The notes beneath the pieces are model-generated. The model did no database searches, had not been told where the DNA came from, and saw nothing but the letters and a program-made list of their open reading frames with translations. Both the position numbers and the translations under genes were made by a program. Positions 1-64,000 of a stretch of 64,000 bases of DNA are shown piece by piece. The stretch spans positions 5,100 to 69,099 of the forward strand of contig CALWKO010000004.1 of NCBI GenBank assembly GCA_944381275.1. Direction: 5' to 3'. This DNA comes from an uncultured Clostridia bacterium. Lineage in GTDB: Bacteria; Bacillota; Clostridia; Christensenellales; UBA3700. How positions within the stretch are numbered: the first letter of the stretch is position 1; the number at the start of each line of letters is the position of its first letter.

Positions 1-1
1 T

Positions 2-382
2 TACTTCGGGCAGGAGTGGCTGGAAGGTCTTATCTCGGGCAACCTGGCGTTTATAGTGGTGTTCGTAGCGGCCTTTATCATCCTTTCTATAATCAAGGCT
101 ATCATCATGCACTTTGTAAACAAGAGGGGCGGCAAGATCAAGGGCGCGTTTAACGTGGTCAACCACGTGCTCGGCGCAGTCTTGGGCGCGGGCTTCGGCT
201 TTTTGGCGTTCGGCTTTGTGCTCTACTGCTATGTATCCGTCGTGGCTGTGGTCAAATACGAAGGCGACATTCAGCAAGTCGTCGCCGGGCTGGACAGCGT
301 TTCCGCTTGGATGATGAACAACAACGTGTTCCAGAAGATAGTGGAGGCTATTACGGGGTTAAAGGAGTCGATTGGGGGATAA
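2..382 (+). CDS. CvpA-like small polytopic membrane protein, 5'-truncated by the window edge
   Basis: The frame is open from nt 2, with no stop before the GTG at 56. It has Gly/Ala/Phe-rich TM helices (GAVLGAGFGFLAFGFVLYCYVSVVAVV). The family call rests on resemblance only. Confidence 0.4.
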   Translation, partial: YFGQEWLEGLISGNLAFIVVFVAAFIILSIIKAIIMHFVNKRGGKIKGAFNVVNHVLGAVLGAGFGFLAFGFVLYCYVSVVAVVKYEGDIQQVVAGLDSVSAWMMNNNVFQKIVEAITGLKESIGG

Positions 383-384
383 GG

Positions 385-570
385 ATATGATTTTTTGGGG
401 ATAAAAATCAAAATATAAGCACGCCTTACCTACCCCAAAAAAGTGATATTTTTGGCTAGTGAAATAATAAAGCCTTGATGTGAAGTGATGAGCATTAAGG
501 CTTTTTCTCTTCGCAGAAGAATATCACACGCCAAAAGTGGAAATTTGCCTGTTAAATTTCTTTGCGCGGC
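385..570 (+). repeat. composite multi-hairpin extragenic element, copy 1 (short)
   Basis: ATGATTTTTT begins 5 nt after the TAA at 380-382. It contains hairpin a (TTTTTTGGGG...CCCCAAAAAA), the linker GTGATATTTTT, and module c (GGC...GCC), which embeds a terminator. Confidence 0.8.
470..510 (+). terminator. intrinsic terminator inside element module c
   Basis: Stem AAGCCTT/AAGGCTT followed by TTTTTCTCTT, downstream of the cvpA-like gene. Confidence 0.6.
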
Positions 571-630
571 AATAGATATGGCGGCGTGTGTTGCCCCTTA
601 TACTTCCTTTCGGCAGGTTGCAAGCGCTTA

Positions 631-891
631 TTAAAGCCGGGCGCTTTCCGCGCTATCTTTCTTGCCTTCTATCTTTTTATAGAGGGGATAAGCGCATGCC
701 AGCGTGCCCAAGCCTACGATTGCGGCGATGGCTCCGCATACGCTCATTATTGCGCTGCCGCCGATTACGGCGAGGGCTATGCCCATGCCTCCCGCGAGTG
801 CGCCCACCGCGCCCACGGTTATAGATGTGGCTATTGCCGCCGCCTTTTGCTTGCGCTCCAATTGCTCGTATGCCGTAATGTTCTTTTTCAT
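631..891 (-). CDS. small glycine-zipper membrane protein (hypothetical)
   Basis: GGAG lies 9 nt upstream of the second ATG (891). The central hydrophobic stretch is a Gly/Ala zipper (GAVGALAGGMGIALAVIGGSAIMSVCGAIAAIVGLG). The overlapping + strand ORF 562..939 is Cys/Arg/His-rich and looks non-coding. Confidence 0.45.
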   Translation of the reverse strand: MKKNITAYEQLERKQKAAAIATSITVGAVGALAGGMGIALAVIGGSAIMSVCGAIAAIVGLGTLACAYPLYKKIEGKKDSAESARL

Positions 892-1125
892 TTTTTTCAT
901 CTCCTTTCCTTTCTTTCTGTCATTAGTTTACCCTTTTAATGTTAAATTATCGTTGCGCGGCGGTTAAATTGAGGTAACGCGGCAGTAAAACAATTGTAAA
1001 TTTGTCCTTTTCTATCTCTTCACTTTTAAATACTCAGATTTGCAAGATACATATTTTCGTGTCCGCCCTTCCTCTTGCCTCATTTGATGTGTTTGATCGA
1101 CGTTTGGTAAAGGTGCTATTAAGAC

Positions 1126-1154
1126 TTGCTTTTTTTTGTAAAAAAGTGTATAGT
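1126..1154 (+). promoter_or_regulatory. candidate promoter for the TIR-methyltransferase gene
   Basis: TTGCTT, a 17-nt spacer, then TATAGT, about 65 nt upstream of ATG 1220. Confidence 0.35.
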
Positions 1155-1219
1155 ATTTTTAGTAAATATAATTACACAAAAGAATTACTCTTTGATACAT
1201 GCTGATGGAGGGGGTACAG

Positions 1220-2518
1220 ATGGCAACTCAAGTATTTATAAGTTACAGGCGTGCCGATGGGTTTTATCCTGCGCTTTTACTTTATAGGGAACTTATCGCT
1301 GCCAATTATAGCGTATTTTTTGATATAAAAAGTATTCGCATGGGCAAATTTCCCGACATTATCAAGCAGAATATCGAAGAGTGCACGGATTTTATTTTGA
1401 TAGTCAGCCCGTCCACATTCAGCGAAAGAATTTTTGACGATAACGATTGGGTTCGCAAAGAGATACGCCTGGCGCTTTCTCTCAACAAAAATATTATAAC
1501 GGTTTTTATCAACACCACTATTCCGGAAACGCTCCCGGAAGATATAGATAAGATTCGTTATTTCAACGGGATACAGCAATTGGATCCCAACTTGATAAGC
1601 GAAAATTACAAGCGATTGTTTAAAGATTTTATGATTTCGCACCCACAGATCAAACCCTCTCCTTTTGTAAATAGGCGTTGTTCTGCATACGACGTAAATT
1701 TCGGTGACGAATTCGGCAGGCTGCAAATACAGTCAAGAAATTCACTTAACAGCGACCTTAGCGTGTTGAAAAAAGTGAATGCCGGCGGTGTTGTTTTGGA
1801 CGTAGGGTGTGCTTTCGGCGTAGTAACGCTGTCACGATTCGATTCTGATAATTATACTCGCGTTATAGGGATAGACAAAGATAACGATAGCGTCGCTTAT
1901 GCGTGTGAACACACTCCCGAAAAATTTGATTTTGCCGTTATGGATGTTGAAGCTAGCGATTTCCGTGACCAATTAAGCGCTTTAATGCAAAGCAAAAATA
2001 TCGAGAGTTTTGACGTGATATTTATATCTCTCGTGCTGCATCATTTGCGAGATCCTTATGCCGCATTGCGCAAATTGCGCAGATTTCTATCCCACGACGG
2101 GGTAATTATCGTCCGCGGATCGGACGACGGCACAAAAATAGCCTACCCTGATGAACAAGCGTTATTGCCGACTATAATTTCAAAAACGTTACAGGCTCAC
2201 AATGTTTCAGACAGATTACACGGAAGAAAGATTTACGATTGGCTCAAACAGTCGGGCTTTGCAAATGTCAAAATGTACAGTTTTATGAGAGACACCTCTT
2301 CCTTGGATTTAGACGAAAGAGAAGATCTATTCCGCGAGAGTTTTTCTTACCGCATAAACTATTTTCATAAACAGTTAAAGTTAGAACCCTACACTGAAGA
2401 GAACTTCCACGCATTTGAAGAGATGGAGACATTGCTTGCACTTTTCGAAAACGAATTTATGAAAGAAACATTTTGGTACGCCGAATATGATTACATAGGA
2501 GTAGGCTATAAAAAATAA
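1220..2518 (+). CDS. TIR domain / class I SAM-dependent methyltransferase fusion protein
   Basis: RBS GGAGGGGG sits 7 nt before ATG 1220. The N-terminus (VFISYRRADG...ILIVSPS...DWVRKEIRLAL) is TIR_2-like. The C-terminus carries methyltransferase motifs (VLDVGCAFG, DVIFISLVLHHL, DGVIIVRG). Confidence 0.85.
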   Translation: MATQVFISYRRADGFYPALLLYRELIAANYSVFFDIKSIRMGKFPDIIKQNIEECTDFILIVSPSTFSERIFDDNDWVRKEIRLALSLNKNIITVFINTTIPETLPEDIDKIRYFNGIQQLDPNLISENYKRLFKDFMISHPQIKPSPFVNRRCSAYDVNFGDEFGRLQIQSRNSLNSDLSVLKKVNAGGVVLDVGCAFGVVTLSRFDSDNYTRVIGIDKDNDSVAYACEHTPEKFDFAVMDVEASDFRDQLSALMQSKNIESFDVIFISLVLHHLRDPYAALRKLRRFLSHDGVIIVRGSDDGTKIAYPDEQALLPTIISKTLQAHNVSDRLHGRKIYDWLKQSGFANVKMYSFMRDTSSLDLDEREDLFRESFSYRINYFHKQLKLEPYTEENFHAFEEMETLLALFENEFMKETFWYAEYDYIGVGYKK

Positions 2519-2601
2519 CTGCGTAAACCCGCCTTTTTTACCGATAAAAAGCGGCTGTGCGGGCACTTTTCTTTTTTCCCGTTTTCTGCTATAATGGGGA
2601 T

Positions 2602-3795
2602 ATGGACGAAAAAGAAAAACAGCAAATACGCGAACAAGTCACCTTGCGGGCGCGAGAGGCGGAAGACAGGCTCTCCCCTTTTGCCGCGCGTGAAAAGGAC
2701 TGCTTGCGAAGAAGCGACTATTCCTACAACTTCTACCGCCGCGGATATGTGCGCGATTGCGAAGCGGTGATAAATTTGGCGCAATACAACCGTTACGGCG
2801 GCAAGACGCAGGTGTTTTCCCTGCACGCGAACAACGATATATCCACGCGCGCCTCGCACGTGGGACTCGTTTCGCGCATAGCCCGCACGATAGGCAGAGC
2901 GCTCAATTTGAACTGCGACCTCATCGAAGCCATCGCCTGCGCCCACGATTTGGGGCACGCGCCCTTTGGTCACAAGGGCGAAGTGTGGCTGAACGCCGCC
3001 GCGCGCAAGTACGGCTATACCTTTGCCCACCATGTGCAATCGGCGCGCTACCTCGACCACATCACCCGCTCCAATATCTCCCTGCCCGTGATAGACGGCG
3101 TATTGTGCCATAACGGCGAACACGTCCTGCGCGAATATGCGCCCAACGAGCTCGCAACTCGCACTTTTGACGACTTGGAAAAAAAGCTGGAGCGCGCATA
3201 CCGCGGGGAGATAACCCAAGCCGAGCTCATGCCCGCCACCTTGGAAGGCTGCCTGGTGCGCATATGCGACGTGATAGCCTACCTGGGCAAGGACAGGCAG
3301 GACGCGGACAGGCTGGGCGTGCATCCCCTGAACGATTACACCGACTACGGCGCGGGAGTGCTCAACCACAAGATAATACGCGCGGCGGGCGAGGACATCA
3401 TCTTCAACAGTTACGGCAAGAACGCGATAGTGCTTTCCGACAATATATACGCCGCCCTGGTAAACGGCATGCGCGAAAACTACGCCTTTATATACAAAAC
3501 GGAGAGCACGGGCATAACCGCAGAGCAGTCACAGCGCATGGAAAAGGCGGTGGAAGAGGCTTTCGAGTTTGTTTTGAGCGATCTTAGGGCGGGCGGCAAG
3601 CTGCTGGACGAGATATACTTCCCCTATATCTACGCCAATCCTTCTTCCGTGCAGGCATACAAAAAAGCGGACGAAAACGCGCCCGAACGGGTGGCGGCGG
3701 ACTTCATTGCGAGCATGTGCGACGACTACTTCCTCTCCTTCTACAACAGGTATTTGGGCAGGCTGGAGCTCAAGCGGACGGATTATTTTGATTAA
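2602..3795 (+). CDS. HD-domain dGTPase-like triphosphohydrolase
   Basis: SHVGLVSRIARTIG...IACAHDLGHAPFGHKGE is the classical dGTPase-family HD signature. The start is set at ATG 2602 (MDEKEKQQ) because the upstream ORF extension is Phe-rich junk. Confidence 0.8.
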   Translation: MDEKEKQQIREQVTLRAREAEDRLSPFAAREKDCLRRSDYSYNFYRRGYVRDCEAVINLAQYNRYGGKTQVFSLHANNDISTRASHVGLVSRIARTIGRALNLNCDLIEAIACAHDLGHAPFGHKGEVWLNAAARKYGYTFAHHVQSARYLDHITRSNISLPVIDGVLCHNGEHVLREYAPNELATRTFDDLEKKLERAYRGEITQAELMPATLEGCLVRICDVIAYLGKDRQDADRLGVHPLNDYTDYGAGVLNHKIIRAAGEDIIFNSYGKNAIVLSDNIYAALVNGMRENYAFIYKTESTGITAEQSQRMEKAVEEAFEFVLSDLRAGGKLLDEIYFPYIYANPSSVQAYKKADENAPERVAADFIASMCDDYFLSFYNRYLGRLELKRTDYFD

Positions 3796-3931
3796 ATTTG
3801 CATAAATATTACCCTGTATATGCGTATGCGCGCAAAAAGTTGCGCGTATGTGGTTTACACGGCGCGATATTTATGATAAATTATATATGATACACTACTC
3901 GGCTATACACCTGCCGAACCAAGGAGCTATT

Positions 3932-6900
3932 ATGGGTAAAGACAAAAATTTCGTGAACAAGGCTTTGGCAAACGGTTCTCACGCCTTGAATTTGATGTCC
4001 TTAAAGGGGAAGATCTATAAGAAGATAGGATCGCTCAAACCCCAAGGCATCCTCTCCGACGAACCCATCAAGTGGGAGGATTTGGACAAGAGCAAGTTCA
4101 AGAATATGCGCTTTATGCAAAAGTGGGCGGATAAGTTCGGCTGCGCCTGGTTCCGCTTCACCGGCACCGTGCCCGCGGAAGCCAAGGGCAAAAAGGTGGT
4201 GGCGCGCATAAAGCTGCAGGGCGAAGGGCTCGTCTACGACAAGGACGGCAACATCTTGCAGGGCATAACTCAAGTGCTCTCCAAGGGCGACTTGTTCCAC
4301 TCCTCTATCGGCAAGCAGATAGTGGACATCTCCGACTGCGCCGAGGGCGGCGAACAGATAGAACTTTATGTGGACGCCGGCTTCAACGGCAAACTGCGCT
4401 TTGAAAACATGGCGGCGCACCTGCGCAGGTACGACATCGCCGCAATGGACGACGAGGCGAACGGCTATTATTACGACTATATCGAAGCCTACTTCCTCAT
4501 GTGCAAACTGCTGGGCGACGCGGAGGATTTGAAGGAAAAACAGCAAGACAAGGCGGAAAAATACGTCTCCCGCGCCAAGGCTTTGGACGAAGGCATGAAA
4601 GCGGCGTGGAAGGTATATAAGGAAAAGGGCGCAAAGGCGGCGCGCGAAGCGCTCGCACCCGTCCTCTTCACCCCCATCGACTACCCCGCCGTTACGCACT
4701 ATGCCGTGGGTCACGCACACATCGATTTGGCATGGCTGTGGCCGATACGCGAAACTCACCGCAAGGTGGGCAGGACGTTCGCCAACCAACTGCGCAACAT
4801 CAAAAAGTACGACAAGTTCATATTTGCCGAGTCCCAGCCGCAGATGTTTGAGTGGCTGAAGGAAGATTATCCGCAGCTTTTTGAAGAGGTTAAAAAGCAG
4901 GTGGAAGCGGGCAGAATAGAGCTGCAAGGCGGCATGTGGGTGGAGAGCGACTGCAACCTGCCCCAGGGCGAAAGCTGGATAAGGCAGTTCCTTTACGGCA
5001 AGCGTTACTTCAAGGAAGAGTTCGGCAAGGACATGAAGATGTGCTGGCTGCCCGACTGCTTCGGCTTCCCCGCCACCCTGCCCCAAGTGATCAAGGGCTG
5101 CGGCATGGACTACTTTATGACGATAAAGATAATGTCCAACACGGTGAACGAATTCCCCCACTCCACCTTCAAGTGGAAGGGCTTGGACGGCAGCGAAGTG
5201 CTCGCGCATATGGAGCCCGCCGGCGATTACAACTCCGGCGCTTCCCCTCTTGCCATATTCAAATCCAACAAGCGCAATAAGGAAAAAGAGATAGTGCCGC
5301 AATGCCTGCTCCTCTACGGCGACGGCGACGGCGGCGGCGGTCCCGGCGAAGGGCACATCGAATACGTTTCCCGCATGGAAAAGGGAATAAACGGACTTGC
5401 GCCCGTGAAGTTCTCCTCCGCGATAGACTTCTTTGAGGATTTAGAATCTTTTAACGACGTCATCCCCGAATACGACGGCGAGCTGTATTACGAGCGCCAT
5501 CAGGGCACATACACCTCTCAGGCGGCAAACAAGCTGTGGAACAGGCGCATGGAAAACATGCTTCACTTGGTGGAGCTGCTGGGCGCGGAAGGCAAGCTGC
5601 GCGGAGTGACCTACGACCGCGCTCTTGTGGAAAAGATCTGGAAGGAAGTGCTCCTCTACCAATTCCACGACGTGCTCCCCGGCTCCTGCATCAAGCGCGT
5701 CTACGACGAGAGCAAGGAACGCTATAAGGAGCTGTATAAGCAGATCCAGGCGGTGGCGGCAACGCTCATCGACGATATGTCTAAGGGCGATTCCGAAGAA
5801 TACTCCGCAATAAACCCCGTGGACTTTGCCCGCAAGGAATATATCCGCGTGGAAGACAAGTGGTACTCCGTAGACCTCGCCCCCATGAGCGCGGGCAAGG
5901 TAGTACCTGTGGAAAACCCCGACATATCTTCCCTCACATTCGGCGAAAACACCATATCCAACGGGCTTGTCACGATAACCTTCGGCAAGGGCGGCGAGAT
6001 AACTTCCTTGAAGGATGAAAAGAACAACAAAGAATTGGTGGCGGAAGGCGGCTCCTTCAACAAGCTGACCATCTACCAAGACCCCTTCATGTACTACAAC
6101 GCCTGGGACATCCGCATGGATTACGACAAGCTGAGGAGCCACACCCTCAAACTCGAGGGCACCGATACCTATATCGAGGGCGTGCGCGTGGTTAGGCGCA
6201 ACCGCTACCGCTATATGGATTCGCAATTCGAACAGACCGTGGCGCTCACCTTGGGCGATACGCTCGTGCAGTTCGACATGGACGCGGATTGGCACGAAGA
6301 GCTCAAGATGCTGCGCGCGGACTTCACCCCTTCCGTATTTGCGGACAAGGTGAAGTGCGACATTCAGTTCGGTCAGATAGACCGCTCCACCAAAAACGAC
6401 ACCTCTATCGAGAGGGCGCAGTTTGAAGTGTGCGCGCATAAGTTCGTCAACCTGGACGGCGAAGATTACTCTCTCGCCCTGTTCAACCGCTGCAAGTACG
6501 GGCACAAGGTGAAGGAGGGAATGCTCTCCCTCGCGCTCCTGCGCGCGCCCCGCTTCCCCGACCCCGAATGCGACCGCGGCACGCACCACATCAGCTACGC
6601 GCTCTATCCTCATAAAGAAAAATTTGAAGAAAGCGACGTAAAAGCGCGCGCCTACTGCTACAACAACGTGGTCATGCTGCGCAAAGCGGACTTCGAGATG
6701 ACCTCTCCCGTCACCTGCCAGGCGGACGGCGTTATAGTGGAAACGGTGAAAGTCGCCGAGGACGAGAAGGGCATAGTGGTTCGCCTTTACGAATACAAGG
6801 GCAAGGAAACCGTGGCAAACGTATCCTTGAAGGGCGGCACTTCCGCATACGTCTGCGACATGCTGGAAAACAAGGGTGAAAAAGCGGATACTTCCGCCCT

Positions 6901-6946
6901 CGCCTTTAAGCCTTTCGAGATAAAGACGCTTTATTTCGAAGTATAA
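3932..6946 (+). CDS. GH38 alpha-mannosidase
   Basis: AAGGAG RBS precedes ATG 3932. It carries the GH38 N-terminal metal-site motif AVGHAHIDLAWLWP, is about 1000 aa long and has QFHDVLPGS downstream. Confidence 0.9.
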   Translation: MGKDKNFVNKALANGSHALNLMSLKGKIYKKIGSLKPQGILSDEPIKWEDLDKSKFKNMRFMQKWADKFGCAWFRFTGTVPAEAKGKKVVARIKLQGEGLVYDKDGNILQGITQVLSKGDLFHSSIGKQIVDISDCAEGGEQIELYVDAGFNGKLRFENMAAHLRRYDIAAMDDEANGYYYDYIEAYFLMCKLLGDAEDLKEKQQDKAEKYVSRAKALDEGMKAAWKVYKEKGAKAAREALAPVLFTPIDYPAVTHYAVGHAHIDLAWLWPIRETHRKVGRTFANQLRNIKKYDKFIFAESQPQMFEWLKEDYPQLFEEVKKQVEAGRIELQGGMWVESDCNLPQGESWIRQFLYGKRYFKEEFGKDMKMCWLPDCFGFPATLPQVIKGCGMDYFMTIKIMSNTVNEFPHSTFKWKGLDGSEVLAHMEPAGDYNSGASPLAIFKSNKRNKEKEIVPQCLLLYGDGDGGGGPGEGHIEYVSRMEKGINGLAPVKFSSAIDFFEDLESFNDVIPEYDGELYYERHQGTYTSQAANKLWNRRMENMLHLVELLGAEGKLRGVTYDRALVEKIWKEVLLYQFHDVLPGSCIKRVYDESKERYKELYKQIQAVAATLIDDMSKGDSEEYSAINPVDFARKEYIRVEDKWYSVDLAPMSAGKVVPVENPDISSLTFGENTISNGLVTITFGKGGEITSLKDEKNNKELVAEGGSFNKLTIYQDPFMYYNAWDIRMDYDKLRSHTLKLEGTDTYIEGVRVVRRNRYRYMDSQFEQTVALTLGDTLVQFDMDADWHEELKMLRADFTPSVFADKVKCDIQFGQIDRSTKNDTSIERAQFEVCAHKFVNLDGEDYSLALFNRCKYGHKVKEGMLSLALLRAPRFPDPECDRGTHHISYALYPHKEKFEESDVKARAYCYNNVVMLRKADFEMTSPVTCQADGVIVETVKVAEDEKGIVVRLYEYKGKETVANVSLKGGTSAYVCDMLENKGEKADTSALAFKPFEIKTLYFEV

Positions 6947-6961
6947 CAAAAAATACAAAAG

Positions 6962-6987
6962 ACGGGGCGCCGCGGCGCCCCGTTTTT
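6962..6987. terminator. bidirectional intrinsic terminator between the mannosidase and GIY-YIG genes
   Basis: A perfect 22-nt GC palindrome (ACGGGGCGCCGCGGCGCCCCGT) is flanked by an A-rich run upstream and TTTTT downstream. It lies between convergent gene ends. Confidence 0.75.
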
Positions 6988-7009
6988 ATGCCCGTTATTC
7001 CTCTTCCTT

Positions 7010-7861
7010 TCAATTATCGTTCAATCCGAACCGCCGTGACATGAGTATGTTCTTCCAATGCGTTTCACGCTCGATGATGTAATCGTTACCCAAATTCATA
7101 TTGCACACTTCCAATATGGAAAACCGAAAGTTTTCCGCATACTCCTTGCCGCGCTCGCTGAGCAGCCGCTTTAACTCAACGTTGCCGCCGTGTCCGCTCT
7201 CCGCGTACGCCGCCCATCTCTGCCATATGCACTCTTCGCCGTACGCGCTGCCCACATACTGCCTGCCCGTATGCGCGTCCGTTATCAAATATACTCCCTT
7301 CACATTGGAAAGCGCCGTCTTCCATGAGCTTATCCCCTCTTTCACGATCGTACGCAACAGCTCGTAATCTAATTCTACTTTGTCAAAGCCGGGGAAATCA
7401 CGCACCGACACTTTGTTTTCCAAAAGGCTAGCCAAATACATATCGCGCGGAGGCATGCCTCCGTCGGAAGGCATCATCTCTAAATTCAAATACGAATGGC
7501 GGAAGTTGCGATGAAAATATATCACCGCCCTGCCTATCAAGTCCTTCTGCACGTCCGCAAGGCGCGTTTCGTACTTCCAGCCCGTCCAGCCGCCCCTCTC
7601 GATTTGCTTGGGCGGCACGGATAAAACTTTATACACGCCCGCGAACATCCACTTATCCCTGTCCATATATGCGAGCGAGATCACATATTTGCGCCCGAAA
7701 TTCTTATTCGTCTGACACTCCTGCCACTCGGTGAACTCCTCCTGACCCAGAAGCAATTTTTTATACGGACGCATCTTATCGCTTCCGCCCGTGGCAAGGT
7801 GCACTTTGTAATCCCCGTACTCTTCGGCGGTAATGCCCAAAATTTGCGTGAGTTTAATCAT
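7010..7861 (-). CDS. GIY-YIG nuclease family protein with an unassigned N-terminal domain
   Basis: The C-terminal module is KGVYLITD..GRQYVGSAYG...RW..YA.SGHGGNVEL...ERETHWKN. The ATG overlaps the upstream ADH stop by 4 nt. Confidence 0.8.
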   Translation of the reverse strand: MIKLTQILGITAEEYGDYKVHLATGGSDKMRPYKKLLLGQEEFTEWQECQTNKNFGRKYVISLAYMDRDKWMFAGVYKVLSVPPKQIERGGWTGWKYETRLADVQKDLIGRAVIYFHRNFRHSYLNLEMMPSDGGMPPRDMYLASLLENKVSVRDFPGFDKVELDYELLRTIVKEGISSWKTALSNVKGVYLITDAHTGRQYVGSAYGEECIWQRWAAYAESGHGGNVELKRLLSERGKEYAENFRFSILEVCNMNLGNDYIIERETHWKNILMSRRFGLNDN

Positions 7862-8898
7862 TTTTCCTCCCCGTAAGTTATCGCTACTTTCATAACCCCG
7901 TCCCGCCTTTCGGCAAATAGCGCGTATGCCTTATCCAGCTCCTTGAACGGGAAGGTGTGGGTGATGAGCGGTGTGGTATCCAGCCTTCCCTCTGCGATGA
8001 GGGCGAGTATCTCCGCGCATTTGTTCCCGTCCACGCCGCCCGTTTTGAAGGTGAGGTTTTTGCCGTACATATCGGGCAAAGGCAGGCTTTGCGCCTTGTC
8101 GTACATCGCCACCACGGTTACTATCGCGTTGGGGCGAGCGGCTTTCCACGCCGCTTGAAAGGTGTCCTCTCCGCCCGCGGCTTCTATCACCCTGTCCGCT
8201 CCGCCGCGCGGCATGGCGGCGCAAAGGCGCTCCGCCTCCTTTGGCTCAACCACCTTTATCGTGGGGAAGTTTTTGCGCAAAAATTCACCCCTGCCCTCGT
8301 TTTTCTCGCACAAGAGGACCTCTCCGCCCGCTATCTGCGCACACAAAGCGCAGCACACGCCGGCAGGACCTCCGCCCAAAACGAGCACGTTATCCCCCTT
8401 TTCTATCTCCGATATATCCGCCGCCCAATAGCCCGTGGCGAGGATGTCGCCCACAAAGAGCGCCTGCCTGTCCGTCACATTTGCGGGTATCTTCGTAAGT
8501 CCCGTATCTGCGTGCGGCACGCGCACGAGCGGAGCCTGCATGCCGTCTATCCTGCACCCAAGCGCCCAGCCGCCGTCCTTGTCCGTGCAGTTGTTCACCC
8601 AGCCGTGCTTGCAAAAATAGCACTCGCCGCAAAACGTTTCCACATTGATTGCGACCCTGTCCCCGGACGCAACGCTCTTAACGCCGCCGCCTACGCGCTC
8701 CACGATTCCCACCGCTTCGTGCCCCAAAGTCACGCCTTTCACCGCGCGCGGCACGCTGCCGCGGATTATGTGCAAATCGCTCGTGCAAATGCTGGAAAGC
8801 GTCACCCGCACGATCGCGTCCTTTTCGCCGACAATGCTCGGTTCTGCCTTTTCGCAAAAACCCGCTTCCCCGCGGGATAAATAACAATAACTCTGCAT
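7858..8898 (-). CDS. zinc-dependent alcohol dehydrogenase (MDR family)
   Basis: It has GHEAVGIVERVG, the structural Zn loop CGECYFCKHGWVNNC and the Rossmann motif LGGGPAGV. RBS GGAGAGGTG precedes ATG 8898. Confidence 0.85.
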   Translation of the reverse strand: MQSYCYLSRGEAGFCEKAEPSIVGEKDAIVRVTLSSICTSDLHIIRGSVPRAVKGVTLGHEAVGIVERVGGGVKSVASGDRVAINVETFCGECYFCKHGWVNNCTDKDGGWALGCRIDGMQAPLVRVPHADTGLTKIPANVTDRQALFVGDILATGYWAADISEIEKGDNVLVLGGGPAGVCCALCAQIAGGEVLLCEKNEGRGEFLRKNFPTIKVVEPKEAERLCAAMPRGGADRVIEAAGGEDTFQAAWKAARPNAIVTVVAMYDKAQSLPLPDMYGKNLTFKTGGVDGNKCAEILALIAEGRLDTTPLITHTFPFKELDKAYALFAERRDGVMKVAITYGEEK

Positions 8899-8981
8899 AA
8901 TCTTCACCTCTCCTCTATTATCCCACCAAAAACACTCACTGTCAAGGCAACGCGAAGCGCACAAAAAGTTTACGACAAGTG

Positions 8982-9010
8982 TTGAATTTCGGTCAGGGAT
9001 GTGTTATCAT
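8982..9010 (+). promoter_or_regulatory. candidate sigma-A promoter for the permease gene
   Basis: TTGAAT, a 17-nt spacer, then an extended -10 (TGtTATCAT). It lies about 58 nt upstream of ATG 9068. Confidence 0.4.
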
Positions 9011-9067
9011 GGAAGAGCAAGGGAAATATTTTATTTCACCGCCATTAAAATTTTCGGAGGTACATGC

Positions 9068-10684
9068 ATGGAAGAAAAGGACAAGCAAGAAGAGCTTGCC
9101 GCAGCCGAAGCGGGCTCGTCCGTTTTGGATGAAACCGAGGGCGCGGCAAAGGACGAGCCCGCGGCGGAAGTGACTGCGGAAGGACAGGACGGAGCGGCGG
9201 CAGCCGCGGCGCCTTCACCCAAAAAGGGCTTTTGGGGCAAGGTGGACAACTGGTTTGGGATCACAAGGAGCGGTTCCAACTTTAAAACGGAGACGCTCGC
9301 CGGCATCACCACATTTATGGCGATGGTGTATATCCTCATGGTAAATGCGGGCATGTTCCAAGGAGTCATCGGCGGCGAAGATCCTTACGGAGCGGCTTAC
9401 ATTGCCACTTCCGTGGGCGCAATCGTGGGTACGTTTTTGATGGCGTTCCTGGCAAGAATGCCCCTGGCGCAGGCTTCCGGCATGGGCATTAACGCCTTTA
9501 TCGTGTACACCCTGCTCAACGGCACGGGTCTTACTTACGCAAACAGCATGGTATTTGTGCTGATAGACGGCGTTATCTTCCTCATCCTCACCGTGACGGG
9601 CTTGAGGCGCAAGATATTCGAAGCCATCCCCGCTGGCGTAAGGCACGCCATCCCCGTGGGTATAGGTCTTTTCATCGCGTTCATCGGCTTGCAGCAGGCG
9701 GGCGTCATCGTGAACGAAGATTCCACCCTCACCACGTTTGTATCCTTCAATCTGCTCAATTCCCCCGAGTTCGTAACATATGGCAATGGTACGGTGGGCG
9801 GCATTCTCCCCGCGATCGTCGCCCTCATCGGCGTGGTTGTGATAGCGGTGCTCTCTAAAAAGAACGTGAAGGGCGCGATACTGTGGGGACTTTTGGGCTC
9901 CGCCGTGCTGTATTATGTGTTCGCGGGTATCGCCGTGGGCGCGGGCAGCCAAGGCGCAATAGATATGTTCAACAACATAAGCCTCTCCAATCCGCTCAGC
10001 GCATTCGAAGCATGGGGCAAGGATTCCGTGGGCGTGGTTTTCTACGAAGGTTTCAACTTCGATACCTTCCTTTCCACGGGCACGAATAACGGCGGCTCGC
10101 TTGCCGTGGTATTGATCACCTCCGCCCTTTCGCTCTGCATGATAGATATGTTCGACACCATCGGCACACTCTACGGCGCTTGCTCCAAGGGCAACTTGAT
10201 CGACAAGGACGGTACCCCCATCCGCATGGAAAAGATGATGCTCGCCGACGCCATAGCCACCTGCACGGGCGCGATAGCGGGCACTTCCACCGTCACCACC
10301 TTTGTGGAATCTTCTTCCGGCGTGGTAGCGGGCGGCAGAACGGGCTTTACTTCCCTCATCACGGGCGTGTGCTTCATCATCGCCATGTTCTTGAGCCCCA
10401 TCGCCCAGCTCATCCCCCGCAGCGCAACCGCCACCGCCCTCATCTGGGTGGGCGTGCTCATGATGAGCTCGGTCACCAAGGTGGATTGGAACGACGCTTC
10501 CGAAGCCATCGTGGCGTTTATGACCTTTATCACGATGCTGCTCGGCTACTCCATCTCTAAGGGTATAGGAATGGGCATAATCACCTATATCGTAATTCAA
10601 ATTTGCACGGGCAAGATCAAGAAGATCTCCATCCCCACCTGGGTCATAGGCGCGATCTTCCTTGCAACCTTCCTGTTGACCTAA
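9068..10684 (+). CDS. NCS2/AzgA-family purine (adenine/guanine/hypoxanthine) permease
   Basis: The N-terminal FKTETLAGITTFMAMVYILMVNAGMF motif is typical of AzgA/PbuG-type permeases. It has more than 10 TM segments. GGAGG RBS is present. Confidence 0.88.
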   Translation: MEEKDKQEELAAAEAGSSVLDETEGAAKDEPAAEVTAEGQDGAAAAAAPSPKKGFWGKVDNWFGITRSGSNFKTETLAGITTFMAMVYILMVNAGMFQGVIGGEDPYGAAYIATSVGAIVGTFLMAFLARMPLAQASGMGINAFIVYTLLNGTGLTYANSMVFVLIDGVIFLILTVTGLRRKIFEAIPAGVRHAIPVGIGLFIAFIGLQQAGVIVNEDSTLTTFVSFNLLNSPEFVTYGNGTVGGILPAIVALIGVVVIAVLSKKNVKGAILWGLLGSAVLYYVFAGIAVGAGSQGAIDMFNNISLSNPLSAFEAWGKDSVGVVFYEGFNFDTFLSTGTNNGGSLAVVLITSALSLCMIDMFDTIGTLYGACSKGNLIDKDGTPIRMEKMMLADAIATCTGAIAGTSTVTTFVESSSGVVAGGRTGFTSLITGVCFIIAMFLSPIAQLIPRSATATALIWVGVLMMSSVTKVDWNDASEAIVAFMTFITMLLGYSISKGIGMGIITYIVIQICTGKIKKISIPTWVIGAIFLATFLLT

Positions 10685-10704
10685 GCGCAAACAAGAACAA
10701 ATTC

Positions 10705-10734
10705 GGGTAGCGGATTATCCGCTACCCTTTTTTT
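10705..10734 (+). terminator. intrinsic terminator of the permease gene
   Basis: Stem GGGTAGCGG / CCGCTACCC with a 4-5 nt loop, followed by T7. Confidence 0.8.
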
Positions 10735-10912
10735 CTGCAAAGGTATATCAATAATGCGACGTATTCCGCTAATGTACACATCTGATTCTAGGTGTGCGCG
10801 GATATTTCGATAAGGTCTTGTATTGATAATAGATAAAATGTATTATCGAGTATCGATAGATTTTAAGAGGAAGCCTCATTACTTTGTCGGGCATCCGGGC
10901 ATATCCACTCTC

Positions 10913-12070
10913 CTACCTGAAATTCTCGTACTCATCGAGCAGCTCCTGCGAGATGCTGGGCGGGATCTTATCGAACGCTTTTTCGAACATGTCGCGGGTG
11001 AGGGGGATGGGGTTGGTGGAGCCGGCGGCTTGCAGTTTTTCCAGGGCGAGGCGGCAGGCTTCTTCTATTATGCCGCACAAATCGGCGGCGGAATAGTAGG
11101 CGGTCTGCGGCACTTTTGTGCCCATAGCCGTTTCCTTATATATAACGCCCTTGCTCATTGCGAGCACGTCCGCGAGGGTGACGCCGTCCAAAGCGATGCC
11201 CTTGAGCTTGCTTTCGATGATGGCGCGCTTTGCCTCTTCGTCGGGCGGGGTGACGTGGATGAGGTGGGAAAAACGCTTGTAGCGCAGATATGCCGGGTCG
11301 ATGACGTCGGGGCGGTTGGTGGCGGCTATCATGATGCGCTTGCTGCCGTCCACGCCAAAGCCGTTTATACGCTGCAAAAGCTCTGTGGTGACGGCGGCTT
11401 TGTAGTCCTTGGTGTCCTTGTCGCGGCGGGAGAAGATGGATTCGCACTCGTCAACGAACAGGATGGCGCCGTCCGGGCAGGCGTCCAGCTCCTGGAATAT
11501 CTGCTTTACCGCCTGCTCCGATTCGCCCACATACGATTTGAAGATATCCGCGGGGGTGACGATGAACAGGGGCAGATTCATGGCGTTTGCTATGGCTTCG
11601 GCAAACATGGTCTTGCCCGTGCCGGGCGCGCCGTACATGAGCATGCCCAAGCCGCCCTCCAGCTTGTAATACTTCAAGATTTCGGGATTTTGCGCCATGA
11701 ACATAAAGCTCTTGACCAGCTTTTTCACGTTGTCTAAGCCCTTGACGTCGTCGAAGGTGGTATCGGGCACGCGGCTCTTTATGACCGAGCCGTAACTTGC
11801 CGCCATGTCGCTGAGGCGCCTGAAGTAGTCCTTGTACTTCTTCACCTCGTCCTCGTCCGTGACGCGCTGGGAGAGGGTGTTGGCGATTTGAGCCGCACGC
11901 GAATATTCCGAGCGCAGCTTTGCCTTCACCTCGTCGGCTATCTTATTCCTGTCCTTCTTGCCCGCGAGCAGCTGACGAATCCTGTCAGTAGTGGCGTTGA
12001 AATCGCGCTCCAAAACCTCTACGGAATCTTCTTTGTCTTCTGACTTTTTTATTTTACCTATTCCTGCCAT
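10913..12070 (-). CDS. classic-clade AAA ATPase, Vps4/katanin/spastin-like, with a helical N-terminal (MIT-like?) region
   Basis: Walker A is MYGAPGTGKT and Walker B is ILFVDECE. The second region of homology is AATNRPDVIDPAYLRYKRFSHLIHVTPPD. The pre-ATPase motif F(D)DVKGLDNVKKL is present. The N-terminal ~100 aa are predicted helical. This is the last gene of the operon. Confidence 0.9.
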   Translation of the reverse strand: MAGIGKIKKSEDKEDSVEVLERDFNATTDRIRQLLAGKKDRNKIADEVKAKLRSEYSRAAQIANTLSQRVTDEDEVKKYKDYFRRLSDMAASYGSVIKSRVPDTTFDDVKGLDNVKKLVKSFMFMAQNPEILKYYKLEGGLGMLMYGAPGTGKTMFAEAIANAMNLPLFIVTPADIFKSYVGESEQAVKQIFQELDACPDGAILFVDECESIFSRRDKDTKDYKAAVTTELLQRINGFGVDGSKRIMIAATNRPDVIDPAYLRYKRFSHLIHVTPPDEEAKRAIIESKLKGIALDGVTLADVLAMSKGVIYKETAMGTKVPQTAYYSAADLCGIIEEACRLALEKLQAAGSTNPIPLTRDMFEKAFDKIPPSISQELLDEYENFR

Positions 12071-12084
12071 AATGCTTTCTCCGA

Positions 12085-12846
12085 TCAGGCGATGTCATCT
12101 ATGCCGCTTACGCCGCCCGACGTACCTGCGGTGCTTGCCGCGGCGGAAGCGGTCGCTGCGGGAGCGGAGCCCCCTCCTCTCTTCGCCTTTAATTCTGCCA
12201 CGGCTTGATCGATGAGCGCCTGCACGGGGCTGGGCGCGGCGGGAGCGCCGCTTGCCGCCGCCTTGCCGCTCATCTTGGCTTGGCGCTTCATCTGGCGCTT
12301 TCTCGCCCTGGCGGTGGAACGCTGCATGGATTCGGATACAGAACGCATTGCCTCAGCCATGTTCTGCGCCATCTTGGAGTAGTTCATGACCTCCTTGAAC
12401 ACGGTGATGATGGAGTTTACCGTATTCCTGTTCGCCTTCCTCATCTTTCTGCTGCGGCGCAGACGCGCGAAAAAGCCCATGGGCTGTTCGGTGAGGAATT
12501 CCGCGACCTGCATATTGAAGTTGAGCGCACTCTTCACCACACCCATCGCCTTTTGAATGGTGAGGATGGCTTCCTGCGAGGCGGTCATGACCTTGATGGT
12601 CTCCTGCATTTGCACTGCCATCTCTAAAAACATGACCATCATATGAGTAAGGTAGTGGTCCTCGCCGTAATCCAGAGTGGTCTCCGCCACCTGCATGGCG
12701 AGCGTTTTCACCTGCTCGTCGTAAGCCTCCCTCTGCTCTTGACAGAGCTTTTTTTGCCTGTCTATCTTTATGTTGCTTGCAATGGCGGCGGCCTGACTGT
12801 TTTCTTCTTCCGTCAGCCTTTCCTCTTCACTATGAAAACGTGACAT
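12085..12846 (-). CDS. helical protein, candidate ESCRT-III/Snf7/PspA-superfamily member
   Basis: The sequence is all-helical and Met/Ala/Gln-rich (NYSKMAQNMAEAMRSVSESMQRS), followed by a basic patch and an Ala/Ser/Gly linker. The terminal amphipathic helix is VQALIDQAVAELKAKR, with an acidic end GIDDIA. It lies 14 nt upstream of the AAA gene. Confidence 0.7.
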   Translation of the reverse strand: MSRFHSEEERLTEEENSQAAAIASNIKIDRQKKLCQEQREAYDEQVKTLAMQVAETTLDYGEDHYLTHMMVMFLEMAVQMQETIKVMTASQEAILTIQKAMGVVKSALNFNMQVAEFLTEQPMGFFARLRRSRKMRKANRNTVNSIITVFKEVMNYSKMAQNMAEAMRSVSESMQRSTARARKRQMKRQAKMSGKAAASGAPAAPSPVQALIDQAVAELKAKRGGGSAPAATASAAASTAGTSGGVSGIDDIA

Positions 12847-12858
12847 TGTTTTCCTCCT

Positions 12859-15800
12859 TTATTTGGTTACATATTTTTTCACGGCTTCGGCGAGGTTATC
12901 CCTCTCCGCCTCCGCATTGTTTACCCACTCGTGAGCGTACACGGCGTGCATGTTCCAGCCGCGCTCCTTTAAGATGTTGAAATACCTCATGTTGTAATCG
13001 AGGTAATTATAGTTTTTCTTGGTGGCGGTTTCGCACCAAATTCCCAGCTGCGCCCTCTTTAAATCGGGCGAGAGCACGGCGACGGGGATCCTGATCGACC
13101 CCTTGGTAACGCCGTAACCCACCACTATCCTGTCCTTGCTTATCCCCAGCGACTGCACGTAATCGGCGACGCTCGTGATAAAGCCCCTGCCGGGATTTGA
13201 GGACACGAATTGCGCCGCGCCGTCCTTGTTGAACAGTTCCGCCTTTACCATGTAATCGTGGATATACGCCACGTTTGCGCCGGTTATCTCGTAAGCGTGA
13301 ACGGAGTGCACGAGCGTGACGCTCGATTGTGCGCGCGTGACCGCCACGTTGAAGATGCACTTGCCCAGCTTGTCGCGGTTGAGCTGACCGAAGGCGTTCG
13401 TCACCCTGCCCTCCGGCGTTCTGCCGTAGGTGAGGGAGAGGATGAGATGCGCCGTTTCCTGCCCCTGGACGGTTTCGATCGTCTTGAAGAATATGAGTTT
13501 TTCGGGGACGTCGTCGAACTTGGAAAGCGCCGTATTTATCTTTGCATACAGTTCCTTGTTGGCGGAAACGAGCCGCTTTATCCGCTCTATCTGTTTTTCA
13601 CCGAAGGCAACCACGCCCGCCGATTGCGAGAGCGTGCCCGCTTTTTCATCGTAATAGCGGTCAAAATGCTCTTCCAGCAGTTCGACGACCGCCCTTGCCT
13701 CCTTCTCGTTCACGCCGCCGTCGCAATACCCGTCGACGTATACGTCCTTAAATCCCAGCCCTTCGTCCTTGGGCAAGGGCGCGGGGAAGGTGCGCATATG
13801 CGGATAGAACTGCTCTTGCGAAAATGCGATGAGCGATTCCGTCTTGCTCCTGTAATGGCAGAGCAGCTCCTCGGCGTGGAACGCCTGGTTGCGCAGGGCG
13901 AGAGTAAGGGCGGAGAGCTCGGGTTCGAGCACCATGGTTTCGGTGCCGTCGTCGGCTACAACGCGCCTTTCGTACTGTGCAACAAGGTGCTTGATGGGCG
14001 GCATCTGCCACTCGTCGCCCACTATCACGCACTGCTTGGACCTGAACAATACGGGCAGCAGACAGACGGGTTCCAGCTGGCTGGCTTCGTCCACTATCAC
14101 CACGTCGAAGTTTTCGTACTCTTCCGGCCGGAAGAGCACGGCGGCGGTGGAGGGGGTGATGATAAAGCACTTTTTCAGCTTTAATATGGCGCGGGCGTAC
14201 TTTTTGAATATCGAGCGCAGGGTGGCGGAAGGGTCGCGCTCTGCGTGCACAAAGGCAAAGTCGGGATCGTCGGGATCTATTTGCTCCATGCACTTGCGCT
14301 CGATGACGGCGGCGTTTGCCCTGAACAATTTCTCCTCCGCCCCGGCGAGCGCGTTCAGCTTGCTCTCCACCTTTTTGCCCAAGCCGTTTCGCCTTGCTCC
14401 CATGCCGCGCATCACCCCTTCCAGCGCAAGTCCGTAGAAGGAGTGCTCGAATATGTCGGGGATATTTCCCGCGGCAGACCCTTCCTCAATTTCTTTGAAG
14501 AAGGCGCGCAGCGGCTCCGCGCCCGCTATCTTCCCGTAACCGAGAGCGGCGGAGATCAAGTCCCTGTTCTTAGCTTCACGCATAAAGATGTCCATATCCC
14601 CCATGGTGACGGTGAATACGCGGGAATAGTGATTTTCGTAATAATTCTTGCCGAAGGCGCGCAGGCGGACGAGCAGCTCCTTGAGCTCGTCTTTTATGCG
14701 GGAGGGGGCTTGCTGCAGGGCGCAGAACCTGTTGTGCTTTTCCTCTAAACTCATCACCTTGACAGAGGGCAGGGAGAACATCCTGCGCACGGCGAGCAGA
14801 GAGCGGGCGAAATTCACCTCTCCGCCGCTGCCCTCAATGTTCAGCTTGCGGCGCGCCTTTTCCGCCTCGAATTTGAGCTTGGCAAAGGCGAACTCCGCCT
14901 CGCAGGAGAGCCTTAGCTCGCGCACGGTCAGCTTTGCGCGCTCTTCTTCATCTATGTGCGCGGCTTCTGCCAGGGCGAGGACGGCGGAGCCGTACAGCTT
15001 GGCATCCTCCGCCAAAGCGGCGAACGGTACGCCCCTGTCCGTCATCTTCTTTACTGTGGCAAGGCATTGCGCGTCCTTATCTTCCGCCTGCTTGCCCAGC
15101 AGTCTGCTCAGCAGGCTCATATTCTTTTTAACTCTCTCCCCGCACTCGTGGGCGGCGAGCACCTTGCCCGCTGCCAGCACCAGCTCGCGGAAGGAGACGT
15201 CCGTCAAAAAGCTGAATTTGCGAATATCTTCGGCGGCTTTTTTGCCCTTGAAGTCGAAAAGACTCGGCTTTTCTCCGCCTTCTATGTATTTTGCCAGCAC
15301 CCTGCCCGCCTGCACTATCTCCTCGTAATTTTCCTTGCACGCTTCCTTTTTAAACACCTTGCATGCGGAATAGAGGAGCTCGCCGCGCTTTTCTTCGTTT
15401 TCCTCTATCTGCGCAACGAGCGCGAGCCTGTCGTCCAGCTCCTTCTCCCTAATGGGTTTGCCGTCCGCGCCGAACAATATATCGCCGCATTCGGCGAGCG
15501 TTTTTACCCTGCCTACGGTAATATCGTCCAAAAGTGAGGGCGGGCAGAGCGTTGCCGCCCCTTTCATCTCGTCCAAATCCGCGCCATTTATCTCGCGCCT
15601 GTGACGGGAGAGCGCGTAATAATCGTCAAGGGCTCTTTCCGGGTCGGAAAAATCCATATTTGCGGCGACTATCTTTTCGAACTCGTACTTGCTCAAATCA
15701 GAACGCATTAGCTCGAAGACGTCGTAGAGGGCAAAGCCGCCTTCCGCCTCCTCCGCGCCCCTGAAGTAGAGGCTTATTTTGGGCATGAGCTCTTCCGCTT

Positions 15801-17367
15801 TTGCCGCCAAGCCGGAGTACTCCTTATACGCTCCTTCCCAATCCGTCCCCCTGCCTATGCCCAGCCACGGGCTTTTTGCCAAAGGGTGCGCTCCGCCGTC
15901 GGTGAGGCGGAGGAAGTATTCCGCCGCCTGCCTGACCGCGTTATACATAAGGCGGTATTGCTCTGCGCCGAGCGCGGCAGCCTGCTCCGGAAGGAGGAAT
16001 TTCACAAGCGGCAGATCTTCCTTGAGGAAGACGTTGAGCGCGTCGTAATAAGTGCCGCCAACTATCCCCTCGCCCGTAAACGTCTTTTCGTAATAGTCGG
16101 CGAGGAAGGCGGTGGCGGAGGTTATCTCCGCAAAGGCGGCCTCGCGGGAGCGCTCATGCTTTTTGTCGAAAGTGTAACTCTTGCGCGCCTTGACCAGCTC
16201 GCCCAAGTGCTTTTTTACGGCGGAGGGGTTCATCTTTGCCGTCTGCGCCTCTGTTTCAAAGTCCATGAGCATGGCGAACTTGCGCAGCTCCTCGGGCAGT
16301 TTTGCGTTCACTTCGCTCAAAGCCGAGAGCTTTTTTGAAGCGAGAATGACCTTCTTCCCCTGCGCCATGAGGGTGGCTATCATGTTGGCTATGGTGAGCG
16401 TTTTGCCCGTGCCGGGCGGACCCTTGATGATGAGCGATTCGCCGTTCACGGCGCGGCGGATCATGTTCTCCTGCGCGCTGTCGTAAGGGAGCACGAAGTC
16501 GGGCACGATGTCCCCGTCCGTCCCCTCTTGTGGCGCTCCCTCGGTAAATATCTTCTTTACCAGGGGGTGAGCGTATATCTTGTCACGATTGCGCTTGATG
16601 TCGTAATACATGCATATGTCGTTGTGATTGTATTGCGCAATGGCGATGACGTCCTTGTCTAAGCTGAACACGGTATCTGCCTCTATGTCCCCTCTGCGGC
16701 AGCTTTCCGCATACTTTTCCGCCGCCGCAAAGTAAGCCGTGCCGTCCCCCAGCGCCTGCATATCGATGGGGTCGTCGAAAGCGCCCGTCCCGTTAGGATG
16801 GGGAAAGCCGTCTGTCGTTTCCGGCGCGAGCACTTGGCGCATTTTGTGGATGAGGCAAGGGTTGAAGTATGCCTCGTCGTCCACAAACTCGATATACACG
16901 GGCTTGGTGGCGGTACTGCCTATCAGTCTGATGGGGAAGATGAGCAGGGGCGAAGTCACTTCCTTCACCTCGTCGCGCGTGACGTTCACCTTCCACCTTA
17001 GCGCGCCTATGCTCAAAAACAGGGGGTTGTTGCCCTTTAAGTTGAGCTCCTTGTAGGCGGCGGTGATAAAGGCGTTCAGCTTTGCCGCGTCCTTGGCGCC
17101 GCCGCCGTCTGCCCAGTCGAAGTCGTTTATCTTCCTGCCCACCATCTGGTCGCCGGAGAGGGAGCTGCCGCGCAGTACCGTATTGCCCGGCTTGCCAATC
17201 CTTTCCCTGATTATATCCAGCGCGTACTTTGCAAGGTCGGAGTGGAGATAGTGCGAAAGATAGTAGGTGTCCCCCGCGTCACCCGCATTCAAGTCTATCA
17301 GCTTGTTCTTCGTACCTTCGTTTATATGAAGAAGTTCTTCTATAAACGGTTCCAAATAGTCCTGCAT
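12859..17367 (-). CDS. SF1 Upf1-like helicase (DUF4011-type N-terminus, AAA_11/AAA_12 core) with a C-terminal restriction-endonuclease-like/DUF3320-like region
   Basis: It has NPLFLSIGALRW...SPLLIFPIRL, Walker A IIKGPPGTGKT and Walker B VVIVDEASQ. Further helicase motifs are VGDEWQMPP, CHYRSKTESLIAFS, TVQGQETAHLILSL and NVAVTRAQ. The tail is LGIWCET...ILKERGWNMHAVYAHEW. Confidence 0.9.
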   Translation of the reverse strand: MQDYLEPFIEELLHINEGTKNKLIDLNAGDAGDTYYLSHYLHSDLAKYALDIIRERIGKPGNTVLRGSSLSGDQMVGRKINDFDWADGGGAKDAAKLNAFITAAYKELNLKGNNPLFLSIGALRWKVNVTRDEVKEVTSPLLIFPIRLIGSTATKPVYIEFVDDEAYFNPCLIHKMRQVLAPETTDGFPHPNGTGAFDDPIDMQALGDGTAYFAAAEKYAESCRRGDIEADTVFSLDKDVIAIAQYNHNDICMYYDIKRNRDKIYAHPLVKKIFTEGAPQEGTDGDIVPDFVLPYDSAQENMIRRAVNGESLIIKGPPGTGKTLTIANMIATLMAQGKKVILASKKLSALSEVNAKLPEELRKFAMLMDFETEAQTAKMNPSAVKKHLGELVKARKSYTFDKKHERSREAAFAEITSATAFLADYYEKTFTGEGIVGGTYYDALNVFLKEDLPLVKFLLPEQAAALGAEQYRLMYNAVRQAAEYFLRLTDGGAHPLAKSPWLGIGRGTDWEGAYKEYSGLAAKAEELMPKISLYFRGAEEAEGGFALYDVFELMRSDLSKYEFEKIVAANMDFSDPERALDDYYALSRHRREINGADLDEMKGAATLCPPSLLDDITVGRVKTLAECGDILFGADGKPIREKELDDRLALVAQIEENEEKRGELLYSACKVFKKEACKENYEEIVQAGRVLAKYIEGGEKPSLFDFKGKKAAEDIRKFSFLTDVSFRELVLAAGKVLAAHECGERVKKNMSLLSRLLGKQAEDKDAQCLATVKKMTDRGVPFAALAEDAKLYGSAVLALAEAAHIDEEERAKLTVRELRLSCEAEFAFAKLKFEAEKARRKLNIEGSGGEVNFARSLLAVRRMFSLPSVKVMSLEEKHNRFCALQQAPSRIKDELKELLVRLRAFGKNYYENHYSRVFTVTMGDMDIFMREAKNRDLISAALGYGKIAGAEPLRAFFKEIEEGSAAGNIPDIFEHSFYGLALEGVMRGMGARRNGLGKKVESKLNALAGAEEKLFRANAAVIERKCMEQIDPDDPDFAFVHAERDPSATLRSIFKKYARAILKLKKCFIITPSTAAVLFRPEEYENFDVVIVDEASQLEPVCLLPVLFRSKQCVIVGDEWQMPPIKHLVAQYERRVVADDGTETMVLEPELSALTLALRNQAFHAEELLCHYRSKTESLIAFSQEQFYPHMRTFPAPLPKDEGLGFKDVYVDGYCDGGVNEKEARAVVELLEEHFDRYYDEKAGTLSQSAGVVAFGEKQIERIKRLVSANKELYAKINTALSKFDDVPEKLIFFKTIETVQGQETAHLILSLTYGRTPEGRVTNAFGQLNRDKLGKCIFNVAVTRAQSSVTLVHSVHAYEITGANVAYIHDYMVKAELFNKDGAAQFVSSNPGRGFITSVADYVQSLGISKDRIVVGYGVTKGSIRIPVAVLSPDLKRAQLGIWCETATKKNYNYLDYNMRYFNILKERGWNMHAVYAHEWVNNAEAERDNLAEAVKKYVTK

Positions 17368-17376
17368 ATCTCCTCC

Positions 17377-19278
17377 TTACTCGGATATATTCAAATATTT
17401 TTTGCAATCATTTGCAAAGCCGCATGCGTCCGTCTCCATTATCTGCACGCGGTAAGCCCAATAATCGCCGATGTTCGTATAGCTGCCCCTGTTGTAAGTC
17501 CAGCTCTCCACCCTGCCGGCGGTGACGCCCAGCTCTTCCCACATCCACGGCTGCCAGCCGTTTTTGGACGCGTGCGCCTGAAGGGCGTGCATGCTCTCGT
17601 GAACGGTGATGTCGGCAGCTTCGTCCAGCAGCTCCGCCGCGCTGTTTTTAAAGAGTATCTCCCTGCCGTCCTTGCAGCATACGCCGATTGCCCTATCGTA
17701 CTCCTTTCCCAAAAAGCAAAAGTCGTCGTGAAACTGCACGTCGGGCACGATCCCCGTGCCCATCAGCTGCATTACGGCGCGAGTGGCGGCGGTGATCGCC
17801 TCCCTCTTTTCGCTCACGTCCTTTTTCTCCCACAGCGTCCTTCTGTTTTGGCAGTTGTAGAAGTACTCTATTATCTTAGCGCACTTTTCCCACAGGGAGA
17901 TCCTCTTTTCGACTATCTCCCTTATCGCCTCGCGGCTGTCTTGAGGCAGGCAGCCGTAATCGAAGGGCAGCTTGCCGCCCAGCTTTTGCTCCGCCTGAGA
18001 GATGAAGTCGCCCCAATCGCACGGGAGCAGATATTCCTGCTTTTCCGCCTTGCGCAAAAAGACGAACGCGCTCCTGCTCCTGCCCTCGTCGCACAGCCAG
18101 TCTAGAGCGCTCTTCCAGCCCCTTCCTCTCCTGTGCTCCCTAAGCGCTAAGTTTATGCCGACATAGCCCATAAAGGCGTATTTTTCGGGCAGGCTCTCCC
18201 CTTCGCCGAGCATTCCTTCCTGCCTGAAAATATCCTCGGCAAACTCGCGCGAAGGCAGGGGCAGGCGCCTTAATTGCGCGGCTCCGCCGCCGGTGCGGTA
18301 TATCTCCGCGTCGCCGCTTTCGTCCAATATTATCGCCGCTCTGCCGCCGGCGGCGTAAGAGGACGCCGCCTTAATCACGCCAAGCTTGTTTGCGCCCGTG
18401 TATCTGCCGAAGTCGGTGATGAACACGTGGGCGCCCGCCTGCGCAAAGCGGGCGAATATGCCGCTTAAATCGAGCTCGTCCTTGCCCGTGAACTTGTCCG
18501 CTCCCACTTCAAGTATAGTCCCCTTCAAGCAGTGCACGGCGGCCAGCTCCGCTTCGTCTATAAACGGGGTGTTGAGCACTATCGCCGCGCAGACGGACGA
18601 TAAGTCCGCTTCCGGGAAGAGGGGAAAGCTCTCCCACTCGGTGACGCCGCGCAGACTGCGCGCTTCCTTGATGAGCTCTTCTTCTTCCCTTCTCCTGATC
18701 CCTTCGGCGCACTTGCGGGCAAAGTCCGCCGCGCCGTTTAATTCCGCGATCACCGCGCCCTTTACGTCGATAAACTCCACTCCCTTGTTGAACAGCGGAT
18801 CGGGGACGCTCATATCGGCTATGGCTTGCGCCTTTTCTTCGAATATCCGCTCCACCTCCGCGCACTCCGCCTTAGACGAGGTCATGGGGGAGCCGTCGGA
18901 CGAGCGCACGCGCGCGGCTTGCATGGGGGCGTCGCTTATTATCTCTCCTATGCTCTCCGCCAGCTTGGCAACGCTTAAAATTATCCTCTCGGTGTTGGCA
19001 AAGCCCTTGGCGCGGGCGGCGGGAGCGGCGCTTTCCGCAAAGTCCTGTATCTCCTCTTCCTTTTGAAGGCTGCACTTTTCCTGCAGATATTCCAAAAGCA
19101 GGCGCTTTGCCCTTATGCGCCAAAGCAGGGATAGCGCCCTGTCCTTGTTCTTTTCGTAGACGTACTCGTCCTCCGCCGCGGCGGCGAGCGCGCTTTCCTG
19201 CCGCTTGAGCTCACAAACGTCGATGAGGCGGAAGTACGCCTTGTTTGCTTCGTCCAATATGTCCGTTACGCTGCGCAT
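17377..19278 (-). CDS. HExxH metallopeptidase-like protein with a helical N-domain and a degenerate AAA-like middle (paralog 2)
   Basis: HESMH is encoded at 17587-17601, with a downstream QIMETDA. The protein is clearly paralogous to the upstream gene along its full length. AGGAGGGG RBS is present. Confidence 0.85.
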   Translation of the reverse strand: MRSVTDILDEANKAYFRLIDVCELKRQESALAAAAEDEYVYEKNKDRALSLLWRIRAKRLLLEYLQEKCSLQKEEEIQDFAESAAPAARAKGFANTERIILSVAKLAESIGEIISDAPMQAARVRSSDGSPMTSSKAECAEVERIFEEKAQAIADMSVPDPLFNKGVEFIDVKGAVIAELNGAADFARKCAEGIRRREEEELIKEARSLRGVTEWESFPLFPEADLSSVCAAIVLNTPFIDEAELAAVHCLKGTILEVGADKFTGKDELDLSGIFARFAQAGAHVFITDFGRYTGANKLGVIKAASSYAAGGRAAIILDESGDAEIYRTGGGAAQLRRLPLPSREFAEDIFRQEGMLGEGESLPEKYAFMGYVGINLALREHRRGRGWKSALDWLCDEGRSRSAFVFLRKAEKQEYLLPCDWGDFISQAEQKLGGKLPFDYGCLPQDSREAIREIVEKRISLWEKCAKIIEYFYNCQNRRTLWEKKDVSEKREAITAATRAVMQLMGTGIVPDVQFHDDFCFLGKEYDRAIGVCCKDGREILFKNSAAELLDEAADITVHESMHALQAHASKNGWQPWMWEELGVTAGRVESWTYNRGSYTNIGDYWAYRVQIMETDACGFANDCKKYLNISE

Positions 19279-19287
19279 CTTCCCCTC

Positions 19288-21213
19288 CTAATCCAAGTCG
19301 ATCGTGTGCCAAACGTCCTTTACGCCGCGCGTGCAGTCGTAGGCAAACGCCTCCGCGTCCGCCTCCAGCACCTGATTGCGGTATTTGTTGTAAGGTTCGT
19401 CTATCTTGTGGCCGTAGTTGAGAGTCCACTCCTCCACCCTGGAAAAAGTCACACCCGCGTCGCGGTACATCCACTCGCTCCAGCCCTCGGTTTTGGCTTG
19501 ATATTGCAGCGCGTGCATGCACTCGTGGGCGATCACCCCGGCGACGTATTCCGGATCGCTTTTAAGCAAGCCGTTCCTGTACATTATCACCTGCCCGCCG
19601 TTGCAGCACATCCCTTCCGCCTTTTTTGCGCCGGGGATGGAATCGTAAAATTCCACCCGTCCCTTCACCTTTACGCCCATGGCGCTCATCAAAAGGCGGG
19701 TAGCGAGGCTCACCCTGTCCTGCTTTTCCTCTATGCTCAGCATTCCCCATACGGAGAAGTCCGCGCCCGCGCAGCAGCAATATGTCACCAGCATGCCGCA
19801 CCGCTGATAAAAGGTTACGGGGGCGTTCATTATCTTTTGTATATTCCCCTTGTCCACCTCCGCTATGCCGTCGTAGTTGAACTCGGATTTTGCCGCGGGA
19901 GCTTTGCCGGGGTCGGAATAATCCCCCCAGCCGCTGTCTAAAAGCTGACTCTGCGTGGGCAGCTCCTTTAAATATTTTTCCGCGCGCTCCGCCCTGCCGC
20001 GCACATGCGCGGTTACGACCTTTCTCCAATCAATGCCGCGCGCGCGGGCGCGCACCGCCATATTCAGCCCCGCATAGCCCATAAACGGCAGATATTCGCG
20101 CATAAAGCGCATATCCTCGGCGCTGTCTTCTATCATGCCGCGCGCGCGAAGGAACTCCTTTACGTCGATAAAGCCGGGCATGGTGAGGTAGGTAAAGCCT
20201 ATGTCCTCCGCGCCGACGGCGTGCGCCGCCCGCGTGTAGAGCTCGCGATTGCCGCTGCTATCCACGATAAACGCCCTATTGCCGCCCTTGCCGTATTCCG
20301 TGCACAGGCGGAAGATCTCCTCCTCGTTTTCGCCGCCGTAACCGTTCAGCCCGGTGACCATGACCGCGGCTTTTTCGCGCAGGAATATTTCAAAGGTCTT
20401 CTTCAAGCCCTCCTCGCTCCTGCCGGCGAGCAAATCGCCGCTCAGCTCGTATATCGGCCCCTTGCTGTTTTGCACGATAAACAGCTCCGCTTCGTCTTGG
20501 AAGGGGGTGCACAAAAACATCGTGTTTGCCTGTGAAGCGTCTATAAGCGCGGTATATTCGCAATACTTCCACTCGGTGGTTTCGCGGATGTCGCGCAAGC
20601 CGGTAATGATGTCCTTACCCCGCTTGCACTCCAGCTCGAAGGCGCACTTTTCCGCAAACACCCTCACCTTTTTCAGCTCGCGCAATATCTCCGCCTTTAC
20701 GTCGGGGAATTTCACGCCCTTGTTGAAGAGGGGGGAAGGAAAGGCGATTGCCTCTATCTGCTTTTCCTTTTGAGCAAACGCCCTCTCTGCCTCGCGGCAC
20801 ACTTCTTCACTTTCCGCAACCCTCTTCCACTCGCGGCTGCGCACCTTGCAGGCTATCTCGTCGGCGTCCTTCATGACGTCGTTCACCCGCGCGGCGCACT
20901 CCGCCAAGGCGGATAATATGAGGGCGGTTTTTTCGTAGCCCTTCCCCTTGGCAAGGGAGGCTTTTTCTTTGGCAAAGTCAATGAGCGCGGCGGCGTCCTC
21001 GCCGTCGTACCCCTCCTCGAAGTAGATCAAGGCGAGCCTTTTTGCGGTTATGCGCCACATGAGCGATTCCCCGCGCTCCCTGTTTTCGGACGAAAGCCAG
21101 CTCTGCTTTATGAGAGCCTTTACTTCCCTCTCCGCCCCGCCGAGCTCTTCGGCGTTTACGGAGAAGTAGTATACGGTGTTCGCCCGCTCGAGTATGTCCT
21201 TTGCCGTTTCCAT
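19288..21213 (-). CDS. HExxH metallopeptidase-like protein with a helical N-domain and a degenerate AAA-like middle (paralog 1)
   Basis: HECMH is encoded at 19513-19527, with a downstream QVLEADA. It shares N-terminal (DIL..AN..Y....L.WRI.AKRL), middle and C-terminal blocks with 17377..19278. Confidence 0.85.
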   Translation of the reverse strand: METAKDILERANTVYYFSVNAEELGGAEREVKALIKQSWLSSENRERGESLMWRITAKRLALIYFEEGYDGEDAAALIDFAKEKASLAKGKGYEKTALILSALAECAARVNDVMKDADEIACKVRSREWKRVAESEEVCREAERAFAQKEKQIEAIAFPSPLFNKGVKFPDVKAEILRELKKVRVFAEKCAFELECKRGKDIITGLRDIRETTEWKYCEYTALIDASQANTMFLCTPFQDEAELFIVQNSKGPIYELSGDLLAGRSEEGLKKTFEIFLREKAAVMVTGLNGYGGENEEEIFRLCTEYGKGGNRAFIVDSSGNRELYTRAAHAVGAEDIGFTYLTMPGFIDVKEFLRARGMIEDSAEDMRFMREYLPFMGYAGLNMAVRARARGIDWRKVVTAHVRGRAERAEKYLKELPTQSQLLDSGWGDYSDPGKAPAAKSEFNYDGIAEVDKGNIQKIMNAPVTFYQRCGMLVTYCCCAGADFSVWGMLSIEEKQDRVSLATRLLMSAMGVKVKGRVEFYDSIPGAKKAEGMCCNGGQVIMYRNGLLKSDPEYVAGVIAHECMHALQYQAKTEGWSEWMYRDAGVTFSRVEEWTLNYGHKIDEPYNKYRNQVLEADAEAFAYDCTRGVKDVWHTIDLD

Positions 21214-21216
21214 GCC

Positions 21217-22725
21217 TTACATGTCGTCGTCGGAGAAGGGCTTGGCGCCGCGGCGCAGCTTCTCTTCTTCCTCTTCTTCCGCTTCAAGCGCCGTATCGGC
21301 GTCCCCGGTGAGGGCGGCGGTCTCCCTGTCGAACTCGTCTTCTTGCAGCTTCAAGTCCTCTGCCGACACGGTTTCCTTTTCCTCCACGCGGTAGCCGTCC
21401 ATCGCCTCGTACAGCTTGTCGACGTTGATGACGAACTCCTTGCTTATATTCTCTTCCGCCACTATCTCCGCCTGCGCGCTGATAAATCCGTCGATGAACC
21501 TCTCCATCTCCGCATTGGTCAAACTGCCGGTGACGAGCTGCTGCAAGCTGTCTACGCCGATCCTCTCCATTATCTTGGCGAACAGGACGACGTTGATGCT
21601 GCACGAATTTATAAATGCCACTATGCCCTTTACCGTACGCAGCTTTTTCCTCGTCGCCTGAGATTGGTTCCTCATCCTGCGCAGCATTCTTTGCGCCTCG
21701 AGGCTGCTCTTTTGCAAGTCGGCGATCTCTTCCTTTATGCTGTTGTATCGCCTTATCGCCCTTTGCTTTTCCGCCGAGCCGGGCGCCAATTCGCCGTTCT
21801 TGTTCTTTAAAACTATATCCTGCTTTTCCTTTTCCAGTTCCGCCGTTTCTTCGTCGCAGCGCTTTATGTCCTGCTCGTATTCGAAGATATATTTGTTGAT
21901 GTTATCGTTAAGCATATTTTCCTGCGCCGCGATTATCGCCTGCGTGGAAGCCATGCTCTCGCGCAAATACGTTGCGCCCTTGACTATCCACGTCACATTG
22001 GTCATGGTGACGGACTTCATTGCCTCTTCAAAGGAGATGTTGTAGGTATTCAAATCGTCTTTTGAGGGCTTTTTGCCTATCTTGGTGATGGAACGCCACT
22101 GCCTTGCCTGCCTGAGAGCCTCTTCCAGGACGGCTATGTGCCTGCTTTCGCACGAGCTCGTCTTGCAGCACTGCACCCAATCGTAAATGGCGTTCACCAC
22201 GTCGTTAGCTTTCTTGAGCGCGTCCGCGGAGGTGTTATCCCACACTTCCTCTATCGTGCCGCGGAGTTCGCCGAGCAGCTCCTGCGACCTTTGAAAGTTG
22301 GCTATGCTTGCGGGCGTGAGCGCAACTTTTGCGGCGGCGTCGGCAGCCTTGTCGCAGAAATCCAAATATTTGATCACTTCACCTTTAAAGTCCATTTTGC
22401 CCTCCTTTATCTTGGGATTTTTTACTTCAGACAAGAGTTTTTCCCGTTTTTCCTTGTAAGTATTTAGCTTTTTTGCCGCTTTGGGCTCGCTTAATTTCAC
22501 CGCCAGGGAGATAAGGTCCTGTATGGCGTCCTTCTCCAGCTTGAAATCGTCGTTCATTCCCCTGCCGGCGAGCGCGTAGACGTCGTCCACCAGCACGTCG
22601 GAAAGCTCCTGACAGCCGTCGCTGCCGTAGCCGTTTGCGATGAGGTCGCAAAAGTCGTCGTCAAAGGACACTTCGTTGGCTTGAAGCACCTCGGCTATCC
22701 TGCGGATTTTTTCCTTTTTATCCAT
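21217..22725 (-). CDS. coiled-coil protein with a Snf7-like C-terminal half and an acidic tail
   Basis: GGAGG RBS is present and the start overlaps the upstream stop (TAATG). It has long heptad-like helices. The C-terminus reads ...MERFIDGFISAQAEIVAEENISKEF...EDEFDRE...EEEEEEKLRRGAKPFSDDDM. Confidence 0.8.
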   Translation of the reverse strand: MDKKEKIRRIAEVLQANEVSFDDDFCDLIANGYGSDGCQELSDVLVDDVYALAGRGMNDDFKLEKDAIQDLISLAVKLSEPKAAKKLNTYKEKREKLLSEVKNPKIKEGKMDFKGEVIKYLDFCDKAADAAAKVALTPASIANFQRSQELLGELRGTIEEVWDNTSADALKKANDVVNAIYDWVQCCKTSSCESRHIAVLEEALRQARQWRSITKIGKKPSKDDLNTYNISFEEAMKSVTMTNVTWIVKGATYLRESMASTQAIIAAQENMLNDNINKYIFEYEQDIKRCDEETAELEKEKQDIVLKNKNGELAPGSAEKQRAIRRYNSIKEEIADLQKSSLEAQRMLRRMRNQSQATRKKLRTVKGIVAFINSCSINVVLFAKIMERIGVDSLQQLVTGSLTNAEMERFIDGFISAQAEIVAEENISKEFVINVDKLYEAMDGYRVEEKETVSAEDLKLQEDEFDRETAALTGDADTALEAEEEEEEKLRRGAKPFSDDDM

Positions 22726-23849
22726 TAAAATCCTCCGTTTTGCACATATTCTGCCAATTTCTTTACGGCATCATTCATGGTGCCTATTTTGGATTTGCAC
22801 ATATAAACGTCGTCGTCGAGGAAGGTGAGGTCTTCGCCCGCGCCGCCGTCGATTATCGTCTTTACCGCGTCGTAACGTGAGGAAGTGAGCGCCTTTTGTA
22901 TCCTGCCCAAGGCGAACTTGCCGAAAAAGCGGTGACCGCCCTTTTCGTTGAAGAAGAACAGCCAATAGTCCGCTCCGTCCATCACTTCACCGTCTATGTA
23001 TTCGTTGAATCCCCTCTCGTTTTTAAGGGCGGTGAAGGTTTCGTCCATGCTCACCTTGCCGCTGTCCTCCGCCGCCTGAGCCGCCGCGACGAAAAGCCCC
23101 CTTCTGATCAGCTTGATGACGGTGTAACTGCCCACTCTCTTTTCTTTAAGCTCCTTCAGCTCGCCGCCGCTCAGCCGCATCACGCCGAAAAGCGGTGCGT
23201 TTTGGCGGGCAAAGCAGGACATCAGCTTGGAAAAAGCCTGCTCTACCGCGCTCTGCTTTATGCCGCTCACGAGCGGACGGGGGAATTCCACGCCCAGCCT
23301 TTCCTTGATCATCGCCAGGTTGTTTTCGTAATTGAACTTATCGCTGCTTGTGAGCTCTTCCGGCGCGGAGGCGAGCATTTTGAGCAGATACCCAGCCGCC
23401 TTTATGCGAATGGCGCGGAAGTCGTACACTCCCTTCACCCCTTCCTTTGCCACCTTGAGCTCGGAGGAAGCGTAGCACACCGCGCTGTAATAGGCGTATG
23501 CCGCGCGGCAGCGCGCCGCCTCGCTCTTGTTTACCTCGGTATAGTCCTTGTCGTAATAATACCCCAGGCGGACGACCGCTTCCGGATTGCCCATGGCGGC
23601 GGCTTCGCGGGTGAACTCTATCGCCTTTTCCAGCTGCTCGCGCACCCTTTCCGCTTCGCCGCGGGACGCCCCTTCCAGCCAGTTGTGGTAGCAGCATTCC
23701 GCCAGCTTGAAGAGCTGTTCGTTATCCGCGGTAATCTCAAAGTCGGACATAACTCCGCCCAGCTTTGCCTTGCAGTCGGGACACGCCCATTCCCCGTTAT
23801 ACAGTTCAAGGGGCTGTTCTATCGTATGCTTACATTTTTCGCAAATCAT
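22725..23849 (-). CDS. zinc-ribbon plus Sel1/TPR-like repeat protein
   Basis: The N-terminus is CEKC...x17...CPDC. A Sel1-like repeat follows: AAMGNPEAVVRLGYYYDKDY...EAARCRAAYAYYSAV. Confidence 0.8.
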   Translation of the reverse strand: MICEKCKHTIEQPLELYNGEWACPDCKAKLGGVMSDFEITADNEQLFKLAECCYHNWLEGASRGEAERVREQLEKAIEFTREAAAMGNPEAVVRLGYYYDKDYTEVNKSEAARCRAAYAYYSAVCYASSELKVAKEGVKGVYDFRAIRIKAAGYLLKMLASAPEELTSSDKFNYENNLAMIKERLGVEFPRPLVSGIKQSAVEQAFSKLMSCFARQNAPLFGVMRLSGGELKELKEKRVGSYTVIKLIRRGLFVAAAQAAEDSGKVSMDETFTALKNERGFNEYIDGEVMDGADYWLFFFNEKGGHRFFGKFALGRIQKALTSSRYDAVKTIIDGGAGEDLTFLDDDVYMCKSKIGTMNDAVKKLAEYVQNGGF

Positions 23850-23861
23850 ATTGCCTCCTTA

Positions 23862-26800
23862 TCACGCCTGCTCTTCTTCCTGCGCGGCGGCTATGGTAAA
23901 GTCCTTTCTTGCGCTGCCCGCGTCCACGGCGTAGTTATCGCTCGCGGAGCTTGCTGTCACATAGTACTCGCCCGCCGCGGAGGGCATGCCCTCGAGCGCC
24001 TGTCCTTCCTTGTTATAATAGGTATAGACGATAAAGGCTTCCGCGCCCTCGTCGCTCACCTCGGCGGAGGGAGCCTGCGGCTCGCCCGATTCGATAAACT
24101 CCTCGCCCCGCCAAGTGACGGTGACGGTCTTTGCCGTGATGTCGTATTCGCACTCCGCTCCTATCGCCGTATAGTTGGCGCTGCCTATGTTCGCCGTTAC
24201 GGTGTAATGCCCTGCGTCGGCGCCGAAGCCGCCGTAAGTTATATCCAAATCGTCCATATCGTCGGCGCTTGCAAGATTGTTTACGCTTTCAACTTTGGGA
24301 TACTGCGCCTCGCCGCTGTATTCAAAGGACGTTTCGCCGTCCCAGACGAGGGTGACTTCGCGCTTTGCTATGGTGAAGGCTGCGCTCTCGCCGCTTGTTA
24401 TCGTGTAGTTATCGTTGCCCAAAATCGCGGTCGTGACGTAATCGCCCGCGTCCGAGGCGCCGCCGTTGACGCGGTAAGTCAGATCCAGGGAATTAAGGCT
24501 GTCCCCTTCCGCAAGATTTTCCGCGCTCTCCACGACTATGCTGTTTCTCGTGCCGTCGTAGGTGAAGGTGCGCTCCTCCTGCCACACGAGCGTTACGCCG
24601 CGCTTTTCTATGGTGAACGAGGCGCTTGCGCCGCTCGTTATCGTGTAGTTATCGCTGCCCAAAACCGCACTCGCCGTGTACTCGCCCGCGTCCGAGGCGG
24701 AGTTGTTGAGGCAGGATATGTTTAAATCGGCAAGCTCTTCTCCGCTTGCAAGATTTTCTGCACTCACAACGGTTATGCTCTTTTCAGTGCCGTCGTAGGT
24801 GAAGGTGCGCTCCTCCTGCCACACGAGCGTTACACCGCGCCTTTCTATGATGAAGAGCGCACTGCCGCCGCCCGCTATCATGTAGTTGACATTGTCTGAG
24901 CCCAACCTTGCGGTCATCGTGTAATTGCCCGCGTTCACGGCGGTGCCTTCGGCAACGCCGGTATATAAATGCAAATCGCTCATATCGTCGCCTTCGGCAA
25001 GATTTTCCGCACGGAGCACGCTCAAGCCCTTATCGGTGCCGTCATAGATGAAGTTGCACTCCTCCTGCCACACGAGCGTTACGCCGCGGCGGGAGATGGA
25101 GAAGGAGTATGTGTCGTAAGCGGCGTTGAGCTCGTAGTTTTCCGCATCCAGCGTGACGGTCACCGTGTAACCGCTGCCGGCGTTAACCTGCCCTCCGCCG
25201 TAGACAAGGCTGCCGAGCAGCATCTGCTCGTCCTCATCGTTCAGCGCGCCGGGTATCTGCGTGACCGCGGGGTGCTGCTCCCGCCCGTTGTATACAAAGC
25301 TGTTGGTATCCCAATATGTGGTCGCCACCGTGCGCTTGCTTATTTCGTAAGTATAGGTCTGCGCGTCGCTGAAGACGTAGTTGCCCTCGGGCAAGGTGAC
25401 TTCCACCGTGTGTTCGCCCGCATTTACGCCGCCGCCCGATATTATCGAGTAGGAGAGGGAGCGGATAATGCTCGTTTCCTCGCCCGTAACTTCCCCGTTT
25501 ATGCTCTGCACGGCGGGGTTTTGGACGGAGCCGTTATATGAATAACTAACCCCTTCGCGCCAATTGACCGTTATGGGGCGGGCGGTTATCGTCACCTGCG
25601 CGGTGGGATTGGTCAGGATATAATTGCCGCTTGCCAAAGTTGCGCGCACGGTGTACTGCCCCGCGTTTACGGGATTTCCGCTCAAGGTGTATTCAAGAGC
25701 TCCGTCTTCCCCTATGCCCTGTATCGTGACGGCGGGATATTGCGCCGAGCCGTTATATACGAAGGATAGGGTCGAATCCCACTGCGCGCTCACCTCGGCG
25801 CGAGCCACGGTAAAACTCACGCTCGCGGTGGCGGCGGATATTGAGTAGTAATCGCCCGAATCGCTCGTAAGATATACGGATGCGGTATAATTGCCCGCAT
25901 TCCTCACCGCAGCGCCCGACATGGCGTACTGTATCTCGTTGCCGTCCACTTCCGCGCCTTCCTCGGGGGCGCAGATCGCCGTTTGACTGAATCCCGTATA
26001 TTCGCTAGGCAAGGTCCACTCGAAATCCACCGTCTTTTTAGCCACGTTGACGTAGACCGCCGCCGTGGTTTCCCCTTGCAAGGAGGTTATCTCGGGAGCG
26101 GACGCGGTCACCGTGACAGAGTAGTTCCCGCTGTTGAACGGGGCGAGGAGGCCCAGGTCCACGCTCTGCCCGCTCTCCGCCGAAGTTATCGCCGCGCCCT
26201 GCCAATCGTAGGCAAGGCCGAAGCCCTCCGCGGGAGCGGTGACGTCGGCGCCGAGCACCACCTCATCGCCGTAGGTGAAGGAAGTGCCGCCCGTGATCGT
26301 TATCACGCTGTCGTTCACCTTCCACTGAGGGAATACGTATATCTCGTTAGAAGAGGTAGACGCCGAGCCGAGGAGCTGACTGAACGGCGTCCTCATGTTC
26401 AGCTGCGTTCCGCCCTCATACCAGGTATAATTCCAGCTCTCGACCGAAAGTCCCTCGCGCGCGGGAATGCTCTCGAGCAGCTCGTCGGCGGTGGAGGGCA
26501 CGGCGTAGCGATATTCCAGCGTCTGCCCTTCCAGCTCCGTATTCTTATATGTGAGCGCCGTTTCGTACACCTCGTCGTTGTCCTCGCCGATGTACACCCT
26601 GTACACCCTTTCAAACGACGCTTGCAGCGACATACCCTCGGTTATCCGCATATCGGTCATCGCCGCGCCGTAATCGTTCACGGGGCCGGAGAAGATGTAT
26701 CCGCCGAAGTTGACATCGCACCAATACAGGTCGGCAGCCGAGTTCTTATCCGAGTGCAGCATATAGGGGAAGTCCTCTTCGTACTCGCTTATGTCGAAGA

Positions 26801-27773
26801 TTTCCCCGCTCCTGCCGAACCAGGTGGGCAGTATCTCGCCCTCGACAATGCCGTACGATTCGCGGTCGTATTTGAAGGTGACGTAAACTTCCCCCTCGTC
26901 CAAATTGCAAGGCAGGATGTTCGCCGCCACGGAGAACAGTTCATCGCTGTTTTCCTCGTCTGCGGCGGCATAGAAGTTGGTGCGCAAATCGTCTATCTCC
27001 CCTTTATCCGCATAGATAACGGGGAAGAAGCCCGTGTAATTATTCAAAAGACTCACGTCCTCTACGGCTATATCCGCATCCGCTTGGATATATACGCTTT
27101 CTATGCCCTCCTGGGTGAACAGTCCCGCGCTGACCGCGCTCACCTTCTTGCCGTTGAAGGTTTGCGGAATGACGACGTTTTCGCCCTTGCCCTCGAGCGC
27201 GCTCTTTACCTCGTAACTGTCCGTTGCGCTGTGATAGGTATATGCCAAGGTGCGGTTTTGGTCGCCGAACTGCTGACCGAAGAAGCCGCGGTCGAACAAG
27301 AACGCGGAATACACCGCCGCCGCGCACACAATAACCGCCACGCATATTACGGCAAACACGGCGTTAAAGCCCTTGAGCTTTGCCGCATACAATGAGGTGA
27401 GGATGATGACCGCCGCCGAGACGAGGTGCATGACCATCCAAAGCGCCGTTGCCGCCGTGGTGAGGGCGGAGCCGGAGCCGGAATCTCCGCACACGGTTAT
27501 GCCCAGCACGCTTAAAATTATCGCCGCCAGCGCATAGCCCGCCGCCACTCCCGCGGAATAGCGGAAGCGGAAGTTGGTGAGCGCCGCCAAAATAATGAGC
27601 GCGATGTCGAAGGCGAGCAGCAGGCAGGGCATGATGAAGTAGAGCGGAGCAAAGCCGCCCACGCCCAGCACGGCGACGGCGAATATGTCCGCCGCCGCAG
27701 CCGCCGCTGCCGCCGTGAGGACGGGCCACTTGCGGCTTTTTATCATCTTTTCCGTTAAAGTCGCGCTTTTCAT
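23862..27773 (-). CDS. polytopic membrane-anchored giant surface protein with an LRR_5-like segment and many MBG-type repeats
   Basis: AAGGAGGG RBS is present and an ATGA overlap links it to the upstream gene. The N-terminal ~170 aa contain 5-6 hydrophobic helices. At least 10 repeats of the type ..F.YDG......V......NAG.YT.T..L...NY.I follow. Confidence 0.85.
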   Translation of the reverse strand: MKSATLTEKMIKSRKWPVLTAAAAAAAADIFAVAVLGVGGFAPLYFIMPCLLLAFDIALIILAALTNFRFRYSAGVAAGYALAAIILSVLGITVCGDSGSGSALTTAATALWMVMHLVSAAVIILTSLYAAKLKGFNAVFAVICVAVIVCAAAVYSAFLFDRGFFGQQFGDQNRTLAYTYHSATDSYEVKSALEGKGENVVIPQTFNGKKVSAVSAGLFTQEGIESVYIQADADIAVEDVSLLNNYTGFFPVIYADKGEIDDLRTNFYAAADEENSDELFSVAANILPCNLDEGEVYVTFKYDRESYGIVEGEILPTWFGRSGEIFDISEYEEDFPYMLHSDKNSAADLYWCDVNFGGYIFSGPVNDYGAAMTDMRITEGMSLQASFERVYRVYIGEDNDEVYETALTYKNTELEGQTLEYRYAVPSTADELLESIPAREGLSVESWNYTWYEGGTQLNMRTPFSQLLGSASTSSNEIYVFPQWKVNDSVITITGGTSFTYGDEVVLGADVTAPAEGFGLAYDWQGAAITSAESGQSVDLGLLAPFNSGNYSVTVTASAPEITSLQGETTAAVYVNVAKKTVDFEWTLPSEYTGFSQTAICAPEEGAEVDGNEIQYAMSGAAVRNAGNYTASVYLTSDSGDYYSISAATASVSFTVARAEVSAQWDSTLSFVYNGSAQYPAVTIQGIGEDGALEYTLSGNPVNAGQYTVRATLASGNYILTNPTAQVTITARPITVNWREGVSYSYNGSVQNPAVQSINGEVTGEETSIIRSLSYSIISGGGVNAGEHTVEVTLPEGNYVFSDAQTYTYEISKRTVATTYWDTNSFVYNGREQHPAVTQIPGALNDEDEQMLLGSLVYGGGQVNAGSGYTVTVTLDAENYELNAAYDTYSFSISRRGVTLVWQEECNFIYDGTDKGLSVLRAENLAEGDDMSDLHLYTGVAEGTAVNAGNYTMTARLGSDNVNYMIAGGGSALFIIERRGVTLVWQEERTFTYDGTEKSITVVSAENLASGEELADLNISCLNNSASDAGEYTASAVLGSDNYTITSGASASFTIEKRGVTLVWQEERTFTYDGTRNSIVVESAENLAEGDSLNSLDLTYRVNGGASDAGDYVTTAILGNDNYTITSGESAAFTIAKREVTLVWDGETSFEYSGEAQYPKVESVNNLASADDMDDLDITYGGFGADAGHYTVTANIGSANYTAIGAECEYDITAKTVTVTWRGEEFIESGEPQAPSAEVSDEGAEAFIVYTYYNKEGQALEGMPSAAGEYYVTASSASDNYAVDAGSARKDFTIAAAQEEEQA
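24132..25091 (-). repeat. intragenic tandem repeats (four units of about 234-249 bp) encoding MBG-type domains
   Basis: The units start (K/R)RGVTLVWQEE(R/C)(T/N)F(T/I)YDGT. The DNA string CCTCCTGCCACACGAGCGTTAC recurs near 24586, 24820 and 25066. Confidence 0.85.
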
Positions 27774-29473
27774 TTACGTCCCTCCTTTCCCCCGCTCAGC
27801 GCCTTTCGCCTGCGGCGCGCGGGAGTTATGGGCGCGGGTAGATACCCGTCTTTTTCCAAATCCTTTTTGTCCAAAATATACCTGTCCTGTCCCATAAAGA
27901 ATACCATCATATCTTCGTCTTCAAAGCACATCTTCCTTTTGCCGATATACCTTATGCGCGTTATCGGCGAGAATACGGAAGCATACTTGGAATATCTCTT
28001 TTTGCCCTCTTCTTCGTTTTTGGAGCGGGAAGAACACAGCGGGCAGGCGTTGGTGTTCTCCATGACCGCGGCGGAAAACTTCCTGCCGCAGTAAACGCAC
28101 TCTCTCACCTCTTCTTCCGTCATGGTCATCTTGTCGCGGGCAAAGCTCGTGTTGGGGGTGTAATGCAGTCCGCCCTCGCCGTCCTCGTAGACCATCTCCG
28201 GATAAGGGCAGTCCTTGCACGCCATAACGGGCTTTTCCGCCGTGCCCATGTTCTGCAGCTGTACGGCGCACACGCAGCGGGTGCAACCGCCCTGCACGCG
28301 CGGATTTTTCGCGCAGGTAATGCTCTGCAGGTGCTTGGATATTTCGCTGTACTTCAATATCTTATCCACCTGCTCTTGGGTAAGTCCCAGGTTGTATTCC
28401 GCGGGCTTGATGACTATCTCTTCCCTCACGGGGTTGCCGTACCTGTCGCGATAGCGGCAAACTATCTTGTCGTTGTCGATAAGCGCTCCGCCCGTGCCGC
28501 AGTTTTCGCACATTAGGGTGATGCTGCCGTTTATGCTCACCATGGCGCGCAGCACGCGCTTGTCGCCGCGATACACGAAGTAGGCGTTGCTCGTCCACCT
28601 CACGTGGGATATGCCCAGCACGGATATGTTGCGGCAGTCGAGGCACGCCTCGTCGTGCGAGAGTTTTTCCGCAAGTTCGTTCACCGTCTGCATGTCCCTT
28701 TCGCCGAACATTATGCACTCGTCGAAGGTGCGCTCCGACTTGCCCTTGAGCAGCTGATCGAGCGCGAATATGGCGGCGTCTATCAAGCTCGAGGAGCCGG
28801 ACGAATCCACCCGTGAGGAATTCCCCTCCGGGATGACGGAGTAAAGGCTCTTGTATATCTCCTCCGCCTCTTCCGCGGGGATGGGGACGAGCTTTCCGCC
28901 CGCCGCGCCGCCGCGCATGCGGAAGTAAACGCTGCCCAGCACGGGCACGGAAGCGCCCGTTCCGCCCGAGATCTCCGCCTTTAAGGATATGCCGTATATG
29001 TCGTCCGGCACGCTCTTTTCCCTGGCGCCGGAAATCTGCGCCCCGGGCAGGGAGGAGAAGAACAAGGCGAGCACGCTCTCCAGCACGTTGCGGCAGCGCC
29101 GCTCGTCCTCTTCGTCTATGGCGGAAGCGCTCTGCTTGAATTCGAGCAGGGAGTACTCCTTGTGGTACGCTTTTGCCACGCTCTCGATAAAGCTGAGCCA
29201 TTGAGCGGTGCCGTCGCCCGTCTCCTTCTCGCCGCTGCGCAGTCCCGCAAACCAGCTTGCGCCCGCGGGGGTGAAGCACATGGCGCTGCCCGAGGCGGCG
29301 GAAGACGAGGCTTCTTCCGAGTACTTGAAGACGTGCGTTTGAGTGACTATCTTCCTTTCCTTTTCGTCCACTTCCTTCACGTGTACGTCGGCGTAGGGCA
29401 CGCTGCCTTTAAGCAGTTTACACACGCTCTCGAAGGCGTTTTTATATTCCTTTCCTACCAATATCTCTTTCAT
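27770..29473 (-). CDS. multi-zinc-ribbon protein of unknown function
   Basis: GGAG RBS is present. It has several CxxC pairs (CENCGTGG...C, CTRCVCAV...CKDCPYPE, CVYCGRK...CPLC). No family is recognised. Confidence 0.8.
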   Translation of the reverse strand: MKEILVGKEYKNAFESVCKLLKGSVPYADVHVKEVDEKERKIVTQTHVFKYSEEASSSAASGSAMCFTPAGASWFAGLRSGEKETGDGTAQWLSFIESVAKAYHKEYSLLEFKQSASAIDEEDERRCRNVLESVLALFFSSLPGAQISGAREKSVPDDIYGISLKAEISGGTGASVPVLGSVYFRMRGGAAGGKLVPIPAEEAEEIYKSLYSVIPEGNSSRVDSSGSSSLIDAAIFALDQLLKGKSERTFDECIMFGERDMQTVNELAEKLSHDEACLDCRNISVLGISHVRWTSNAYFVYRGDKRVLRAMVSINGSITLMCENCGTGGALIDNDKIVCRYRDRYGNPVREEIVIKPAEYNLGLTQEQVDKILKYSEISKHLQSITCAKNPRVQGGCTRCVCAVQLQNMGTAEKPVMACKDCPYPEMVYEDGEGGLHYTPNTSFARDKMTMTEEEVRECVYCGRKFSAAVMENTNACPLCSSRSKNEEEGKKRYSKYASVFSPITRIRYIGKRKMCFEDEDMMVFFMGQDRYILDKKDLEKDGYLPAPITPARRRRKALSGGKEGRK

Positions 29474-29477
29474 AAGC

Positions 29478-32306
29478 TCACTCCGTCCTGTCGTTAGCCA
29501 AAACGGCCTTTATATCCGCGACCTTGTCCGCTTCCGCAAGCAGATTGCTGCAAAAAGCCCTGCCGCCGTCGTGCGTGTACTGCCATGCCGCGCGTATGTA
29601 AGTGGCGAAGGTGCGCGCCACGATGGGGCGCAGCACGCCCTCCTTGCACATGGGGCACTTTGCCTCCCACCTTTCGTTGAATTCCAGCACATGCGGCCTG
29701 GGGACGCACTCGGCGTATTCGCAAGTTGAGCACGCCTTTATGGCGTCCTTTCCGCTCACCACATTCCCGCCGCCGTCCTTTCTCCAGAATTTACAGTCGT
29801 CGGGGCATTCGTAACGATTGGCGCACTTGTAGCACAAAAGCGCGAGATCCGCGTCCTCTATATCGGGGGTCTTGCGGTAAGCGCTCAGCGCCTGGCACCA
29901 ATCTTCGCCGTTCTCCTTGCACTGCTTTTTAAAGAAGGAGCAGTGGGACATGGCGCATATCTTGCGGCAGTAAACGCTCCTGTCGCCCCTCTCCCCGCTG
30001 TTGCACATAATGCCCTTATCCGTATTGTTGGCGGCAAGGCACATATAGCCTTCGTCCGTGACCGAGCGGGCGAACACCTTGTCGCAGTCGCTGCACTTGA
30101 AGTCGTAAACGCTTATCTCCTCCATCTTGGTGCCCTTGGGGTCGTCCTGACGGCAGAGCTGAGTTTCGCGGCAGTAAAGCTCGTCCCTCTTCTTTTTAGC
30201 CTCGTAATCTTCCAGCGAGTAAAGCTTCACGCTCCTGCACACGGGGCAGCGCACGGTGACCATGCGCTCGCTGTTGCTGCCCGCGATTATGGTGGCGTCG
30301 CCGCTGCTGCTGTACATCAGCCCTATGCGCAAAAAGTACATGAGCACATAGCCTTCCAGCTTGTTCATCTGCGCGAGCGAGTATATATGCACCTGCTTTT
30401 CCGTTTGACCCAGGCGGAAGATCCTGCCTATCCTCTGGTCCATGGAGAGGGGATCGGGGGTCACCTCGAAGTTGATTATGATGGAAGAAGCCTGCAAGTT
30501 GACGCCCTCGGTGAAGGAAGGGTCCTCTATCACGAGTATGGCGTCCTCTTTTTTATTGAACTTTTCCACCGTCTTGTTCTTGTTCAGCGCGCCGCCTTCC
30601 AGCACTCTGCCGGCAAAGCGTTCGTCCTTGGCAAGCTCTTGGACAAAGCGTTTTGGTTCGGCGGCGGGATCCTTCACGTCGTAGTCGAAGAATACCAAAA
30701 TGCGCTTGCCCGCATGCTTTTGCAAAATCTGCTTGGCAACTTCCGTCTTCTGCGCAAAGCAGTCGTTTTTGCAGTTGTAGGGCACTATGCGGTAGCGCGC
30801 CTCGTCGGGGTCTATCTTCGCCATTTGGCTGCCGTAATAGGTGCCCGAATTGCTCTTTTCGAATATATCTTCCGGCATGCCCACGGCGTTTATTATGTTG
30901 ACGCTCACCATGTCCGCATACGCCTGGGCAAAGCTCTTGCTGCCCCTGTTGTCCTCGATATACTTACTTAAAGACATCACTTCCCCGTCCTGCGCGGTCA
31001 CGGCTTTTTCACCATAGAGGTTGGCGAGGTCCACCTTCACCCTGTCGCCCGCTATGCCGCCCGTTTCTATCACCCCGGGGGCGTTTTTCATGGGGAAGAA
31101 CAGGAAGTTGTGCAGCACCTTGCTCTTGTTTATGGTGTTGGGCTGGCGGATCATTATCGAGCGCAGCACGCCGTTGTGATAGGCGCTTGCAACGCGGTCG
31201 AGCACGTTCTTTTTTATATCCTTGCCGTCTTTTTTATATCCCTTGTCCAAAAAGCTCTGCACGTACAGGAACTTTTCCCCTTCGGTGAGCCCGTTGAAGT
31301 CCTTCACGCCTTCACCCTTAAGGTAGACGGCAAATTCCTCGGGATATTCCTCGCACACCGCCTTTATCTTCACCTTTTTGATGAACTCCATTACGGTGGC
31401 GGCGCCGTAGCAGATGTGGTTTTTATAATACTCCTTTTCCTTGCGGTACTGCTCGGTGCGGTTCATGTCGTCCTTCTCGTCGAAGTCGGAGGGGTTGCCG
31501 CCGCTGCAGCGGATGAAGTACCACAGGCGGAACATGTGCTCCAAATTGCCCGTGTGAGGGGTGGCGGAGAGGAGAAGGCAGTAGGTGGAATCCGCCTGCT
31601 TTTTGGTTTGAATCATGAGCGAAAGCAGCTTCATCGCCCTGGCATACTTGCCCTCTTCCGCGCACAGGTGGTGCGCTTCATCCACCACTATCACGTCGAA
31701 GAGCAGCCTGCTGGTGTCCTCCGGCCAGGAGACGAAGTCCTCTGTTTTGACTATCATGGGGCGCTTGGGGCGCAGGATGTTTTCTCCCACGTGCTCGCAT
31801 TCGATGCTCGATATATCCAAGTTGCCGCCCTCTTCTTCAAGCACGCCCTTGCCCAAACCGAACTGAACTTCCAGCACCTCCTTCCACGTGCCGTAAACTT
31901 GGTCGGGCACGATGAGGAGCATGGAGTGCAGCTTGCCCCTTGCTGCAAGCTCGCTTAACACCACGCACGCTTCGTACGTCTTGCCGCTGCCCACCACGTC
32001 CGCGAGCAGTCCGAAGCCGCGCAAATCCCTTAAAAAGGAGAGCGCAGCCACCTTTTGATGACCCAAGATGACGCTGTCGTTAAAGCCCGTCTTTACGGGT
32101 ATGCCGTACTCGCCGCCCTTTTTGGCGTAGGAGGCGGGATCTATTTTGAAAAAGCCGAAGTCGTCGTATCTGTCCAGCTCTTCCACCGCCTTATTGGTTT
32201 CGTAAACGCCCTTGTTGAACGCCTTCTTATTCGTGGATATGCCCGCCCTTTGCATATCCCCGTCGAATGCCGAGTCCTCTACCTTGATTTTAAAATTCCT
32301 CTTCAT
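29478..32306 (-). CDS. SNF2-family helicase with a Cys-rich C-terminal extension
   Basis: It has LLADVVGSGKTYEA, VIVVDEAHHL, LLLSATPHTG and GVNLQASSIIINFEVTPDPLSMDQRIGRIFRLGQ. The last ~280 aa contain more than 25 Cys. The start is set at ATG 32306, preceded by GAGGTGG. An alternative ATG at 32318 overlaps the upstream stop. Confidence 0.88.
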   Translation of the reverse strand: MKRNFKIKVEDSAFDGDMQRAGISTNKKAFNKGVYETNKAVEELDRYDDFGFFKIDPASYAKKGGEYGIPVKTGFNDSVILGHQKVAALSFLRDLRGFGLLADVVGSGKTYEACVVLSELAARGKLHSMLLIVPDQVYGTWKEVLEVQFGLGKGVLEEEGGNLDISSIECEHVGENILRPKRPMIVKTEDFVSWPEDTSRLLFDVIVVDEAHHLCAEEGKYARAMKLLSLMIQTKKQADSTYCLLLSATPHTGNLEHMFRLWYFIRCSGGNPSDFDEKDDMNRTEQYRKEKEYYKNHICYGAATVMEFIKKVKIKAVCEEYPEEFAVYLKGEGVKDFNGLTEGEKFLYVQSFLDKGYKKDGKDIKKNVLDRVASAYHNGVLRSIMIRQPNTINKSKVLHNFLFFPMKNAPGVIETGGIAGDRVKVDLANLYGEKAVTAQDGEVMSLSKYIEDNRGSKSFAQAYADMVSVNIINAVGMPEDIFEKSNSGTYYGSQMAKIDPDEARYRIVPYNCKNDCFAQKTEVAKQILQKHAGKRILVFFDYDVKDPAAEPKRFVQELAKDERFAGRVLEGGALNKNKTVEKFNKKEDAILVIEDPSFTEGVNLQASSIIINFEVTPDPLSMDQRIGRIFRLGQTEKQVHIYSLAQMNKLEGYVLMYFLRIGLMYSSSGDATIIAGSNSERMVTVRCPVCRSVKLYSLEDYEAKKKRDELYCRETQLCRQDDPKGTKMEEISVYDFKCSDCDKVFARSVTDEGYMCLAANNTDKGIMCNSGERGDRSVYCRKICAMSHCSFFKKQCKENGEDWCQALSAYRKTPDIEDADLALLCYKCANRYECPDDCKFWRKDGGGNVVSGKDAIKACSTCEYAECVPRPHVLEFNERWEAKCPMCKEGVLRPIVARTFATYIRAAWQYTHDGGRAFCSNLLAEADKVADIKAVLANDRTE

Positions 32307-32314
32307 AATCCACC

Positions 32315-34468
32315 TCATTCGCTCATTGCGTCAAATTCTTCCATGCCTTCGAACCTGAGCTCTATTTCGTCGGCGGGGACGACGGTTTCGTTTTTCGTCC
32401 AAATATCCCTGTCTTCGTCGAGCAAGTAATGCACCCTTGCCATTCTTCCGAAATTGTCCACTTTGTTATTTAAGATGATGGGCGTTGCCACGCCGTCGGC
32501 GTCTATCCTAACCCCTTCGCGGTAGTAGATGAAGGTGTTGATAAGGCTCACCCTTATCCCCTTGTGGTAGTAGAATATGCGCGAATCCCTGCCGCCGGAA
32601 ACCACCCTGAGCCCCAAGTACTTTTCCAGATTGGAGCGCCACTTTTTTTCGCTTTCGCTGACCGTCGTGCCCGACTTTTCCACATACACGTATCTTTTGC
32701 CGCCGCCGCCGTAAGTCTGCCCGCGCATTTCCGGATGCGACCGCGCCGTTTCGTATACTTTCTCTCTCCTTACGGTGAGGGAATATATCTCGTCCCCTTC
32801 CGTGCACTTGACTTCGCCCTCCTTCAGCCCCAGCCTGCAGGGGAAGGTGAAGACGTTCAAGCCGTCGCTGCGCAAGACCTGCCCTTTGCCGGCTATCATG
32901 GCGAGCATCTTGTGTCCGTGGAGGACCTGCTCTGCTTCGGTGGGGAATTGAGGATAAGACCAGGAGGCGTAGGTGAGCGAGAGGCACACCTTTATTTGAA
33001 TATCCTCCAGCGCGACTATCGCCGCACCCACGGCGGCGGCGTAGGTGGAATCCTCGTAAGTGCCGATGGAAAACCCGTCCTGCCCGTCCTTTTCTTCGTC
33101 GAAGGTGATTATCTCCGCGTCGGCGTTTGCCTTGTGCACCCGCTGCTTTATGTAATCGAGCAAACCGTACGTTTCGGCAAGTCCGCCCGATATTATCATC
33201 TTCTTCACGTCCTTGTTTATTTCAAGCGCAAGTTCGTTAATGATGTAGGCGGCTATCTCCTTGGCAACCCCGACCTTGCCCGAGCCGAGCCCTATGCATG
33301 CCACGAACGCTTCGCGCGTCAAGCTGCGCTGAATGTGCACGTCCCTGACCAAGTTGACGGGCACTCCGCCGGGGAATATCTCCTTGCTTTGAGGCACGCT
33401 GAGCAATATCTTCGCCTTTTTTATGTTCTTCATAAAGAGGTATTGCTCTTCCCTAAGGCCCCTTTCCACGATGTGCCCTTCCTCGCCGTAGGAGGGGGTG
33501 CCCATCGTTTCCCTGTCCTTTATCTCCTCTTCTATGTGCTCGGCGACCGCCCTGTCCACGTCGTTGCCGCCTATTTCGCAGGGCGCGCTGTGGCCGTCCG
33601 CGCCGTCGATGATCAGTTCGCCCATGCCGTCCACATTGGCGCGCGTGACGGAGATATCCGTTTCGCCCAAATCGAACACGAGCGCGGAATCGTTCCTGCC
33701 TATCATCCCGCGGTGCATGGCGTAAATGCTGAGCGCCTTGGTGGAGCTGAGCGATTTTTCCGGCGCACGGCCGAAGGCTTTCTCGATAAGGCGCTCCAGC
33801 TCCTGCTGATACTCCTTGCACGCGCCGGAGGGATAGATGGCGGCTATCTTTATCTGCCCGGCGAAGGCAAGGGATTCCGTTTTGAATCCGCGCAGCGCGC
33901 CGCGCAAAATCTCATCGCCCTGCCTGCCGTTCTTTATCTCCTCCACGTCCTTTTTTACCTTGGCTTCAAGGGCGGGAATGCGCGCAGTGATCAGCTTTGC
34001 CACGTATTCAAAGAACTTTTCGCACACGCTCTGTGGCGAAATGCCCCCGTCGAAGGTCATCTTCATGCTGACCATCTCGTTGAAGTCGGAGAGCACTTTC
34101 CTGCTCACGGGAAAATAAAACTTGGGGAACATCGTCCCCTCGCGATAAAACTTGGCGTTGCGCGCGCGTATTTCCGTTGCCTGCTTCCTGCCGCCCTTCC
34201 CCGCGGGCACATGGGAGAGCATGCCCAGCAACGTCTTTATCTTGACAACGGTGGTGAAAGAAGAAGATTTTTCCCTGCTCACATCATAGCCGAAGCTCCA
34301 TTTGCCCTCCTGCTCGTCGTAGTAAGCGATGGCGGGTACGGCAACTTCGGTAGGCAGACTTTCTTTGGAGATCTTTCCGTAAAAAACCTTTCCTGCCAAA
34401 TCAAAGGCATACGCCGCCTTTAAGGTGTCGCTGCCCAGATCCAAGCCGATGTTTAAGGTAATACTCAC
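32315..34468 (-). CDS. Hsp70/actin-fold ATPase (DnaK/HscA-like NBD) with a divergent C-terminal domain
   Basis: It uses a GTG start with GGGGG 8 nt upstream. Phosphate-1 is IGLDLGSDT, phosphate-2 is LVFDLGETDISVT, and the adenosine motif is IISGGLAETYGL. No canonical DnaK substrate-binding or EEVD region is evident. Confidence 0.88.
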   Translation of the reverse strand: MSITLNIGLDLGSDTLKAAYAFDLAGKVFYGKISKESLPTEVAVPAIAYYDEQEGKWSFGYDVSREKSSSFTTVVKIKTLLGMLSHVPAGKGGRKQATEIRARNAKFYREGTMFPKFYFPVSRKVLSDFNEMVSMKMTFDGGISPQSVCEKFFEYVAKLITARIPALEAKVKKDVEEIKNGRQGDEILRGALRGFKTESLAFAGQIKIAAIYPSGACKEYQQELERLIEKAFGRAPEKSLSSTKALSIYAMHRGMIGRNDSALVFDLGETDISVTRANVDGMGELIIDGADGHSAPCEIGGNDVDRAVAEHIEEEIKDRETMGTPSYGEEGHIVERGLREEQYLFMKNIKKAKILLSVPQSKEIFPGGVPVNLVRDVHIQRSLTREAFVACIGLGSGKVGVAKEIAAYIINELALEINKDVKKMIISGGLAETYGLLDYIKQRVHKANADAEIITFDEEKDGQDGFSIGTYEDSTYAAAVGAAIVALEDIQIKVCLSLTYASWSYPQFPTEAEQVLHGHKMLAMIAGKGQVLRSDGLNVFTFPCRLGLKEGEVKCTEGDEIYSLTVRREKVYETARSHPEMRGQTYGGGGKRYVYVEKSGTTVSESEKKWRSNLEKYLGLRVVSGGRDSRIFYYHKGIRVSLINTFIYYREGVRIDADGVATPIILNNKVDNFGRMARVHYLLDEDRDIWTKNETVVPADEIELRFEGMEEFDAMSE

Positions 34469-34499
34469 TTTTATTCCCCCTATTATTTATACAATATAC

Positions 34500-34528
34500 A
34501 TTCTATCACACTTCGACAATAAACGCAA
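34500..34528 (-). promoter_or_regulatory. candidate promoter of the 11-gene operon
   Basis: On the minus strand it reads TTGCGT, a 17-nt spacer, then an extended -10 (TGaTAGAAT). It lies about 30 nt upstream of GTG 34468. The -35 is weak. Confidence 0.35.
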
Positions 34529-34607
34529 CAATTTTCTACAAATTAAACTTAATCTAAAAAAGAAGTTGTAATAGTTACAACTTTTTAATACTTGACATAC
34601 GTAGGCA

Positions 34608-34637
34608 AAAAAAGTCCGCAAGACACGCTTGCGGACT
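34608..34637 (-). terminator. intrinsic terminator downstream of carB-dapF
   Basis: A 9-bp stem (GTCCGCAAG/CTTGCGGAC) with a 5-nt loop is followed on the minus strand by T7. It probably insulates the carAB transcript from the operon promoter. Confidence 0.75.
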
Positions 34638-34656
34638 CGATCTTTGCTTTTTTCGG

Positions 34657-34704
34657 CGGGTTACCCGCACACGAGCGCGGCGGGTTACCCGCACACGAGC
34701 GCGA
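34657..34704. repeat. perfect 24-bp tandem duplication in the carB-dapF 3' region
   Basis: GCGGGTTACCCGCACACGAGCGCG occurs twice, back to back. Confidence 0.9.
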
Positions 34705-34847
34705 CGGAGCGGTTTTAGCGAGGTAGGTTTCGTTCGATTTTGCACGAGATGACGCGAAGTTGTAGCAGCGCTACTACGAGTCGGCATATCGTGTAAAAGC
34801 GGGCGGAAGGTGCCCGCTTAAACCGCTCCGCCGCGGTCGGGGGCGGG

Positions 34848-37800
34848 TTATATCTCTACGCTTCCCTCGAATACCTTTACCGCGTTGCCGGTCATATATA
34901 CGGCGTCGTCGGTGTAGTTTACGGTGAGGTCGCCGCCCAGCAGGCGCACGGTGATGTCCTCGCCCTTCTTGCAATAGCCGTTGAGGCAAGCCGCCACCGC
35001 CGTGGCGCAGGCGCCCGTGCCGCAGGCGAAAGTTTCGCCGCTGCCGCGCTCCCACACGCGCATTTTAAGGGTGTGTTCGTCCAGCACCTTTACGAATTCC
35101 ACGTTCACTCCCTCGGGGAAGAGTTCGCTCTCTTCAAAGGCGGGGCCAATTTTGGCTATATCCAGGTTGTCCACGGCGGGCAGGAAGACCACGCAGTGGG
35201 GGTTGCCCATGGAAACGCACGTGACGTTGTAGTCCTTGCCGTCCACGCTCACGGTGCGGTCGATCACGCTCTCTCCGCTAAGATTGACGGGCACGGACGC
35301 GGGCGCGAGCTCCGCCTTGCCCATATCCACGCGCACTTGAATGACTTCGCCCGCGCGGGTTATCACCTTTACGTTCTTTATGCCGGAGAGCGTTTCTATC
35401 GTGAATTCCTTCTTGTTCACCACATGGGTGTCGTAGATGTACTTTGCCACGCAGCGAATACCGTTGCCGCACATCTTGCCCTCGGAGCCGTCCAGGTTGA
35501 ACATGCGCATCTTGGCGTCTGCTACCTTGGAATCGCAGATGAGGATGACGCCGTCGCCGCCTATGCCGAAGTGCCTGTCCGAAAGCCTGACCGCGAGTCC
35601 TTCCGGATTGTCGAGGTCGTTGCCGTTCATGCAGTCGAAGTAGATGTAGTCGTTGCCGCAGCCTTCCATCTTCACAAAGTTCCTCTTCACCTTGCCCGTG
35701 CGCAGTTTGTTGATGTCCACAAGCTCGGTGTTGTATTCGGAATAGCGGCTCATAAGGCTGTTCACCACCGCCTCTGCGGTATCGATGGAGGTGAGGCAGG
35801 GGATGGCACGCTCTATCGCCTTGCGGCGTATCTTCACGCTGTCACGCGTGGGCAGCTTGCCCTTGGCGGAAGTGGAGATGATGTAATTCACCTTGCCGCT
35901 TTCGATGAGCGTCAAGTTGTTGTCGAACTGGTTTTGGTGTATTTTCGCCACGACGTGCACGTCGATTCCCGCCTTTTTGAGCACGTTTGCGGTGCCCTCG
36001 GTGGCGTAGATGGTGTAGCCGAGGTCGTCGAACTTCTGCGCTATTTCGCCTATTTCACCCTTGTCCTGGTCGCGGACGGTGATGAACACGCCGCCCTTCT
36101 TGCGCATCTTGTAGCCCGCCGCCACAAGACCCTTGAAGAGCGCTTCTTCCAGGGTGGAGGCGATGCCGAGCACTTCGCCGGTGGACTTCATCTCCGGTCC
36201 CAGCTGGGTATCCACGTTGCTCAGCTTTTCAAAGCTGAACACGGGCACCTTGACCGCCACATAGGGGGAGTTGCGGTAAAGCCCCGTCCCAAAGCCCATA
36301 TCCTTGAGCTTTTCGCCCAAGATGGCGCGGGTGGCAAGGTCCACCATGGGTATGCCCGTAACCTTGCTGATGTAGGGCACGGTGCGGGAAGAGCGGGGAT
36401 TGACCTCGATGACGTAGAGCTCGCCGTGATAGATGAGGTACTGTATATTCACAAGTCCTATCGTGTGCAAGGAGAGCGCCAGTCTGCGCGAGCAGTCCAC
36501 TATCCTATCTATCATCTCGTCGCTTATGTTCCAGGAAGGATATACGGCTATCGAGTCGCCCGAGTGGATGCCCGTCCTTTCTATGTGTTCCATAACGCCG
36601 GGGATGAGGATGTCCTCTCCGTCGCAGATGGCGTCCACTTCTATCTCCGTACCCATGAGGTACTTATCCACGAGCACGGGGTTTTCTATCTTCTGCGCCA
36701 AGATGACGTCCATGTATTGCGAAACGTCCGCTTCGGAATAGCATATCTCCATGTTCTGCCCGCCCAGCACGTACGAGGGGCGCAGCAGTGCGGGATAGCC
36801 TATCTCGCCCGCCACCTTGATGGCTTCTTCCTTGGTCATGACGGTGTAGCCGCGGGGGCGCTTGATCTCCAGCTCTTCCAGCAGCTCGTCGAAGCGTTCC
36901 CTGTCCTCCGCCATGTCGATGTACTCCGCCTGGGTGCCGAGTATGGGGATGTTCTTCTTGCGCAGCATCTTGGTCAGCTTGATAGCCGTTTGACCGCCGA
37001 ATGCCACCACCACGCCGTCCGGCTTTTCCGTGTTGATTATCGAGAGCACGTCCTCGTTTGAGAGGGGCTCAAAGTAAAGCCTGTCGGCGGTGTCGAAGTC
37101 GGTGGAGACGGTTTCCGGGTTGTTGTTCACGATGACCACTTCATATCCCTTGGCTTTGAGCGCCCACACGCAGTGCACGGAGGCGTAGTCGAATTCTATG
37201 CCCTGACCTATCCTGATGGGTCCGGAACCGAAGACTATCACCTTCTTTTTCTTGCTCTTCAAGTTGTCGATGAACTCGCGCGCTTCGTTCTCGTCGTCGT
37301 AGGTGGAGTAGAAGTAGGGCGTTTGCGCGGCGAATTCCGCGGCGCAGGTGTCCACCATCTTATAGGAAGCGTACCTGGGATGTTCCACCTTCTGCCCGCT
37401 TATGTTCTCGATGGTGGAATCGAGGTAGCCCATCTTCTTGGCGCGCAGGTAGAGCTCGTCGGTGAGCTTGCTTGACTTGAGCTCCCTGTCCATCTCCACC
37501 AGCTTTTTCAGCTTGGCGATGAACCAGGGGTCTATCTTGGTTATCATGTTGATCGCGGAGATCTCCACTCCCCTCTTGAGCGCTTCGTAGATGACGAAGA
37601 TGCGCTCGTCGTCGCAGTCGTGCAGTTTGTCCCACACCTGCGAATCCGTCCAGGAAGCGTACTTTTTGTCCGTAAGGCAGTCCTTTGAAATCTCCGCGCC
37701 GCGCACCGCCTTCATGATGGCTTGTTCGAAGGTGGTGCCTATCGCCATCACCTCGCCCGTGGCTTTCATCTGCGTGCCCAGCTTGCGGTTTGCGTAGTAG

Positions 37801-38894
37801 AATTTGTCGAACGGCCACTTGGGGAACTTGACCACCACATAGTCGATGGCGGGCTCGAAGCAGGCGTACGTCTTGCCCGTGACCTTGTTCAAGATTTCGT
37901 CCAGAGTATAGCCGATTGCTATCTTGGTAGCCACCTTAGCAATGGGATATCCCGTAGCCTTACTTGCCAACGCGGAAGAGCGGCTCACGCGGGGATTGAC
38001 CTCGATGACCGCGTATTCAAAGGAGTCGGGCTTGAGCGCGAACTGCACGTTGCACCCGCCGTTCACCTTCAATTTATCCACTATCCTCAGCGCGGAGGAA
38101 CGCAGCATTTGATATTCCTTGTCCGCAAGCGTGACCGCGGGGGCGATGACTATACTGTCGCCCGTGTGCACGCCGACGGGGTCGAAGTTTTCCATGGAGC
38201 AGATGGTGATCACGTTGCCCTTGGAATCGCGCATCACCTCGAACTCTATCTCCTTCCAGCCGCTTATGCACTTTTCCACCAGAATTTGATGTATGGGGGA
38301 AACGCGCAAGCCGCCGGAGGCAATCTCGATGAACTGCGCTTCGTCTTCCGCAATGCCGCCGCCGCTGCCGCCCAGGGTGAAGGCGGGGCGCACGATAACG
38401 GGGTAGCCTATCCGCCTTGCCACGGCGATTGCCGTGTCGATATCCTCGGCGATGTCGGAGGGGATGACGGGCTCGTTTATCTCCGCGAGCGTTTCCTTAA
38501 AGCGTTCCCTGTCCTCCGCCCTGTCGATCGTTTCGGGGTCGGCGCCAAGCAGGGTGACGTTCATCTTGTCCAAAAATCCTTCCTTGGCAAGCTGCATCGA
38601 AAGGGTAAGACCCGTCTGCCCGCCCAGCGTGGAAAGAAGGCTGTCCGGCCGTTCTTTTTCTATTATCCTCTTTACGGTGGTGAGGGTGAGCGGTTCGATG
38701 TATATCCTGTCCGCCACCGCGTTATCCGTCATTATCGTAGCGGGGTTGGAGTTGACGAGCACCACTTCCAGCCCGTCTTCTTTCAGCGCGCGGCAAGCCT
38801 GAGTGCCCGCGTAGTCGAATTCCGCTGCCTGACCTATTACGATAGGACCGGAGCCTATCACCATTACTTTGTGCAAATTCTTATTGAGCGGCAT
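34848..38894 (-). CDS. carB: carbamoyl-phosphate synthase large subunit fused in frame to diaminopimelate epimerase (CarB-DapF)
   Basis: Residues 1-1068 are full-length CarB, with two ATP-grasp halves and an MGS-like domain. Residues 1069-1348 (VKRNFVKMEGCGNDYIYFD...MCGNGIRC...ACGTGACA) carry DapF signatures, including both catalytic Cys motifs. There is no stop codon at the junction (about nt 35690). Confidence 0.9.
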   Translation of the reverse strand: MPLNKNLHKVMVIGSGPIVIGQAAEFDYAGTQACRALKEDGLEVVLVNSNPATIMTDNAVADRIYIEPLTLTTVKRIIEKERPDSLLSTLGGQTGLTLSMQLAKEGFLDKMNVTLLGADPETIDRAEDRERFKETLAEINEPVIPSDIAEDIDTAIAVARRIGYPVIVRPAFTLGGSGGGIAEDEAQFIEIASGGLRVSPIHQILVEKCISGWKEIEFEVMRDSKGNVITICSMENFDPVGVHTGDSIVIAPAVTLADKEYQMLRSSALRIVDKLKVNGGCNVQFALKPDSFEYAVIEVNPRVSRSSALASKATGYPIAKVATKIAIGYTLDEILNKVTGKTYACFEPAIDYVVVKFPKWPFDKFYYANRKLGTQMKATGEVMAIGTTFEQAIMKAVRGAEISKDCLTDKKYASWTDSQVWDKLHDCDDERIFVIYEALKRGVEISAINMITKIDPWFIAKLKKLVEMDRELKSSKLTDELYLRAKKMGYLDSTIENISGQKVEHPRYASYKMVDTCAAEFAAQTPYFYSTYDDENEAREFIDNLKSKKKKVIVFGSGPIRIGQGIEFDYASVHCVWALKAKGYEVVIVNNNPETVSTDFDTADRLYFEPLSNEDVLSIINTEKPDGVVVAFGGQTAIKLTKMLRKKNIPILGTQAEYIDMAEDRERFDELLEELEIKRPRGYTVMTKEEAIKVAGEIGYPALLRPSYVLGGQNMEICYSEADVSQYMDVILAQKIENPVLVDKYLMGTEIEVDAICDGEDILIPGVMEHIERTGIHSGDSIAVYPSWNISDEMIDRIVDCSRRLALSLHTIGLVNIQYLIYHGELYVIEVNPRSSRTVPYISKVTGIPMVDLATRAILGEKLKDMGFGTGLYRNSPYVAVKVPVFSFEKLSNVDTQLGPEMKSTGEVLGIASTLEEALFKGLVAAGYKMRKKGGVFITVRDQDKGEIGEIAQKFDDLGYTIYATEGTANVLKKAGIDVHVVAKIHQNQFDNNLTLIESGKVNYIISTSAKGKLPTRDSVKIRRKAIERAIPCLTSIDTAEAVVNSLMSRYSEYNTELVDINKLRTGKVKRNFVKMEGCGNDYIYFDCMNGNDLDNPEGLAVRLSDRHFGIGGDGVILICDSKVADAKMRMFNLDGSEGKMCGNGIRCVAKYIYDTHVVNKKEFTIETLSGIKNVKVITRAGEVIQVRVDMGKAELAPASVPVNLSGESVIDRTVSVDGKDYNVTCVSMGNPHCVVFLPAVDNLDIAKIGPAFEESELFPEGVNVEFVKVLDEHTLKMRVWERGSGETFACGTGACATAVAACLNGYCKKGEDITVRLLGGDLTVNYTDDAVYMTGNAVKVFEGSVEI

Positions 38895-39974
38895 TTATTT
38901 CACCTCCATCCTGCTTATAAATCTATCGAATAAAAATTGCGTATCGAGCGGGCCCGCGCACGCTTCCGGATGGAACTGCACGGAGAAGGCGTTCGCCTTG
39001 GTATAGTTCACGCCCTCGCAAGTGCCGTCGTTCACGTTGACAAAAGACGCGTAGCCCTTGTCCGCGGGAATGGAGGCGCTGTCCACCGCGTAGCCGTGGT
39101 TTTGCGAAGTGACGTATATCCTGCCCGTATCCGCTTCCATCGCGGGCTGATTGCCGCCGCGGTGACCGTACTTGAGCTTGACCGTCTTTGCGCCCTGGGA
39201 GAGCGCCATGAGCTGATGTCCCAGGCATATGCCGAACACGGGCGTGCCGCTTTGCATTATCTTACCCACCTGCTCTATTTCGAAGGTGTTATCCGCGGGG
39301 TCGCCGGGGCCGTTGGAGAGCATGACTCCGTCGAACTTACCGTTCAAGATCTCCTCTGCGGGGGCGGAGCAAGGGAACACGCTCACTTCGCAGCCGCGCT
39401 TGACCAGCTCGCGCTCGATATTGGACTTGCTGCCGTAATCGATGAGCGCTACGCGGCGCTTTTGCTCGCCCATGGCGGGGATGACGTATTTTTCCTTGCA
39501 GGAAGTTTCCTGCACCGCGCCCTTGATGGAATATTCCTTCAACATCTTCTTCTGCGCGCTCGTGAGCTTGGGGGAAGAGGTGATGATACCGTTCATAACG
39601 CCGCGCTCGCGCACTATCTTGGTGAGGTGGCGGGTATCGATGCCCTGAATGCCTATTATGCCCTGCTCCTTCAAAAAGTCGCCCAGCTTGCCCTTGCAGC
39701 GGAAGTTGGAGGGATAGTCGCAAAGATCGCGCACGATATAGCCTTTCAGCCTTATGCCGCTGCTTTCAAAATCCTCCGGTATAACGCCCACGTTGCCGAT
39801 GAGGGGGAATGTCTGCACCACTATCTGCCCGTAATAGCTGGGGTCGGTGATGGTTTCCAAATAGCCGGTCATGGCGGTGGTAAACACCACTTCGCCCACG
39901 GCTTCTCCCTTAGCGCCGATAGACGTTCCTTCAAAAACGTCGCCGCTTGCCAAAATAAGATAAACCTTTTCCAT
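38895..39974 (-). CDS. carA: carbamoyl-phosphate synthase small (glutaminase) subunit
   Basis: It has the class I GATase motif PVFGICLGHQL and the HGYAV...QFHPE triad region. It abuts the carB start with no gap. Confidence 0.92.
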   Translation of the reverse strand: MEKVYLILASGDVFEGTSIGAKGEAVGEVVFTTAMTGYLETITDPSYYGQIVVQTFPLIGNVGVIPEDFESSGIRLKGYIVRDLCDYPSNFRCKGKLGDFLKEQGIIGIQGIDTRHLTKIVRERGVMNGIITSSPKLTSAQKKMLKEYSIKGAVQETSCKEKYVIPAMGEQKRRVALIDYGSKSNIERELVKRGCEVSVFPCSAPAEEILNGKFDGVMLSNGPGDPADNTFEIEQVGKIMQSGTPVFGICLGHQLMALSQGAKTVKLKYGHRGGNQPAMEADTGRIYVTSQNHGYAVDSASIPADKGYASFVNVNDGTCEGVNYTKANAFSVQFHPEACAGPLDTQFLFDRFISRMEVK

Positions 39975-40128
39975 AAGCCCGTCCTTGTTCTTTTATTTCT
40001 TCGTAAGAAGTTGTAGCCTTTTTATTGTCTGTCGTTTTATGCGAAGACGCCTTCCTCGGCTCCCTCACATCGGGGCGCAGCAGCCGCGCCCGCCATTGGG
40101 GATGCAACGTCCCACGCTGCCGCGTTGC

Positions 40129-40162
40129 AAAAAGCCTCGGCGGGAATACCGAGGCTTTTTTT
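40129..40162. terminator. A5-stem-loop-T7 hairpin in the carA/glnN divergent intergenic region (possible carA leader attenuator)
   Basis: Stem AGCCTCGG/CCGAGGCT with an 8-nt loop. T7 follows on the + strand and T5 on the minus strand. It lies about 160 nt upstream of the carA start, and no upstream gene on either strand needs it. Confidence 0.45.
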
Positions 40163-40391
40163 AAATGCAAACAGTTATTTTGGGAAAAATGCCGCAAAGT
40201 TCCGAATAAATTTCGGAACGGGTGAAAACTTTGCCGACTGCGATATACTGCAAACCTTTCCTTCTCACGGCCTTCTCCTCAAGGTATTTTATATAGTATA
40301 GCACAACGAAAATTTTTCTTCAATTATTTTTGCCTTTTCTTCCCCAAAAATTTTTCGCGCAAAGATTTTTCCGCTCAAAGGCGCAATTTTC

Positions 40392-40420
40392 TTTACTTTT
40401 TTGCGTAAAAATTTTATACT
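40392..40420 (+). promoter_or_regulatory. candidate promoter for glnN
   Basis: TTTACT, a 17-nt spacer, then TATACT, about 45 nt upstream of ATG 40466. Confidence 0.3.
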
Positions 40421-40465
40421 GATTCTGTATTTATTTTTTATGCGCGCACAAAGGAGAGCACAATT

Positions 40466-42559
<2,094 letters not shown>

Positions 42560-42560
42560 G

Positions 42561-42891
42561 AATATGATTTTTATGGGGCGCAAAGTAATTGTTTGCGCAG
42601 CGTTAGCGCCCCATAAAAATCGTGATATTTTTTACCTTCATATACAATAATTTAATACGCCGCTTTTATCAGAAGGTAAAAAGTGATATTTTTTGGCAGA
42701 TAGACAATTCTCCGTGAACAACTCTTCGTGTGCCAAAAAGTGATATGCGCCCTCAAACCGCGGAGCGACGAGAGGGCGCGTGATATTTTTGGAGATACTG
42801 TTTGCCGCAAGCGTCAAACGCTCTCCAAAAGTTGCGGCTCCGCAAAGCGGATTTGCAACTACTTTTTCTTATTGCGAAAGTTATCATTCTA
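42561..42891 (+). repeat. composite multi-hairpin extragenic element, copy 2 (left arm of an inverted pair)
   Basis: It starts with ATGATTTTT 5 nt after the glnN stop. Five hairpins (a-e) follow, separated by GTGATAT linkers. The tail is AAAAGTTGCGGCTCCGCAA...CTTATTGCGAAAGTTATCATTCTA. Confidence 0.85.
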
Positions 42892-43283
42892 TCATTCTTA
42901 GATTTAATAGTAAAGCAACGTTATTTATCTAAAAAAAATTCCAAATGCGCCTGCGGCACCTTAACTTACTTCGCGGAAAAGAGTTGCGGTAAGCGCTGCT
43001 ATTTAATAAGGAAAGCTGACTGCTTGGGAAGAATGCAAGCATAATAATGTTGTCCGCGAAAGCCGATTACGCTATAAATAGCACAATCGGCGTCCGGCGT
43101 TGCTCGCAACAGTACGCGCTTCAAATAGTTGCGCTTGCCCTGCTTTGCCGAGTATCGATAGTTTATATGCGGAAAGATTAGTGACGTATCGGGTATCGTT
43201 TCTATATCTGTCGCCGCGCAAAGAGATTTGCGGGCAAATCTCCACGCGCCCTTATATCTCCCCAAACAAATAGTTTATTGTGC

Positions 43284-43602
43284 TAGAATGATAACTTTCG
43301 CAATAAGACCAACCAAGTGTAAATGCGCCTGCGGCACCTTAACTTTTGGACAGCGCCGCTTGCGGCTGTATGTCCAAAAATATCACGCGCCCTCTCGTCG
43401 CCTTGGCGGTTTGAGGGCGCATTTCACTTTTTGGCACACGAAGAGTTGTTCACGGAGAATTGTTTATCTGCCAAAAAATATCACTTTTTACCTTCTGACA
43501 AAAGCGGCGTATTAAATTATTGTATATGAAGGTAAAAAATATCACGATTTTTATGGGGCGCTAACGCTCGCAAATATTCTTTTTGCGCCCCATAAAAATC
43601 AT
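43284..43602 (-). repeat. composite multi-hairpin extragenic element, copy 3 (right arm, inverted)
   Basis: It is the reverse complement of the same module order. Its ATGATTTTT contains the TGA stop (43599-43601) of the 291-aa gene. Confidence 0.85.
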
Positions 43603-44474
43603 TTACTTACGATTTCCCCCGTCCTCACGTCCTGGTACATCACCCAATACCCCGCGCCTTCTTCTTCCACGGGCAGCCAGCCGCGGCATTCGGGGCGAAC
43701 GGAAGGTGGAGTTGTGTTGTCCTTATCGGGCACGCCGTAGCACAGGTAGCGCGCCTGCCCTTCTTCGTCGGCGATTATGCCCACGACATAGCTGCCTCCG
43801 CCGTCGGTGGGTACGCTGACCCACGCGGAGTTGGGCACGGCGGCGGCGAGCGCTTTCTGCTTGGGATAGGTAGAGAAAAGTTCGTCCAAATTCCCTTTTA
43901 TCTCCTCTAAAAAGTCAACTTTTTCGCCCCTGCTCCCGTTTTTTGTTCTTTTTGGCTTTGGCTGTTTCTTTTCTTCTTGCCCTGATTGCGCAGCCGAGGC
44001 GGGCTCTTCTTTTTTATTTGCACCCTCTTCTTGTGCGGCGAGCGCTTCTTCCGCTTTGACCGCCTCTTCCGCCTTTATTTCTTGCTCGGCGGGCTCTTTT
44101 ATTGCAGGCTCTTCCGCCTTTGCCGCGCTCTCTGCTTCGGCTAAATCGCCCTCTTTCTCTTGCTCGGCGGCTTCCTTGGCAAGCTCCTCGCACTCAAAGA
44201 CGGGCGCGGGAGAGGACAGCGCGATTATCGCCCCGCCCTTTACTATGCGCGCCGCCACCTTGCTTTCGCGCGTAAGCGGATAAGGCAGGTTGAACTTACT
44301 CAACGCGGGCGCGGAGAAGTATCTGCCGTCTATCATGAACTCGGCGATAGCCCCGTCCGGGCAGTGCGTCTTAACCTCGCCCACCGTGTTTCCGCCGAAA
44401 TATTCCAATTTGATCAGTCCCGGCGCGCCGCCGTCGGTGCGCACGAGCACGATATTCTTTTTTACCACGAACAT
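43599..44474 (-). CDS. hypothetical protein with a central Glu/Ala/Lys-rich linker
   Basis: This is the last gene of the metG-rsmA operon, with globular ends flanking a low-complexity acidic linker. No family is recognised. Confidence 0.65.
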   Translation of the reverse strand: MFVVKKNIVLVRTDGGAPGLIKLEYFGGNTVGEVKTHCPDGAIAEFMIDGRYFSAPALSKFNLPYPLTRESKVAARIVKGGAIIALSSPAPVFECEELAKEAAEQEKEGDLAEAESAAKAEEPAIKEPAEQEIKAEEAVKAEEALAAQEEGANKKEEPASAAQSGQEEKKQPKPKRTKNGSRGEKVDFLEEIKGNLDELFSTYPKQKALAAAVPNSAWVSVPTDGGGSYVVGIIADEEGQARYLCYGVPDKDNTTPPSVRPECRGWLPVEEEGAGYWVMYQDVRTGEIVSK

Positions 44475-44552
44475 GAAAAAACCTCCCGAGGTTGCTATTC
44501 AAGCATATTCCCGAGAGGTGAAAAATATTACCGTTTTGCGCAAGCGGAATAA

Positions 44553-45386
44553 CTAGACCGAGCGTTGAGCGCGCAGGGCTTCCGCCAGGCGGATGAAGTC
44601 CTCAATCCCCAGCTTTTCGCCGCGAATGCGCACGTCGTAGCCGCAAGAAGCGAGCAGCTGCTCCGCCGCAGCGCGGGAGAGATTGAGGGAAGAACAGAGG
44701 TTGTTCACAAGCGTCTTTCTGCGCATGGCGAAAGCCGCCTTTATCAGCTTTTTTACGAGCGGTTTATCCGCGCCCGCGTACTTGTCGTGCATATCTATGC
44801 GCACCACGCAGCTGTCCACGTTGGGGCGGGGGGTGAACATCGTGCGCGGCACTATGCGCGTTATGCTCGCGCTCCCTTCCAGCGCGACGGCGGCGGTTAT
44901 CGCGCCGTAATCGGCGGTGCCGGGAGAGGCGGCGAGCCGTTCTCCCACTTCCTTTTGCACCATAACGGATATGCTGAGCGGGCGGTTTTGCCTCTCGATA
45001 AAGCGCATTATTATGGGGGTGGTGATGTAATAGGGCAAGTTGGCGACCAGCTTATATTCGCCGCCCAGCGATTTATCCAGCTCTTCGTCGCTCTCCTTCA
45101 TTATGTCGCGAAAGATGACTTCCACCCTCTCATCCAGCCCGGCGAGAGTCTGTGAGAGGACGGGAGCTAGGTTTTTATCTATCTCGTAGCTTATCACCCT
45201 GTCCGCCTTGGCGGCGAGAGCGCGGGTGAGCGTGCCGGCGCCGACGCCTATTTCCAGCACCGTGCCGCCCGTTATGCCCGCCTCGTCCACGATGGCGGCA
45301 AGCAGGTTCTTATCCGTGATGAAATTTTGACCGAACTTTTTTTCAAAGGAAAAATTCGCCCCCGCAAGGATGTCCGCAAGGCTCAT
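44553..45386 (-). CDS. rsmA: 16S rRNA (adenine1518/1519-N6)-dimethyltransferase
   Basis: It has FGQNFITD and the SAM motif VLEIGVGAGTLT, then NLPYYITTPI. The start is set at ATG 45386 (ATGA overlap with the upstream gene). The 80-aa ORF extension is His/Arg-rich junk. Confidence 0.9.
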   Translation of the reverse strand: MSLADILAGANFSFEKKFGQNFITDKNLLAAIVDEAGITGGTVLEIGVGAGTLTRALAAKADRVISYEIDKNLAPVLSQTLAGLDERVEVIFRDIMKESDEELDKSLGGEYKLVANLPYYITTPIIMRFIERQNRPLSISVMVQKEVGERLAASPGTADYGAITAAVALEGSASITRIVPRTMFTPRPNVDSCVVRIDMHDKYAGADKPLVKKLIKAAFAMRRKTLVNNLCSSLNLSRAAAEQLLASCGYDVRIRGEKLGIEDFIRLAEALRAQRSV

Positions 45387-46009
45387 ATCAGCTTCCTCAC
45401 CCTGAGTTTCGCGCCTATCTCGCGCGCTATCTCCGCCGCCTTTTGCAGCTGTTCGGGGGGAACGCAGTCCACTATGCTCAAAACCACGTTGCCGCCGCAC
45501 TTCACGCACTCCTTGGCAAAGTCGAGCATGATGTCGAAAGCCTTCAAGCCGAAGCGGCTGTGGCAGAGTTTGTCGTAAGATACGGGATCGGTGGCGTTGA
45601 GGGATACGTTGATGGTGTCGATGCACTTTGCCATGCGCGGAGCGATGTCCTTGCCCAAAATCGCGCTGCCCTGCCCGTTGGTGTTTATCCTCGTCTTAAT
45701 GCCCCTGTCGTGGGCGTAATTTGCGAGCATCTCCACCAGGTCGAAGCGGGCGGAAGGCTCGCCGTAGCCGCAAAAGACCATCTCCTTATAGCGGCTGAAA
45801 TCCATTTTATCCAAAATCTCCGTCACGTCCACATAGGAGGGTTCCTTGTCCAGCCAAAGGTCGTAATCGCCCTCGCCCTTATGGCTGCCGAACTCCCTGC
45901 CGTCCATGACGGATTCGTGATTGCGCAGGCAAAATTCGCAGGCGTTAGAACAGTAATTGGTCAAATTGATATAGATGTTGCCGTAAATGGTATATACATA
46001 GGTATTCAT
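45383..46009 (-). CDS. TatD-associated radical SAM protein
   Basis: It has the CxxxCxxC cluster motif NYCSNACEFC near the N-terminus, is small (208 aa) and lies immediately downstream of tatD. Confidence 0.8.
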   Translation of the reverse strand: MNTYVYTIYGNIYINLTNYCSNACEFCLRNHESVMDGREFGSHKGEGDYDLWLDKEPSYVDVTEILDKMDFSRYKEMVFCGYGEPSARFDLVEMLANYAHDRGIKTRINTNGQGSAILGKDIAPRMAKCIDTINVSLNATDPVSYDKLCHSRFGLKAFDIMLDFAKECVKCGGNVVLSIVDCVPPEQLQKAAEIAREIGAKLRVRKLI

Positions 46010-46021
46010 TTCCTTCTCCCG

Positions 46022-46783
46022 TTAAAACCCGTAATACCGCCGCGTGTTCTCCACGGTCAGCTTTTCCGCCTCATCCATAGTCATGTTTAAAATTTGCGCC
46101 GCCTTCTCCGCCACATACTTCACATATGCCGGGCGGTTCACCTGCCCGCGGAAGGGTACGGGGGTCATGTAAGGGCAGTCCGTTTCAAGCAACAGTCTGT
46201 CCTTGGGTACGGCGCGGACGACGTCGTCCTTTTTCGCATTTTTGAAGGTTATCACGCCGCCAAAGGCAAAGTAGGGGTCGCACAGGTCGGTGAACCTCTC
46301 CGCCATCTCGCGGCTGCCCGAATAACAATGCAGCAGCACTCCGCTGCCCAGCAGCTCTTTGCACTCCTTCATTATGTCAAAGGCGTCCCCGTAGGCGTCG
46401 CGTATGTGCAGATTTACGGGCTTTTTCGCCTTATGCGCCATCTCCAGCTGGGCGATGAACACCTTCTTCTGCACCTTGCGCGGAGCTATCTCGTAATAGT
46501 AATCGAGTCCTATCTCGCCCACCGCCACCGTCTTGGGCAGCGCGCACAGGCGGAGATATTCTTCTATATGCCCCCTTTCAAAGCCGCCCGCCTCTTCCGG
46601 ATGGCAGCCCACGGCGCAATACACGCGCTCGTGCCCCTCCGCAAGCGCGGAAGCGCGGTAAGAAGAACTCAGGTCAAAGCCGTTTTCCACCACGGCGAGC
46701 AAGCCGTCTTCCGGCATGCGCGCTATCTCTTCTTCCGCATTCAGCCGCTCGTCGAGCAAGTGGCAATGACTGTCTATCAGCAT
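46022..46783 (-). CDS. tatD: TatD-family metal-dependent hydrolase/DNase
   Basis: The N-terminus is LIDSHCHL. It also has GEIGLDYYY, NLHIRDA and LLETDCPY. Confidence 0.9.
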   Translation of the reverse strand: MLIDSHCHLLDERLNAEEEIARMPEDGLLAVVENGFDLSSSYRASALAEGHERVYCAVGCHPEEAGGFERGHIEEYLRLCALPKTVAVGEIGLDYYYEIAPRKVQKKVFIAQLEMAHKAKKPVNLHIRDAYGDAFDIMKECKELLGSGVLLHCYSGSREMAERFTDLCDPYFAFGGVITFKNAKKDDVVRAVPKDRLLLETDCPYMTPVPFRGQVNRPAYVKYVAEKAAQILNMTMDEAEKLTVENTRRYYGF

Positions 46784-46784
46784 A

Positions 46785-48746
46785 TTAGGAAATATCGCTG
46801 CCGGCGGGCATGTCCCCCTCCGGTTTGAGCAGGGTCAAATTGCCGTCCTTATCCTGCGCGCACAGCAGCATGCCCTGCGAGAGGATGCCGCGCAGCTTTA
46901 CCGGCTTTAAGTTGGCAACGACCACCACTTTTTTGCCCACCATCTGTTCGGGGGTGTAATACTTGGCTATGCCGCTCACTATCGTGCGCGGTTTTTCCTC
47001 GCCCAAATCCACGGTGGAGCAGAGCAATTTATCCGCCTTTTCCACCTTTTTGCAATCGAGGATGACGCCCACTTTAAGCTGCACTTTGCCAAAGTCTTCT
47101 ATGCCTATTTCGGGGGTTTCTTCCTGCTTTTGAGCGGGTTTTTCCGCCCCTGCCCCTTCTTTTTTCTCCTTTTCCTTGGCGAGCTCTTCGGCTATCTTCT
47201 CCAGCTCCTTGAGCTCCTTTTCCACGTCCAATCTGTTAAAAAGGTGCGCGCCCTTGTCCACCTTTCCTCCGCTGCTCATGGGGCAAGAGAGGGACTTAAA
47301 GGTGCGCTCGCTCTCCTTCACGCCCAGCTTTTGCAAGATCTTTTCCGCCGTTTCGGGCAAGAAAGCCTGCAGCACCACCGCGCAGGTGCGGATGGCGTTT
47401 GCCAGGTTGAAGAGCACGCTTGAAAGGCGCACTTTGCCCTCCTCGCTCGCGCCCAGCGTCCAGGGCGCGGTTTCGTCGATATACTTGTTCGCGCGGTGAA
47501 GCACTTCCCACACGGCGTCCATGGCGGTGGTGACGTTGGGCTTTTTCAGCTCCGCCCTCACCTTGGCAAGCAGACCCGCGGTGAGCGATTTAAGCTCGCC
47601 GTCCTCGCCCTCATTGTCGCCCGCGGGCGCGGGGACTTGACCAAAGTACTTATCTATCATCGCCGTGGTGCGTGATACCAAGTTGCCCAGCGTGTTTGCA
47701 AGGTCGGAGTTATAAGAGCGCACGAGCATCTCGTTGCTGTATTCGCCGTCCTCGCCGAAGGGCACGATGTGCAGGATATAATAGCGCAGAGTGTCCACCC
47801 CGTATCTGTCGCTGAGGATGAAGGGGTCCACCACATTGCCCTTGGATTTGCTCATCTTGCCACCGTCGAACATTATCCAGCCGTGCCCGAACACCTTTTT
47901 AGGCAGGGGCAGATCGAGCGCGGTCAAGAACGCCGGCCATATGACGGAGTGGAACCTGACTATCTCCTTTGCCATCATATGCACGTCCGCGGGCCAATAC
48001 TTTTTGAACAGTTCGTCGTCCTCGCCCATATATCCCAGGGCGGTGACGTAGTTAAAGAGCGCGTCCAGCCACACATATATGACGTGCTTGGGGTCGAAGG
48101 GTACCTTTACGCCCCAGTCGAAGGACGTGCGCGAAACGCACAGATCTTGAAGTCCCGGCTTTACGAAGTTGTTGAGCATCTCCTTGCGGCGGGACACGGG
48201 CATGAGGAAGTCGCCCTCGGTGAGCAGTTTTTCTATCACGTCTTGATACTTGCTCAGGCGGAAGAAGTAACTTTCCTCGCGCGCGGTCTGCACTTCCCTG
48301 CCGCAGTCGGGGCACTTGCCGTCCACAAGCTGGCTCTTGGTCCAGAAGGATTCGCAGGGCACGCAGTACATACCCTCGTACTCGCTCTTGTAGATGTCGC
48401 CCTTGTCGTATAATTTTTTGAATATCTTCTGAATCGCCTTTTCGTGATATTCGTCCGTGGTGCGGATGAACTTGTCGTAGGTGATGTCAAGGCGCTTCCA
48501 CAGCCTTTTCAGGTCGTCCACCAGCTTGTCCACATACTGCTTGGGCGTGACCCCCGCCGCCGCCGCCGCGCGCTGGATCTTCTGCCCGTGTTCGTCCGTA
48601 CCCGTGAGGAAGAACACGTCCTTCCCGTCCAGGCGGTTGAACCGCGCCAAAGCGTCGCACACAACGGTGGTATAGCAGGTGCCGATGTGCCACTTGCCGC
48701 TGGGGTAATATATGGGTGTGGTGATATAATACTTTTCTCTTTCCAT
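46785..48746 (-). CDS. metG: methionyl-tRNA synthetase with a C-terminal tRNA-binding (EMAP/Trbp111-like) domain
   Basis: It has TTPIYYPSGKWHIGT (HIGH region), the Zn knuckle CPDCG and KMSKSKGN. The C-terminal OB-fold is VGVILDCKKVEKADKLL. Confidence 0.93.
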   Translation of the reverse strand: MEREKYYITTPIYYPSGKWHIGTCYTTVVCDALARFNRLDGKDVFFLTGTDEHGQKIQRAAAAAGVTPKQYVDKLVDDLKRLWKRLDITYDKFIRTTDEYHEKAIQKIFKKLYDKGDIYKSEYEGMYCVPCESFWTKSQLVDGKCPDCGREVQTAREESYFFRLSKYQDVIEKLLTEGDFLMPVSRRKEMLNNFVKPGLQDLCVSRTSFDWGVKVPFDPKHVIYVWLDALFNYVTALGYMGEDDELFKKYWPADVHMMAKEIVRFHSVIWPAFLTALDLPLPKKVFGHGWIMFDGGKMSKSKGNVVDPFILSDRYGVDTLRYYILHIVPFGEDGEYSNEMLVRSYNSDLANTLGNLVSRTTAMIDKYFGQVPAPAGDNEGEDGELKSLTAGLLAKVRAELKKPNVTTAMDAVWEVLHRANKYIDETAPWTLGASEEGKVRLSSVLFNLANAIRTCAVVLQAFLPETAEKILQKLGVKESERTFKSLSCPMSSGGKVDKGAHLFNRLDVEKELKELEKIAEELAKEKEKKEGAGAEKPAQKQEETPEIGIEDFGKVQLKVGVILDCKKVEKADKLLCSTVDLGEEKPRTIVSGIAKYYTPEQMVGKKVVVVANLKPVKLRGILSQGMLLCAQDKDGNLTLLKPEGDMPAGSDIS

Positions 48747-48749
48747 TTC

Positions 48750-50441
48750 TTATGCCGTGTAGGCGGTTATATATGTCGAAAGTCCGCCCGATTCCATGAA
48801 CTTGGGCAGGGGCTTGGTTATGGTCACCGTCTTGGTGTTGTCGGAAGGATCGGTGACGGTATACGTCTTTTCCTCTTCGTTGTAGGCGTAATTTGCGTCC
48901 GTGCAGCCCTCATCGCCCGGGGTCCAATAGCCGGAAGCCACCGTACCGGAGAGCATCCACTCGCCGCCCTCCTGCGCATAGTTGAGGGAGCTGAGCGCCG
49001 CCACGGAGGTGTAGTCGCCCGTGATGCCGTTCATATAGAAGAAGTAGGTCACGCTCGCCCCGTCCACCGTGCGGGTGATGAGGGACGCGGAGATGTAGTC
49101 CACATACACGGTATCGGTGGTGTTGTCGATCACCTTGCCCAGCGCCTGCTCGGTATCTAAGTTGAACTTGTAAAGGGCGTTGGATACGGTGTAGTACATA
49201 TACTTGCCCGCAACGTTGTTGTTGGTGGCGTTGGCCTCTTCGTCCCTCACCGCGATGATGGTGGGAGAGCCCTCGAGCGCCTGCTGGGTGCCGTCCTCAT
49301 CCGTGCCTATCTTGACGGTAGCGGGAGCACCGTTATTGTTGTAGTAGCGGTTGATGTTGGAACTGCTCACGTTGAGCGCGCCGTATTCGTAGCTGACCGC
49401 CTCCAGGGAAGAGAGGGCGGAAGAAGCGATTATCTTCTCGTTTGCCGCATTCAAGATTGCGCCCTCGCCGCTTGCTATCATATCGGGAGTTACGAGATAC
49501 GAAGCGGTTACCGCCTTGGCGTTGGAAGCGGAAGACGAGCCGGGAGTGCGCGAGTAGAAGAGCGCCACGCCCGTTTCCTCTATCGAATAGTCGAGCAGAG
49601 ATACGGTGAACTGATATTGCGCAGCCACGCTCGCGCCCTCGGGCACGAAGGTGGTGTTATCTATGAGCAATACGGAAGTGCCCGCATAGTTGCACGCGTA
49701 CACCCTGTTGCCGTAGAGCACTGCGGAGTTTTCCGAATCGGCGGCTTTGGTATAGAAGAACATATCGCTCACCCTGTCCTTGCCGTAGGAATATTCGCCG
49801 TCCTTTACGAAAGTGACGCCGGTGACTTCCTCCGCTACCACCGTCTTTTCGCCGATGGCGCTGTCGTTATAAGCTACCTTGACTATCTGCGAATTTGCGG
49901 TGTCGTAGTAGAAGAGCGCTTCATCGGTGTAGATATACTGATAGGTGTTCGCCGCCAGCTTGGTGATGAGCTGGGTTTGAGTGCCGTCCGTCCTCGTGCG
50001 GTAGAAGTCCTGCTGCGAGGTGAGAATGGTGCCGTCCGACTGAGTATCGGTGGACGGGGACGTATAGTATATCCAATTGCCGAAGACGTAAAGTCCGCCG
50101 TTAGACTGACCGTTGTAGAACATTTTGGGCACGACCACCGCCGCGTCCTTCACGCTGCCGTCGGCGGCAAGGGTGCCCTTCATTATGCTGCCCTTGTAAC
50201 CCGCCTGACCGAACCAGTTGATCTCCGCTTCGGTGATGGTGGTGAGGTCGCCTTCGCCGTTGACGAAGTACACGGTGTTGCCCTGAGCGACAGCCACGCT
50301 GCCGTTGCCGGACACCTGAGCTTCGGGGTCGGCGGAACCGACGGGTCCCCAGGTATAATCCTGACCGCATGCCGCGAGCACGCCGACGGCGGCTATTGCC
50401 ACAACCAGAACGATAAGCGCAAGTTTTGCAATTCTTTTCAT
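48750..50441 (-). CDS. lipoprotein, DUF5050-like beta-propeller (hypothetical)
   Basis: It has a signal peptide with lipobox LAAC and repeated YFVNG/WIYYT/LFYY-type blades. AGGAG RBS is present. Confidence 0.75.
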   Translation of the reverse strand: MKRIAKLALIVLVVAIAAVGVLAACGQDYTWGPVGSADPEAQVSGNGSVAVAQGNTVYFVNGEGDLTTITEAEINWFGQAGYKGSIMKGTLAADGSVKDAAVVVPKMFYNGQSNGGLYVFGNWIYYTSPSTDTQSDGTILTSQQDFYRTRTDGTQTQLITKLAANTYQYIYTDEALFYYDTANSQIVKVAYNDSAIGEKTVVAEEVTGVTFVKDGEYSYGKDRVSDMFFYTKAADSENSAVLYGNRVYACNYAGTSVLLIDNTTFVPEGASVAAQYQFTVSLLDYSIEETGVALFYSRTPGSSSASNAKAVTASYLVTPDMIASGEGAILNAANEKIIASSALSSLEAVSYEYGALNVSSSNINRYYNNNGAPATVKIGTDEDGTQQALEGSPTIIAVRDEEANATNNNVAGKYMYYTVSNALYKFNLDTEQALGKVIDNTTDTVYVDYISASLITRTVDGASVTYFFYMNGITGDYTSVAALSSLNYAQEGGEWMLSGTVASGYWTPGDEGCTDANYAYNEEEKTYTVTDPSDNTKTVTITKPLPKFMESGGLSTYITAYTA

Positions 50442-50484
50442 ATCTGACTCCTATATTAGGTCGTTTTGCTTTAACGCACATAAT

Positions 50485-50513
50485 ATTATAATATAAATGC
50501 GCGCATATTGCAA
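50485..50513 (-). promoter_or_regulatory. candidate sigma-A promoter of the lipoprotein-metG-tatD-rsmA operon
   Basis: On the minus strand it reads TTGCAA, a 17-nt spacer, then TATAAT. It lies about 45 nt upstream of ATG 50441. Confidence 0.55.
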
Positions 50514-50704
50514 ATACTTTTTAATACTTGACTTACGCGCGCCTTTTTATCAAAGCGCGCATTTTATAAAAAATTGCCGTGAAAACGCGTGAAAAAACTG
50601 TTTTATACCCGCCCTAGCAATTCAATTTTCTCTTTTAATCTGTTTATGTGAAAAGTTTGTAAACGCCTTTGCGCAGGCATGTTTTTAATGCCGCAGCCGC
50701 TTTT

Positions 50705-51208
50705 TTATTGCAAAACGCCCAATTTTGAGGGGACGTGGAAGGTTTCGCACAGGGTGGGGAACGCCGCGTAGAGCAGGCAGGGGGCGTGCTCTCCTGCCCT
50801 TTCTATCCTGAACGCGTTGAAGCGGGATATGCCTAAGGCGTATTCGGTGGGGATAAAGGCGTGCACGAAGTAATCCTTACCCTCTTTTTTCACCGTATGG
50901 GGGATATTGGGGTCGAGCATTTGGGTGAGGCGCTGCCCGTCCTTATGGGTTATTCTGCCCGCCCACACGAGCCCGTTGGGGGAAAATTCGTATTCCAGGT
51001 ATTCGTTTACGTCACCCGTAGGGGAAAAGAATATCTCCACTACGCAGCCGTCGTAGAGGGGGTCGTTGTCCTTTTTAAAGGGGGAATAAAAGCAGCTGTC
51101 ATAGGCGGAATAATCCAGGCTTATGCCGCCCTTTTCAAGCGTTATTTCAAGGGCAGTCTTTCTGTCCGCCTTTTCGCCGCTGTTGGCATATAGAGTATAT
51201 TTCATCAC
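50705..51208 (-). CDS. carbohydrate-binding family 9 (CBM9/DOMON)-like protein
   Basis: DGCVVEIFFSPTGDVNEYLEYEFSPNG matches the D.VEvF..P......YyEfe.nP.G pattern of CBM9-like domains. The start overlaps the capD-like stop by 4 nt. Confidence 0.55.
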   Translation of the reverse strand: MMKYTLYANSGEKADRKTALEITLEKGGISLDYSAYDSCFYSPFKKDNDPLYDGCVVEIFFSPTGDVNEYLEYEFSPNGLVWAGRITHKDGQRLTQMLDPNIPHTVKKEGKDYFVHAFIPTEYALGISRFNAFRIERAGEHAPCLLYAAFPTLCETFHVPSKLGVLQ

Positions 51209-53346
51209 TTGCCGCCCTTTTCTTCCTTCTTTTTTGAAGCGGATTTTTCCGCCTTTTTATCCGTCTTTTTCTCCGCTTTTTTATCCGCTTTTTTCTCGCC
51301 CTTCTTCTCTTCTTTTTTCGCCTTGGGCTTCTTCTTTTCCCCTTCTTCGGGTGCGGTTACGGGCTTGCTGCCTATCACGCCCTGCGTAGCCTTTTCACCG
51401 GAGGCGACCACCTTGCCCGTGCCGCTTATCGCGCGCAGGTAGGACTTGTCGTGATTGAAGGTGGGCACGAGCACTTTGAGCTGTTCCACCACCGCTTCCT
51501 TGTCGTTGGTGGCACAAATCTGCCTCATCTTCTCCAACTGAGTCATGAGCCACGGCTTGTCGATGGTCACCTGCTTGCCGATGAAGATCTTTTCGTTGGG
51601 CGTCTTTTGCAAGCCCTCTTCCTTCATGAGCAGCTCTTCAAAGAGCTTTTCGCCAGGGCGCAGACCGGTGAACTTTATCTCGATGTCCTTATAGGGGGTG
51701 TAGCCCATCATGGTGATGAGGTTTTCCGCAAGCGTGAGTATCTTGACCGGTTCGCCCATGTTGAGGATGAAGATCTCGCCGCCCTTGGCGAAAGTGCCCG
51801 CTTGAAGCACCAAACTCACCGCCTCCGGTATGGTCATGAAGTAACGGATGATATCGGGGTGGGTGACGGTGACGGGTCCGCCGTTCTTGATCTGCTCCTT
51901 AAAGAGCGGAATGACCGAACCGTTGGAGCCGAGCACGTTGCCGAAGCGCACCGCGGCGAACTCCGTCTTGCTGCCCGACTGCGCCATCATCTGCACTATC
52001 TCTTCACAGCAGCGCTTGGTGGCGCCCATCACGTTGGTGGGATTAACGGCTTTATCGGTGGAGATCATGACGAACTTCTCCACGCCGTGCTTGTCCGCCA
52101 TCTGCGCCACGTTCAAAGTGCCGAAGATGTTGTTCTTGCACGCTTCTTCCGGGTTGGTTTCCATGAGCGGGACGTGCTTGTGCGCCGCCGCGTGGAAGAC
52201 TATCTTGGGCTGATGTTCGGTGAACAGCTCGTCCATCTTGTCCCTGTCCGTGATAGAGGCTATCTCCACCCTAATGGGGTAATCCGCGCCGTATGTGCGC
52301 AGTATCTCCTGCTGAATTTCGTAGGCGGTGTTCTCGTAGACGTCCACGATAACCACCTTGGCGGAGTTGTACTTGACTATCTGCCTTACGAGCTCGGAAC
52401 CGATCGAGCCGCCGCCGCCCGTTATCATGCACACCTTGCCCTCGATGTAGGCGGCAACGCCCTTGTCGGTAAAGGCTATCTGAGGGCGGCCGAGCAGGTC
52501 GCCTATGTTGATGTCACGGATTTGGCTGACCATATCCGCCGTGCCCACCAGCTCGCTGATGTAAGGCAGCACCTTCACCTGGCAGCCCGTGGACATACAG
52601 GTGGCGAGCATGCTCTTGCGCGCCTGCGCGCTTATAGAAGGTATGGCGAAGATTATCGTGGATATGGAATATTTGGTGACCAGGCGGGGAATTTCCTGCG
52701 TGGTGCCGACTATGGGCACACTGTCGATGACTCTGCCCTGCTTTTCGATATCGTCGTCCACCAGGCAGACGGGGATGTATATACTGTTTTTACGGCTGAG
52801 TTCTTCCACCACCGTGCTGCCCGTACTGCCCGCGCCCACTATCATGGTGCGCTTGCGGTCGGACATCTTAATCTTGGGGGTCCAATAGGAATAGAGCATC
52901 TCGTAAATGAGGTGCATCACCGCCACGGACATAGAGGTGGAAAACGCCATTACTATATACACGGGGAAGCCGCGGTAGACGTCGCCCACGATAAATTCCT
53001 TGGACGAAATAAAGTGCGCCAGCTGATCCACGCCCGTAAAGAGCAGTGTGCCGCATAGGCAGGCGAGCACTATGCGCATATATTCCTTCACGCGCGCAAA
53101 GCGCCACACCACCTTGAATACCTTGAAGAGTACGAAGAATAAGAAAAAGCATACCACCACTACGGGGGTGCTTATGAGGACGGACAGCACATATTCGCTG
53201 CCGTGCATATCCACCACATAGGACTGCGTGAGCAGAGCGGTGGCGAAGAACACCGCCGCTACCATAAACATATCCGCCGCCGCGAGCACCCACTCGCGCA
53301 GCGTACGCATGGAATAAGACTTTAAGTCTATCTTCTTTTTACCCAT
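51205..53346 (-). CDS. membrane-bound polysaccharide biosynthesis dehydratase (CapD/PglF/WbpM-like) with a Lys-rich C-terminal tail
   Basis: It has 4 N-terminal TM helices, a first Rossmann domain IVGAGSTG and an SDR core ITGGGGSIGSEL...ISTDKAV...YGATK-like MGATKR. The tail is EKKKPKAKKEEKKGEKKADKK... Confidence 0.88.
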   Translation of the reverse strand: MGKKKIDLKSYSMRTLREWVLAAADMFMVAAVFFATALLTQSYVVDMHGSEYVLSVLISTPVVVVCFFLFFVLFKVFKVVWRFARVKEYMRIVLACLCGTLLFTGVDQLAHFISSKEFIVGDVYRGFPVYIVMAFSTSMSVAVMHLIYEMLYSYWTPKIKMSDRKRTMIVGAGSTGSTVVEELSRKNSIYIPVCLVDDDIEKQGRVIDSVPIVGTTQEIPRLVTKYSISTIIFAIPSISAQARKSMLATCMSTGCQVKVLPYISELVGTADMVSQIRDINIGDLLGRPQIAFTDKGVAAYIEGKVCMITGGGGSIGSELVRQIVKYNSAKVVIVDVYENTAYEIQQEILRTYGADYPIRVEIASITDRDKMDELFTEHQPKIVFHAAAHKHVPLMETNPEEACKNNIFGTLNVAQMADKHGVEKFVMISTDKAVNPTNVMGATKRCCEEIVQMMAQSGSKTEFAAVRFGNVLGSNGSVIPLFKEQIKNGGPVTVTHPDIIRYFMTIPEAVSLVLQAGTFAKGGEIFILNMGEPVKILTLAENLITMMGYTPYKDIEIKFTGLRPGEKLFEELLMKEEGLQKTPNEKIFIGKQVTIDKPWLMTQLEKMRQICATNDKEAVVEQLKVLVPTFNHDKSYLRAISGTGKVVASGEKATQGVIGSKPVTAPEEGEKKKPKAKKEEKKGEKKADKKAEKKTDKKAEKSASKKKEEKGGK

Positions 53347-53367
53347 TACTCCCTGACTTGCTCTGTA

Positions 53368-54624
53368 TTATTTTTTGCGGGCGTTTTTCTTGCGCAAGAT
53401 GACCCCCTCTATATTGCGCCCTTGTCCTTTGTATTTTTCTTCAGATGCGGTGAGCTTTTTCACGGAATATCCCTCGTCCACCACCAGCGCGGTGTCATCC
53501 GCAAAGGAAGCGAGCAGTTCGCTGCGCGCGTCCGCCGCGGAATATCCCGAAACGATCACCCTCGCGTATTTTTCCTTCAGCTTTGCAAAGAGCTCGGCTA
53601 TCTGTTCGCGCTTGCCGTAAAGGTCCAAACCCCTGCCCGCGCAAAGAACGCCGTCCTTTATCACGTCCTCAAGTTCCTCTCCTTCAAGAACTTCCGCTAT
53701 GCCCTTTTCGTTTTCCTCGTCGAAATTCACATATACGGCGCTGCCCGACTGCATTTCGCGCGCCGCCCAGGCGGAGGCTATATCCCCCGCGCTCCTCATT
53801 ACGCCCATGACGTAAGTGACGCTGTCGTCCTTGCCCCTGACGATGGCGCTGTTGATGACCGCCTCGCCCAAGTTATTCTCGCCATCGTACACGGTGGCGA
53901 GCACGGGGTATTCCGTCTGCATGGTGATGTCCTCGGCATAGGTCACGCGCATAAACACCGCGCTCCAGATGAGCAGTATCACCACCGCGATCACAAAGCC
54001 GATGACTATGCCCAGCGCCGCGGACATGAGGATGGTTACCGCGCCGCCCGCTTCCATGTCGTACATCGCCTTTAAGTCTTCTTCCGAATTCTTATAGGTG
54101 AGCCGGACGGTATATCCCTCCGTTTCGCCGCTGCCGATAGCTTCGTTTATCTGCGTTTCCAAGCTGCTGAGCATGAGCACCGCGTCCTTGGCGCTGTCCG
54201 CGGATACGGTCACGGTCAAGGTGGTGTTGCTGTTGGTGAGCTCGAGCTTGATATTCTCCTTGAGCGCGCTCATGGTATATTCGTTATCCGCGCCCTCGAG
54301 CGAGTTATATACGTTGATATACGCCGTATTGGTCAAGGTATCCACCGCGCGGGCGACCGCCCTCTGCTGCTCGGCGAGCATGTAATTGAGCACTTCTTCC
54401 GCGCCCGCGGAGGAAGAATCTGCGCCGGGGTCATAAGAAAGCTGCGGATAGGAGATCGAAAAGCCCTCCTTTGCCTCATATTTGGCGGAGGTGCTGCCCG
54501 TAATCGAAACCACGCAGAATATCACCGCCGCAACGAGGGTGATGACGATGAGCGCCTTCCACTTCCTGAACACTTCAAGCGTCAGCTTTTTGGCGTCGTA
54601 TCTTACGCCCTTTTCTTCTTCCAT
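53368..54624 (-). CDS. Wzz-like chain-length determinant fused to a degenerate BY-kinase-like domain
   Basis: AAGGAG sits 6 nt before ATG 54624. The topology is TM, periplasmic coiled region, then TM. The C-terminal ~190 aa are colinear with CpsD-type kinases, but no GK[ST] motif occurs anywhere in the protein. Confidence 0.7.
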   Translation of the reverse strand: MEEEKGVRYDAKKLTLEVFRKWKALIVITLVAAVIFCVVSITGSTSAKYEAKEGFSISYPQLSYDPGADSSSAGAEEVLNYMLAEQQRAVARAVDTLTNTAYINVYNSLEGADNEYTMSALKENIKLELTNSNTTLTVTVSADSAKDAVLMLSSLETQINEAIGSGETEGYTVRLTYKNSEEDLKAMYDMEAGGAVTILMSAALGIVIGFVIAVVILLIWSAVFMRVTYAEDITMQTEYPVLATVYDGENNLGEAVINSAIVRGKDDSVTYVMGVMRSAGDIASAWAAREMQSGSAVYVNFDEENEKGIAEVLEGEELEDVIKDGVLCAGRGLDLYGKREQIAELFAKLKEKYARVIVSGYSAADARSELLASFADDTALVVDEGYSVKKLTASEEKYKGQGRNIEGVILRKKNARKK

Positions 54625-56033
54625 ACTTGTCTCCTTCTGCACAGCAATTGTTTGAGCGTTTCGCCCAAAGGTATCTCCCCTTTATCGTGCGCCCTATCCA
54701 ACTCGAAAAGCGCAAGCATCATATATATCACCGTCATGCAAGGCAGCCCGGTGAAAGTACTCGTGTTGATAAGCGAATATCCTTCAAACCCTATCATTGC
54801 GATAAAGAAGAATATCTTGGCGCGCTTTGCGCCGCAAAACACGGTGTAATAGCGCATGACATACACATATATCATAACGGCGAGCCCCGCCAGCCCCATG
54901 CTCCCCAACGTCTGAAAAACGGTGGAGTGGAATTGGTAGAAGCCCGATTCCGTGTGCAAGTGCTCCACAAGCCCCACATAGCCGAAGCCCGCCCCGAACA
55001 GAGGATTTTCCAAAAACTTGTCCATCGCCTCGATATAGAGGTAATCCCTGCCGGAAGACTGCAATTTATCGGAAAAGGTGTTGCCCATGATGAGCGAAAG
55101 CCTCTCCCAATAAAAGGTGAGCAGCAGCGCAACCGCGGTGAGCGCCGCGATGAGCACCGCCCAATAGAGCGGATTTTTCCTGTTATATACGGTGACGGCT
55201 ATCACCCCCGCCGCGAGCACGATTATCGTGAAGATGAGCGCTCCGCGCGAGTGGGCGTACAGCACGCACATAAATTGCACGCCGGTGAGCAGCGCATAGG
55301 GCAGTAAAAACTTCCACGATTTGCACATAAAGTAGAAGTTGAACGCCATGCACATCATGAGCACGGTGGGATAGACGTTGCTGTTGCCCCAACCGAGCCC
55401 GGGCACATAGCTGTTTGAAGCTATGTCTATTCCTTCCGCCCTCGCTCCGCCTATTACCGTTACGGCTTGCACGGCGGTGAGTATGCCCCAAATCACCATT
55501 ACGGAGGCGGCATAATCGCCCGGCCTGCACTTTACTTCCCCGTAAAGTTTGACGAAGATATACAGCGCAACGGGCATGACTCCCACATAGAGCACATTTA
55601 CAAGCGCGACAGTGCCGTCCTTTACCGCCGGGGAGAACAGCCCGCCCAGCGCCATTGCCGCCACAAGCAGGACGGAGGGCAGCAGATTGGTCTTTCTCCA
55701 CTCAAGTTTATTGCGCTTGTAACACGCCAGATGTATTATCAATCCCGCCACGATGGGCAGCGTTGCCAAGGCGTACTGCCACAATTCCCCCGGCATCTTG
55801 TTGATGTGCACCACGCAGGGCGCCATGGTCACAAAGGGGATCATGGGCACTATGTCGCGCACCAGGGCGAGGACGAGCCCGCCTATCACGCCCAAAACGG
55901 CTATGGCGGCGAGCAGATTTTCGCTCCACCAAAGCACATACGCCACTGCGGCGATCAAAATTATATACGGCTTGGAGTGCACAAAGTCGTCGAACTCTTC
56001 CCGTGCCCTCCTCACCGCGAGGGATGCGGTCAC
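54603..56033 (-). CDS. O-antigen ligase/polymerase (Wzy_C) family membrane protein
   Basis: It has about 11-12 TM helices and the loop motif YAHSRGALIF typical of the O-antigen ligase family. It uses a GTG start. Confidence 0.72.
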   Translation of the reverse strand: MTASLAVRRAREEFDDFVHSKPYIILIAAVAYVLWWSENLLAAIAVLGVIGGLVLALVRDIVPMIPFVTMAPCVVHINKMPGELWQYALATLPIVAGLIIHLACYKRNKLEWRKTNLLPSVLLVAAMALGGLFSPAVKDGTVALVNVLYVGVMPVALYIFVKLYGEVKCRPGDYAASVMVIWGILTAVQAVTVIGGARAEGIDIASNSYVPGLGWGNSNVYPTVLMMCMAFNFYFMCKSWKFLLPYALLTGVQFMCVLYAHSRGALIFTIIVLAAGVIAVTVYNRKNPLYWAVLIAALTAVALLLTFYWERLSLIMGNTFSDKLQSSGRDYLYIEAMDKFLENPLFGAGFGYVGLVEHLHTESGFYQFHSTVFQTLGSMGLAGLAVMIYVYVMRYYTVFCGAKRAKIFFFIAMIGFEGYSLINTSTFTGLPCMTVIYMMLALFELDRAHDKGEIPLGETLKQLLCRRRQVWKKKRA

Positions 56034-56036
56034 TTT

Positions 56037-57050
56037 TTATTCCCCGTACCCGTTGGGATTCATGCTCTGCCAGCGCCAGCTGTCCTCGCACATATCCTCG
56101 AGGTCATACTTGCACTTGAAGCCCATCTCTTTTTCCGCCAGGGAAGAGTCGGCATAGCATTCCGCTATATCGCCCGCCCTGCGGGGAGCTATCACGTAGG
56201 GGATCTTCTTTCCGCTGGCTTTTTCGAACGCCTTGACTATGTCAAGCACGCTGTAACCGTGACCGGTGCCCAGGTTGTAGGTGACGAGCCCCGGCTTTTC
56301 TTCCAGCTTCTTGACGGCGAGCGAGTGCGCGTGCGCCAAATCGAGCACGTGGATATAGTCCCTCACACCCGTGCCGTCGTGGGTGGGATAGTCGTTGCCG
56401 AACACGCTGAGCTGCTTTAATTTGCCTATGGCGACCTGCGTGATGTAGGGCATAAGATTATTGGGGATGCCGTGAGGATCTTCGCCTATCATGCCGCTCT
56501 TGTGCGCGCCGATGGGGTTGAAGTAGCGCAAAAGCGCGATGTTCAGGCTGCTGTCCGCCTTAAAGATGTAGCGGAGCATATCCTCTATCATCAGCTTGGT
56601 ATGCCCGTAAGGGTTGGTGACGGAGAGGGGGAAATCCTCCTTTATCGGTACGCTCTTGGGCTGGCCGTACACGGTGGCGGAGGACGAGAACACAAAGTTC
56701 TTGCAGCCGAACTCCCTCATCACTTTGAGCAGATTCAAAGTGTTGGTGAGGTTGTTGATGTAATATTCCAGCGGCTTTTGGCAGGATTCGCCCACCGCCT
56801 TCAATCCCGCAAAGTGGATTACGCAGTCTATCTTTTCTTTTTTAAAGATGTCGCGCACCTTGTCGATGTCGCACAGGTCGTATTCGTAAAATTTGACGTC
56901 CTTGCCGCACAGCTTGCGCACGCGCTTTACAGCCTCGAACTTGCTGTTGCACAGATTGTCCGCAATGATGGGGTCGTATTCGTTCTCCACCAAATCTATC
57001 ACGGTATGACTGCCGATATATCCGGCTCCGCCGGTAACCAAAACGCTCAT
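56037..57050 (-). CDS. galE: UDP-glucose 4-epimerase
   Basis: It has VLVTGGAGYIGSHT, SSSATVYG and YGHTK (YxxxK). GGAGG RBS is present. Confidence 0.92.
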   Translation of the reverse strand: MSVLVTGGAGYIGSHTVIDLVENEYDPIIADNLCNSKFEAVKRVRKLCGKDVKFYEYDLCDIDKVRDIFKKEKIDCVIHFAGLKAVGESCQKPLEYYINNLTNTLNLLKVMREFGCKNFVFSSSATVYGQPKSVPIKEDFPLSVTNPYGHTKLMIEDMLRYIFKADSSLNIALLRYFNPIGAHKSGMIGEDPHGIPNNLMPYITQVAIGKLKQLSVFGNDYPTHDGTGVRDYIHVLDLAHAHSLAVKKLEEKPGLVTYNLGTGHGYSVLDIVKAFEKASGKKIPYVIAPRRAGDIAECYADSSLAEKEMGFKCKYDLEDMCEDSWRWQSMNPNGYGE

Positions 57051-57079
57051 TTTGCCGCCTCCTTCCGCTTATTTTATTA

Positions 57080-58192
57080 TTATTCGTCTTGGTGCAGCTC
57101 GGCATACACCTTCTGCACCGTTTCGCGCATAAACGCGATATTTTCTTCCAACTCCTCAACCAGCTTGAACTGCGTGCGGCACCTCACCAAATTGTGCTCG
57201 GGGTAGGCCACCTTGAAGTAGACGTCCCCTTCCAAATAGTCGGTGAGAAAGCGCATCCCGCACTCGAACGTCATGAGTATCGCCCCCACGGGGAGCAGTT
57301 CGCGCTCCTTTTGAGTTATGCTGCCGCCTATTCCGCGCATAAATCCGCGCGTGAAATAAACGAAATTTTCCTTGTCGAAGTGCACCTTGCTCAAATCCTT
57401 TTCGTCCTCTTGCGCCGTGGAACAGCCCACCCTTATCGCGTCGCCGAAGTCATAAAGCAAACTGCCGGGCATGACGGTGTCCAGATCTATCACGCATACG
57501 GCATTTTTTGTGGCGGTATCTATGAGTACGTTATTCAGCTTGGTGTCGTTGTGCGTCACGCGCAGAGGGATCTCGCCCTTTTCAAGGGCATTTACGATTA
57601 TTCCCGTCTTGTCCTTGCGCGCGCGGGCGAAAGCTATAAGATCCTGCACCCCTTTCGCCCTGCCCATCTTGTCCTCGGCGATGGCCTTTTCCAGGTTTTG
57701 ATACCTTATAACCGTATTGTGAAAATTGGGAATTACTTCGATGAGCGTGGAGGCGTCAAACCCCTCCAGCCTCTTGATAAAAAGTCCGAATGCCCTGCCT
57801 GCGTCCTCGAACATATCCCTGTTTTCCGCGATGAGGTAAGCTTCGGTGTTATCGATGAGCTGAGTCATCCTCCACACCTCGCCCTGCTTATCCACATAAT
57901 AAGCGGCTCCGTTCACGGTGGGGATAAGGCAGAGGCACTCCCTGTCCGCGTCGCCGGCGTCCTTTTTCACGATAGAGCGCAAATAAACGCTTACCGCCGC
58001 GAAATTGTTCATAAGCGCGGTGGGATGGGGAAATACGCGGGAATTAAGCCTTTGCAAAATATACCTGCGCACGCCGCCCTCGCTTGCGCAAGTGACGGCG
58101 TATGTGTCGTTGATGTGCCCGTTGCCGAACGGCTGCACATCAAGGCAATTCCCCAAAGTGGAGAATTGCCCTGCGATGTCAAATAAATTCAT
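57080..58192 (-). CDS. N-acetylhexosamine 1-kinase-like phosphotransferase (APH fold)
   Basis: It has FGNGHINDTY, the catalytic loop VTHNDTKLNNVLID and VIDLDTVMPG. It lies next to galE, as in GNB/LNB pathways. Confidence 0.65.
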   Translation of the reverse strand: MNLFDIAGQFSTLGNCLDVQPFGNGHINDTYAVTCASEGGVRRYILQRLNSRVFPHPTALMNNFAAVSVYLRSIVKKDAGDADRECLCLIPTVNGAAYYVDKQGEVWRMTQLIDNTEAYLIAENRDMFEDAGRAFGLFIKRLEGFDASTLIEVIPNFHNTVIRYQNLEKAIAEDKMGRAKGVQDLIAFARARKDKTGIIVNALEKGEIPLRVTHNDTKLNNVLIDTATKNAVCVIDLDTVMPGSLLYDFGDAIRVGCSTAQEDEKDLSKVHFDKENFVYFTRGFMRGIGGSITQKERELLPVGAILMTFECGMRFLTDYLEGDVYFKVAYPEHNLVRCRTQFKLVEELEENIAFMRETVQKVYAELHQDE

Positions 58193-58238
58193 TTGTTACC
58201 TTTTTTCGGAAGGCTGCCCTTCCTTGCCTAGTTATTGC

Positions 58239-59870
58239 TTAGTCTTTGGACTCTTCGCCGCCTTCGGTTTCCTGAGCCTTCTTATTCTTCTTTTTCTTGC
58301 CGATAACGCCCTTCTTGGCGAGCACTACCAGGGTGACGATGAGAATGATGAGTACGGCAACGCCCAAGCCTACGCCGAGGCCGACCTTGCCCCACTTACC
58401 GAGCAGGATGCCTTGGGTGAAGGCGTACATATCTTCATCCATATCGACAGCCGCGCCGCTGTAAGCGAATTCCTGAATCTGGCTGTTGGTTGCCGAACCG
58501 TAAGCGGTAGCTGCACCTAAAACCAAAATTTGGTTTTCAATAGGACCGCTGCCGTCCTGATCTTCGGTGGCTATGGAGTACTGCCTGATAACGCGGCGGA
58601 TAACGCCGGTATCCCATACTTCATAGGTGAGGGTCAAATCCTTGCTGAAGGTGTAGTGGCCGGTATCGAAAGCGACGAAGTCGACGATGCTGCCCTGCAG
58701 GGAGCCGAGCTCACCGGAGGTGATCAGCTTCCAATCATAAACGGCGTCGGTCAGCTTTACATCGATGGTGTAAAGGGTGTGGCCGTCAACCTGGCTGGAA
58801 GTGATCTGGCTGCCGCTCATATCGAAGGTATCTTTGTTCACGATGTAGTTGGAAACGGCGTCGCCCCTGTTGGGAAGAGCCCTGTAATATCTGTCACGGT
58901 CGAAGCCGACATAGTGTTCAACGAGCACTTCGCCGTCCGCCTGACCATCATAATCATCCCACACATACCAAGTGCCGTTGCCCCAGCTGCCGTCGGTGCC
59001 CTTGAACTCTACGTAGATGACCTTGTTGTGGCCTTCTTCGTCGTTGTTGTAGGTATTTGCTTCAAAAGTTTTACCGTTATAAGTGCCGCCGTCATTATCA
59101 TACACCTCGAGCCTGTCGTTACCTTCGGCGTATACTTTATAATGTTCGGTTTCCGTGGATTCGAACACCCTTTTGTAAAGGTCGAAAGCTTCCATGCTCT
59201 CGGCATAGGAAACGCCGCTGTCCGGAGTTTCGATGGGTTCGCCCTTCCAGGTAGCGGTTACGCCGGCGGGAGCGTTTTCATCGAAAGTCATGCTGCCCAC
59301 GTCGCCGTCCTGAGAGTAGCTCATCTTGGCGTCTGCGTCATAGCCTTTCTTGTTCCATGCGCCGAAGTTGGAAGTGAGGAACTCCAGCCAGGAAATACCT
59401 ATCTCCTGCATCTCGCTTATCGTCTGGCTGTAAGAGCTGCCCAAGCCGTCGTTTGCGGAAAGCCAGCTTGCATACTGCCTGATGTTGAGCGACCTTTCAC
59501 CCACAACGCCGAGAATGCCGCTTGCCGAAGTCGTATGAACGGCGATTTCGCTGGCAGTCGTGGTCACTTGAGCCATTCTTGCGATGTTGGAATAGTTTGC
59601 CGCCATCGCCTGATAAGCTTCCCACGCGCTCATATCGCTAGTGATGGGGGTAAGCGTGGTGCCTTCCTTCATCATAACGTCCTCTGCGGAAGCATAGCCT
59701 CCAAAGCCGGGGGAAGTAGCGTCGGTAGCGGGCTTGGGATAAGGGAAATCACTATAGGCGTCCCATGCGCTTTCCCCTTCCGCAGCGGCAGTGAAGCCGC
59801 AAGCGGAGAATGCGATGACGCTTATGAGCGCAATGGCTATTACAAGCGTCAGCGTAAACTTTTTGTTCAT
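58239..59870 (-). CDS. surface protein with an N-terminal lipobox signal and a C-terminal TM anchor (hypothetical)
   Basis: The signal is MNKKFTLTLVIAIALISVIAFSAC. The C-terminus is GLGVGLGVAVLIILIVTLVVLA followed by a KKKKNKK tail. GAGGTGG RBS is present. Confidence 0.75.
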   Translation of the reverse strand: MNKKFTLTLVIAIALISVIAFSACGFTAAAEGESAWDAYSDFPYPKPATDATSPGFGGYASAEDVMMKEGTTLTPITSDMSAWEAYQAMAANYSNIARMAQVTTTASEIAVHTTSASGILGVVGERSLNIRQYASWLSANDGLGSSYSQTISEMQEIGISWLEFLTSNFGAWNKKGYDADAKMSYSQDGDVGSMTFDENAPAGVTATWKGEPIETPDSGVSYAESMEAFDLYKRVFESTETEHYKVYAEGNDRLEVYDNDGGTYNGKTFEANTYNNDEEGHNKVIYVEFKGTDGSWGNGTWYVWDDYDGQADGEVLVEHYVGFDRDRYYRALPNRGDAVSNYIVNKDTFDMSGSQITSSQVDGHTLYTIDVKLTDAVYDWKLITSGELGSLQGSIVDFVAFDTGHYTFSKDLTLTYEVWDTGVIRRVIRQYSIATEDQDGSGPIENQILVLGAATAYGSATNSQIQEFAYSGAAVDMDEDMYAFTQGILLGKWGKVGLGVGLGVAVLIILIVTLVVLAKKGVIGKKKKNKKAQETEGGEESKD

Positions 59871-60093
59871 AATCCACCTCTTAATATTCTTTTACGTCCT
59901 AATGGGCCGCATAGTAATTTTACTATATTTATCCGCGCTTGTAAAGCATTAATTATTAAAATCTGCCTTATTATGCCCACTTTTTAACCGTGCTATATAT
60001 CGTGGGTTATAAAAATGACGCAAAAACGCCCCGCAATGTCAAGAGCATGTAAAAAAACGATGCACAGAATACCGCGCTTTTCCAAATAAAGCC

Positions 60094-60122
60094 TTGCAAT
60101 TATCCTTATTAAGATATATAAT
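60094..60122 (+). promoter_or_regulatory. candidate sigma-A promoter for the GH20-like/nagA pair
   Basis: TTGCAA, a 17-nt spacer, then TATAAT, about 32 nt upstream of ATG 60155. Confidence 0.55.
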
Positions 60123-60154
60123 AATACCGAGCAATAAAATGACGGGGCTGAACT

Positions 60155-61729
60155 ATGCTGAATGTAATACCGTATCCCAATAAAGTGCGCGTGCGCGAAG
60201 GCGAGCTGGAGATGAAGGGCACGATAACCGTGCGTTGCCCCGAACGCTACTCCGTTATAGCGGAAAAGTTCACGGCGGATCTGCACAAAAGTCTGCCCTC
60301 TTTGCACGTGGAAGACGAAGGGAACATATTGATAGACTTTAATCTCGTTGCCGATTACGGGCAGGAGGAGTACTCGCTGGACATCTCCGGCAAGGGGATA
60401 GACATACGCGCTTCAAAGGCGTCCGGCTTCATCTACGCCTGCCAAACGCTCTACCAAATGCTCGAGCTGCACAAGTTCCACGGAGCGAGCGTAAAGATCC
60501 CCTATTGTTACATCTCCGACAAACCGCGCTTCCGCTGGCGCGGCATGCTCCTGGACGAAGCGCGCCACTTCTTCGGCAAGCAGGAAGTGCTGCGGCTTTT
60601 GGAGATAATGGCGATGCACAAGCTCAACGCGCTGTGCTGGCATCTGGCGGACGACCAAGGCTGGAGGATAGAGAGCAAGCGCTACCCCCTCCTCCACGAG
60701 ATAGGCTCCCGCCGTTCGGATACGCAGATAGGCGGCACCCGTTCGGAAAAGTTCTGCGGGCAGGGACACGAAGGCTTCTACACACAAGAAGATATACGCG
60801 AGATAGTGGAAAAAGCCCACTCCATGAGCATACTTGTCATGCCGGAGATCTCCATGCCCACGCACGTGGGGGCGATGGCGGCGGCTTATCCGCAGATAAC
60901 CTGCTCGGATAAGTGCATGCCCGTGGCTACATCTTTCGGCGACCGCGGCACCCTTCTTTGCGCGAGCAGCAGCGAAACGCGCGAATTTATCCGCGGCGTG
61001 CTGGACGAGATATGCGAGCTTTTCCCCTCCCCCTACATCTCGCTCAGGGCGGCGAATCTGCACGCGGAAAAATGGCTCTCCTGCGAGGGGTGCCGCAAAT
61101 ATATGCAAGAGCACTTTATGCACGACCCCAAGCAGCTGCAGGCGGCGTTTTTGAACGACATCTCCGAATACTTAAAGAAGAAGGGGCGGCGCATGCTGTG
61201 TGAAAACACCGCGATGGCGGACGGCATGGACCGCGACATAATAGGCATCTACTCCACCGGGGAAAGGGACAAGACCCTGCCCGATCAGCTGCGCTGGGGC
61301 AGGAGCTACATCATCTCAAAGCCCAACTATTTGGACTTCGATCTCCCCTACTGCACGCTGCCGCTGACCAAGACGTACTCCTTCGATCCGGACAAGGAGC
61401 TGAAGGGCTGCCGCTTCCTTCACGGCAAGGTGATGGGCATGCAGGCGAACTTGTGGACGGAGTGGATATACGACAGAGAAAAGCTGGATATGTGCCTGTT
61501 CCCGCGCATGGCGGCGCTGGCGGAGGCGGCGTGGACGGAGCCGAGCGAAAAGAGCAAGTCGAGCTTTATAAAGCGCCTCACCCCCTACCGCGAACTGCTG
61601 GACGGCAGCGACATAAACTACGCCAAGGACAAAATTTGCATGCCGCGCAACCCCATTTCGCGGTTTAGAAAAAGATACTACTACAACTTAATGGACCAAT
61701 ACTTAGAGGTCCGGGAGAACAGAAAATGA
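60155..61729 (+). CDS. GH20 beta-N-acetylhexosaminidase homolog lacking the catalytic Asp-Glu pair
   Basis: The GH20 core motifs RWRGMLLDEARHFF, CWHLADDQGWRIE and ANLWTEW are present. The HxGGDE position reads SLRAAN (61037-61057) and EIDxPGH reads EISMPTH. Confidence 0.82.
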   Translation: MLNVIPYPNKVRVREGELEMKGTITVRCPERYSVIAEKFTADLHKSLPSLHVEDEGNILIDFNLVADYGQEEYSLDISGKGIDIRASKASGFIYACQTLYQMLELHKFHGASVKIPYCYISDKPRFRWRGMLLDEARHFFGKQEVLRLLEIMAMHKLNALCWHLADDQGWRIESKRYPLLHEIGSRRSDTQIGGTRSEKFCGQGHEGFYTQEDIREIVEKAHSMSILVMPEISMPTHVGAMAAAYPQITCSDKCMPVATSFGDRGTLLCASSSETREFIRGVLDEICELFPSPYISLRAANLHAEKWLSCEGCRKYMQEHFMHDPKQLQAAFLNDISEYLKKKGRRMLCENTAMADGMDRDIIGIYSTGERDKTLPDQLRWGRSYIISKPNYLDFDLPYCTLPLTKTYSFDPDKELKGCRFLHGKVMGMQANLWTEWIYDREKLDMCLFPRMAALAEAAWTEPSEKSKSSFIKRLTPYRELLDGSDINYAKDKICMPRNPISRFRKRYYYNLMDQYLEVRENRK

Positions 61730-62865
61730 AAAAAACTCTGGTAAACGTCCGCCCTTTTTCCGAGGGCAAAATAAAACCCATGTGCAGCATAGTCATCGAG
61801 GACGGCAAGATCTCCTCTATGGGCAACATGATAGCCGGCGACGTGATAGACGGCGGCGGCATGATCGCCTGCGCCGGATATATCGACATCCACACCCACG
61901 GCGGCTGGGGCAAGGACTGCATGGAGCCCACCTACGAGGCGATAGACACCGTGGCAAGATATCACCTGTCCACGGGCATAACCTCCTTCTGCCCCACCAC
62001 CATGACGGCGGATATAGCGGACATAGAAGCCGCCCTTGCCAACATGCGCTCTTATAAGACGAACGGCGCGCGCCTTGCCGGGGCGCACCTGGAAGGACCC
62101 TTCCTCTCTTCTAAGGCGGCGGGAGCGCACCCCCTGGACAAGCTGCAAAATCCCGACAAGAACAACACCGCCTTCATCACCCGCAACCGCGACATGGTCC
62201 GCCGCATAACCGTGGCTCCCGACCTTCCCGGCGCGCCCTTCGTGACCGCGCTGTGCGCGAGCATGGGCATTCAGGTTTCGATAGGCCACGACGGCAGCAT
62301 AGACGACGAGATCCTCGCCTGCATAGAAGCGGGCGCAAGCAGCGTTACGCATATGGGCAACTGCACTTCGCACGCTTCACGCCGTTACCCCTCCCCCAAA
62401 AAACACCTGGGACTTTTTGAAATGGGCCTTGCCGACGACCGCCTGGTTTGCGAAGTCATCGCCGACGACCGCCACGTCCCCGACGCGCTCTTTAAAATCT
62501 TCTACCGCTTGAAGGGCAAGGACGGCATATGCTTTGTCTCCGACTCCCTCTCCGTTGCCGGTATGAGCGAGGGCGACTACTTCCTGGGCAGCGGCGAAAG
62601 CGCGCAAGCCATCCGCATAGAAGACGGCGTGGCGGTGCTCCCCGATAAGCACACCTATGCCGGCTCCGTGACCCCTATATCCAAGATGGTGTCCCGCCTG
62701 TACGCGCAGGGCTACCCCGCGGAAGACGTGCTCACCATGGCTACCCTCACCCCCGCAAGGCTCGTAAACCTCACCGACCGCGGCGACCTCCGCCCCGGAC
62801 TTTTGGCGGACATCAATTTGCTGAATGACAAGCTGGAAGTGGTGAGGACGATGATGGGGGAATGA
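61726..62865 (+). CDS. nagA: N-acetylglucosamine-6-phosphate deacetylase
   Basis: It has GYIDIHTHGG, GAHLEGPF and the HDGS.../SVTHMGN region. An ATGA overlap links it to the upstream gene. Confidence 0.9.
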   Translation: MKKTLVNVRPFSEGKIKPMCSIVIEDGKISSMGNMIAGDVIDGGGMIACAGYIDIHTHGGWGKDCMEPTYEAIDTVARYHLSTGITSFCPTTMTADIADIEAALANMRSYKTNGARLAGAHLEGPFLSSKAAGAHPLDKLQNPDKNNTAFITRNRDMVRRITVAPDLPGAPFVTALCASMGIQVSIGHDGSIDDEILACIEAGASSVTHMGNCTSHASRRYPSPKKHLGLFEMGLADDRLVCEVIADDRHVPDALFKIFYRLKGKDGICFVSDSLSVAGMSEGDYFLGSGESAQAIRIEDGVAVLPDKHTYAGSVTPISKMVSRLYAQGYPAEDVLTMATLTPARLVNLTDRGDLRPGLLADINLLNDKLEVVRTMMGE

Positions 62866-63180
62866 TTTTTGAGGGACGCAATTGTCTAATTGCGAGCGTT
62901 AGCGTCCCCCAAAAATCGTGATATTTTTCGGAAGATAAAGGTTATGAATTAAGCGAAAGTTGCGTTTCTTCCGAAAAGTGATATTTTTGGCTAGCGAAAT
63001 AATAAAGCCTTGATGTGACCGTGAGGGAACACAAGGCTTTTTCTCTTCGCAGAAGCTATTCACACGCCAAAAGTGATATGCGCCCTCAAACCGCAGAGCG
63101 ACGAGAGGGCGCGTGATATTTTTGCGCGTACTGTTGCGAGCAACGCCGCGCAAAAGTTGCGGCTCCGCAAGCGCATTAGA
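62862..63180 (+). repeat. composite multi-hairpin extragenic element, copy 4 (GTGATAT linkers)
   Basis: Its ATGATTTTT contains the nagA TGA stop (62863-62865). Hairpins a-e are in the same order as in copy 2. Confidence 0.85.
63006..63047 (+). terminator. intrinsic terminator inside element module c (downstream of nagA)
   Basis: Stem AGCCTTG/CAAGGCT followed by TTTTTCTCTT. It is near-identical to the module at 454-532. Confidence 0.6.
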
Positions 63181-63468
63181 ATATGATTTTTTCAGGGCAC
63201 TATTATTGGAAACACAAACACAAGCGCCCTGAAAAAATCGCGAAATCTTTTCGGGGATATAGTTTATTCATAATCAACACTATTCTTTCCCCGAAAAGGC
63301 GAAATCCATTCTCATTCGAGAATGGACGAAATCCGCCCTCAAACCGCAGAGCGACGAGAGGGCGGGCGAAATCCTTGCGCGTACAGTTGCGAGCAACGCC
63401 GCGCAAGGGCGAAGGTGCCACAGGCGCATTTACACTTGTTTTGTCTTATTGCGAAAGTATTCTTTCTA
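63181..63468 (+). repeat. composite multi-hairpin extragenic element, copy 5 (GCGAAAT linkers)
   Basis: It starts ATATGATTTTTT and keeps the a-e module order. Modules d and e are nearly identical to copy 4, but every linker reads GCGAAAT(C) instead of GTGATAT. The tail is GAAGGTGCCACAGGCGCATTTACACTTG...CTTATTGCGAAAGTATTC. Confidence 0.85.
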
Positions 63469-63534
63469 CCCCGTAAGATTACGAAGAAAACAGCTTGCGC
63501 TTTAATGTTAAAAGTAATTGCGAAGATATAAAGA

Positions 63535-63725
63535 AGTGCAATAAAGCGCGGCAAATGCCAAGCGTTACCATTAGAGAGGCTTGCCCTCTCGCGGAGCCGT
63601 GCGTGAGCAAGGCGGAGCTTGCGCAAGTGCGAAGAAATAAGGTTACACTTTAATTAAAAACTGCTGCAAAGTGATAAAGTAGTGCAATAAAGCGCGGCAA
63701 AATCGCACTTTTGCCAAGCGTTACC
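63535..63725 (+). repeat. direct repeat pair in a non-coding tail
   Basis: AGTGCAATAAAGCGCGGCAAA..GCCAAGCGTTACC occurs at 63535-63569 and 63681-63725. The second copy carries a ~10-nt insertion. Confidence 0.8.
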
Positions 63726-64000
63726 TTGAGCGGTGCGACTGCGCCGCGCCCAAGTGCCGACTTGCGGCACGATTGGACGGAAAGGGTGAATTTTTGCGGC
63801 TAAGGTTTGCGCGCTACGAGATTCAGTGTGCCGCAAAAAGAGGGGAAAACCGCGGCTCAAGCAAGCAATCTTGCGGAGCAACGGAGTGGCACCGCAACGT
63901 GATTAAGCTGCTTCATCGAGTAGTGTTGCTTGCGAATGGTGGGGTGTCCCCTCAGGCAAGCGGAAAAGGAAAAAGCAACTTACGAAGTAAACGAAAAAAC

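Follow-up and report, generated by a model that had tools for sequence, protein, structure and literature searches.

The window, the whole 64,000-nucleotide stretch of DNA analysed here, carries an 11-gene minus-strand operon (10913-34468, 23.6 kb), the first three cistrons of which (g1-g3) encode an Hsp70-like ATPase, a SNF2 ATPase and a multi-zinc protein. Judged from the sequence, there is about an even chance that this operon encodes a new membrane-anchored, multi-ATPase conflict or defence machine directed against phage or other mobile DNA. The argument for defence is based on evolutionary rate and on family affinities, the latter limited to three of the eleven proteins. An earlier note had placed the trio at 27770-34468, and three minus-strand open reading frames (ORFs) sit exactly there; as all three are long and each has 70-97 full-length homologue clusters, they are far beyond chance. 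The note could name no system with this trio, and searches of PADLOC, NCBIfam, PHROGs and the literature likewise returned no named system matching the trio or the operon.

The gaps between the operon genes range from -4 to +14 nt. The g1/g2, g2/g3 and g3/g4 junctions measure -4, +4 and -4 nt, with the start of g4 overlapping the end of g3 by 4 nt. The earlier description of stops and starts 4-8 nt apart needs correcting to these figures; +8 nt is obtained at the g1-g2 junction only with the gene caller's start for g2 (942 aa). A promoter-like region and operon leader (34482..34540, minus strand) can be read upstream of g1, with TTGCGT at 34528-34523, a 17-nt spacer and a TG-n-TAGAAT element whose -10 lies at 34505-34500. 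A sigma-70-like match from a promoter scan (34509-34482) overlaps this region. A GGGGG ribosome-binding site is located approximately 8 nt upstream of the GTG start of g1, and the carB-dapF terminator (34638-34612) sits just upstream of the promoter-like site. At the opposite end, g11 is followed by a terminator-like hairpin (10705..10727, minus strand; 10 paired bases, 7 of them G-C), which is bidirectional and common to a convergent permease gene. Strong minus-strand terminators occur only at these two ends of the operon (34638-34612 and 10727-10705), and the hairpins within it on that strand are weak (5-7 pairs). With this tight coupling and single promoter and terminator boundaries, g1-g11 form one predicted transcription unit.

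The first cistron, g1 (32315..34468, minus strand), encodes a divergent Hsp70-like ATPase of 717 aa, recognised from Pfam (sub-threshold), an AF2 model and Foldseek. The three Hsp70 nucleotide-binding domain (NBD) motifs described earlier are present (IGLDLGSDT at 7, VFDLGETDISVT at 264 and IISGGLAETYG at 425) and are kept in 26 homologues; the homologue search returned 97 clusters, nearly all full length. In the AF2 model (pLDDT 85, pTM 0.83), the NBD (residues ~1-490) is followed by a beta-rich C-terminal domain (~490-717) without a helical lid. The best 50 Foldseek matches of this model in the PDB are all Hsp70 or Hsp110 (E 4e-18 to 8e-14). It aligns over approximately 720 columns to full-length Hsp110, DnaK and BiP, with a query-normalised TM score of 0.43-0.46 against full-length chains and 0.37-0.38 against NBD-only chains. 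The claim that the C-terminus is unlike the DnaK substrate-binding domain therefore stands for the sequence, where the Pfam match stops near residue 429, but is doubtful for the structure in view of the full-length alignments.

It could be proposed that g1 is an orthodox chaperone (DnaK, HscA or HscC) with its partners elsewhere, and that its linkage to g2 and g3 is incidental. The overall Hsp70/Hsp110-like fold, including the beta-rich C-terminal domain, and the automatic UniRef name of one homologue, 'Hsp70 family protein', agree with such a role, but its probability is close to nil. The protein scores 17.4 bits against Pfam HSP70 (cut-off 20.6) and 17 bits against NCBIfam DnaK (cut-off 822), a phmmer search of the PDB found no match, and the g1 family profile reaches DnaK only at E 0.014. 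The GGGT of the phosphate-2 loop is replaced, the family consensus being FDLGeeD in place of the FDLGGGT of Hsp70, the helical lid is absent and the linkage with g2 and g3 is invariant. An orthodox DnaK, HscA or HscC identity, which the earlier note had named as a result that would count against it, is effectively refuted by these scores and by synteny. Scans of the operon and of ORFs across the window revealed neither a DnaJ nor a GrpE domain, in keeping with what had been reported, and the operon likewise yielded neither a J-protein nor a nucleotide exchange factor.

The second cistron, g2 (29478..32318, minus strand), encodes a SNF2-family ATPase of 946 aa with the Pfam domains SNF2-rel_dom, ResIII and Helicase_C above their cut-offs. 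Its core is complete, as first noted (GSGKT 110, DEAHH 213, SATP 251, QRIGRIFRLGQ 628), and the nearest solved relative is RapA (E 1e-10). The best profile matches of g2 are to DrmD, BrxH, HmaA and DpdE. The protein ends in a multi-zinc tail of approximately 255 aa (residues 691-946). This tail had been credited with more than 25 Cys, but 23 were counted (residues 691-923), with 32 in the whole protein; around 20 of the tail Cys are conserved across six homologues of 35-70% identity.

The product of g3 (27770..29473, minus strand) is an orphan multi-zinc protein of 567 aa without a family match in Pfam, NCBIfam, PADLOC or PHROGs, described here from its invariant Cys and His residues and an AF2 model (pLDDT 78). 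From the N-terminus, an alpha/beta region is followed by a beta-rich central part that carries Cys and His residues and then by a small C-terminal domain. There are six CxxC knuckles, four pairs of which are invariant (322/325, 419/422, 459/462 and 477/480); with C280, H290, H381, C397, C402 and C516, the invariant total comes to twelve Cys and two His. This set leaves room for about three zinc sites, possibly four, and the initial count of at least four ribbons has to be lowered accordingly. A structure search of the PDB and BFVD found no match (best E 0.057 and 0.0066, respectively), and INO80/SWR1 chains are among the Foldseek matches at weak, non-significant values (E 0.8-1.2). The family comprises 163-228 representatives (228 among 1.84 billion proteins), whose full-length members are ~510-690 aa long, mostly 540-620, and share one architecture.

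The fourth cistron, g4 (23862..27773, minus strand), encodes a membrane protein of 1303 aa, as judged by hydropathy and a Pfam MBG_3 match above cut-off. The hydropathy profile and the positive-inside rule predict five N-terminal TM helices with an N-in/C-out orientation. Beyond these lies a large ectodomain built from LRR-like and MBG (Ig-like) repeats. Conservation covers the cytoplasmic loop (NFRFRYS), one Asp and one His within the membrane (in TM2 and TM4, respectively) and GFFGQG after TM5, whereas the ectodomain varies in length, giving totals of 975 to >1770 aa; g4 occupies the same position in every locus. The 374-aa product of g5 (22725..23849, minus strand), aligned with its orthologues (11 sequences), begins with a CxxC...CxxC ribbon, which three lineages have lost; it also has a Sel1-like repeat, and its C-terminal domain contains an invariant DDD. 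The Pfam matches of g5 are weak, single-member Sel1 and Zn-ribbon ones only. The charged, probably helical 502-aa product of g6 (21217..22725, minus strand) is presumed to be a coiled coil and has no match in Pfam, NCBIfam, PADLOC or PHROGs. No other protein of the operon evolves as fast (dN of 0.53 against locus L010), and the g6 orthologues, 21-38% identical, are nevertheless always present at this position.

Alignment identifies a C-terminal HExxH...E (gluzincin-like) metallopeptidase motif in g7 (19288..21213, minus strand; 641 aa). All 17 orthologues and paralogues that were compared keep the pattern HExxH(A/S)xQ ... E(A/S/G)DA.AF..(D/E)C. A profile search of the PDB found no match for g7, and the SprT-like similarity of its group is sub-threshold and recurrent (4 of 9 members, best E 0.019). 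The paralogue g8 (17377..19278, minus strand; 633 aa, 33% identity by pairwise alignment) carries the identical HExxH motif; this duplicate is present only in the near relatives of the window and in locus L006, most lineages having a single copy. An SF1 (Upf1-like) helicase of 1502 aa is encoded by g9 (12859..17367, minus strand), with DUF4011, AAA_11/AAA_12 and C-terminal MTES_1575 (Vsr-like) domains identified through Pfam and PADLOC. The PADLOC matches to PDC-S37 (3e-111) and Hhe (7e-53) cover only the C-terminal half to two-thirds of the protein. The Walker A and DEAS motifs are conserved, and the nuclease-like domain falls below the Pfam cut-off. By eye, an invariant Pro stands where its first catalytic Asp would be expected, which makes nuclease activity uncertain. 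The g10 protein (12085..12846, minus strand; 253 aa) is helical; an alignment of five orthologues shows a conserved (I/F/Y)DD(I/V/L) motif at the C-terminus (the IDDIA tail), together with a low-complexity tail and a basic stretch, and searches for Snf7, PspA and other families gave no match. The last cistron, g11 (10913..12070, minus strand), encodes a single-ring classic-clade AAA+ ATPase of 385 aa (Pfam AAA, 3e-32) with an N-terminal helical region of ~100 aa, both Walker motifs (A and B) and a YVG pore loop. Its best PDB matches are VAT, Cdc48 and p97 D2 domains (E 5e-64), it matches IetA in PADLOC (3e-32), and conservation within the operon is highest here, the g11 orthologues being 60-88% identical. 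Overall, six of the eleven proteins have no family in Pfam, NCBIfam, PADLOC or PHROGs, and g1 has sub-threshold matches only.

Loci from other species were anchored separately on g1, on g3, and on g7 or g9. The trio precedes g4-g11 in a fixed order in each of the 15 informative loci that were anchored independently (24-79% identity): the 5-TM LRR/MBG protein, the Zn-ribbon/Sel1-like protein, the helical protein, one or two HExxH proteins, the SF1 helicase, the IDDIA-tail protein and the AAA+ ATPase. Collinearity from g1 to g11 persists at identities down to 21-35%, and no gene is ever missing save the g8 duplicate. g4 follows the trio in every long-enough locus, and g9-g11 were never seen without the upstream genes. 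The earlier note had asked whether the three genes co-occur or are unlinked elsewhere, and g1-g3 proved to be linked in every other genome examined. Its suggestion that they may form a separate sub-complex, with a conjectural sensor/remodeller role, fared less well; the trio is never seen alone and always forms the 5' end of a fixed 10-11-gene operon, so the phyletic pattern gives no evidence of such a unit.

The operon was found only in one group of uncultured gut Clostridia. The genes flanking it differ between lineages and are chromosomal housekeeping genes in every one, on contigs of up to 537 kb. It lies at an identical site in five conspecific samples, and no presence/absence polymorphism was seen. 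Its GC content (0.55-0.59) equals that of the flanks, no integrase, transposase or tRNA was found near it, and its inheritance looks vertical and stable. In a comparison with a congener, CarB shows 97% identity and the operon proteins 40-80%. Operon dN/dS values are 0.13-0.33, against 0.03-0.08 for the flanks, with dS of the same order in both, and the operon proteins evolve 3-10 times faster; the operon values fit relaxed constraint as well. Genes for UzuA (4.8e-64), a dGTPase-like HD protein and a TIR-methyltransferase fusion lie within 10 kb of the 3' end, and the left end of the window is low in GC.

The operon does not qualify as a member of any known system with which it was compared. 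Type III CoCoNuTs contain CnuD, a non-chaperone Hsp70-like NBD/SBD protein whose ATPase motifs are degenerate and which lacks co-chaperones (Bell et al. 2024, PMC11090510). In their operons, CnuD is accompanied by zinc ribbons, coiled coils and a Upf1-like SF1 helicase, and some extended versions add a Cdc48/SpoVK-like AAA+ ATPase (PMC11090510). An Hsp70-like protein, likened to CnuD by the description of the latter only, a Upf1-like SF1 helicase, zinc ribbons, a presumed coiled coil and a Cdc48-like AAA+ ATPase are all encoded here. However, the McrB-like NxD GTPase, McrC/DUF2357 partner and HEPN or tandem nucleases of CoCoNuTs are absent, while CoCoNuTs lack the core SNF2 ATPase, 5-TM surface protein and HExxH proteins. 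Zorya is a four-gene system that combines the ZorAB membrane complex with ZorC and ZorD, a SNF2-type helicase. It resembles the operon in pairing a membrane component with a cytoplasmic motor of the SNF2 family, which would be directed at invading DNA. Yet g4 is not MotAB-like and carries a large extracellular repeat array, g2 matches ZorD marginally (14 bits, cut-off 1500), and Zorya has four genes against 11, with no Hsp70-like, AAA+ or SF1 component. The SNF2 helicases of DISARM (DrmD), BREX (BrxHI/HII) and Dpd (DpdE) give the best-scoring profiles for the g2 lobes, but the scores are far under the equivalog cut-offs (DrmD, 107 bits against 610; DpdE, 96 against 500), the multi-zinc tail lies outside the DrmD/BrxH/DpdE family matches, and none of the partners (methyltransferase, PglZ, DrmA/B/C, DpdA-C) is in the operon.

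Hhe has been annotated as a DUF4011 protein (PMC11232893). Hhe and PDC-S37 share with g9 the architecture of DUF4011, AAA_11/AAA_12 and a Vsr/MTES_1575-like domain, but are stand-alone genes, whereas g9 is the ninth cistron of a fixed operon and seemingly has Pro (by eye) as the first, normally acidic residue of its nuclease-like motif. IetAS pairs an AAA+ ATPase with a protease, and the operon encodes both an IetA match (g11; 103 bits against NCBIfam IetA (IteA), cut-off 510) and putative proteases (g7 and g8). The IetS protease is subtilisin-like, whereas g7 and g8 are HExxH metallopeptidase-like and not adjacent to g11. The eukaryotic INO80 and SWR1 complexes contain a SNF2 motor, actin and Arps, the AAA+ hexamers Rvb1/2 and zinc-finger subunits; actin and Arps share a superfamily with the Hsp70 NBD. 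The combination of SNF2 motor, actin-fold ATPase, AAA+ and zinc proteins is an analogy only; neither sequence nor structure gives evidence of a homology closer than the superfamily, and g1 is Hsp70-like, not actin-like.

The defence reading draws on the best matches of g2, g9 and g11, all to defence-type models (DrmD/BrxH/HmaA/DpdE, PDC-S37/Hhe and IetA), on the fast evolution of the proteins, and on the orphan content and narrow distribution. The UzuA, HD and TIR-methyltransferase genes nearby also count in its favour. Vertical, stable inheritance, housekeeping neighbours and the lack of an integrase or transposase count against it, as do the dN/dS values compatible with relaxed constraint, the doubtful nuclease-like domain of g9 and the absence from the operon of a methyltransferase or other self/non-self marker. 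The stable vertical inheritance and the housekeeping flanks would suit a lineage-specific Clostridia housekeeping machine with no part in immunity, for example one for envelope-coupled chromosome or nucleoprotein maintenance, or for clearing DNA of bound proteins through helicases acting with a SprT-like peptidase and a Cdc48-like unfoldase. The site is fixed, mobile-element hallmarks are absent and the operon is present in all loci examined; the 97 clusters of g1 and 163-228 representatives of g3 suggest that it may be near-universal in the clade. Eukaryotes pair Wss1/SPRTN with Cdc48, and the weakly SprT-like g7/g8 and Cdc48-like g11 recall this arrangement. Such a role is nonetheless somewhat unlikely given the evolutionary rate relative to flanking housekeeping genes, the six orphan families confined to one clade, a g1 under every curated threshold, the defence-type matches, the variable surface protein built into the operon and the sub-threshold level of the SprT-like similarity.

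The tight gaps, end-only terminators and collinearity amid varying flanks argue for a single machine, and g4 appears integral to it because of its conserved polar TM residues and cytoplasmic loop and its 4-nt overlap with g3. A mosaic of co-travelling units (the trio as its own small system, a surface adhesin, an Hhe-like helicase and an IetA-like ATPase pair) would be in keeping with the PADLOC models, in which Hhe and PDC-S37 are single-gene and IetA two-gene systems, with the frequent clustering of defence genes, and with the resemblance of g4 outside the cell to an ordinary adhesin. It is quite unlikely, as order and content are identical across more than 15 independent lineages at identities down to 21-35%, start and stop codons overlap or nearly abut, only the g8 duplicate is ever missing, each end has one strong terminator, g4 always follows the trio in long-enough loci, and g9-g11 never occur without the upstream genes. 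That so large and orphan-rich a cluster, with a low-GC left end to the window and TIR and UzuA genes nearby, is the cargo of a prophage, plasmid or integrative element is very improbable. The g1 profile has no relative in IMG/VR, tblastn of g1 against 50,697 phage records and of g3 against 72,556 plasmids gave no match, and the orphan proteins have no PHROG matches; no integrase or tRNA is present, GC equals that of the flanks and the surroundings are chromosomal.

Were the operon a defence machine, g4 would reside in the membrane with its LRR/Ig-like array outside and its conserved cytoplasmic loop serving as an anchor or sensor. The roles given here to g1, g3 and g4 are conjecture. The SNF2 protein g2 may be a dsDNA translocase, and its predicted five to six zinc sites, with the multi-zinc g3, could provide a platform binding DNA or partner proteins. 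g1 would act as an Hsp70-type ATP switch with an altered phosphate-2 loop, lid-less and working without a J-protein or exchange factor, and might gate activity by clamping or releasing a partner segment in g2, g3 or the g4 loop. Downstream, the Hhe/PDC-S37-like g9 would unwind or attack the target nucleic acid, while the HExxH peptidases g7/g8 and the Cdc48-like unfoldase g11, possibly recruited by the C-terminal tail of g10, would remove or destroy proteins.

The span 27770-34468, presented in the earlier note as a run of three closely spaced genes, consists of exactly three back-to-back minus-strand ORFs, the original description being right apart from small miscounts. These encode an Hsp70-like ATPase (g1, 34468-32315, 717 aa), a SNF2 ATPase (g2, 32318-29478, 946 aa) and a multi-zinc orphan (g3, 29473-27770, 567 aa). 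Eight more minus-strand ORFs lie directly 3′ of this trio. The junctions g1/g2, g2/g3 and g3/g4 measure -4, +4 and -4 nt, and the gaps across the whole unit range from -4 to +14 nt. The product of g4 (27773-23862, 1303 aa) has five N-terminal TM helices followed by LRR-like and MBG repeats. It is followed by g5 (23849-22725, 374 aa), with a Zn ribbon and a Sel1-like repeat, and g6 (22725-21217, 502 aa), which is probably helical and presumed to be a coiled coil. The paralogues g7 (21213-19288, 641 aa) and g8 (19278-17377, 633 aa) both conserve a C-terminal HExxH...E motif. The remaining genes encode a DUF4011/AAA_11/AAA_12/MTES_1575 SF1 helicase (g9, 17367-12859, 1502 aa), a helical protein with a conserved C-terminal IDDIA-type tail (g10, 12846-12085, 253 aa) and an AAA+ ATPase whose best PDB match is the D2 domain of VAT/Cdc48/p97 at 5e-64 (g11, 12070-10913, 385 aa).

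A strong terminator at 34638-34612 closes the upstream carB-dapF gene. The region 5′ of g1 contains an AT-rich stretch, a TTGCGT, a 17-nt spacer and a TG-n-TAGAAT, followed by a GGGGG ribosome-binding site. The next strong minus-strand terminator, at 10727-10705, is located just 3′ of g11. The promoter-like signal and the terminators at both ends thus define a unit of 10913-34468, amounting to 23.6 kb and 7,823 codons, in a clade whose genomes are presumably small. Six of the eleven proteins belong to orphan families and a seventh, g1, falls below every curated threshold. The operon encodes four mechanistically different ATP-driven motors: Hsp70-like, SNF2, SF1 and Cdc48-like. The window yielded no RNA element in an Rfam scan and no tRNA in a tRNA scan.

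The g1 search gave 97 homologue clusters, sharing 30-62% identity and almost all of full length, and the g3 search gave 70. The named members are MAGs of Candidatus Borkfalkia, Candidatus Coproplasma, Clostridia/Clostridiales bacterium and one Roseburia sp., the taxonomic placement of the carriers resting on the names of these few MAGs. A genome-collection scan with g7/g8 alignment patterns, which were too specific, gave just two loci, both from close relatives, one in an uncultured Clostridia MAG and the other in a MAG of Candidatus Alloclostridium. The loci compared for synteny were anchored on g1 (L001-L003, L008, L009), on g3 (L010-L022), on g7 or g9 (L004-L007) or, for conspecific samples, on the adjacent carA (L023-L028). 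The eleven window proteins were compared by blastp with all ORFs of these loci, and as far as each contig extends, the genes are arranged as g1-g2-g3-g4-g5-g6-g7-(g8)-g9-g10-g11. In each of the 15 informative loci that belong to other species, the trio occurs in the order of the window, and in none of these is it found without g4. The linkage of the three genes on which the earlier reading depended is therefore upheld, but it is not specific to them, as all eleven genes are linked.

The three Hsp70 motifs quoted in that reading were located at g1 residues 7, 264 and 425. The protein scores 17.4 bits against Pfam HSP70 (cut-off 20.6) and 17.3 bits against NCBIfam DnaK (cut-off 822), and phmmer found no match for it in the PDB. 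With the g1 family profile, DnaK is matched at no better than E 0.014, the match covering the phosphate-2/connect region. The canonical phosphate-2 loop is absent, with a family consensus of FDLGeeDis opposite the FDLGGGTFDV of DnaK; in place of DLGGGT the family has DLGE(E/T)D, in which G268 and E269 are nearly invariant. AF2 structure models cover g1 and g3 only. The g1 model (pLDDT 85, pTM 0.83) and Foldseek identify an actin/Hsp70-fold nucleotide-binding domain, all of the top 50 matches being Hsp110, DnaK, BiP or another Hsp70 (E 4e-18 to 8e-14). The C-terminal 228 aa of the model are beta-rich according to DSSP, with short helices only and no helical lid. As the Foldseek alignments span approximately 720 columns, with a TMq somewhat higher for full-length chains than for NBD-only chains, this modelled region may be an SBD-beta-like sandwich. 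Scans of the operon and of ORFs throughout the window detected neither a DnaJ nor a GrpE domain, in agreement with the lack of such partners noted earlier, although genes for them may lie elsewhere in the genome. The g1 protein has an Hsp70 fold but lies outside the chaperone family. An orthodox DnaK, HscA or HscC, the last two having been the case held against the trio reading, was rejected on the scores under the Pfam and NCBIfam cut-offs and on the retained synteny with g2 and g3, and its probability is considered negligible.

The SNF2 core of g2 is complete as described, with motifs I, II, III and VI at residues 110, 213, 251 and 628. Both Pfam domains exceed their cut-offs (SNF2-rel_dom 31.2 bits against 24.9; Helicase_C 37.8 against 23.5), and RapA is the nearest solved relative. 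Among profiles, g2 scores best against DrmD, BrxH, HmaA and DpdE, which are defence-associated, but every one of these scores falls far short of the equivalog cut-off. The tail had been credited with more than 25 Cys; the count is 23, at residues 691-923. Approximately 20 of these are kept in six homologues of 35-70% identity, which would suffice for five or six zinc sites. The g3 protein has six CxxC knuckles, and 12 Cys and 2 His are invariant across 28 family members. It has no family match in four libraries, and its model (pLDDT 78) has no significant Foldseek match in the PDB or BFVD; CheX-like and INO80-chain matches were dismissed at E 0.06-1.2 and TM <0.2. Among 1.84 billion proteins the family counts 228 representatives, its full-length members being mostly 540-620 aa and of a single architecture.

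Polar residues are conserved in the membrane domain of g4: TM2 keeps an Asp and TM4 a His, a cytoplasmic loop reads NFRFRYS, and TM5 is followed by GFFGQG. The ectodomain is of variable length, and the total protein ranges from 975 to >1770 aa across orthologues. We read g4 as a functional membrane component rather than a passenger adhesin. The signature HExxH(A/S)xQ ... E.DA.AF..DC is kept in all 17 g7/g8 sequences checked. Similarity of these proteins to SprT-like proteins is recurrent but sub-threshold, a lead and not a result, and profile searches of g7/g8 and g10 against the PDB gave only noise. Most lineages carry one HExxH-gene copy where the window has g7 and g8. In a comparison that took in L007 and L011-L019, the duplication (17377-21213, g7 and g8 33% identical) was seen only in the window's close relatives and, as a highly divergent putative second HExxH copy, in L006.

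Against PADLOC, g9 matches PDC-S37 at 3e-111 (residues 878-1499) and Hhe at 7e-53 (residues 1050-1486), both strong but of partial coverage. In its nuclease-like motif the usual first acidic residue is seemingly replaced by an invariant Pro, as judged by eye. Exact-sequence look-ups for g9 and for the flanking permease gave no match. The g11 ATPase matches PADLOC IetA at 3e-32 and NCBIfam IetA (IteA) at 103 bits (cut-off 510). It is nearest to Cdc48/VAT D2 domains, with a sub-threshold Vps4_C match. Orthologues of g10 gave no Snf7 or PspA match even at E up to 5, and no PDB profile match. An ESCRT-III/Vps4 or PspA/Vipp1 reading of g10 and g11 is unsupported by these null searches and by the Cdc48/VAT affinity of g11.

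Searches of PADLOC, NCBIfam, PHROGs, Pfam and the literature returned no name or description for the operon, and the public-record names of its proteins are “hypothetical protein”, “Hsp70 family protein” and “DUF4011 domain-containing protein”. The earlier note could name no system with this trio, and literature searches for the gene combination yielded only CoCoNuT and GTPase-Hsp70-tubulin conflict systems, both without the trio. Among described systems, type III CoCoNuT comes nearest in theme, combining the Hsp70-like CnuD with a helicase of the Upf1 type and, in some cases, a Cdc48-like ATPase (Bell et al. 2024, PMC11090510). What the two have in common is limited to the Hsp70-like theme and that of the Upf1-like helicase. 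The CoCoNuT hallmarks, namely the McrB-like NxD GTPase, the McrC N-terminal DUF2357 and the coiled-coil tandem nucleases, do not characterize the operon, whose proteins gave no match to the McrB, McrC or HEPN families at the thresholds applied. The resemblance to Zorya goes no further than the concept of pairing a membrane component and a SNF2 motor: the ZorA, ZorB and MotA models matched neither g4 nor any other operon protein, and g2 scores 14 bits against ZorD (cut-off 1500). With DISARM, BREX and Dpd, the operon has one component family in common, SNF2 (g2 against DrmD, 107 bits, cut-off 610; against DpdE, 96 bits, cut-off 500), and it belongs to none of them, with no methyltransferase, DrmABC, PglZ/BrxC or DpdA-C partner detected among g1-g11. 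The DUF4011, SF1 helicase and Vsr-like domains of Hhe/PDC-S37 are present in g9, with strong but partial profile matches and the apparent Pro in the nuclease-like motif; Hhe/PDC-S37 is a stand-alone gene and g9 is embedded in an operon, and g9 is at most a doubtful member of that group. Finally, the AAA+ ATPase is the one family common with IetAS, to which the operon does not belong, with no subtilisin-like protein found in it to stand for the IetS serine protease.

It is considered an even chance that g1-g11 encode one machine of 10-11 proteins constituting a new conflict or defence system. While composition, order, coupling, distribution and rates are direct observations, each role that follows for an operon protein is one that we infer. 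The trio would form the front module, with g2 as its motor, g1 as an ATP-gated clamp, and the g2 tail and g3 as a zinc-rich platform for DNA or partners. The g4 protein would act as membrane anchor or sensor and g9 as nucleic-acid effector, and g7/g8 with g10 and g11 may provide a proteolysis and unfolding arm. Such a defence system would have a new architecture, joining an extracellular receptor to DNA- and protein-remodelling motors, and would give an Hsp70-like protein a new chaperone-independent role. A more specific version is put forward tentatively: an undescribed immune or surveillance machine common to a whole clade of uncultured gut Clostridia, in which an extracellular LRR/Ig-like receptor, anchored by the conserved 5-TM domain, is wired to the four cytoplasmic motors (Hsp70-like, SNF2, SF1 and Cdc48-like), to three zinc-rich proteins (the g2 tail, g3 and g5) and to metallopeptidases, with g1 as a switch on the SNF2 motor and not a chaperone. 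If true, this would be, by analogy, a bacterial counterpart of the pairing of SNF2 motor and actin-fold ATPase in eukaryotic remodellers.

Comparison with a congener bears on how this unit has evolved. Amino-acid identity is 97% for CarB-DapF and 93% for the permease, against 40-83% for the operon proteins, and dN/dS is 0.03-0.08 in the flanks and 0.13-0.33 in the operon. The dS values are 0.6-0.9 for the flanks and 0.95-1.7 for the operon (2.4 for g6). Allelic replacement between near-identical flanks, as in a swapped hypervariable locus, was at first suggested by the contrast of CarB at 97% and operon proteins at 40-80%, but was rejected, operon and flank dS being of the same order. The simplest reading of the like-sized dS is a shared vertical history in which the operon proteins have evolved 3-10 times faster, a pattern compatible with an arms race but also with relaxed constraint. 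A clade-specific housekeeping machine is judged rather unlikely; it would represent unknown cell biology in abundant uncultured gut bacteria (Borkfalkia, Coproplasma, Alloclostridium and relatives). A mosaic of smaller systems travelling together is given a low probability. The conserved block across lineages is exactly g1 to g11, and no operon gene is missing in any informative locus save one g7/g8 copy in most lineages. Mobile-element cargo is very improbable, as the g1 profile found no relative in IMG/VR, tblastn found no match for g1 in phages or for g3 in plasmids, and PHROGs gave none for the orphan proteins. The window contains no integrase, the GC content of the operon matches its surroundings, and the operon lies at the same site in five conspecific samples. 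Its flanks are lineage-dependent housekeeping genes (upstream TrkAH, PPDK, OTCase and AP endonuclease; downstream galT and an aminotransferase). Whether defence or housekeeping, the machine offers testable features: a SNF2 protein with a tail of five to six predicted zinc sites, a g3 fold unmatched in the PDB and BFVD, and a putative tail-unfoldase pair of g10 and g11.

Approximately 3 kb past the 3′ end of the operon, a 283-aa minus-strand ORF (7010-7861) matches PADLOC UzuA of the Uzume defence system at full length (4.8e-64) and has no Pfam match. This ORF shares 4 nt with the stop end of an upstream zinc-dependent alcohol dehydrogenase-like gene (7858-8964). At the left end of the window, in DNA of low GC (0.44), a plus-strand gene (1199-2518) encodes a 439-aa fusion of TIR_2 and a SAM-methyltransferase, whose TIR part gives weak PADLOC matches to ThsB-like and SAVED-TIR. 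It adjoins a plus-strand HD-domain protein (2557-3795) matching the PADLOC dGTPase model at 7.5e-38, with which it may form a small defence locus. UzuA, the dGTPase-like HD protein and the TIR-methyltransferase fusion, all within 10 kb of the operon 3′ end, hint weakly at a defence neighbourhood.

On the other side, the minus-strand gene at 34848-38894 encodes a carbamoyl-phosphate synthase large subunit that continues in frame into an entire diaminopimelate epimerase (DapF), 1348 aa in total, and is called likewise in L010 and the conspecific contigs L023-L027. Between its stop and its terminator are two perfect tandem copies of the 24-nt unit CGGCGGGTTACCCGCACACGAGCG (34654-34701) and a 33-nt inverted repeat, 85% complementary, with arms 94 nt apart (34688-34847). 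Rfam has no match for these carB-g1 intergenic repeats. At 40289-42559, the real gene is probably a plus-strand type III glutamine synthetase (40466-42559, 697 aa), with GSIII_N and Gln-synt_C called in conspecific contigs; the overlapping minus-strand ORF (40289-41734, 481 aa) has no family match. In one distant relative (L008), an AAA_21 ATPase (372 aa) is encoded with a 176-aa partner at 2860-4505, some 5.5 kb upstream of g1; the two may form a small defence pair unrelated to the operon.

Follow-up and report, generated by a model that had tools for sequence, protein, structure and literature searches.

Facing copies of a modular hairpin-array repeat related to Gut-1 at the convergent ends of glnN and a neighbouring gene in an uncultured Clostridia bacterium

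The two inverted elements lying between glnN and a convergent gene for a 291-aa protein are best explained, with a probability that we put at about 0.55, as separate copies, turned towards each other, of a modular and dispersed extragenic repeat, a lineage-specific long-loop form of Gut-1 that has spread as repeated DNA and persists at the 3' ends of genes. A fixed linker, G[T/C]GA[T/A]AT, connects the five hairpins of the repeat into a closed array. The Rfam family Gut-1 represents the compact form, and in the form present in the window (by which we mean the whole 64-kb stretch of DNA analysed) the short loops are replaced by loops of 17-74 nt and a head and a tail are added. We document here the anatomy of the repeat, the family to which it belongs, its link to Gut-1, its occurrence in multiple copies and its turnover at an orthologous site.

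Anatomy of the inverted pair

A BLAST search of the window with the left copy aligned positions 42561-42895 with 43602-43281 at 88.3% identity over 332 nt, and a repeat finder independently returned a 98% complementary stretch of 163 nt (42599-42761 and 43406-43568). The two methods thus agree with the original prediction of two copies in opposite orientation, each arm being about 335 nt in size (left, 42561-42895 on the + strand; right, 43281-43602 on the - strand). The proposed make-up of each copy, five hairpins joined by GTGATAT linkers, could be read directly in both arms. On the left, the head ATGATTTTT (42564-42572, +) begins, as had been stated, with the fifth nucleotide past the glnN stop codon TAA (42557-42559, read from the sequence), and it acts as a first, degenerate linker together with the T run of hairpin a. 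Hairpin a (42566-42621, +) has a perfect 16-bp stem, GATTTTTATGGGGCGC pairing with GCGCCCCATAAAAATC, around a 24-nt loop, and is followed on the same strand by hairpins b (42629-42682, 11 bp), c (42690-42739, 9 bp), d (42747-42779, 8 bp) and e (42787-42830, with the 9-bp stem TTTTGGAGA/TCTCCAAAA). The four GTGATAT linkers start at 42622, 42683, 42740 and 42780 (+), delimiting an array core at 42622-42786. Beyond hairpin e come a terminal pseudo-linker, GTTGCGG, with a short hairpin (42831-42859, +) and the conserved 24-nt tail CTTATTGCGAAAGTTATCATTCTA (42868-42891, +). Head and tail are weakly complementary, and in the predicted fold the end of the tail, ATCATTCT, is able to pair with AGAAT..GAT of the head.

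The right copy (43284-43602, -) mirrors the left one. Its head (43594-43602, -) includes the TGA (43599-43601) of the 291-aa ORF, the position at which that stop codon had been expected, and hairpins a to e occupy 43546-43600, 43485-43538, 43428-43477, 43387-43420 and 43344-43379 (-). One of the four linkers (43539, 43478, 43421 and 43380, -) deviates from GTGATAT, that at 43421 being GTGAAAT; GTTAAGG stands at 43337-43343 (-) and the tail at 43284-43307 (-). The description of the arms as differing in their loops while keeping their stems applies to hairpins a and e, but hairpins b to d are near-identical between the arms, loops included. Each stem carries a T run on its 5' side and an A run on its 3' side. 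That these runs are not terminators was borne out by a terminator scan, in which the intrinsic form, a GC-rich hairpin followed by a T run, was absent from both arms. The core between the arms (42892-43283, 392 bp) is indeed without a supported ORF, but it is not neutral filler, as it carries debris of further copies: a hairpin-e loop at 43095-43119 and, at about 43200-43250 (-), the 3' remnant of a hairpin d fused to a GTGGAGATTTGCC module. A 25-nt repeat in the core, at 42943-42967, is found again at 43321-43345.

Further copies in the window

The repeat had been counted twice, but the window holds five copies with the same module order, the three beyond the pair lying at 387-590, 62862-63178 and 63183-63468, all on the + strand. 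The head of the left copy recurs at 387-395, 62862-62870 and 63183-63191 and, reversed, at 43594-43602, and four heads touch or include the stop codon (ATGA) of a co-oriented gene. The short copy at 387-590 stands directly 3' of the stop of an ORF at 56-382 and consists of hairpin a (391-442), a single GTGATAT (443-449), a variant hairpin c' (450-536) and a GTGGAAATTTGCC end module, all on the + strand. The head of the copy at 62862-63178 includes the TGA of a nagA-like ORF (61726-62865); this copy has hairpins a to e and GTGATAT linkers at 62918, 62978, 63073 and 63113 (+), its third hairpin again being of the c' kind (62985-63072, +). The only terminator-shaped hairpins among the copies are those embedded in c', at 469-504 (+) in the short copy and at 63004-63040 (+) in the longer one.

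The copy at 63183-63468, in tandem with the preceding one and ending in a tail at 63445-63468, differs in that every linker (63240, 63299, 63326 and 63366) is GCGAAAT or ACGAAAT and that C-G has replaced the closing pairs of hairpins b to e; the loops of its hairpins d and e are the same as in the other copies. All four linkers have thus changed in concert, for which simple repeat decay offers no explanation.

The abundance of these motifs exceeds expectation. GTGATAT occurs 20 times in the window against 3.8 expected, with at least 20 occurrences in none of 100 shuffles, and AAAGTGATATTTTT, with up to two mismatches allowed, occurs seven times in the window against 0.48 expected. Folding z-scores relative to shuffled sequence are -8.1, -7.5 and -11.7, the two arms accounting for the values of -7.5 to -8.1. 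No stem in the window copies contains a mismatch.

The repeat is a long-loop relative of Gut-1

The view that the pair belongs to a family of elements is upheld by the five window copies and by relatives in many gut Clostridia MAGs: about 35 of the 84 loci recovered in a genome scan carry arrays, all of them in such MAGs and mainly in Christensenellales and Oscillospirales. The relatives most often have four linkers and perfect hairpins of only 13-20 nt. A check against known families gave a divided answer. Compact relatives, recovered with the linker pattern of the window, match the curated covariance model of Gut-1 (RF01706) above its gathering threshold of 50 bits, with 14 matches at 50.9-68.2 bits in 11 loci, but the window copies reach 19-21 bits, and at the gathering threshold Rfam has no match anywhere in the window. 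The weak matches, all below the 50-bit threshold, cover 42648-42791 (+) in the left arm (20.0 bits), 43375-43519 (-) in the right arm (20.9 bits) and 62955-63124 (+) in the copy at 62862-63178 (18.8 bits), so that each of the three long copies with GTGATAT linkers is matched in the correct strand and register. A per-copy E of about 1e-4 is our own arithmetic, the reported E of 0.26-0.61 being divided by 4227 families.

The left copy has the full Gut-1 layout, with four linkers, hairpins a to e and GTTGCGG at 42831, and the same layout is seen in the Rfam consensus and in the Gut-1 seed alignment of 2010, where a terminal GUUGCGG and facing AUAUCAC arrays are present. Like the window copies, Gut-1 has four G[U/C]GA[A/U]AU linkers between hairpins closed by U-A, an extra hairpin on each side, a terminal GUUGCGG or GUUUGAC and gut Clostridia as hosts, and a facing array with AUAUCAC linkers often comes after it, as in the pair at glnN. 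The window copies differ from it in having a head fused to stop codons, a conserved 24-nt tail and, in one copy, GCGAAAT linkers, and also in hairpin size, 33-88 nt with 17-74-nt loops as against the 13-20 nt and 3-5-nt loops of Gut-1; intermediates with one long hairpin exist at two loci (L016 and L017). Since the layout is common to both but the scores are only 19-21 bits, we regard the window copies as a long-loop variant of Gut-1 and not as a curated member.

Gut-1 was described by Weinberg et al. (2010; PMC2864571), who scored it 'RNA? Y' and took it for a small-RNA gene, giving no organism, function or expression data, and Rfam types it as 'Gene; sRNA'. In contrast, the family as seen here looks like a dispersed repeat. 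Listed in Rfam since 2010 as 'human gut only', it can now be placed in genomes of Christensenellales and Oscillospirales from animal and human guts, and it proves to be multi-copy and modular and able to grow into 300-nt units that are joined to the ends of genes.

Dispersal, turnover and gene context of the family

With apparently several copies per genome, turnover at the orthologous site, a preference for convergent gene ends and no constant neighbour, the family resembles dispersed repeated DNA in its behaviour. The spacer between glnN and the 291-aa gene measures 1039 bp in the window. Among relatives whose proteins are 68% identical, it measures 430-567 bp and holds other repeats; at 59% identity it shrinks to about 95 bp and contains only ATGATTTTT...AAAAATCAT, and at 53% identity a plain terminator is found. 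The relative at 59%, which has no array, already carries the same head at both gene ends. Elsewhere, a 435-bp composite occupies two loci of one MAG (L016 and L033), 92% identical and with unrelated flanks; set against MITEs, which have terminal inverted repeats and a target-site duplication, its ends resemble terminal inverted repeats of about 20 bp, and there is no clear duplication. Nor was a target-site duplication or a clean empty site found at the copies and orthologous sites compared.

Among 28 arrays for which both flanking genes were called, 17 have convergent neighbours and one has divergent neighbours; in tandem contexts, four arrays are co-oriented and six opposed, which gives no orientation bias. 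Several MAGs have at least two array loci among the 8-kb loci examined, the single 64-kb window has five copies, and no neighbouring gene family recurs among the relatives' loci. The likeness to REP/BIME elements suggested in the original prediction stands in a broad, behavioural sense, given the preference for convergent ends, the gain and loss at the orthologous site and the 435-bp composite found at two loci.

Comparison with known repeats

Like the REP/BIME elements of enterobacteria and pseudomonads, the arrays combine extragenic palindromes with conserved short linkers; they appear to be concentrated at the 3' ends of genes, above all convergent ones, and to be present in many copies, and their content varies between relatives. 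A REP that lies no more than about 15 nt from a stop codon influences the gene before it and stabilizes the mRNA. In BIMEs, however, it is the palindromes that are constant and the linkers that vary, the reverse of the arrangement here, and the copies within an array are here direct, not alternating; moreover, the arrays have neither a 5' GT[A/G]G tetranucleotide nor a conserved palindrome class, and no RAYT was found in the window or among recurrent neighbours of the relatives. A similar modular build, with a start, internal hairpin modules in variable number and an end, characterizes BOX of Streptococcus pneumoniae and the Correia/NEMIS and RUP-type elements, which are likewise strongly folded, intergenic, multi-copy and non-coding. 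Unlike them, the arrays have a 7-nt linker periodicity and a fixed set of four linkers, and a sequence relation is not apparent. The STAXI motif of the 2010 survey also consists of tandem hairpins, and its authors suspected that it might act as single-stranded DNA; it differs in sequence, in having a pseudoknot and in its association with mobile-element genes.

Some other resemblances were set aside. Matches of hairpin a to mir-365 (E of about 1e-4 to 1e-3) reflect a long A/U-flanked hairpin meeting a model of a eukaryotic miRNA, and a CRISPR-like reading fails on repeats of only 7 nt and the lack of cas genes. The TAACTGA repeats of Beggiatoaceae are a different thing, namely plain tandem heptamers upstream of start codons (PMC4679880). 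Literature searches with the sequence GTGATAT/GUGAUAU returned unrelated papers only, and those on hairpin arrays and Christensenellales returned nothing relevant.

Conflicting strand signals and rival explanations

The claim that stems are conserved is supported by compensatory change in hairpins, including a compensated G-C to C-G change in hairpin e between the left and right copies, and by covariation of a long-range helix in the compact relatives. This 10-bp helix is 100% paired and has two doubly changed pairs, its score being reached in none of 500 shuffles, and it contains two G·U pairs on one strand. When folded with RNA parameters, each of 23 arrays is more stable as the GUGAUAU strand than as its complement; the difference, 5.9 kcal/mol on average, stems from A-U and U·G pairing between the ends of linkers. 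A ladder formed by pairing of left and right linkers was also considered; the predicted folds use it only occasionally and so do not support it. Inside the stems, G·T is as frequent as A·C (5 vs 5 among 20 mismatches). G..A loops lie on the strand opposite GUGAUAU in 69 cases against one, with GNYA at least as common as GNRA. The most stable loops of DNA mini-hairpins are GNA or GNNA closed by C-G, d(cGNAg) and d(cGNNAg). The strand signals are thus in conflict, G·U pairs favouring the GUGAUAU strand and GNA/GNNA loops the opposite one: the linkers look RNA-like and the loops DNA-like, which, along with the concerted change of linkers, leaves two puzzles for experiments.

These signals bear on two rival accounts, both of which we consider unlikely. 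According to one, the GUGAUAU strand would be transcribed as a stand-alone structured small RNA and would fold into a multi-way junction that acts in trans or binds a protein. The verdicts of Rfam and of Weinberg et al. (2010), the stability bias seen in every array and the covarying helix with its one-sided G·U pairs point that way, but the balance of G·T and A·C in the stems and the distribution and composition of the G..A loops do not, and a small-RNA gene sits poorly with the apparent presence of several copies per genome, tandem and inverted, with arrays that lack a framing promoter or terminator and with unconserved content at the orthologous site. The other account posits a non-autonomous single-stranded DNA element mobilized by an HUH enzyme of the RAYT or IS200/IS605 TnpA type, which would recognize a hairpin plus linker and nick in the linker. 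It draws on the dispersal of copies, on perfect palindromic stems almost without wobble and on the loops of the ATATCAC strand, GNA/GNNA closed by C-G with GNYA not rarer than GNRA; the linker, GTG/ATAT, also appears to resemble rolling-circle nick sites such as CTTG/ATA. Against it, no HUH/Y1 gene is present in the window or recurrent next to the relatives, no transposase was found in the window, and no IS200/IS605 TnpA/TnpB gene was seen in any sequence examined; hairpin sequences vary inside one array, in contrast to those of REP classes and to the ends of ISs, a conserved GTAG-type motif is absent, and facing arrays place the 'active' strand on both strands. The original prediction's attribution to an IS200/IS605-derived PATE or to a RAYT thus finds no backing in the sequences examined. 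Its idea that the element inserts 3' of a TGAT target recreated by the linker remains a guess: heads abut or include ATGA stop codons at four gene ends, but the relative at 59% identity has the same head at both gene ends and no array. Slightly less probable still is the broader proposition that Gut-1-type arrays as a whole are a self-organising class of single-stranded DNA elements and not sRNA genes: stacks of very stable mini-hairpins, with GNA or GNNA loops on the ATATCAC strand, a 7-9-nt unit copied or homogenized inside each array and cores that move between arrays as cassettes, served by a putative nicking or recombining enzyme; were it true, the hosts of such an enzyme would be Christensenellales and Oscillospirales.

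Even less credence is due to stepwise building, in which the entry of a palindromic cassette into a linker would duplicate that linker, much as a target site or a CRISPR repeat is duplicated. Such duplication would make the linkers within an array identical and let hairpin cores move between arrays, a pattern matched by the tandem copy at 63183-63468, with all linkers and closing pairs changed and the d and e cores unchanged, by two loci at which a GTGATAT array is followed by a GTGAAAT array (L040 and L084) and by one with hairpin d inverted within the array (L072). However, the mostly fourfold linker number and the conserved module order speak for a fixed architecture, linker variants are mixed at conserved positions in some arrays (L007), 13-nt cassettes are implausibly small, and no candidate enzyme was found. 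We give hardly any weight to an invertible DNA switch, in which recombination between the 330-bp arms would invert the 392-bp core and so turn a promoter round. Over 163 nt the arms are 98% identical, TGnTAGAAT, resembling a -10 box, stands at the inner ends of both, and a contig from another sample (L086) fits the flipped state by joining hairpins a to d beside the 291-aa gene to the glnN-side tail and core flank; yet that junction may be an assembly path through a repeat, no invertase gene lies nearby and no recombinase in the window, none of the remaining three copies is inverted, these being single or tandem, and flipping so nearly symmetric an arrangement would change little.

How a dispersed repeat may spread and persist

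If the copies are, as we favour, members of a dispersed extragenic repeat, each lies directly where a gene ends and points as that gene does, and the two arms would face each other simply through the convergence of glnN and the 291-aa gene. The repeat would be copied to new intergenic sites, its modules being reshuffled and neighbouring copies homogenized, and it would persist at gene 3' ends because insertions there do little harm. The hairpins would form in a single strand, and our best guess for the means of spread is a candidate nicking enzyme acting on single-stranded DNA at the linker. If co-transcribed with the upstream gene, the hairpin stack might serve as a 3'-end barrier or insulator, by analogy with REP and BOX, in which case housekeeping mRNAs, that of glnN among them, would have their 3' ends shaped by arrays. 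In many compact relatives, however, the array is located just downstream of an intrinsic terminator and would thus rarely be transcribed from the upstream gene, which counts against this explanation. So do the even orientation in tandem gene contexts, the sub-threshold Rfam scores of the window copies, the concerted change of linkers in the tandem copy and the fact that neither a transposase nor a target-site duplication or clean empty site was found.

Occurrence in metagenomes and strain variation

Real arrays were found in only two of 120 matches to viral contigs, which indicates that the element is not phage-associated. A metagenome scan with a conserved hairpin-d pattern gave no matches and one with a pattern spanning the a-b junction gave chance matches, with one marginal locus in 120, so that the lineage of the window is absent from that collection. 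Repeats of this kind break metagenome assemblies, and three contigs from other samples end inside an arm. At two positions where the arms of the window differ from each other, a 99.35%-identical strain has the left-arm allele in both arms.

Anatomy of the two arms

The two arms, at 42561-42895 (+) and 43281-43602 (-), are 88% identical across 332 nt in a BLAST comparison within the window, and over a 163-nt stretch spanning hairpins b to d their complementarity reaches 98%. Direct reading of the sequence, together with a listing of perfect stems, gave the module order of the left copy on the + strand: a head, ATGATTTTT (42564-42572), whose first base is the fifth after the glnN stop codon; hairpins a to e, with stems of 16, 11, 9, 8 and 9 bp, respectively, the first four each followed by the linker GTGATAT and hairpin e by GTTGCGG and a short hairpin; and a 24-nt tail, CTTATTGCGAAAGTTATCATTCTA (42868-42891). 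The head of the right copy includes the TGA of the convergent 291-aa ORF. The originally predicted inverted pair of multi-hairpin elements at two convergent stop codons is thus borne out by both the arm identity and the position of the heads.

All stems of the window copies are perfectly Watson-Crick paired, and every stem has a T run on its 5' side and an A run on its 3' side. The stems are therefore not intrinsic terminators, as had been argued from the sequence; a terminator scan found none in the arms, and we consider this reading ruled out. The accompanying claim that loops differ between the arms while stems are kept holds for hairpin a, which differs in its loop, and for hairpin e, which differs by a compensated stem change, but not for hairpins b to d, which are near-identical including their loops. 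The loop of hairpin d is conserved and 17 nt long. Chance falls far short of explaining the hairpin/linker pattern: the window has 20 GTGATAT sites against 3.8 expected and seven occurrences of a 14-mer around the linker against 0.48 (up to two mismatches allowed), and the folding z-scores are -8.1, -7.5 and -11.7. The inverted pair is a real feature, not an artefact.

Further copies in the window

A BLAST search of the window with the element, followed by reading, revealed five copies, two of them the arms. The notion of two copies around an ORF-poor core therefore stands as to the pair but not as to the total, and the 392-bp core itself holds pieces of yet more copies. A short copy (387-590) directly follows the stop of the ORF at 56-382, and a full copy (62862-63178), whose head includes the TGA of a nagA-like ORF, is adjoined by a tandem copy at 63183-63468. 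In the latter the modules come in the usual order and hairpins d and e keep their loops, yet GCGAAAT or ACGAAAT stands at each of the four linker positions and hairpins b to e have C-G in place of T-A as their outermost pair; linkers and closing pairs have changed in concert around unaltered d and e cores. Two copies carry a canonical terminator-like hairpin (AAAGCCTTG...CAAGGCTTTTTCTCTT; 469-504 and 63004-63040) inside the loop of hairpin c', and the loops appear to take in extra modules. Beyond the tandem copies lies a long non-coding stretch (63480-64000) with other repeats (GTGCAATAAAGCGCGGCAAA...CCAAGCGTTACC at ~63537 and ~63682) and another T-run/A-run hairpin at 63791-63839.

Relationship to Gut-1

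A scan of one genome per species with the pattern GTGATATTTTT-N30-60-AAAGTGATAT matched at least 84 loci. Among the matches listed, about 35 are true relatives, in every case from gut Clostridia MAGs (Christensenellales and Christensenellaceae, Oscillospiraceae, Acutalibacteraceae, and unclassified ruminant, rabbit and 'BRZ' bins). Their arrays, again among the matches listed, are compact, with a nearly constant number of linkers (most often four), GTGATAT or its variants GTTATAT, GTGAGAT, GTGAAAT and GCGAAAT, separated by perfect hairpins of 13-20 nt. Often a second array, with four ATATCAC linkers, faces the first (loci L016, L017, L044 and L058), and locus L007 has 207-bp tandem units.

Rfam assigns these compact arrays to Gut-1 RNA (RF01706): 14 hits, scoring 50.9-68.2 bits, fall in 11 loci. 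The Gut-1 consensus reads (a)UGAAAU-hairpin-GUGAAAU-hairpin-GUGAAAU-hairpin-GUGAAAU, and the 2010 seed alignment includes GUGAUAU members that end in GUUGCGG or GUUUGAC, as well as AUAUCAC arrays that face them. Gut-1 was described from 43 members in human gut metagenomes, in no sequenced organism, and was graded 'certainly' RNA and not cis-regulatory (PMC2864571); the literature searched contained no mention of it after that paper. The three long GTGATAT-linker copies of the window (the arms and 62862-63178) score 20.9, 20.0 and 18.8 bits against a threshold of 50; the alignments have the correct strand and register and pass over the long loops. Their E-values, 0.26-0.61 as reported, include a factor for the 4227 families; for Gut-1 as a single family with an independent reason to be tested, we calculate ~1e-4 per copy. 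Arrays of intermediate form, in which a single hairpin is long, share loci L016 and L017 with bona fide Gut-1 hits, and the long-loop type also occurs in another 'BRZ' MAG (L071, L072). On the strength of these weak but in-register matches, the linked intermediates and the second MAG, we class the window element as a Gut-1-related variant with long loops rather than as a curated member. A match to a known family, a possibility raised in the original prediction, is thus realised for the compact relatives but not for the window copies; the functionally uncharacterised Gut-1 family was known, and the expanded variant is new.

Single-strand structure

In compact composites a 10-bp long-range helix surrounds the right-hand array; across nine sequences all of its 90 cells are paired, and two pairs are doubly changed; none of 500 shuffles reached the observed score, and slid controls were 34-46% paired. 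Compensated hairpin changes between copies are also seen. The signals as to which strand is structured disagree. In all 23 arrays examined, RNA parameters give the GUGAUAU strand the greater stability (by 5.9 kcal/mol on average), and the AU that ends one linker pairs with the GU that opens the next, a pairing built into the Rfam structure. The loops point to the other strand: among 128 units, 69 G...A loops fall on the ATATCAC strand (GAA 21, GCA 9, GTA 7, GATA 8, GTTA 7, GTAA 5, GCAA 4) against one on its complement, and 101 units have loops closed by C-G. The most stable DNA mini-hairpins known are d(cGNAg) and d(cGNNAg), and GNYA loops are no rarer than GNRA, which fits DNA mini-hairpins better than RNA tetraloops. 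Stem wobbles show no G·T surplus (five G·T, five A·C).

Turnover and dispersal

In the window 1039 bp separate the 291-aa gene from glnN. In relatives at 68% protein identity this spacer is 430-567 bp and is occupied by other families of repeats; in a 67% relative it is broken up by an EndoU toxin cassette. A 59% relative has ~95 bp with only ATGATTTTTGAGGGACGC...AAAAAATCAT, and a 53% relative has ~94 bp and an ordinary terminator-like hairpin. Judging from the 59% relative, the heads at the two stop codons predate the arrays between them. Fillers at this site in the relatives at 66-68% identity (L089 5859-6425, L095 3871-4301, L091 7780-8273) comprise AAAAGCCTTGAAGCAC...CTTCAAGGCTT hairpins and ATTCTTTTGCGAAGAACTTATTCCCGT...GGGGCGCAAC units, with an EndoU-toxin cassette additionally inserted in L091.

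The Gut-1-type family behaves as dispersed repeated DNA. In the RGIG3112 MAG a 435-bp composite (upstream structured module, terminator-like hairpin, GTGATAT array, facing ATATCAC array, closing hairpin) occurs at two loci with unrelated flanks (L016 2458-2889, L033 4920-5354; 92% identical), its ends resembling terminal inverted repeats (GCGTGTTATCCTTAACGGAG / CTCCGTTAAGAGTATCACGCC); other MAGs likewise have two array loci each. By crude gene calls, arrays lie between convergent genes in 17 of 28 cases and between divergent genes in one. No constant partner gene was found, the 80 nearest neighbours being unrelated housekeeping genes with no family present more than three times. Contigs from other samples encoding an identical 291-aa protein break inside the arm. 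In one such contig (L086, 6872-7219) hairpins a to d are followed by a different hairpin e, and the arm beside the 291-aa gene runs into the tail and the core flank found on the glnN side in the window (42868-42920); a 99.35%-identical strain (L085) has left-arm alleles at two right-arm positions. Both findings point to exchange between copies, but the L086 junction could also stem from a flipped core or from an assembly that took a path through the repeat.

Locus L079 (765-2886) is a cluster of four or more arrays, including one of eight linkers, around a small gene that we take to encode a four-helix-bundle protein of the 23S rRNA intervening-sequence type. At L057 arrays flank the glgC-glgD genes on both sides (224-298 and 3528-3582), one ending ~40 nt before the start codon of glgA, and arrays are therefore not confined to gene 3' ends.

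Nature of the repeat

We favour, with a probability of roughly 0.55, the reading that the arms are two copies of a modular extragenic repeat of the REP/BIME or BOX kind, each at the end of one convergent gene. Such a repeat would spread and be reshuffled at the DNA level and be tolerated, perhaps even useful, at gene 3' ends. All five window copies have the orientation of the preceding gene and none has a terminator ahead of it, so they should be transcribed as 3' UTRs. A five-hairpin stack starting 0-5 nt past the stop codon might then block 3' exonucleases. REPs near stop codons affect translation termination, and by analogy the stack could do so too.

A true small-RNA gene, to which the Rfam grading and the more stable GUGAUAU strand would be congenial and the loop asymmetry less so, seems improbable. 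We give similarly little credence to the originally proposed single-stranded-DNA element that would be mobilised by an HUH enzyme, putatively of the IS200/IS605 or RAYT kind; DNA-type loops would suit it, but the 64-kb window contains no transposase or HUH domain. Stepwise insertion of cassettes, each duplicating the linker, would account for the concerted linker change in the tandem copy but is more doubtful still. An invertible switch appears very unlikely.

Other genes in the window

Nine large co-directional ORFs at 12859-34468 (-) look like a defence island, some of its parts uncharacterised. They encode a 1502-aa DUF4011/AAA_11/AAA_12 helicase with a REase_MTES_1575 end (PADLOC PDC-S37, 3e-111), also similar to Hhe and MkoA/MkoC, and a 946-aa SNF2/ResIII helicase similar to DrmD, BrxH and DpdE; the other seven (374-1303 aa) matched no Pfam or PADLOC family except for one MBG domain. 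A 439-aa fusion ORF at 1199-2518 (+) combines TIR, at the N-terminus, with a class-I SAM methyltransferase domain and has weak PADLOC matches to ThsB and SAVED-TIR. At 34848-38894 (-) a carbamoyl-phosphate synthase large subunit bears a C-terminal diaminopimelate epimerase domain (1348 aa), a fusion kept in the relatives' loci.

Follow-up and report, generated by a model that had tools for sequence, protein, structure and literature searches.

REP, BIME and REPIN elements of Proteobacteria are a described counterpart of the repeat considered here: like it, they are extragenic, multicopy, hairpin-forming imperfect palindromes that compose mosaic arrays with defined linkers, are found at gene 3' ends, coexist as several discrete families in one genome, and combine long vertical persistence with local turnover. 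They are mobilised by RAYT, an IS200/IS605-like Y1 transposase, and the RAYT gene is often flanked by REPs. Many REPs of E. coli reportedly begin within 15 nt of a stop codon. The BOX repeat of Streptococcus pneumoniae resembles the repeat in being a modular intergenic repeat of a Firmicute with ordered modules that fold into hairpins; it has the form boxA-boxB(n)-boxC, the copy number of its modules varies, and it encodes no transposase. The BOX modules are, however, conserved sequences and not hairpins with interchangeable stems, and they have neither a uniform short linker nor linker classes. A REP family is represented by one imperfect palindrome of 20-40 nt with a GTAG or GTGG head at the 5' side, the orientation alternating in BIMEs (PMC2817692), and REP-containing mRNAs are targets of 3' exonucleases (PMC12320835).

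In a 64-kb stretch of DNA (64,000 nucleotides; hereafter, the window) from an uncultured Clostridia bacterium, we observed five or six copies of a hairpin-array repeat. It is a previously undescribed interspersed family of chicken-gut Christensenellales, in the genus around Candidatus Caccalectryoclostridium. Its architecture comprises a 5' cap, hairpins a-e in a fixed order (five different kinds, 20-88 nt), a small hairpin f and, in some copies, a terminal module; an asymmetric 7-nt linker, G[T/C]GA[T/A]AT, joins the hairpins. As with REP and BIME, the repeat is extragenic and of high copy number, both in the window and in two related MAGs with at least 37 copies. Unlike in REP, the hairpins have no GTAG or GTGG at the 5' foot, being flanked by GYGAWAT instead, the stems vary as alleles while the loops are kept, and the host is a Firmicute; unlike in BIME, all linkers and modules of an array have one orientation.

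Integron attC sites and IS200/IS605 ends share with the repeat freely varying stems with conserved unpaired or extrahelical bases, strand-specific recognition, and a short core beside the hairpin foot. The window arrays, in contrast, have no cassettes or ORFs between the hairpins and no integrase or TnpA nearby. An integron cassette array is marked by attC sites with R''/L''-L'/R' boxes and a GTTRRRY core and by an adjacent intI; the junctions here have no GTTRRRY core (GTTGCGG does not fit), and the window has no integrase. Targeting to the lagging-strand template also fits poorly, since copies 1 and 3, situated 1 kb apart, have opposite orientations, each behind its own gene. CRISPR arrays, too, alternate a short constant sequence with variable segments and differ between close strains, but here the constant unit is 7 nt rather than a direct repeat of ~23-50 nt with unique spacers, and the "spacers" are palindromic, recur between loci, and come in a fixed order from small allele pools. 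A genome contains dozens of such arrays, and the scanned ORFs of the window showed no cas domain. In contrast to MITEs, no terminal inverted repeats or target-site duplications could be defined, and the flanks carry no visible duplication. The linkers were also considered as 7-bp target duplications of nested mini-MITEs, and this was rejected because 37 dispersed arrays have a common order and linker. ToxI-like loci of type III toxin-antitoxin systems have tandem identical repeats of 34-45 nt directly upstream of an endoribonuclease toxin gene, whereas the units here differ from one another.

No family was matched when the whole window was scanned with the Rfam 15 covariance models at the gathering threshold, and permissive Rfam scans of 62800-64000 and of positions 11100-12450 in contig L042, which is 99.9% identical to the window, gave chance-level matches only. 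Zero matches to the repeat were found by blastn in phage and plasmid collections; two scans of viral_contigs yielded nothing or chance matches in coding or AT-rich DNA, and one short contig was returned from metagenome_contigs.

Two tandem arrays downstream of nagA

The nagA gene, whose product has an Amidohydro_1 domain match, is followed by two tandem copies of the repeat, copies 4 and 5 (Table 1). The block formed by both copies and the tail is repeated 3.4 kb off in L042. The first-pass annotation had described a shared cap and module order and had placed the nagA stop codon inside the first ATGATTTTT. All of this is present in the sequence: ATGATTTTT starts at 62862 and at 63183, and the TGA, at 62863-62865, falls inside the first of these. 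The second copy, previously delimited as 63181-63468, is indeed a tandem copy but extends from 63183 to 63428 (copy 4, 62862-63182), while 63429-63468 is a separate terminal module, t, which also closes copies 1 and 3. The core of this module, CTTATTGCGAAAGT..TTCTA, recurs at 42868-42891 (+) and 43284-43307 (-), and module t is the array end at loci L040, L041 and L043 as well.

The near-identity of modules d and e between the copies was found as described: modules d are the same except for the closing pair, and modules e differ in one loop base and the outer two to four stem pairs. Modules a-c, reported to differ in sequence yet still to pair, retain their pairing, although the a-stem of copy 4 contains one A.C mismatch. 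Linker identity within a copy holds for copy 4, with GTGATAT four times, whereas copy 5 has GCGAAAT three times and ACGAAAT once; as its third linker starts with A, the invariant string of copy 5 is CGAAATC.

Table 1. Features of the repeat family in the window
Feature	Position	Strand	Basis or remark
Copy 0, partial (a, c, then X-type module)	387-544	+	begins 4 nt past a stop codon
Copy 1 (a-e, f, t), GTGATAT linkers x4	42564-42891	+	begins 4 nt past the glutamine synthetase III stop
Copy 3 (a-e, f, t), GTGATAT x3 and GTGAAAT x1	43284-43602	-	TGA of a 291-aa ORF inside the cap
nagA stop TGA, inside the 5' cap	62863-62865	+	ORF 61726-62865
Copy 4, 5' cap ATGATTTTT	62862-62870	+	cap common to copies 0, 1, 3, 5 and copies in L028, L036, L056
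Copy 4, hairpin a, GATTTTTGAGGGACGC...GCGTCCCCCAAAAATC, one A.C mismatch	62864-62917	+	folding, sequence
Copy 4, linker 1 GTGATAT	62918-62924	+	motif count
Copy 4, hairpin b, TTTTCGGAAG...CTTCCGAAAA	62925-62977	+	folding
Copy 4, linker 2 GTGATAT	62978-62984	+	motif count
Copy 4, hairpin c, long branched form, TTTTGGC...GCCAAAA	62985-63072	+	folding, sequence
Copy 4, linker 3 GTGATAT	63073-63079	+	motif count
Copy 4, hairpin d, best-conserved module of the family, 4x4 internal loop AAAC/ACGA	63080-63112	+	
Copy 4, linker 4 GTGATAT	63113-63119	+	motif count
Copy 4, hairpin e, internal loop TACTG/GC	63120-63155	+	folding, sequence
Copy 4, module f (small hairpin TTGCGG/CCGCAA) and junction ...GCGCATTAGAAT	63156-63182	+	sequence
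Copy 5, 5' cap ATGATTTTT	63183-63191	+	
Copy 5, hairpin a, GATTTTTTCAGGGC...GCCCTGAAAAAATC	63185-63239	+	folding, sequence
Copy 5, linker 1 GCGAAAT, then C	63240-63246	+	motif count
Copy 5, hairpin b, CTTTTCGGGGA...TCCCCGAAAAG	63247-63298	+	folding
Copy 5, linker 2 GCGAAAT	63299-63305	+	motif count
Copy 5, hairpin c, short form, CCATTCTC ATTC GAGAATGG	63306-63325	+	folding
Copy 5, linker 3 ACGAAAT, first base variant	63326-63332	+	
Copy 5, hairpin d, interior as copy 4; closing pair C-G vs G-C	63333-63365	+	
Copy 5, linker 4 GCGAAAT	63366-63372	+	motif count
Copy 5, hairpin e, copy 4 allele; outer stem CCTT/AAGG vs TTTT/AAAA	63373-63408	+	
Copy 5, module f, GCGAAGGTGCCACAGGCGCA	63409-63428	+	sequence
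Terminal module t closing the array, TTTACACTTG..GTCTTATTGCGAAAGT..TTCTA	63429-63468	+	sequence
Non-coding tail with own internal repeats; separate repeat, either orientation possible	63469-64000	+	extends ~330 nt beyond the window end

The predicted fold of each of these copies is a row of five or six hairpins, with -128.5 kcal/mol (z = -7.4) for copy 4 and -110.4 kcal/mol (z = -7.9) for copy 5, and no shuffled sequence was equally stable (0/100 and 0/200, respectively). For copy 5, the minus strand gives an equally good fold. The unpaired positions of the sense strand are A-rich (A 40%, T 17%). The motif GTGATAT occurs 20 times in the window (3.8 expected; 0 of 100 shuffles reach 20), 12 of these occurrences being inside element copies. 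CGAAATC has no overall enrichment (9 occurrences, 14.5 expected); its four occurrences on one strand within 133 nt have a window-corrected Poisson p of ~2e-6.

Linker classes, module alleles and turnover

A search with the module-d pattern yielded 39 loci in three MAGs, and at least 37 distinct full copies were collected from two related MAGs, CALWHE01 and DVNJ01. All copies lie between genes, with any overlap confined to the final codons of a gene. The linker exists in four classes, and arrays are almost always homogeneous. Each sampled genome has two main classes, different at both variable positions. In the 37 copies of CALWHE01 and DVNJ01, 147 of the 148 linkers are GTGAAAT, the exception being one ATGAAAT; a second array type of the MAG with GTGAAAT arrays has GCGATAT. 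In the window species together with CALWRK01, 21 of 24 distinct hairpins have the same linker class on both sides, and none has GTGATAT on one side and GCGAAAT on the other. Across the sampled loci the linkers fall into discrete classes, homogeneous within arrays, rather than into random mixtures accompanied by non-compensatory stem changes, the pattern that the first-pass annotation had named as refuting its inference. The linker is not copy-specific, contrary to the suggestion of a copy-specific factor: it is specific to a class, and both GTGATAT and GCGAAAT arrays recur at several loci in several strains. Copies 4 and 5 each represent a different linker-defined subfamily; neither is a diverged duplicate of the other.

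Module order is fixed in all 37 copies, and alleles keep their own position. The alleles are discrete and occur in nearly free combination, with 33 haplotypes per 37 copies; 11 of 12 AxB combinations and all nine BxE ones were observed. The element ends, ATGAT/ATGTCC (5') and GT(G/T)GCGG (3'), resemble half linkers, and nested X modules come after GTG|G or GCG|G; inverted resemblance of the ends depends on the e-allele E1 and is absent with E2 and E3.

Among strains that share the same NagA and have 98.4-98.8% identity in the flanks, the number of copies is one, two or at least four, and their class differs. Part of this variation is taken from metagenome assemblies, in which repeats can cause mis-joining; three independent assemblies contain the variant first copy adjoining nagA. 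Two species whose flanks share 86-94% identity both retain arrays at two shared gene ends. In the sister species Ca. C. excrementigallinarum, the region from nagA to rpsR is only 146-150 nt and contains no array. The arrays take the stop-codon-proximal place where the sister species has a short spacer, and the sequence beyond them coincides with a synteny break.

Stem pairing and position relative to genes

Stem cells are paired in 99.1% of cases, compared to 30-53% in the slid controls, and 20 of the 66 stem pairs show compensatory double changes, a number reached by none of 500 shuffles. Random decay, already dismissed in the first-pass annotation, is excluded. The earlier argument from compensatory change to structural selection stands insofar as the stems are maintained, but it does not extend to selection on RNA structure: outside the invariant linker ends we observed nine G.U and 12 A.C among 2441 cells, and the strand test for wobble pairs revealed no asymmetry. 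As G.U is no more common than A.C, the pairing is Watson-Crick on both strands, as DNA palindromes would show. Much of the apparent covariation between copies 4 and 5 reflects a small number of discrete module alleles reshuffled among copies, not a long series of independent compensatory changes.

Even where both stems differ, e.g. at L043, the internal loops stay conserved (in module d, AAAC/ACGA); the loops contain GCGAAAG (GNRA-like) motifs, and a T.G closing pair is invariant on the sense strand only. Several structural candidates were rejected. The K-turn consensus does not fit module d, no conserved pairing of linkers with a complementary 7-mer exists within the element, and GUGA/GCGA of the linker could form the GNRA loop of an alternative junction hairpin at the b|c junction only.

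The 5' ends of window copies 0, 1, 3 and 4 overlap a co-oriented stop codon or lie within 9 nt of it, and in the related MAGs nine copies have the 5' end within 6 nt of such a codon; abutment of the 3' end to a stop codon was never seen. Some ORFs run into the element and terminate in loop a. By an approximate hand classification of the left flanks, about 24 co-oriented stops face five divergent starts (binomial p ~3e-4), orientation from crude ORF calls being too noisy for a firm statistic. At least five copies sit beside a divergent gene at its 5' end, so a 3'-UTR position does not apply to every copy. No downstream gene is conserved across the dozens of loci. Within the arrays, module t and the tail, no sense-strand terminators were predicted, and a promoter scan of the same regions gave nothing convincing. 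In the short spacer of the sister species, two small hairpins followed by T-runs can be seen by eye; the terminator scan did not flag them, hence we do not call them terminators.

Candidate explanations

A multicopy family of five hairpins with a class-coded linker points to a REP/BIME-like genome repeat and not to a one-off structured RNA gene. We favor, with a probability of about 0.55, a BIME/BOX-like mosaic repeat, in which copies 4 and 5 would be adjacent members of the two subfamilies, copied and reshuffled at linkers, and co-transcribed as a 3' UTR. The linker and the closing base pair of the hairpin would serve as the site of array copying or module exchange, the candidate agent being a single-strand, hairpin-foot-specific enzyme or short-patch gene conversion restricted to crossing over at the linker. 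Exchange of like with like would create two isolated pools per genome, and "concerted" linker identity would then arise without selection on each copy. As the arrays begin at the stop codon and have no predicted sense-strand terminator-like site inside, they would form the 3' UTR of transcripts from the upstream gene, where their hairpins may act as REP-like 3'-end barriers able to influence termination or decay.

The trans-acting factor of this reading is inferred, and no mobilising enzyme was found near the copies. All-against-all blastp of 731 locus ORFs revealed no multicopy ORF next to the copies, only spurious ORFs reading through the repeat; a search for HUH/Y1 motifs in ~400 kb of loci gave one spurious antisense ORF and no real candidate; no transposase, integrase or RT domains were present among the 30 largest window ORFs scanned; and neither RAYT (Y1 HUH transposase) in the ~400 kb of loci or the scanned window ORFs nor a recombinase gene among the locus ORFs and scanned window ORFs was seen.

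A distinctly less probable alternative is a functional structured RNA, either a cis-acting 3'-UTR scaffold or a polycistronic precursor, whose single-stranded GYGAWAU linkers would be the target of a class-specific factor, either an RNA-binding protein or an RNase that cuts, for instance, behind a G in A/U-rich surroundings next to a hairpin; genomic spread would then be secondary. It would account for the sense orientation with starts at stop codons, the fixed a-e order, the strong compensatory change with conserved internal loops, the A-rich unpaired positions, the GNRA-like loops, the sense-only T.G pair, and the persistence at the same gene ends in two species. Against it stand the equally good folding of the minus strand of copy 5, the lack of a G.U excess and of an Rfam match, and the copies upstream of divergent genes; besides, dozens of copies in a small genome with strain-level gain and loss would be unusual for a trans-acting RNA gene. 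A further reading, which we consider rather unlikely, is that the linker and closing pair form an address code read by dedicated factors, so that two orthogonal systems run in each genome (here GTGATAT and GCGAAAT; in the sister MAG GTGAAAT and GCGATAT). Either system would possess an enzyme of its own to cut and rejoin single-stranded DNA or RNA at the hairpin feet, and would in this way copy arrays and swap modules. If true, such arrays would represent a novel type of non-autonomous mobile element, or else of RNA-processing array, whose compatibility groups are programmable.

An integron- or shufflon-like array of hairpin cassettes served by a site-specific recombinase seems improbable. With the 7-bp linker as a crossover region requiring identity between partners, it would explain the orthogonal linker classes and the free module exchange, and it agrees with homogeneous linkers, two classes per genome that differ at two positions, freely assorted alleles with breakpoints at linkers, half-linker-like element ends, and X modules nested after GTG|G or GCG|G. 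However, the fixed order and position-bound alleles in 37/37 copies fit homology-guided conversion better than exchange at a bare 7-mer, the arms flanking the linker form inverted repeats solely at the b|c junction, and no array has a recombinase gene close by. A simple tandem duplication of a single element with subsequent neutral divergence, suggested by the adjacency of the copies and by the 83% identity of their d-e halves over 103 nt, is refuted by the distribution of differences and the family data: linkers and closing pairs account for nearly all d-e differences, modules a-c keep their pairing although their sequences are unrelated, and both types recur elsewhere. Still less credible is a gene in copy 5, where an open frame of 97 aa (63183-63476) exists; in copies 0, 1, 3 and 4 the corresponding frame meets a stop after 5-28 codons, indels between copies are not multiples of three, and the stem changes are paired. 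A mini-ORF from the cap ATG was rejected, the peptides being unconserved and the Shine-Dalgarno spacing inconsistent.

REPIN-like systems have, to our knowledge, barely been described in Firmicutes, and the family would add to them a persistent, vertically inherited repeat population of this kind. Its ordered hairpins, coded linkers and allele shuffling pose a mechanistic question, namely, what reads the 7-nt linker and keeps the linkers of an array uniform. The arrays alter the C-termini and stop codons of genes, provide a sensitive marker of strains, and break metagenome assemblies, most contigs with this nagA ending inside arrays. In CALWHE01, a small GTGG-headed palindrome, separate from the element, is situated beside the arrays.

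Copies 4 and 5 and the repeat family

On re-reading the sequence we found the region of copies 4 and 5, the two tandem element copies behind a nagA homologue, as the first-pass annotation had described it, including the nagA stop codon (TGA, 62863-62865) lying inside the first ATGATTTTT (at 62862). All four linkers between hairpins a-e of copy 4 are GTGATAT, as claimed; for copy 5, GCGAAAT(C) throughout had been claimed, which holds for linkers 1, 2 and 4, linker 3 being ACGAAAT, and every linker is followed by C, giving an invariant string CGAAATC. Copy 5 starts at 63183, and its end moves back from 63468 to 63428, the rest being a separate terminal module, the core of which is likewise the last part of copies 1 and 3. 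Copies 4 and 5 each fold as a string of hairpins (z-scores -7.4 for copy 4 and -7.9 for copy 5). GTGATAT occurs 20 times in the window versus 3.8 expected, a five-fold enrichment, and four CGAAATC strings inside 133 nt of copy 5 have a corrected probability of ~2e-6.

In the d-e half, differences between the two copies are nearly all in the linkers and closing pairs. The view of the copies as diverged twins is not borne out: a pair of copy 4-type and copy 5-type with the tail behind them recurs inverted, 3.4 kb off, in contig L042 (99.9% identical to the window). Thus, copies 4 and 5 are members of two linker subfamilies. The tail is a 650-nt non-coding segment behind arrays, with internal repeat units of 146-156 nt and a long T-rich hairpin at its end; it recurs at a second locus, is inverted in a related species, and has no match in Rfam.

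The repeat is a family, not a single locus. Among GTDB representative genomes, the module-d pattern matched 39 loci in three MAGs other than the window's own: an uncultured Christensenellaceae bacterium (CALWHE01), Candidatus Caccalectryoclostridium excrementigallinarum (DVNJ01), whose NagA is 86% identical to that of the window, and an uncultured Clostridia bacterium (CALWRK01). All related sequences are MAGs or metagenome contigs, and one contig that matches the window belongs to a series of chicken-gut metagenomes. We aligned 37 distinct full-length copies from CALWHE01 and DVNJ01 (253 columns). No similar sequence was found in Rfam 15, in phage or plasmid collections or in viral contigs, and no description of such a repeat in the literature searched.

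Coordinates of the repeat copies and associated features (L-numbers, loci fetched from related MAGs and metagenome assemblies)
Feature	Position	Strand	Remarks
Copy 0 (partial)	window 387-544		
Copy 1	window 42564-42891	+	terminal-module core 42868-42891
Copy 3	window 43284-43602	-	terminal-module core 43284-43307
nagA homologue	window 61726-62865		ORF; Amidohydro_1 domain
Copy 4	window 62862-63182		hairpins a-e, four linkers, small hairpin f last
Copy 4 hairpin a	window 62864-62917		
Copy 4 hairpin b	window 62925-62977		
Copy 4 hairpin c	window 62985-63072		
Copy 4 hairpin d	window 63080-63112		
Copy 4 hairpin e	window 63120-63155		
Copy 5	window 63183-63428		module order as in copy 4
Terminal module	window 63429-63468		
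X module	window 541-700		
X module	window 43060-43260	-	
X module	L041 11300-11430, 11840-11990, 12060-12180		also L007, L013, L028, L036
GGGGGA runs	window 373-378, 62856-62861		
GGGGGA run	window 43616-43621	-	
Tail	window 63469-64000; L042 11690-12340		
Tail	L042 14380-15040	-	
Tail	L059 4200-4700		

Linker classes, module alleles and stem pairing

The expectation that linkers fall into discrete classes, and not random mixtures, was upheld by tabulating them across copies, arrays being nearly always homogeneous. GTGAAAT accounts for 147 of 148 linkers in the 37 aligned copies, and a second array type in the same MAG as GTGAAAT arrays lacks module d, orders its modules differently and has GCGATAT linkers. 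The window species and CALWRK01 together provide 24 distinct hairpins with a linker at each end, namely GTGATAT on both sides in 10, (G/A)CGAAAT in 11 and mixed neighbouring classes in three; none of the 24 joins GTGATAT with GCGAAAT. Thus, all four combinations of G[T/C]GA[T/A]AT exist, and in each of the two genome groups on which this comparison rests the two main classes have different bases at each of the variable positions. Class also shows in the stem: all GCGAAAT-class hairpins open with C and close with G.

The modules occur as discrete alleles (four of a, three of b, about 12 of c and three of e), which keep their own position in a constant a-e order and combine almost freely: the allele pairs seen are 11 of 12 for a with b, 9 of 9 for b with e and 11 of 12 for a with e, and 37 copies contain 33 four-module haplotypes. 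Breakpoints fall within module d or within the linkers and the runs beside them, the sole shared sequence. The compensatory covariation of stems that had been proposed is present; with so few alleles in almost free combination, however, much of the column-wise signal is reshuffling of pre-paired alleles. We also observed a module of ~150 nt (X, starting with G(A/G)AATTTGCC..CAAAT(T/C)TC), which always follows a truncated linker (GTG or GCG, then G) and replaces or interrupts modules within arrays.

RNAalifold predicted 66 pairs over the 37 copies, 20 of which show two-sided changes with pairing retained. In this structure 99.1% of 2441 cells pair, compared with 89.7% in shuffles (0 of 500 reach this value, although the copies are mutually related, so that the shuffle statistics overstate independence) and 30-53% in slid-partner controls. 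There are 2226 Watson-Crick and 194 G.U cells, and 185 of the latter are one invariant T.G, in which the AT...GT ends of consecutive linkers meet; apart from these we counted 9 G.U, 12 A.C and 9 other mismatches, hence neither a wobble excess nor a strand asymmetry in the stems of the 37 copies. Such an outcome is as expected of DNA palindromes or very strict pairing, and is not what selection at the RNA level usually leaves. The suggested selection on structure is therefore supported insofar as stems are maintained by two-sided changes, but RNA-specific selection is not (9 G.U versus 12 A.C).

At the same time, the element has polar features: its linker is asymmetric, the T.G closing pair is confined to the sense strand, and sense-strand bases left unpaired are rich in A (40%, versus 17% T). 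Internal loops are kept while the surrounding stems change: AAAC/ACGA in module d persists even in the L043 variant, in which both stems have been exchanged for others, and ATAC(T/A)G in module e is kept on one side. The folded single strand, be it DNA or RNA, appears to be read by something.

Placement at gene ends and turnover

Copies 0, 1, 3 and 4 begin at a stop codon or at most 9 nt past it, co-oriented with the gene. Copies 1 and 3 are convergent, 1 kb apart, each after its own gene, which speaks against replication as the determinant of orientation. Nine copies in the related MAGs start at most 6 nt from the stop codon of an ORF that is co-oriented and at least 120 aa long, and no copy there has its 3' end abutting a stop codon. 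The placement rule is strong but not absolute, since at least five copies lie upstream of divergent genes. In L020 (3040-3100 and 4500-4560) two genes without a stop of their own, one an amidase-like ORF, run 7-10 codons into hairpin a and stop in its loop.

NagA ends in ...MGE only where an array lies at the stop codon, and elsewhere in ...FMF or ...LML. Copies 0, 4 and 3 have a GGGGGA run 0-13 nt 5' of their ATGATTTTT cap. Hence the element may reach a few bases further 5', perhaps having rewritten the last codons. In the CALWHE01 loci (L002-L039) a small palindrome GGAGCGCGGGGCGCTCCACCCC (reverse complement GGGGTGGAGCGCCCCGCGCTCC), a GTGG-headed REP-like unit, adjoins either end of many arrays in co-orientation (e.g. 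L017 5132-5153, 5431-5452); its exact copies number 27 in the fetched loci, and the window has none.

The family combines rapid local turnover with long-term persistence. Between nagA and rpsR, Ca. C. excrementigallinarum has 146-150 nt and no array, two closer relatives have 616-905 nt, and strains of the window species have 910-1770 nt. Arrays differ among strains with identical NagA and flanks 98.4-98.8% identical: L040 has one GTGATAT copy after nagA, the window two copies, and L041, L043 and L048 have GCGAAAT-class arrays of at least four copies with nested 150-nt inserts. In the first copy the a-loop is the same across all three lineages; the stems are different but fully complementary, and the linker class differs. 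As the variant first copy stands next to nagA in three independent assemblies and the shared junction is only 15 nt, mis-assembly is unlikely there, although possible deeper in the arrays. At two gene ends, arrays are present in both of two species whose flanks are 86-94% identical; thus, occupancy can last long.

Most metagenome contigs with this nagA (L043-L049) end in the array, 150-730 nt past the stop codon, so the repeat is a systematic assembly breakpoint for the genus. In L040 (11700-12600, compared with L042 12300-12700) an adh_short gene replaces rpsR-ssb-rpsF after the array and tail, and hence a synteny break lies in or beside the repeat; it could be a real rearrangement or a mis-join.

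Possible mechanisms, known repeats and other window genes

For this high-copy polar hairpin-array repeat at gene ends, with its discrete linker classes and allele shuffling, we infer that the linker and closing pair are the site where arrays are copied or modules exchanged, so that only arrays of the same class would interact. Linkers would then be uniform without selection on each copy, and each genome would hold two isolated pools. The agent could be a single-strand enzyme specific for the hairpin foot, akin to RAYT acting on REPs, or else short-patch conversion limited to the 18-55 nt of shared junction sequence; no candidate enzyme was seen in ~400 kb of fetched loci or among the 30 largest window ORFs scanned. 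No terminator-like site is predicted on the sense strand inside arrays, and this together with the position at gene ends suggests that the arrays are transcribed from the upstream gene. They may then act, like REPs, as barriers at the 3' end, which is a plausible role.

The chief alternative is that an RNA function is primary, with GYGAWAU bound or cut in a class-specific manner. In its favour are the polarity of the element, its A-rich loops and the conservation of its internal loops; against it, wobble pairs are lacking, some copies lie at divergent promoters, and copies are gained and lost at the strain level.

Among known kinds of repeat, REP/BIME/REPIN comes nearest, sharing with the element extragenic hairpin mosaics, defined linkers, several families per genome, persistence and location near stop codons. 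We nevertheless rejected membership in REP/BIME, because the defining sequence features, namely a GTAG/GTGG head, alternating orientation and RAYT (PMC2817692), fail: the element lacks the head and the alternation, and no RAYT was seen in the same ~400 kb and window ORFs. Nor does it correspond to pneumococcal BOX elements, MITEs, attC arrays or CRISPR arrays. The surprising parts are the coded linker and the allele shuffling.

Elsewhere in the window, a nine-gene operon encoding very large proteins (12859-34468, minus strand; 1502, 633, 641, 502, 374, 1303, 567, 946 and 717 aa) has AAA_11/AAA_12/DUF4011/REase_MTES_1575, SNF2/ResIII/Helicase_C and MBG_3 as its only recognised domains, six proteins having no Pfam match; it looks like a helicase/nuclease defence island. 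At 1199-3795 (plus strand) a fusion protein of TIR_2 and SAM-methyltransferase (439 aa), followed by an HD-domain protein, may form a small defence or signalling pair.
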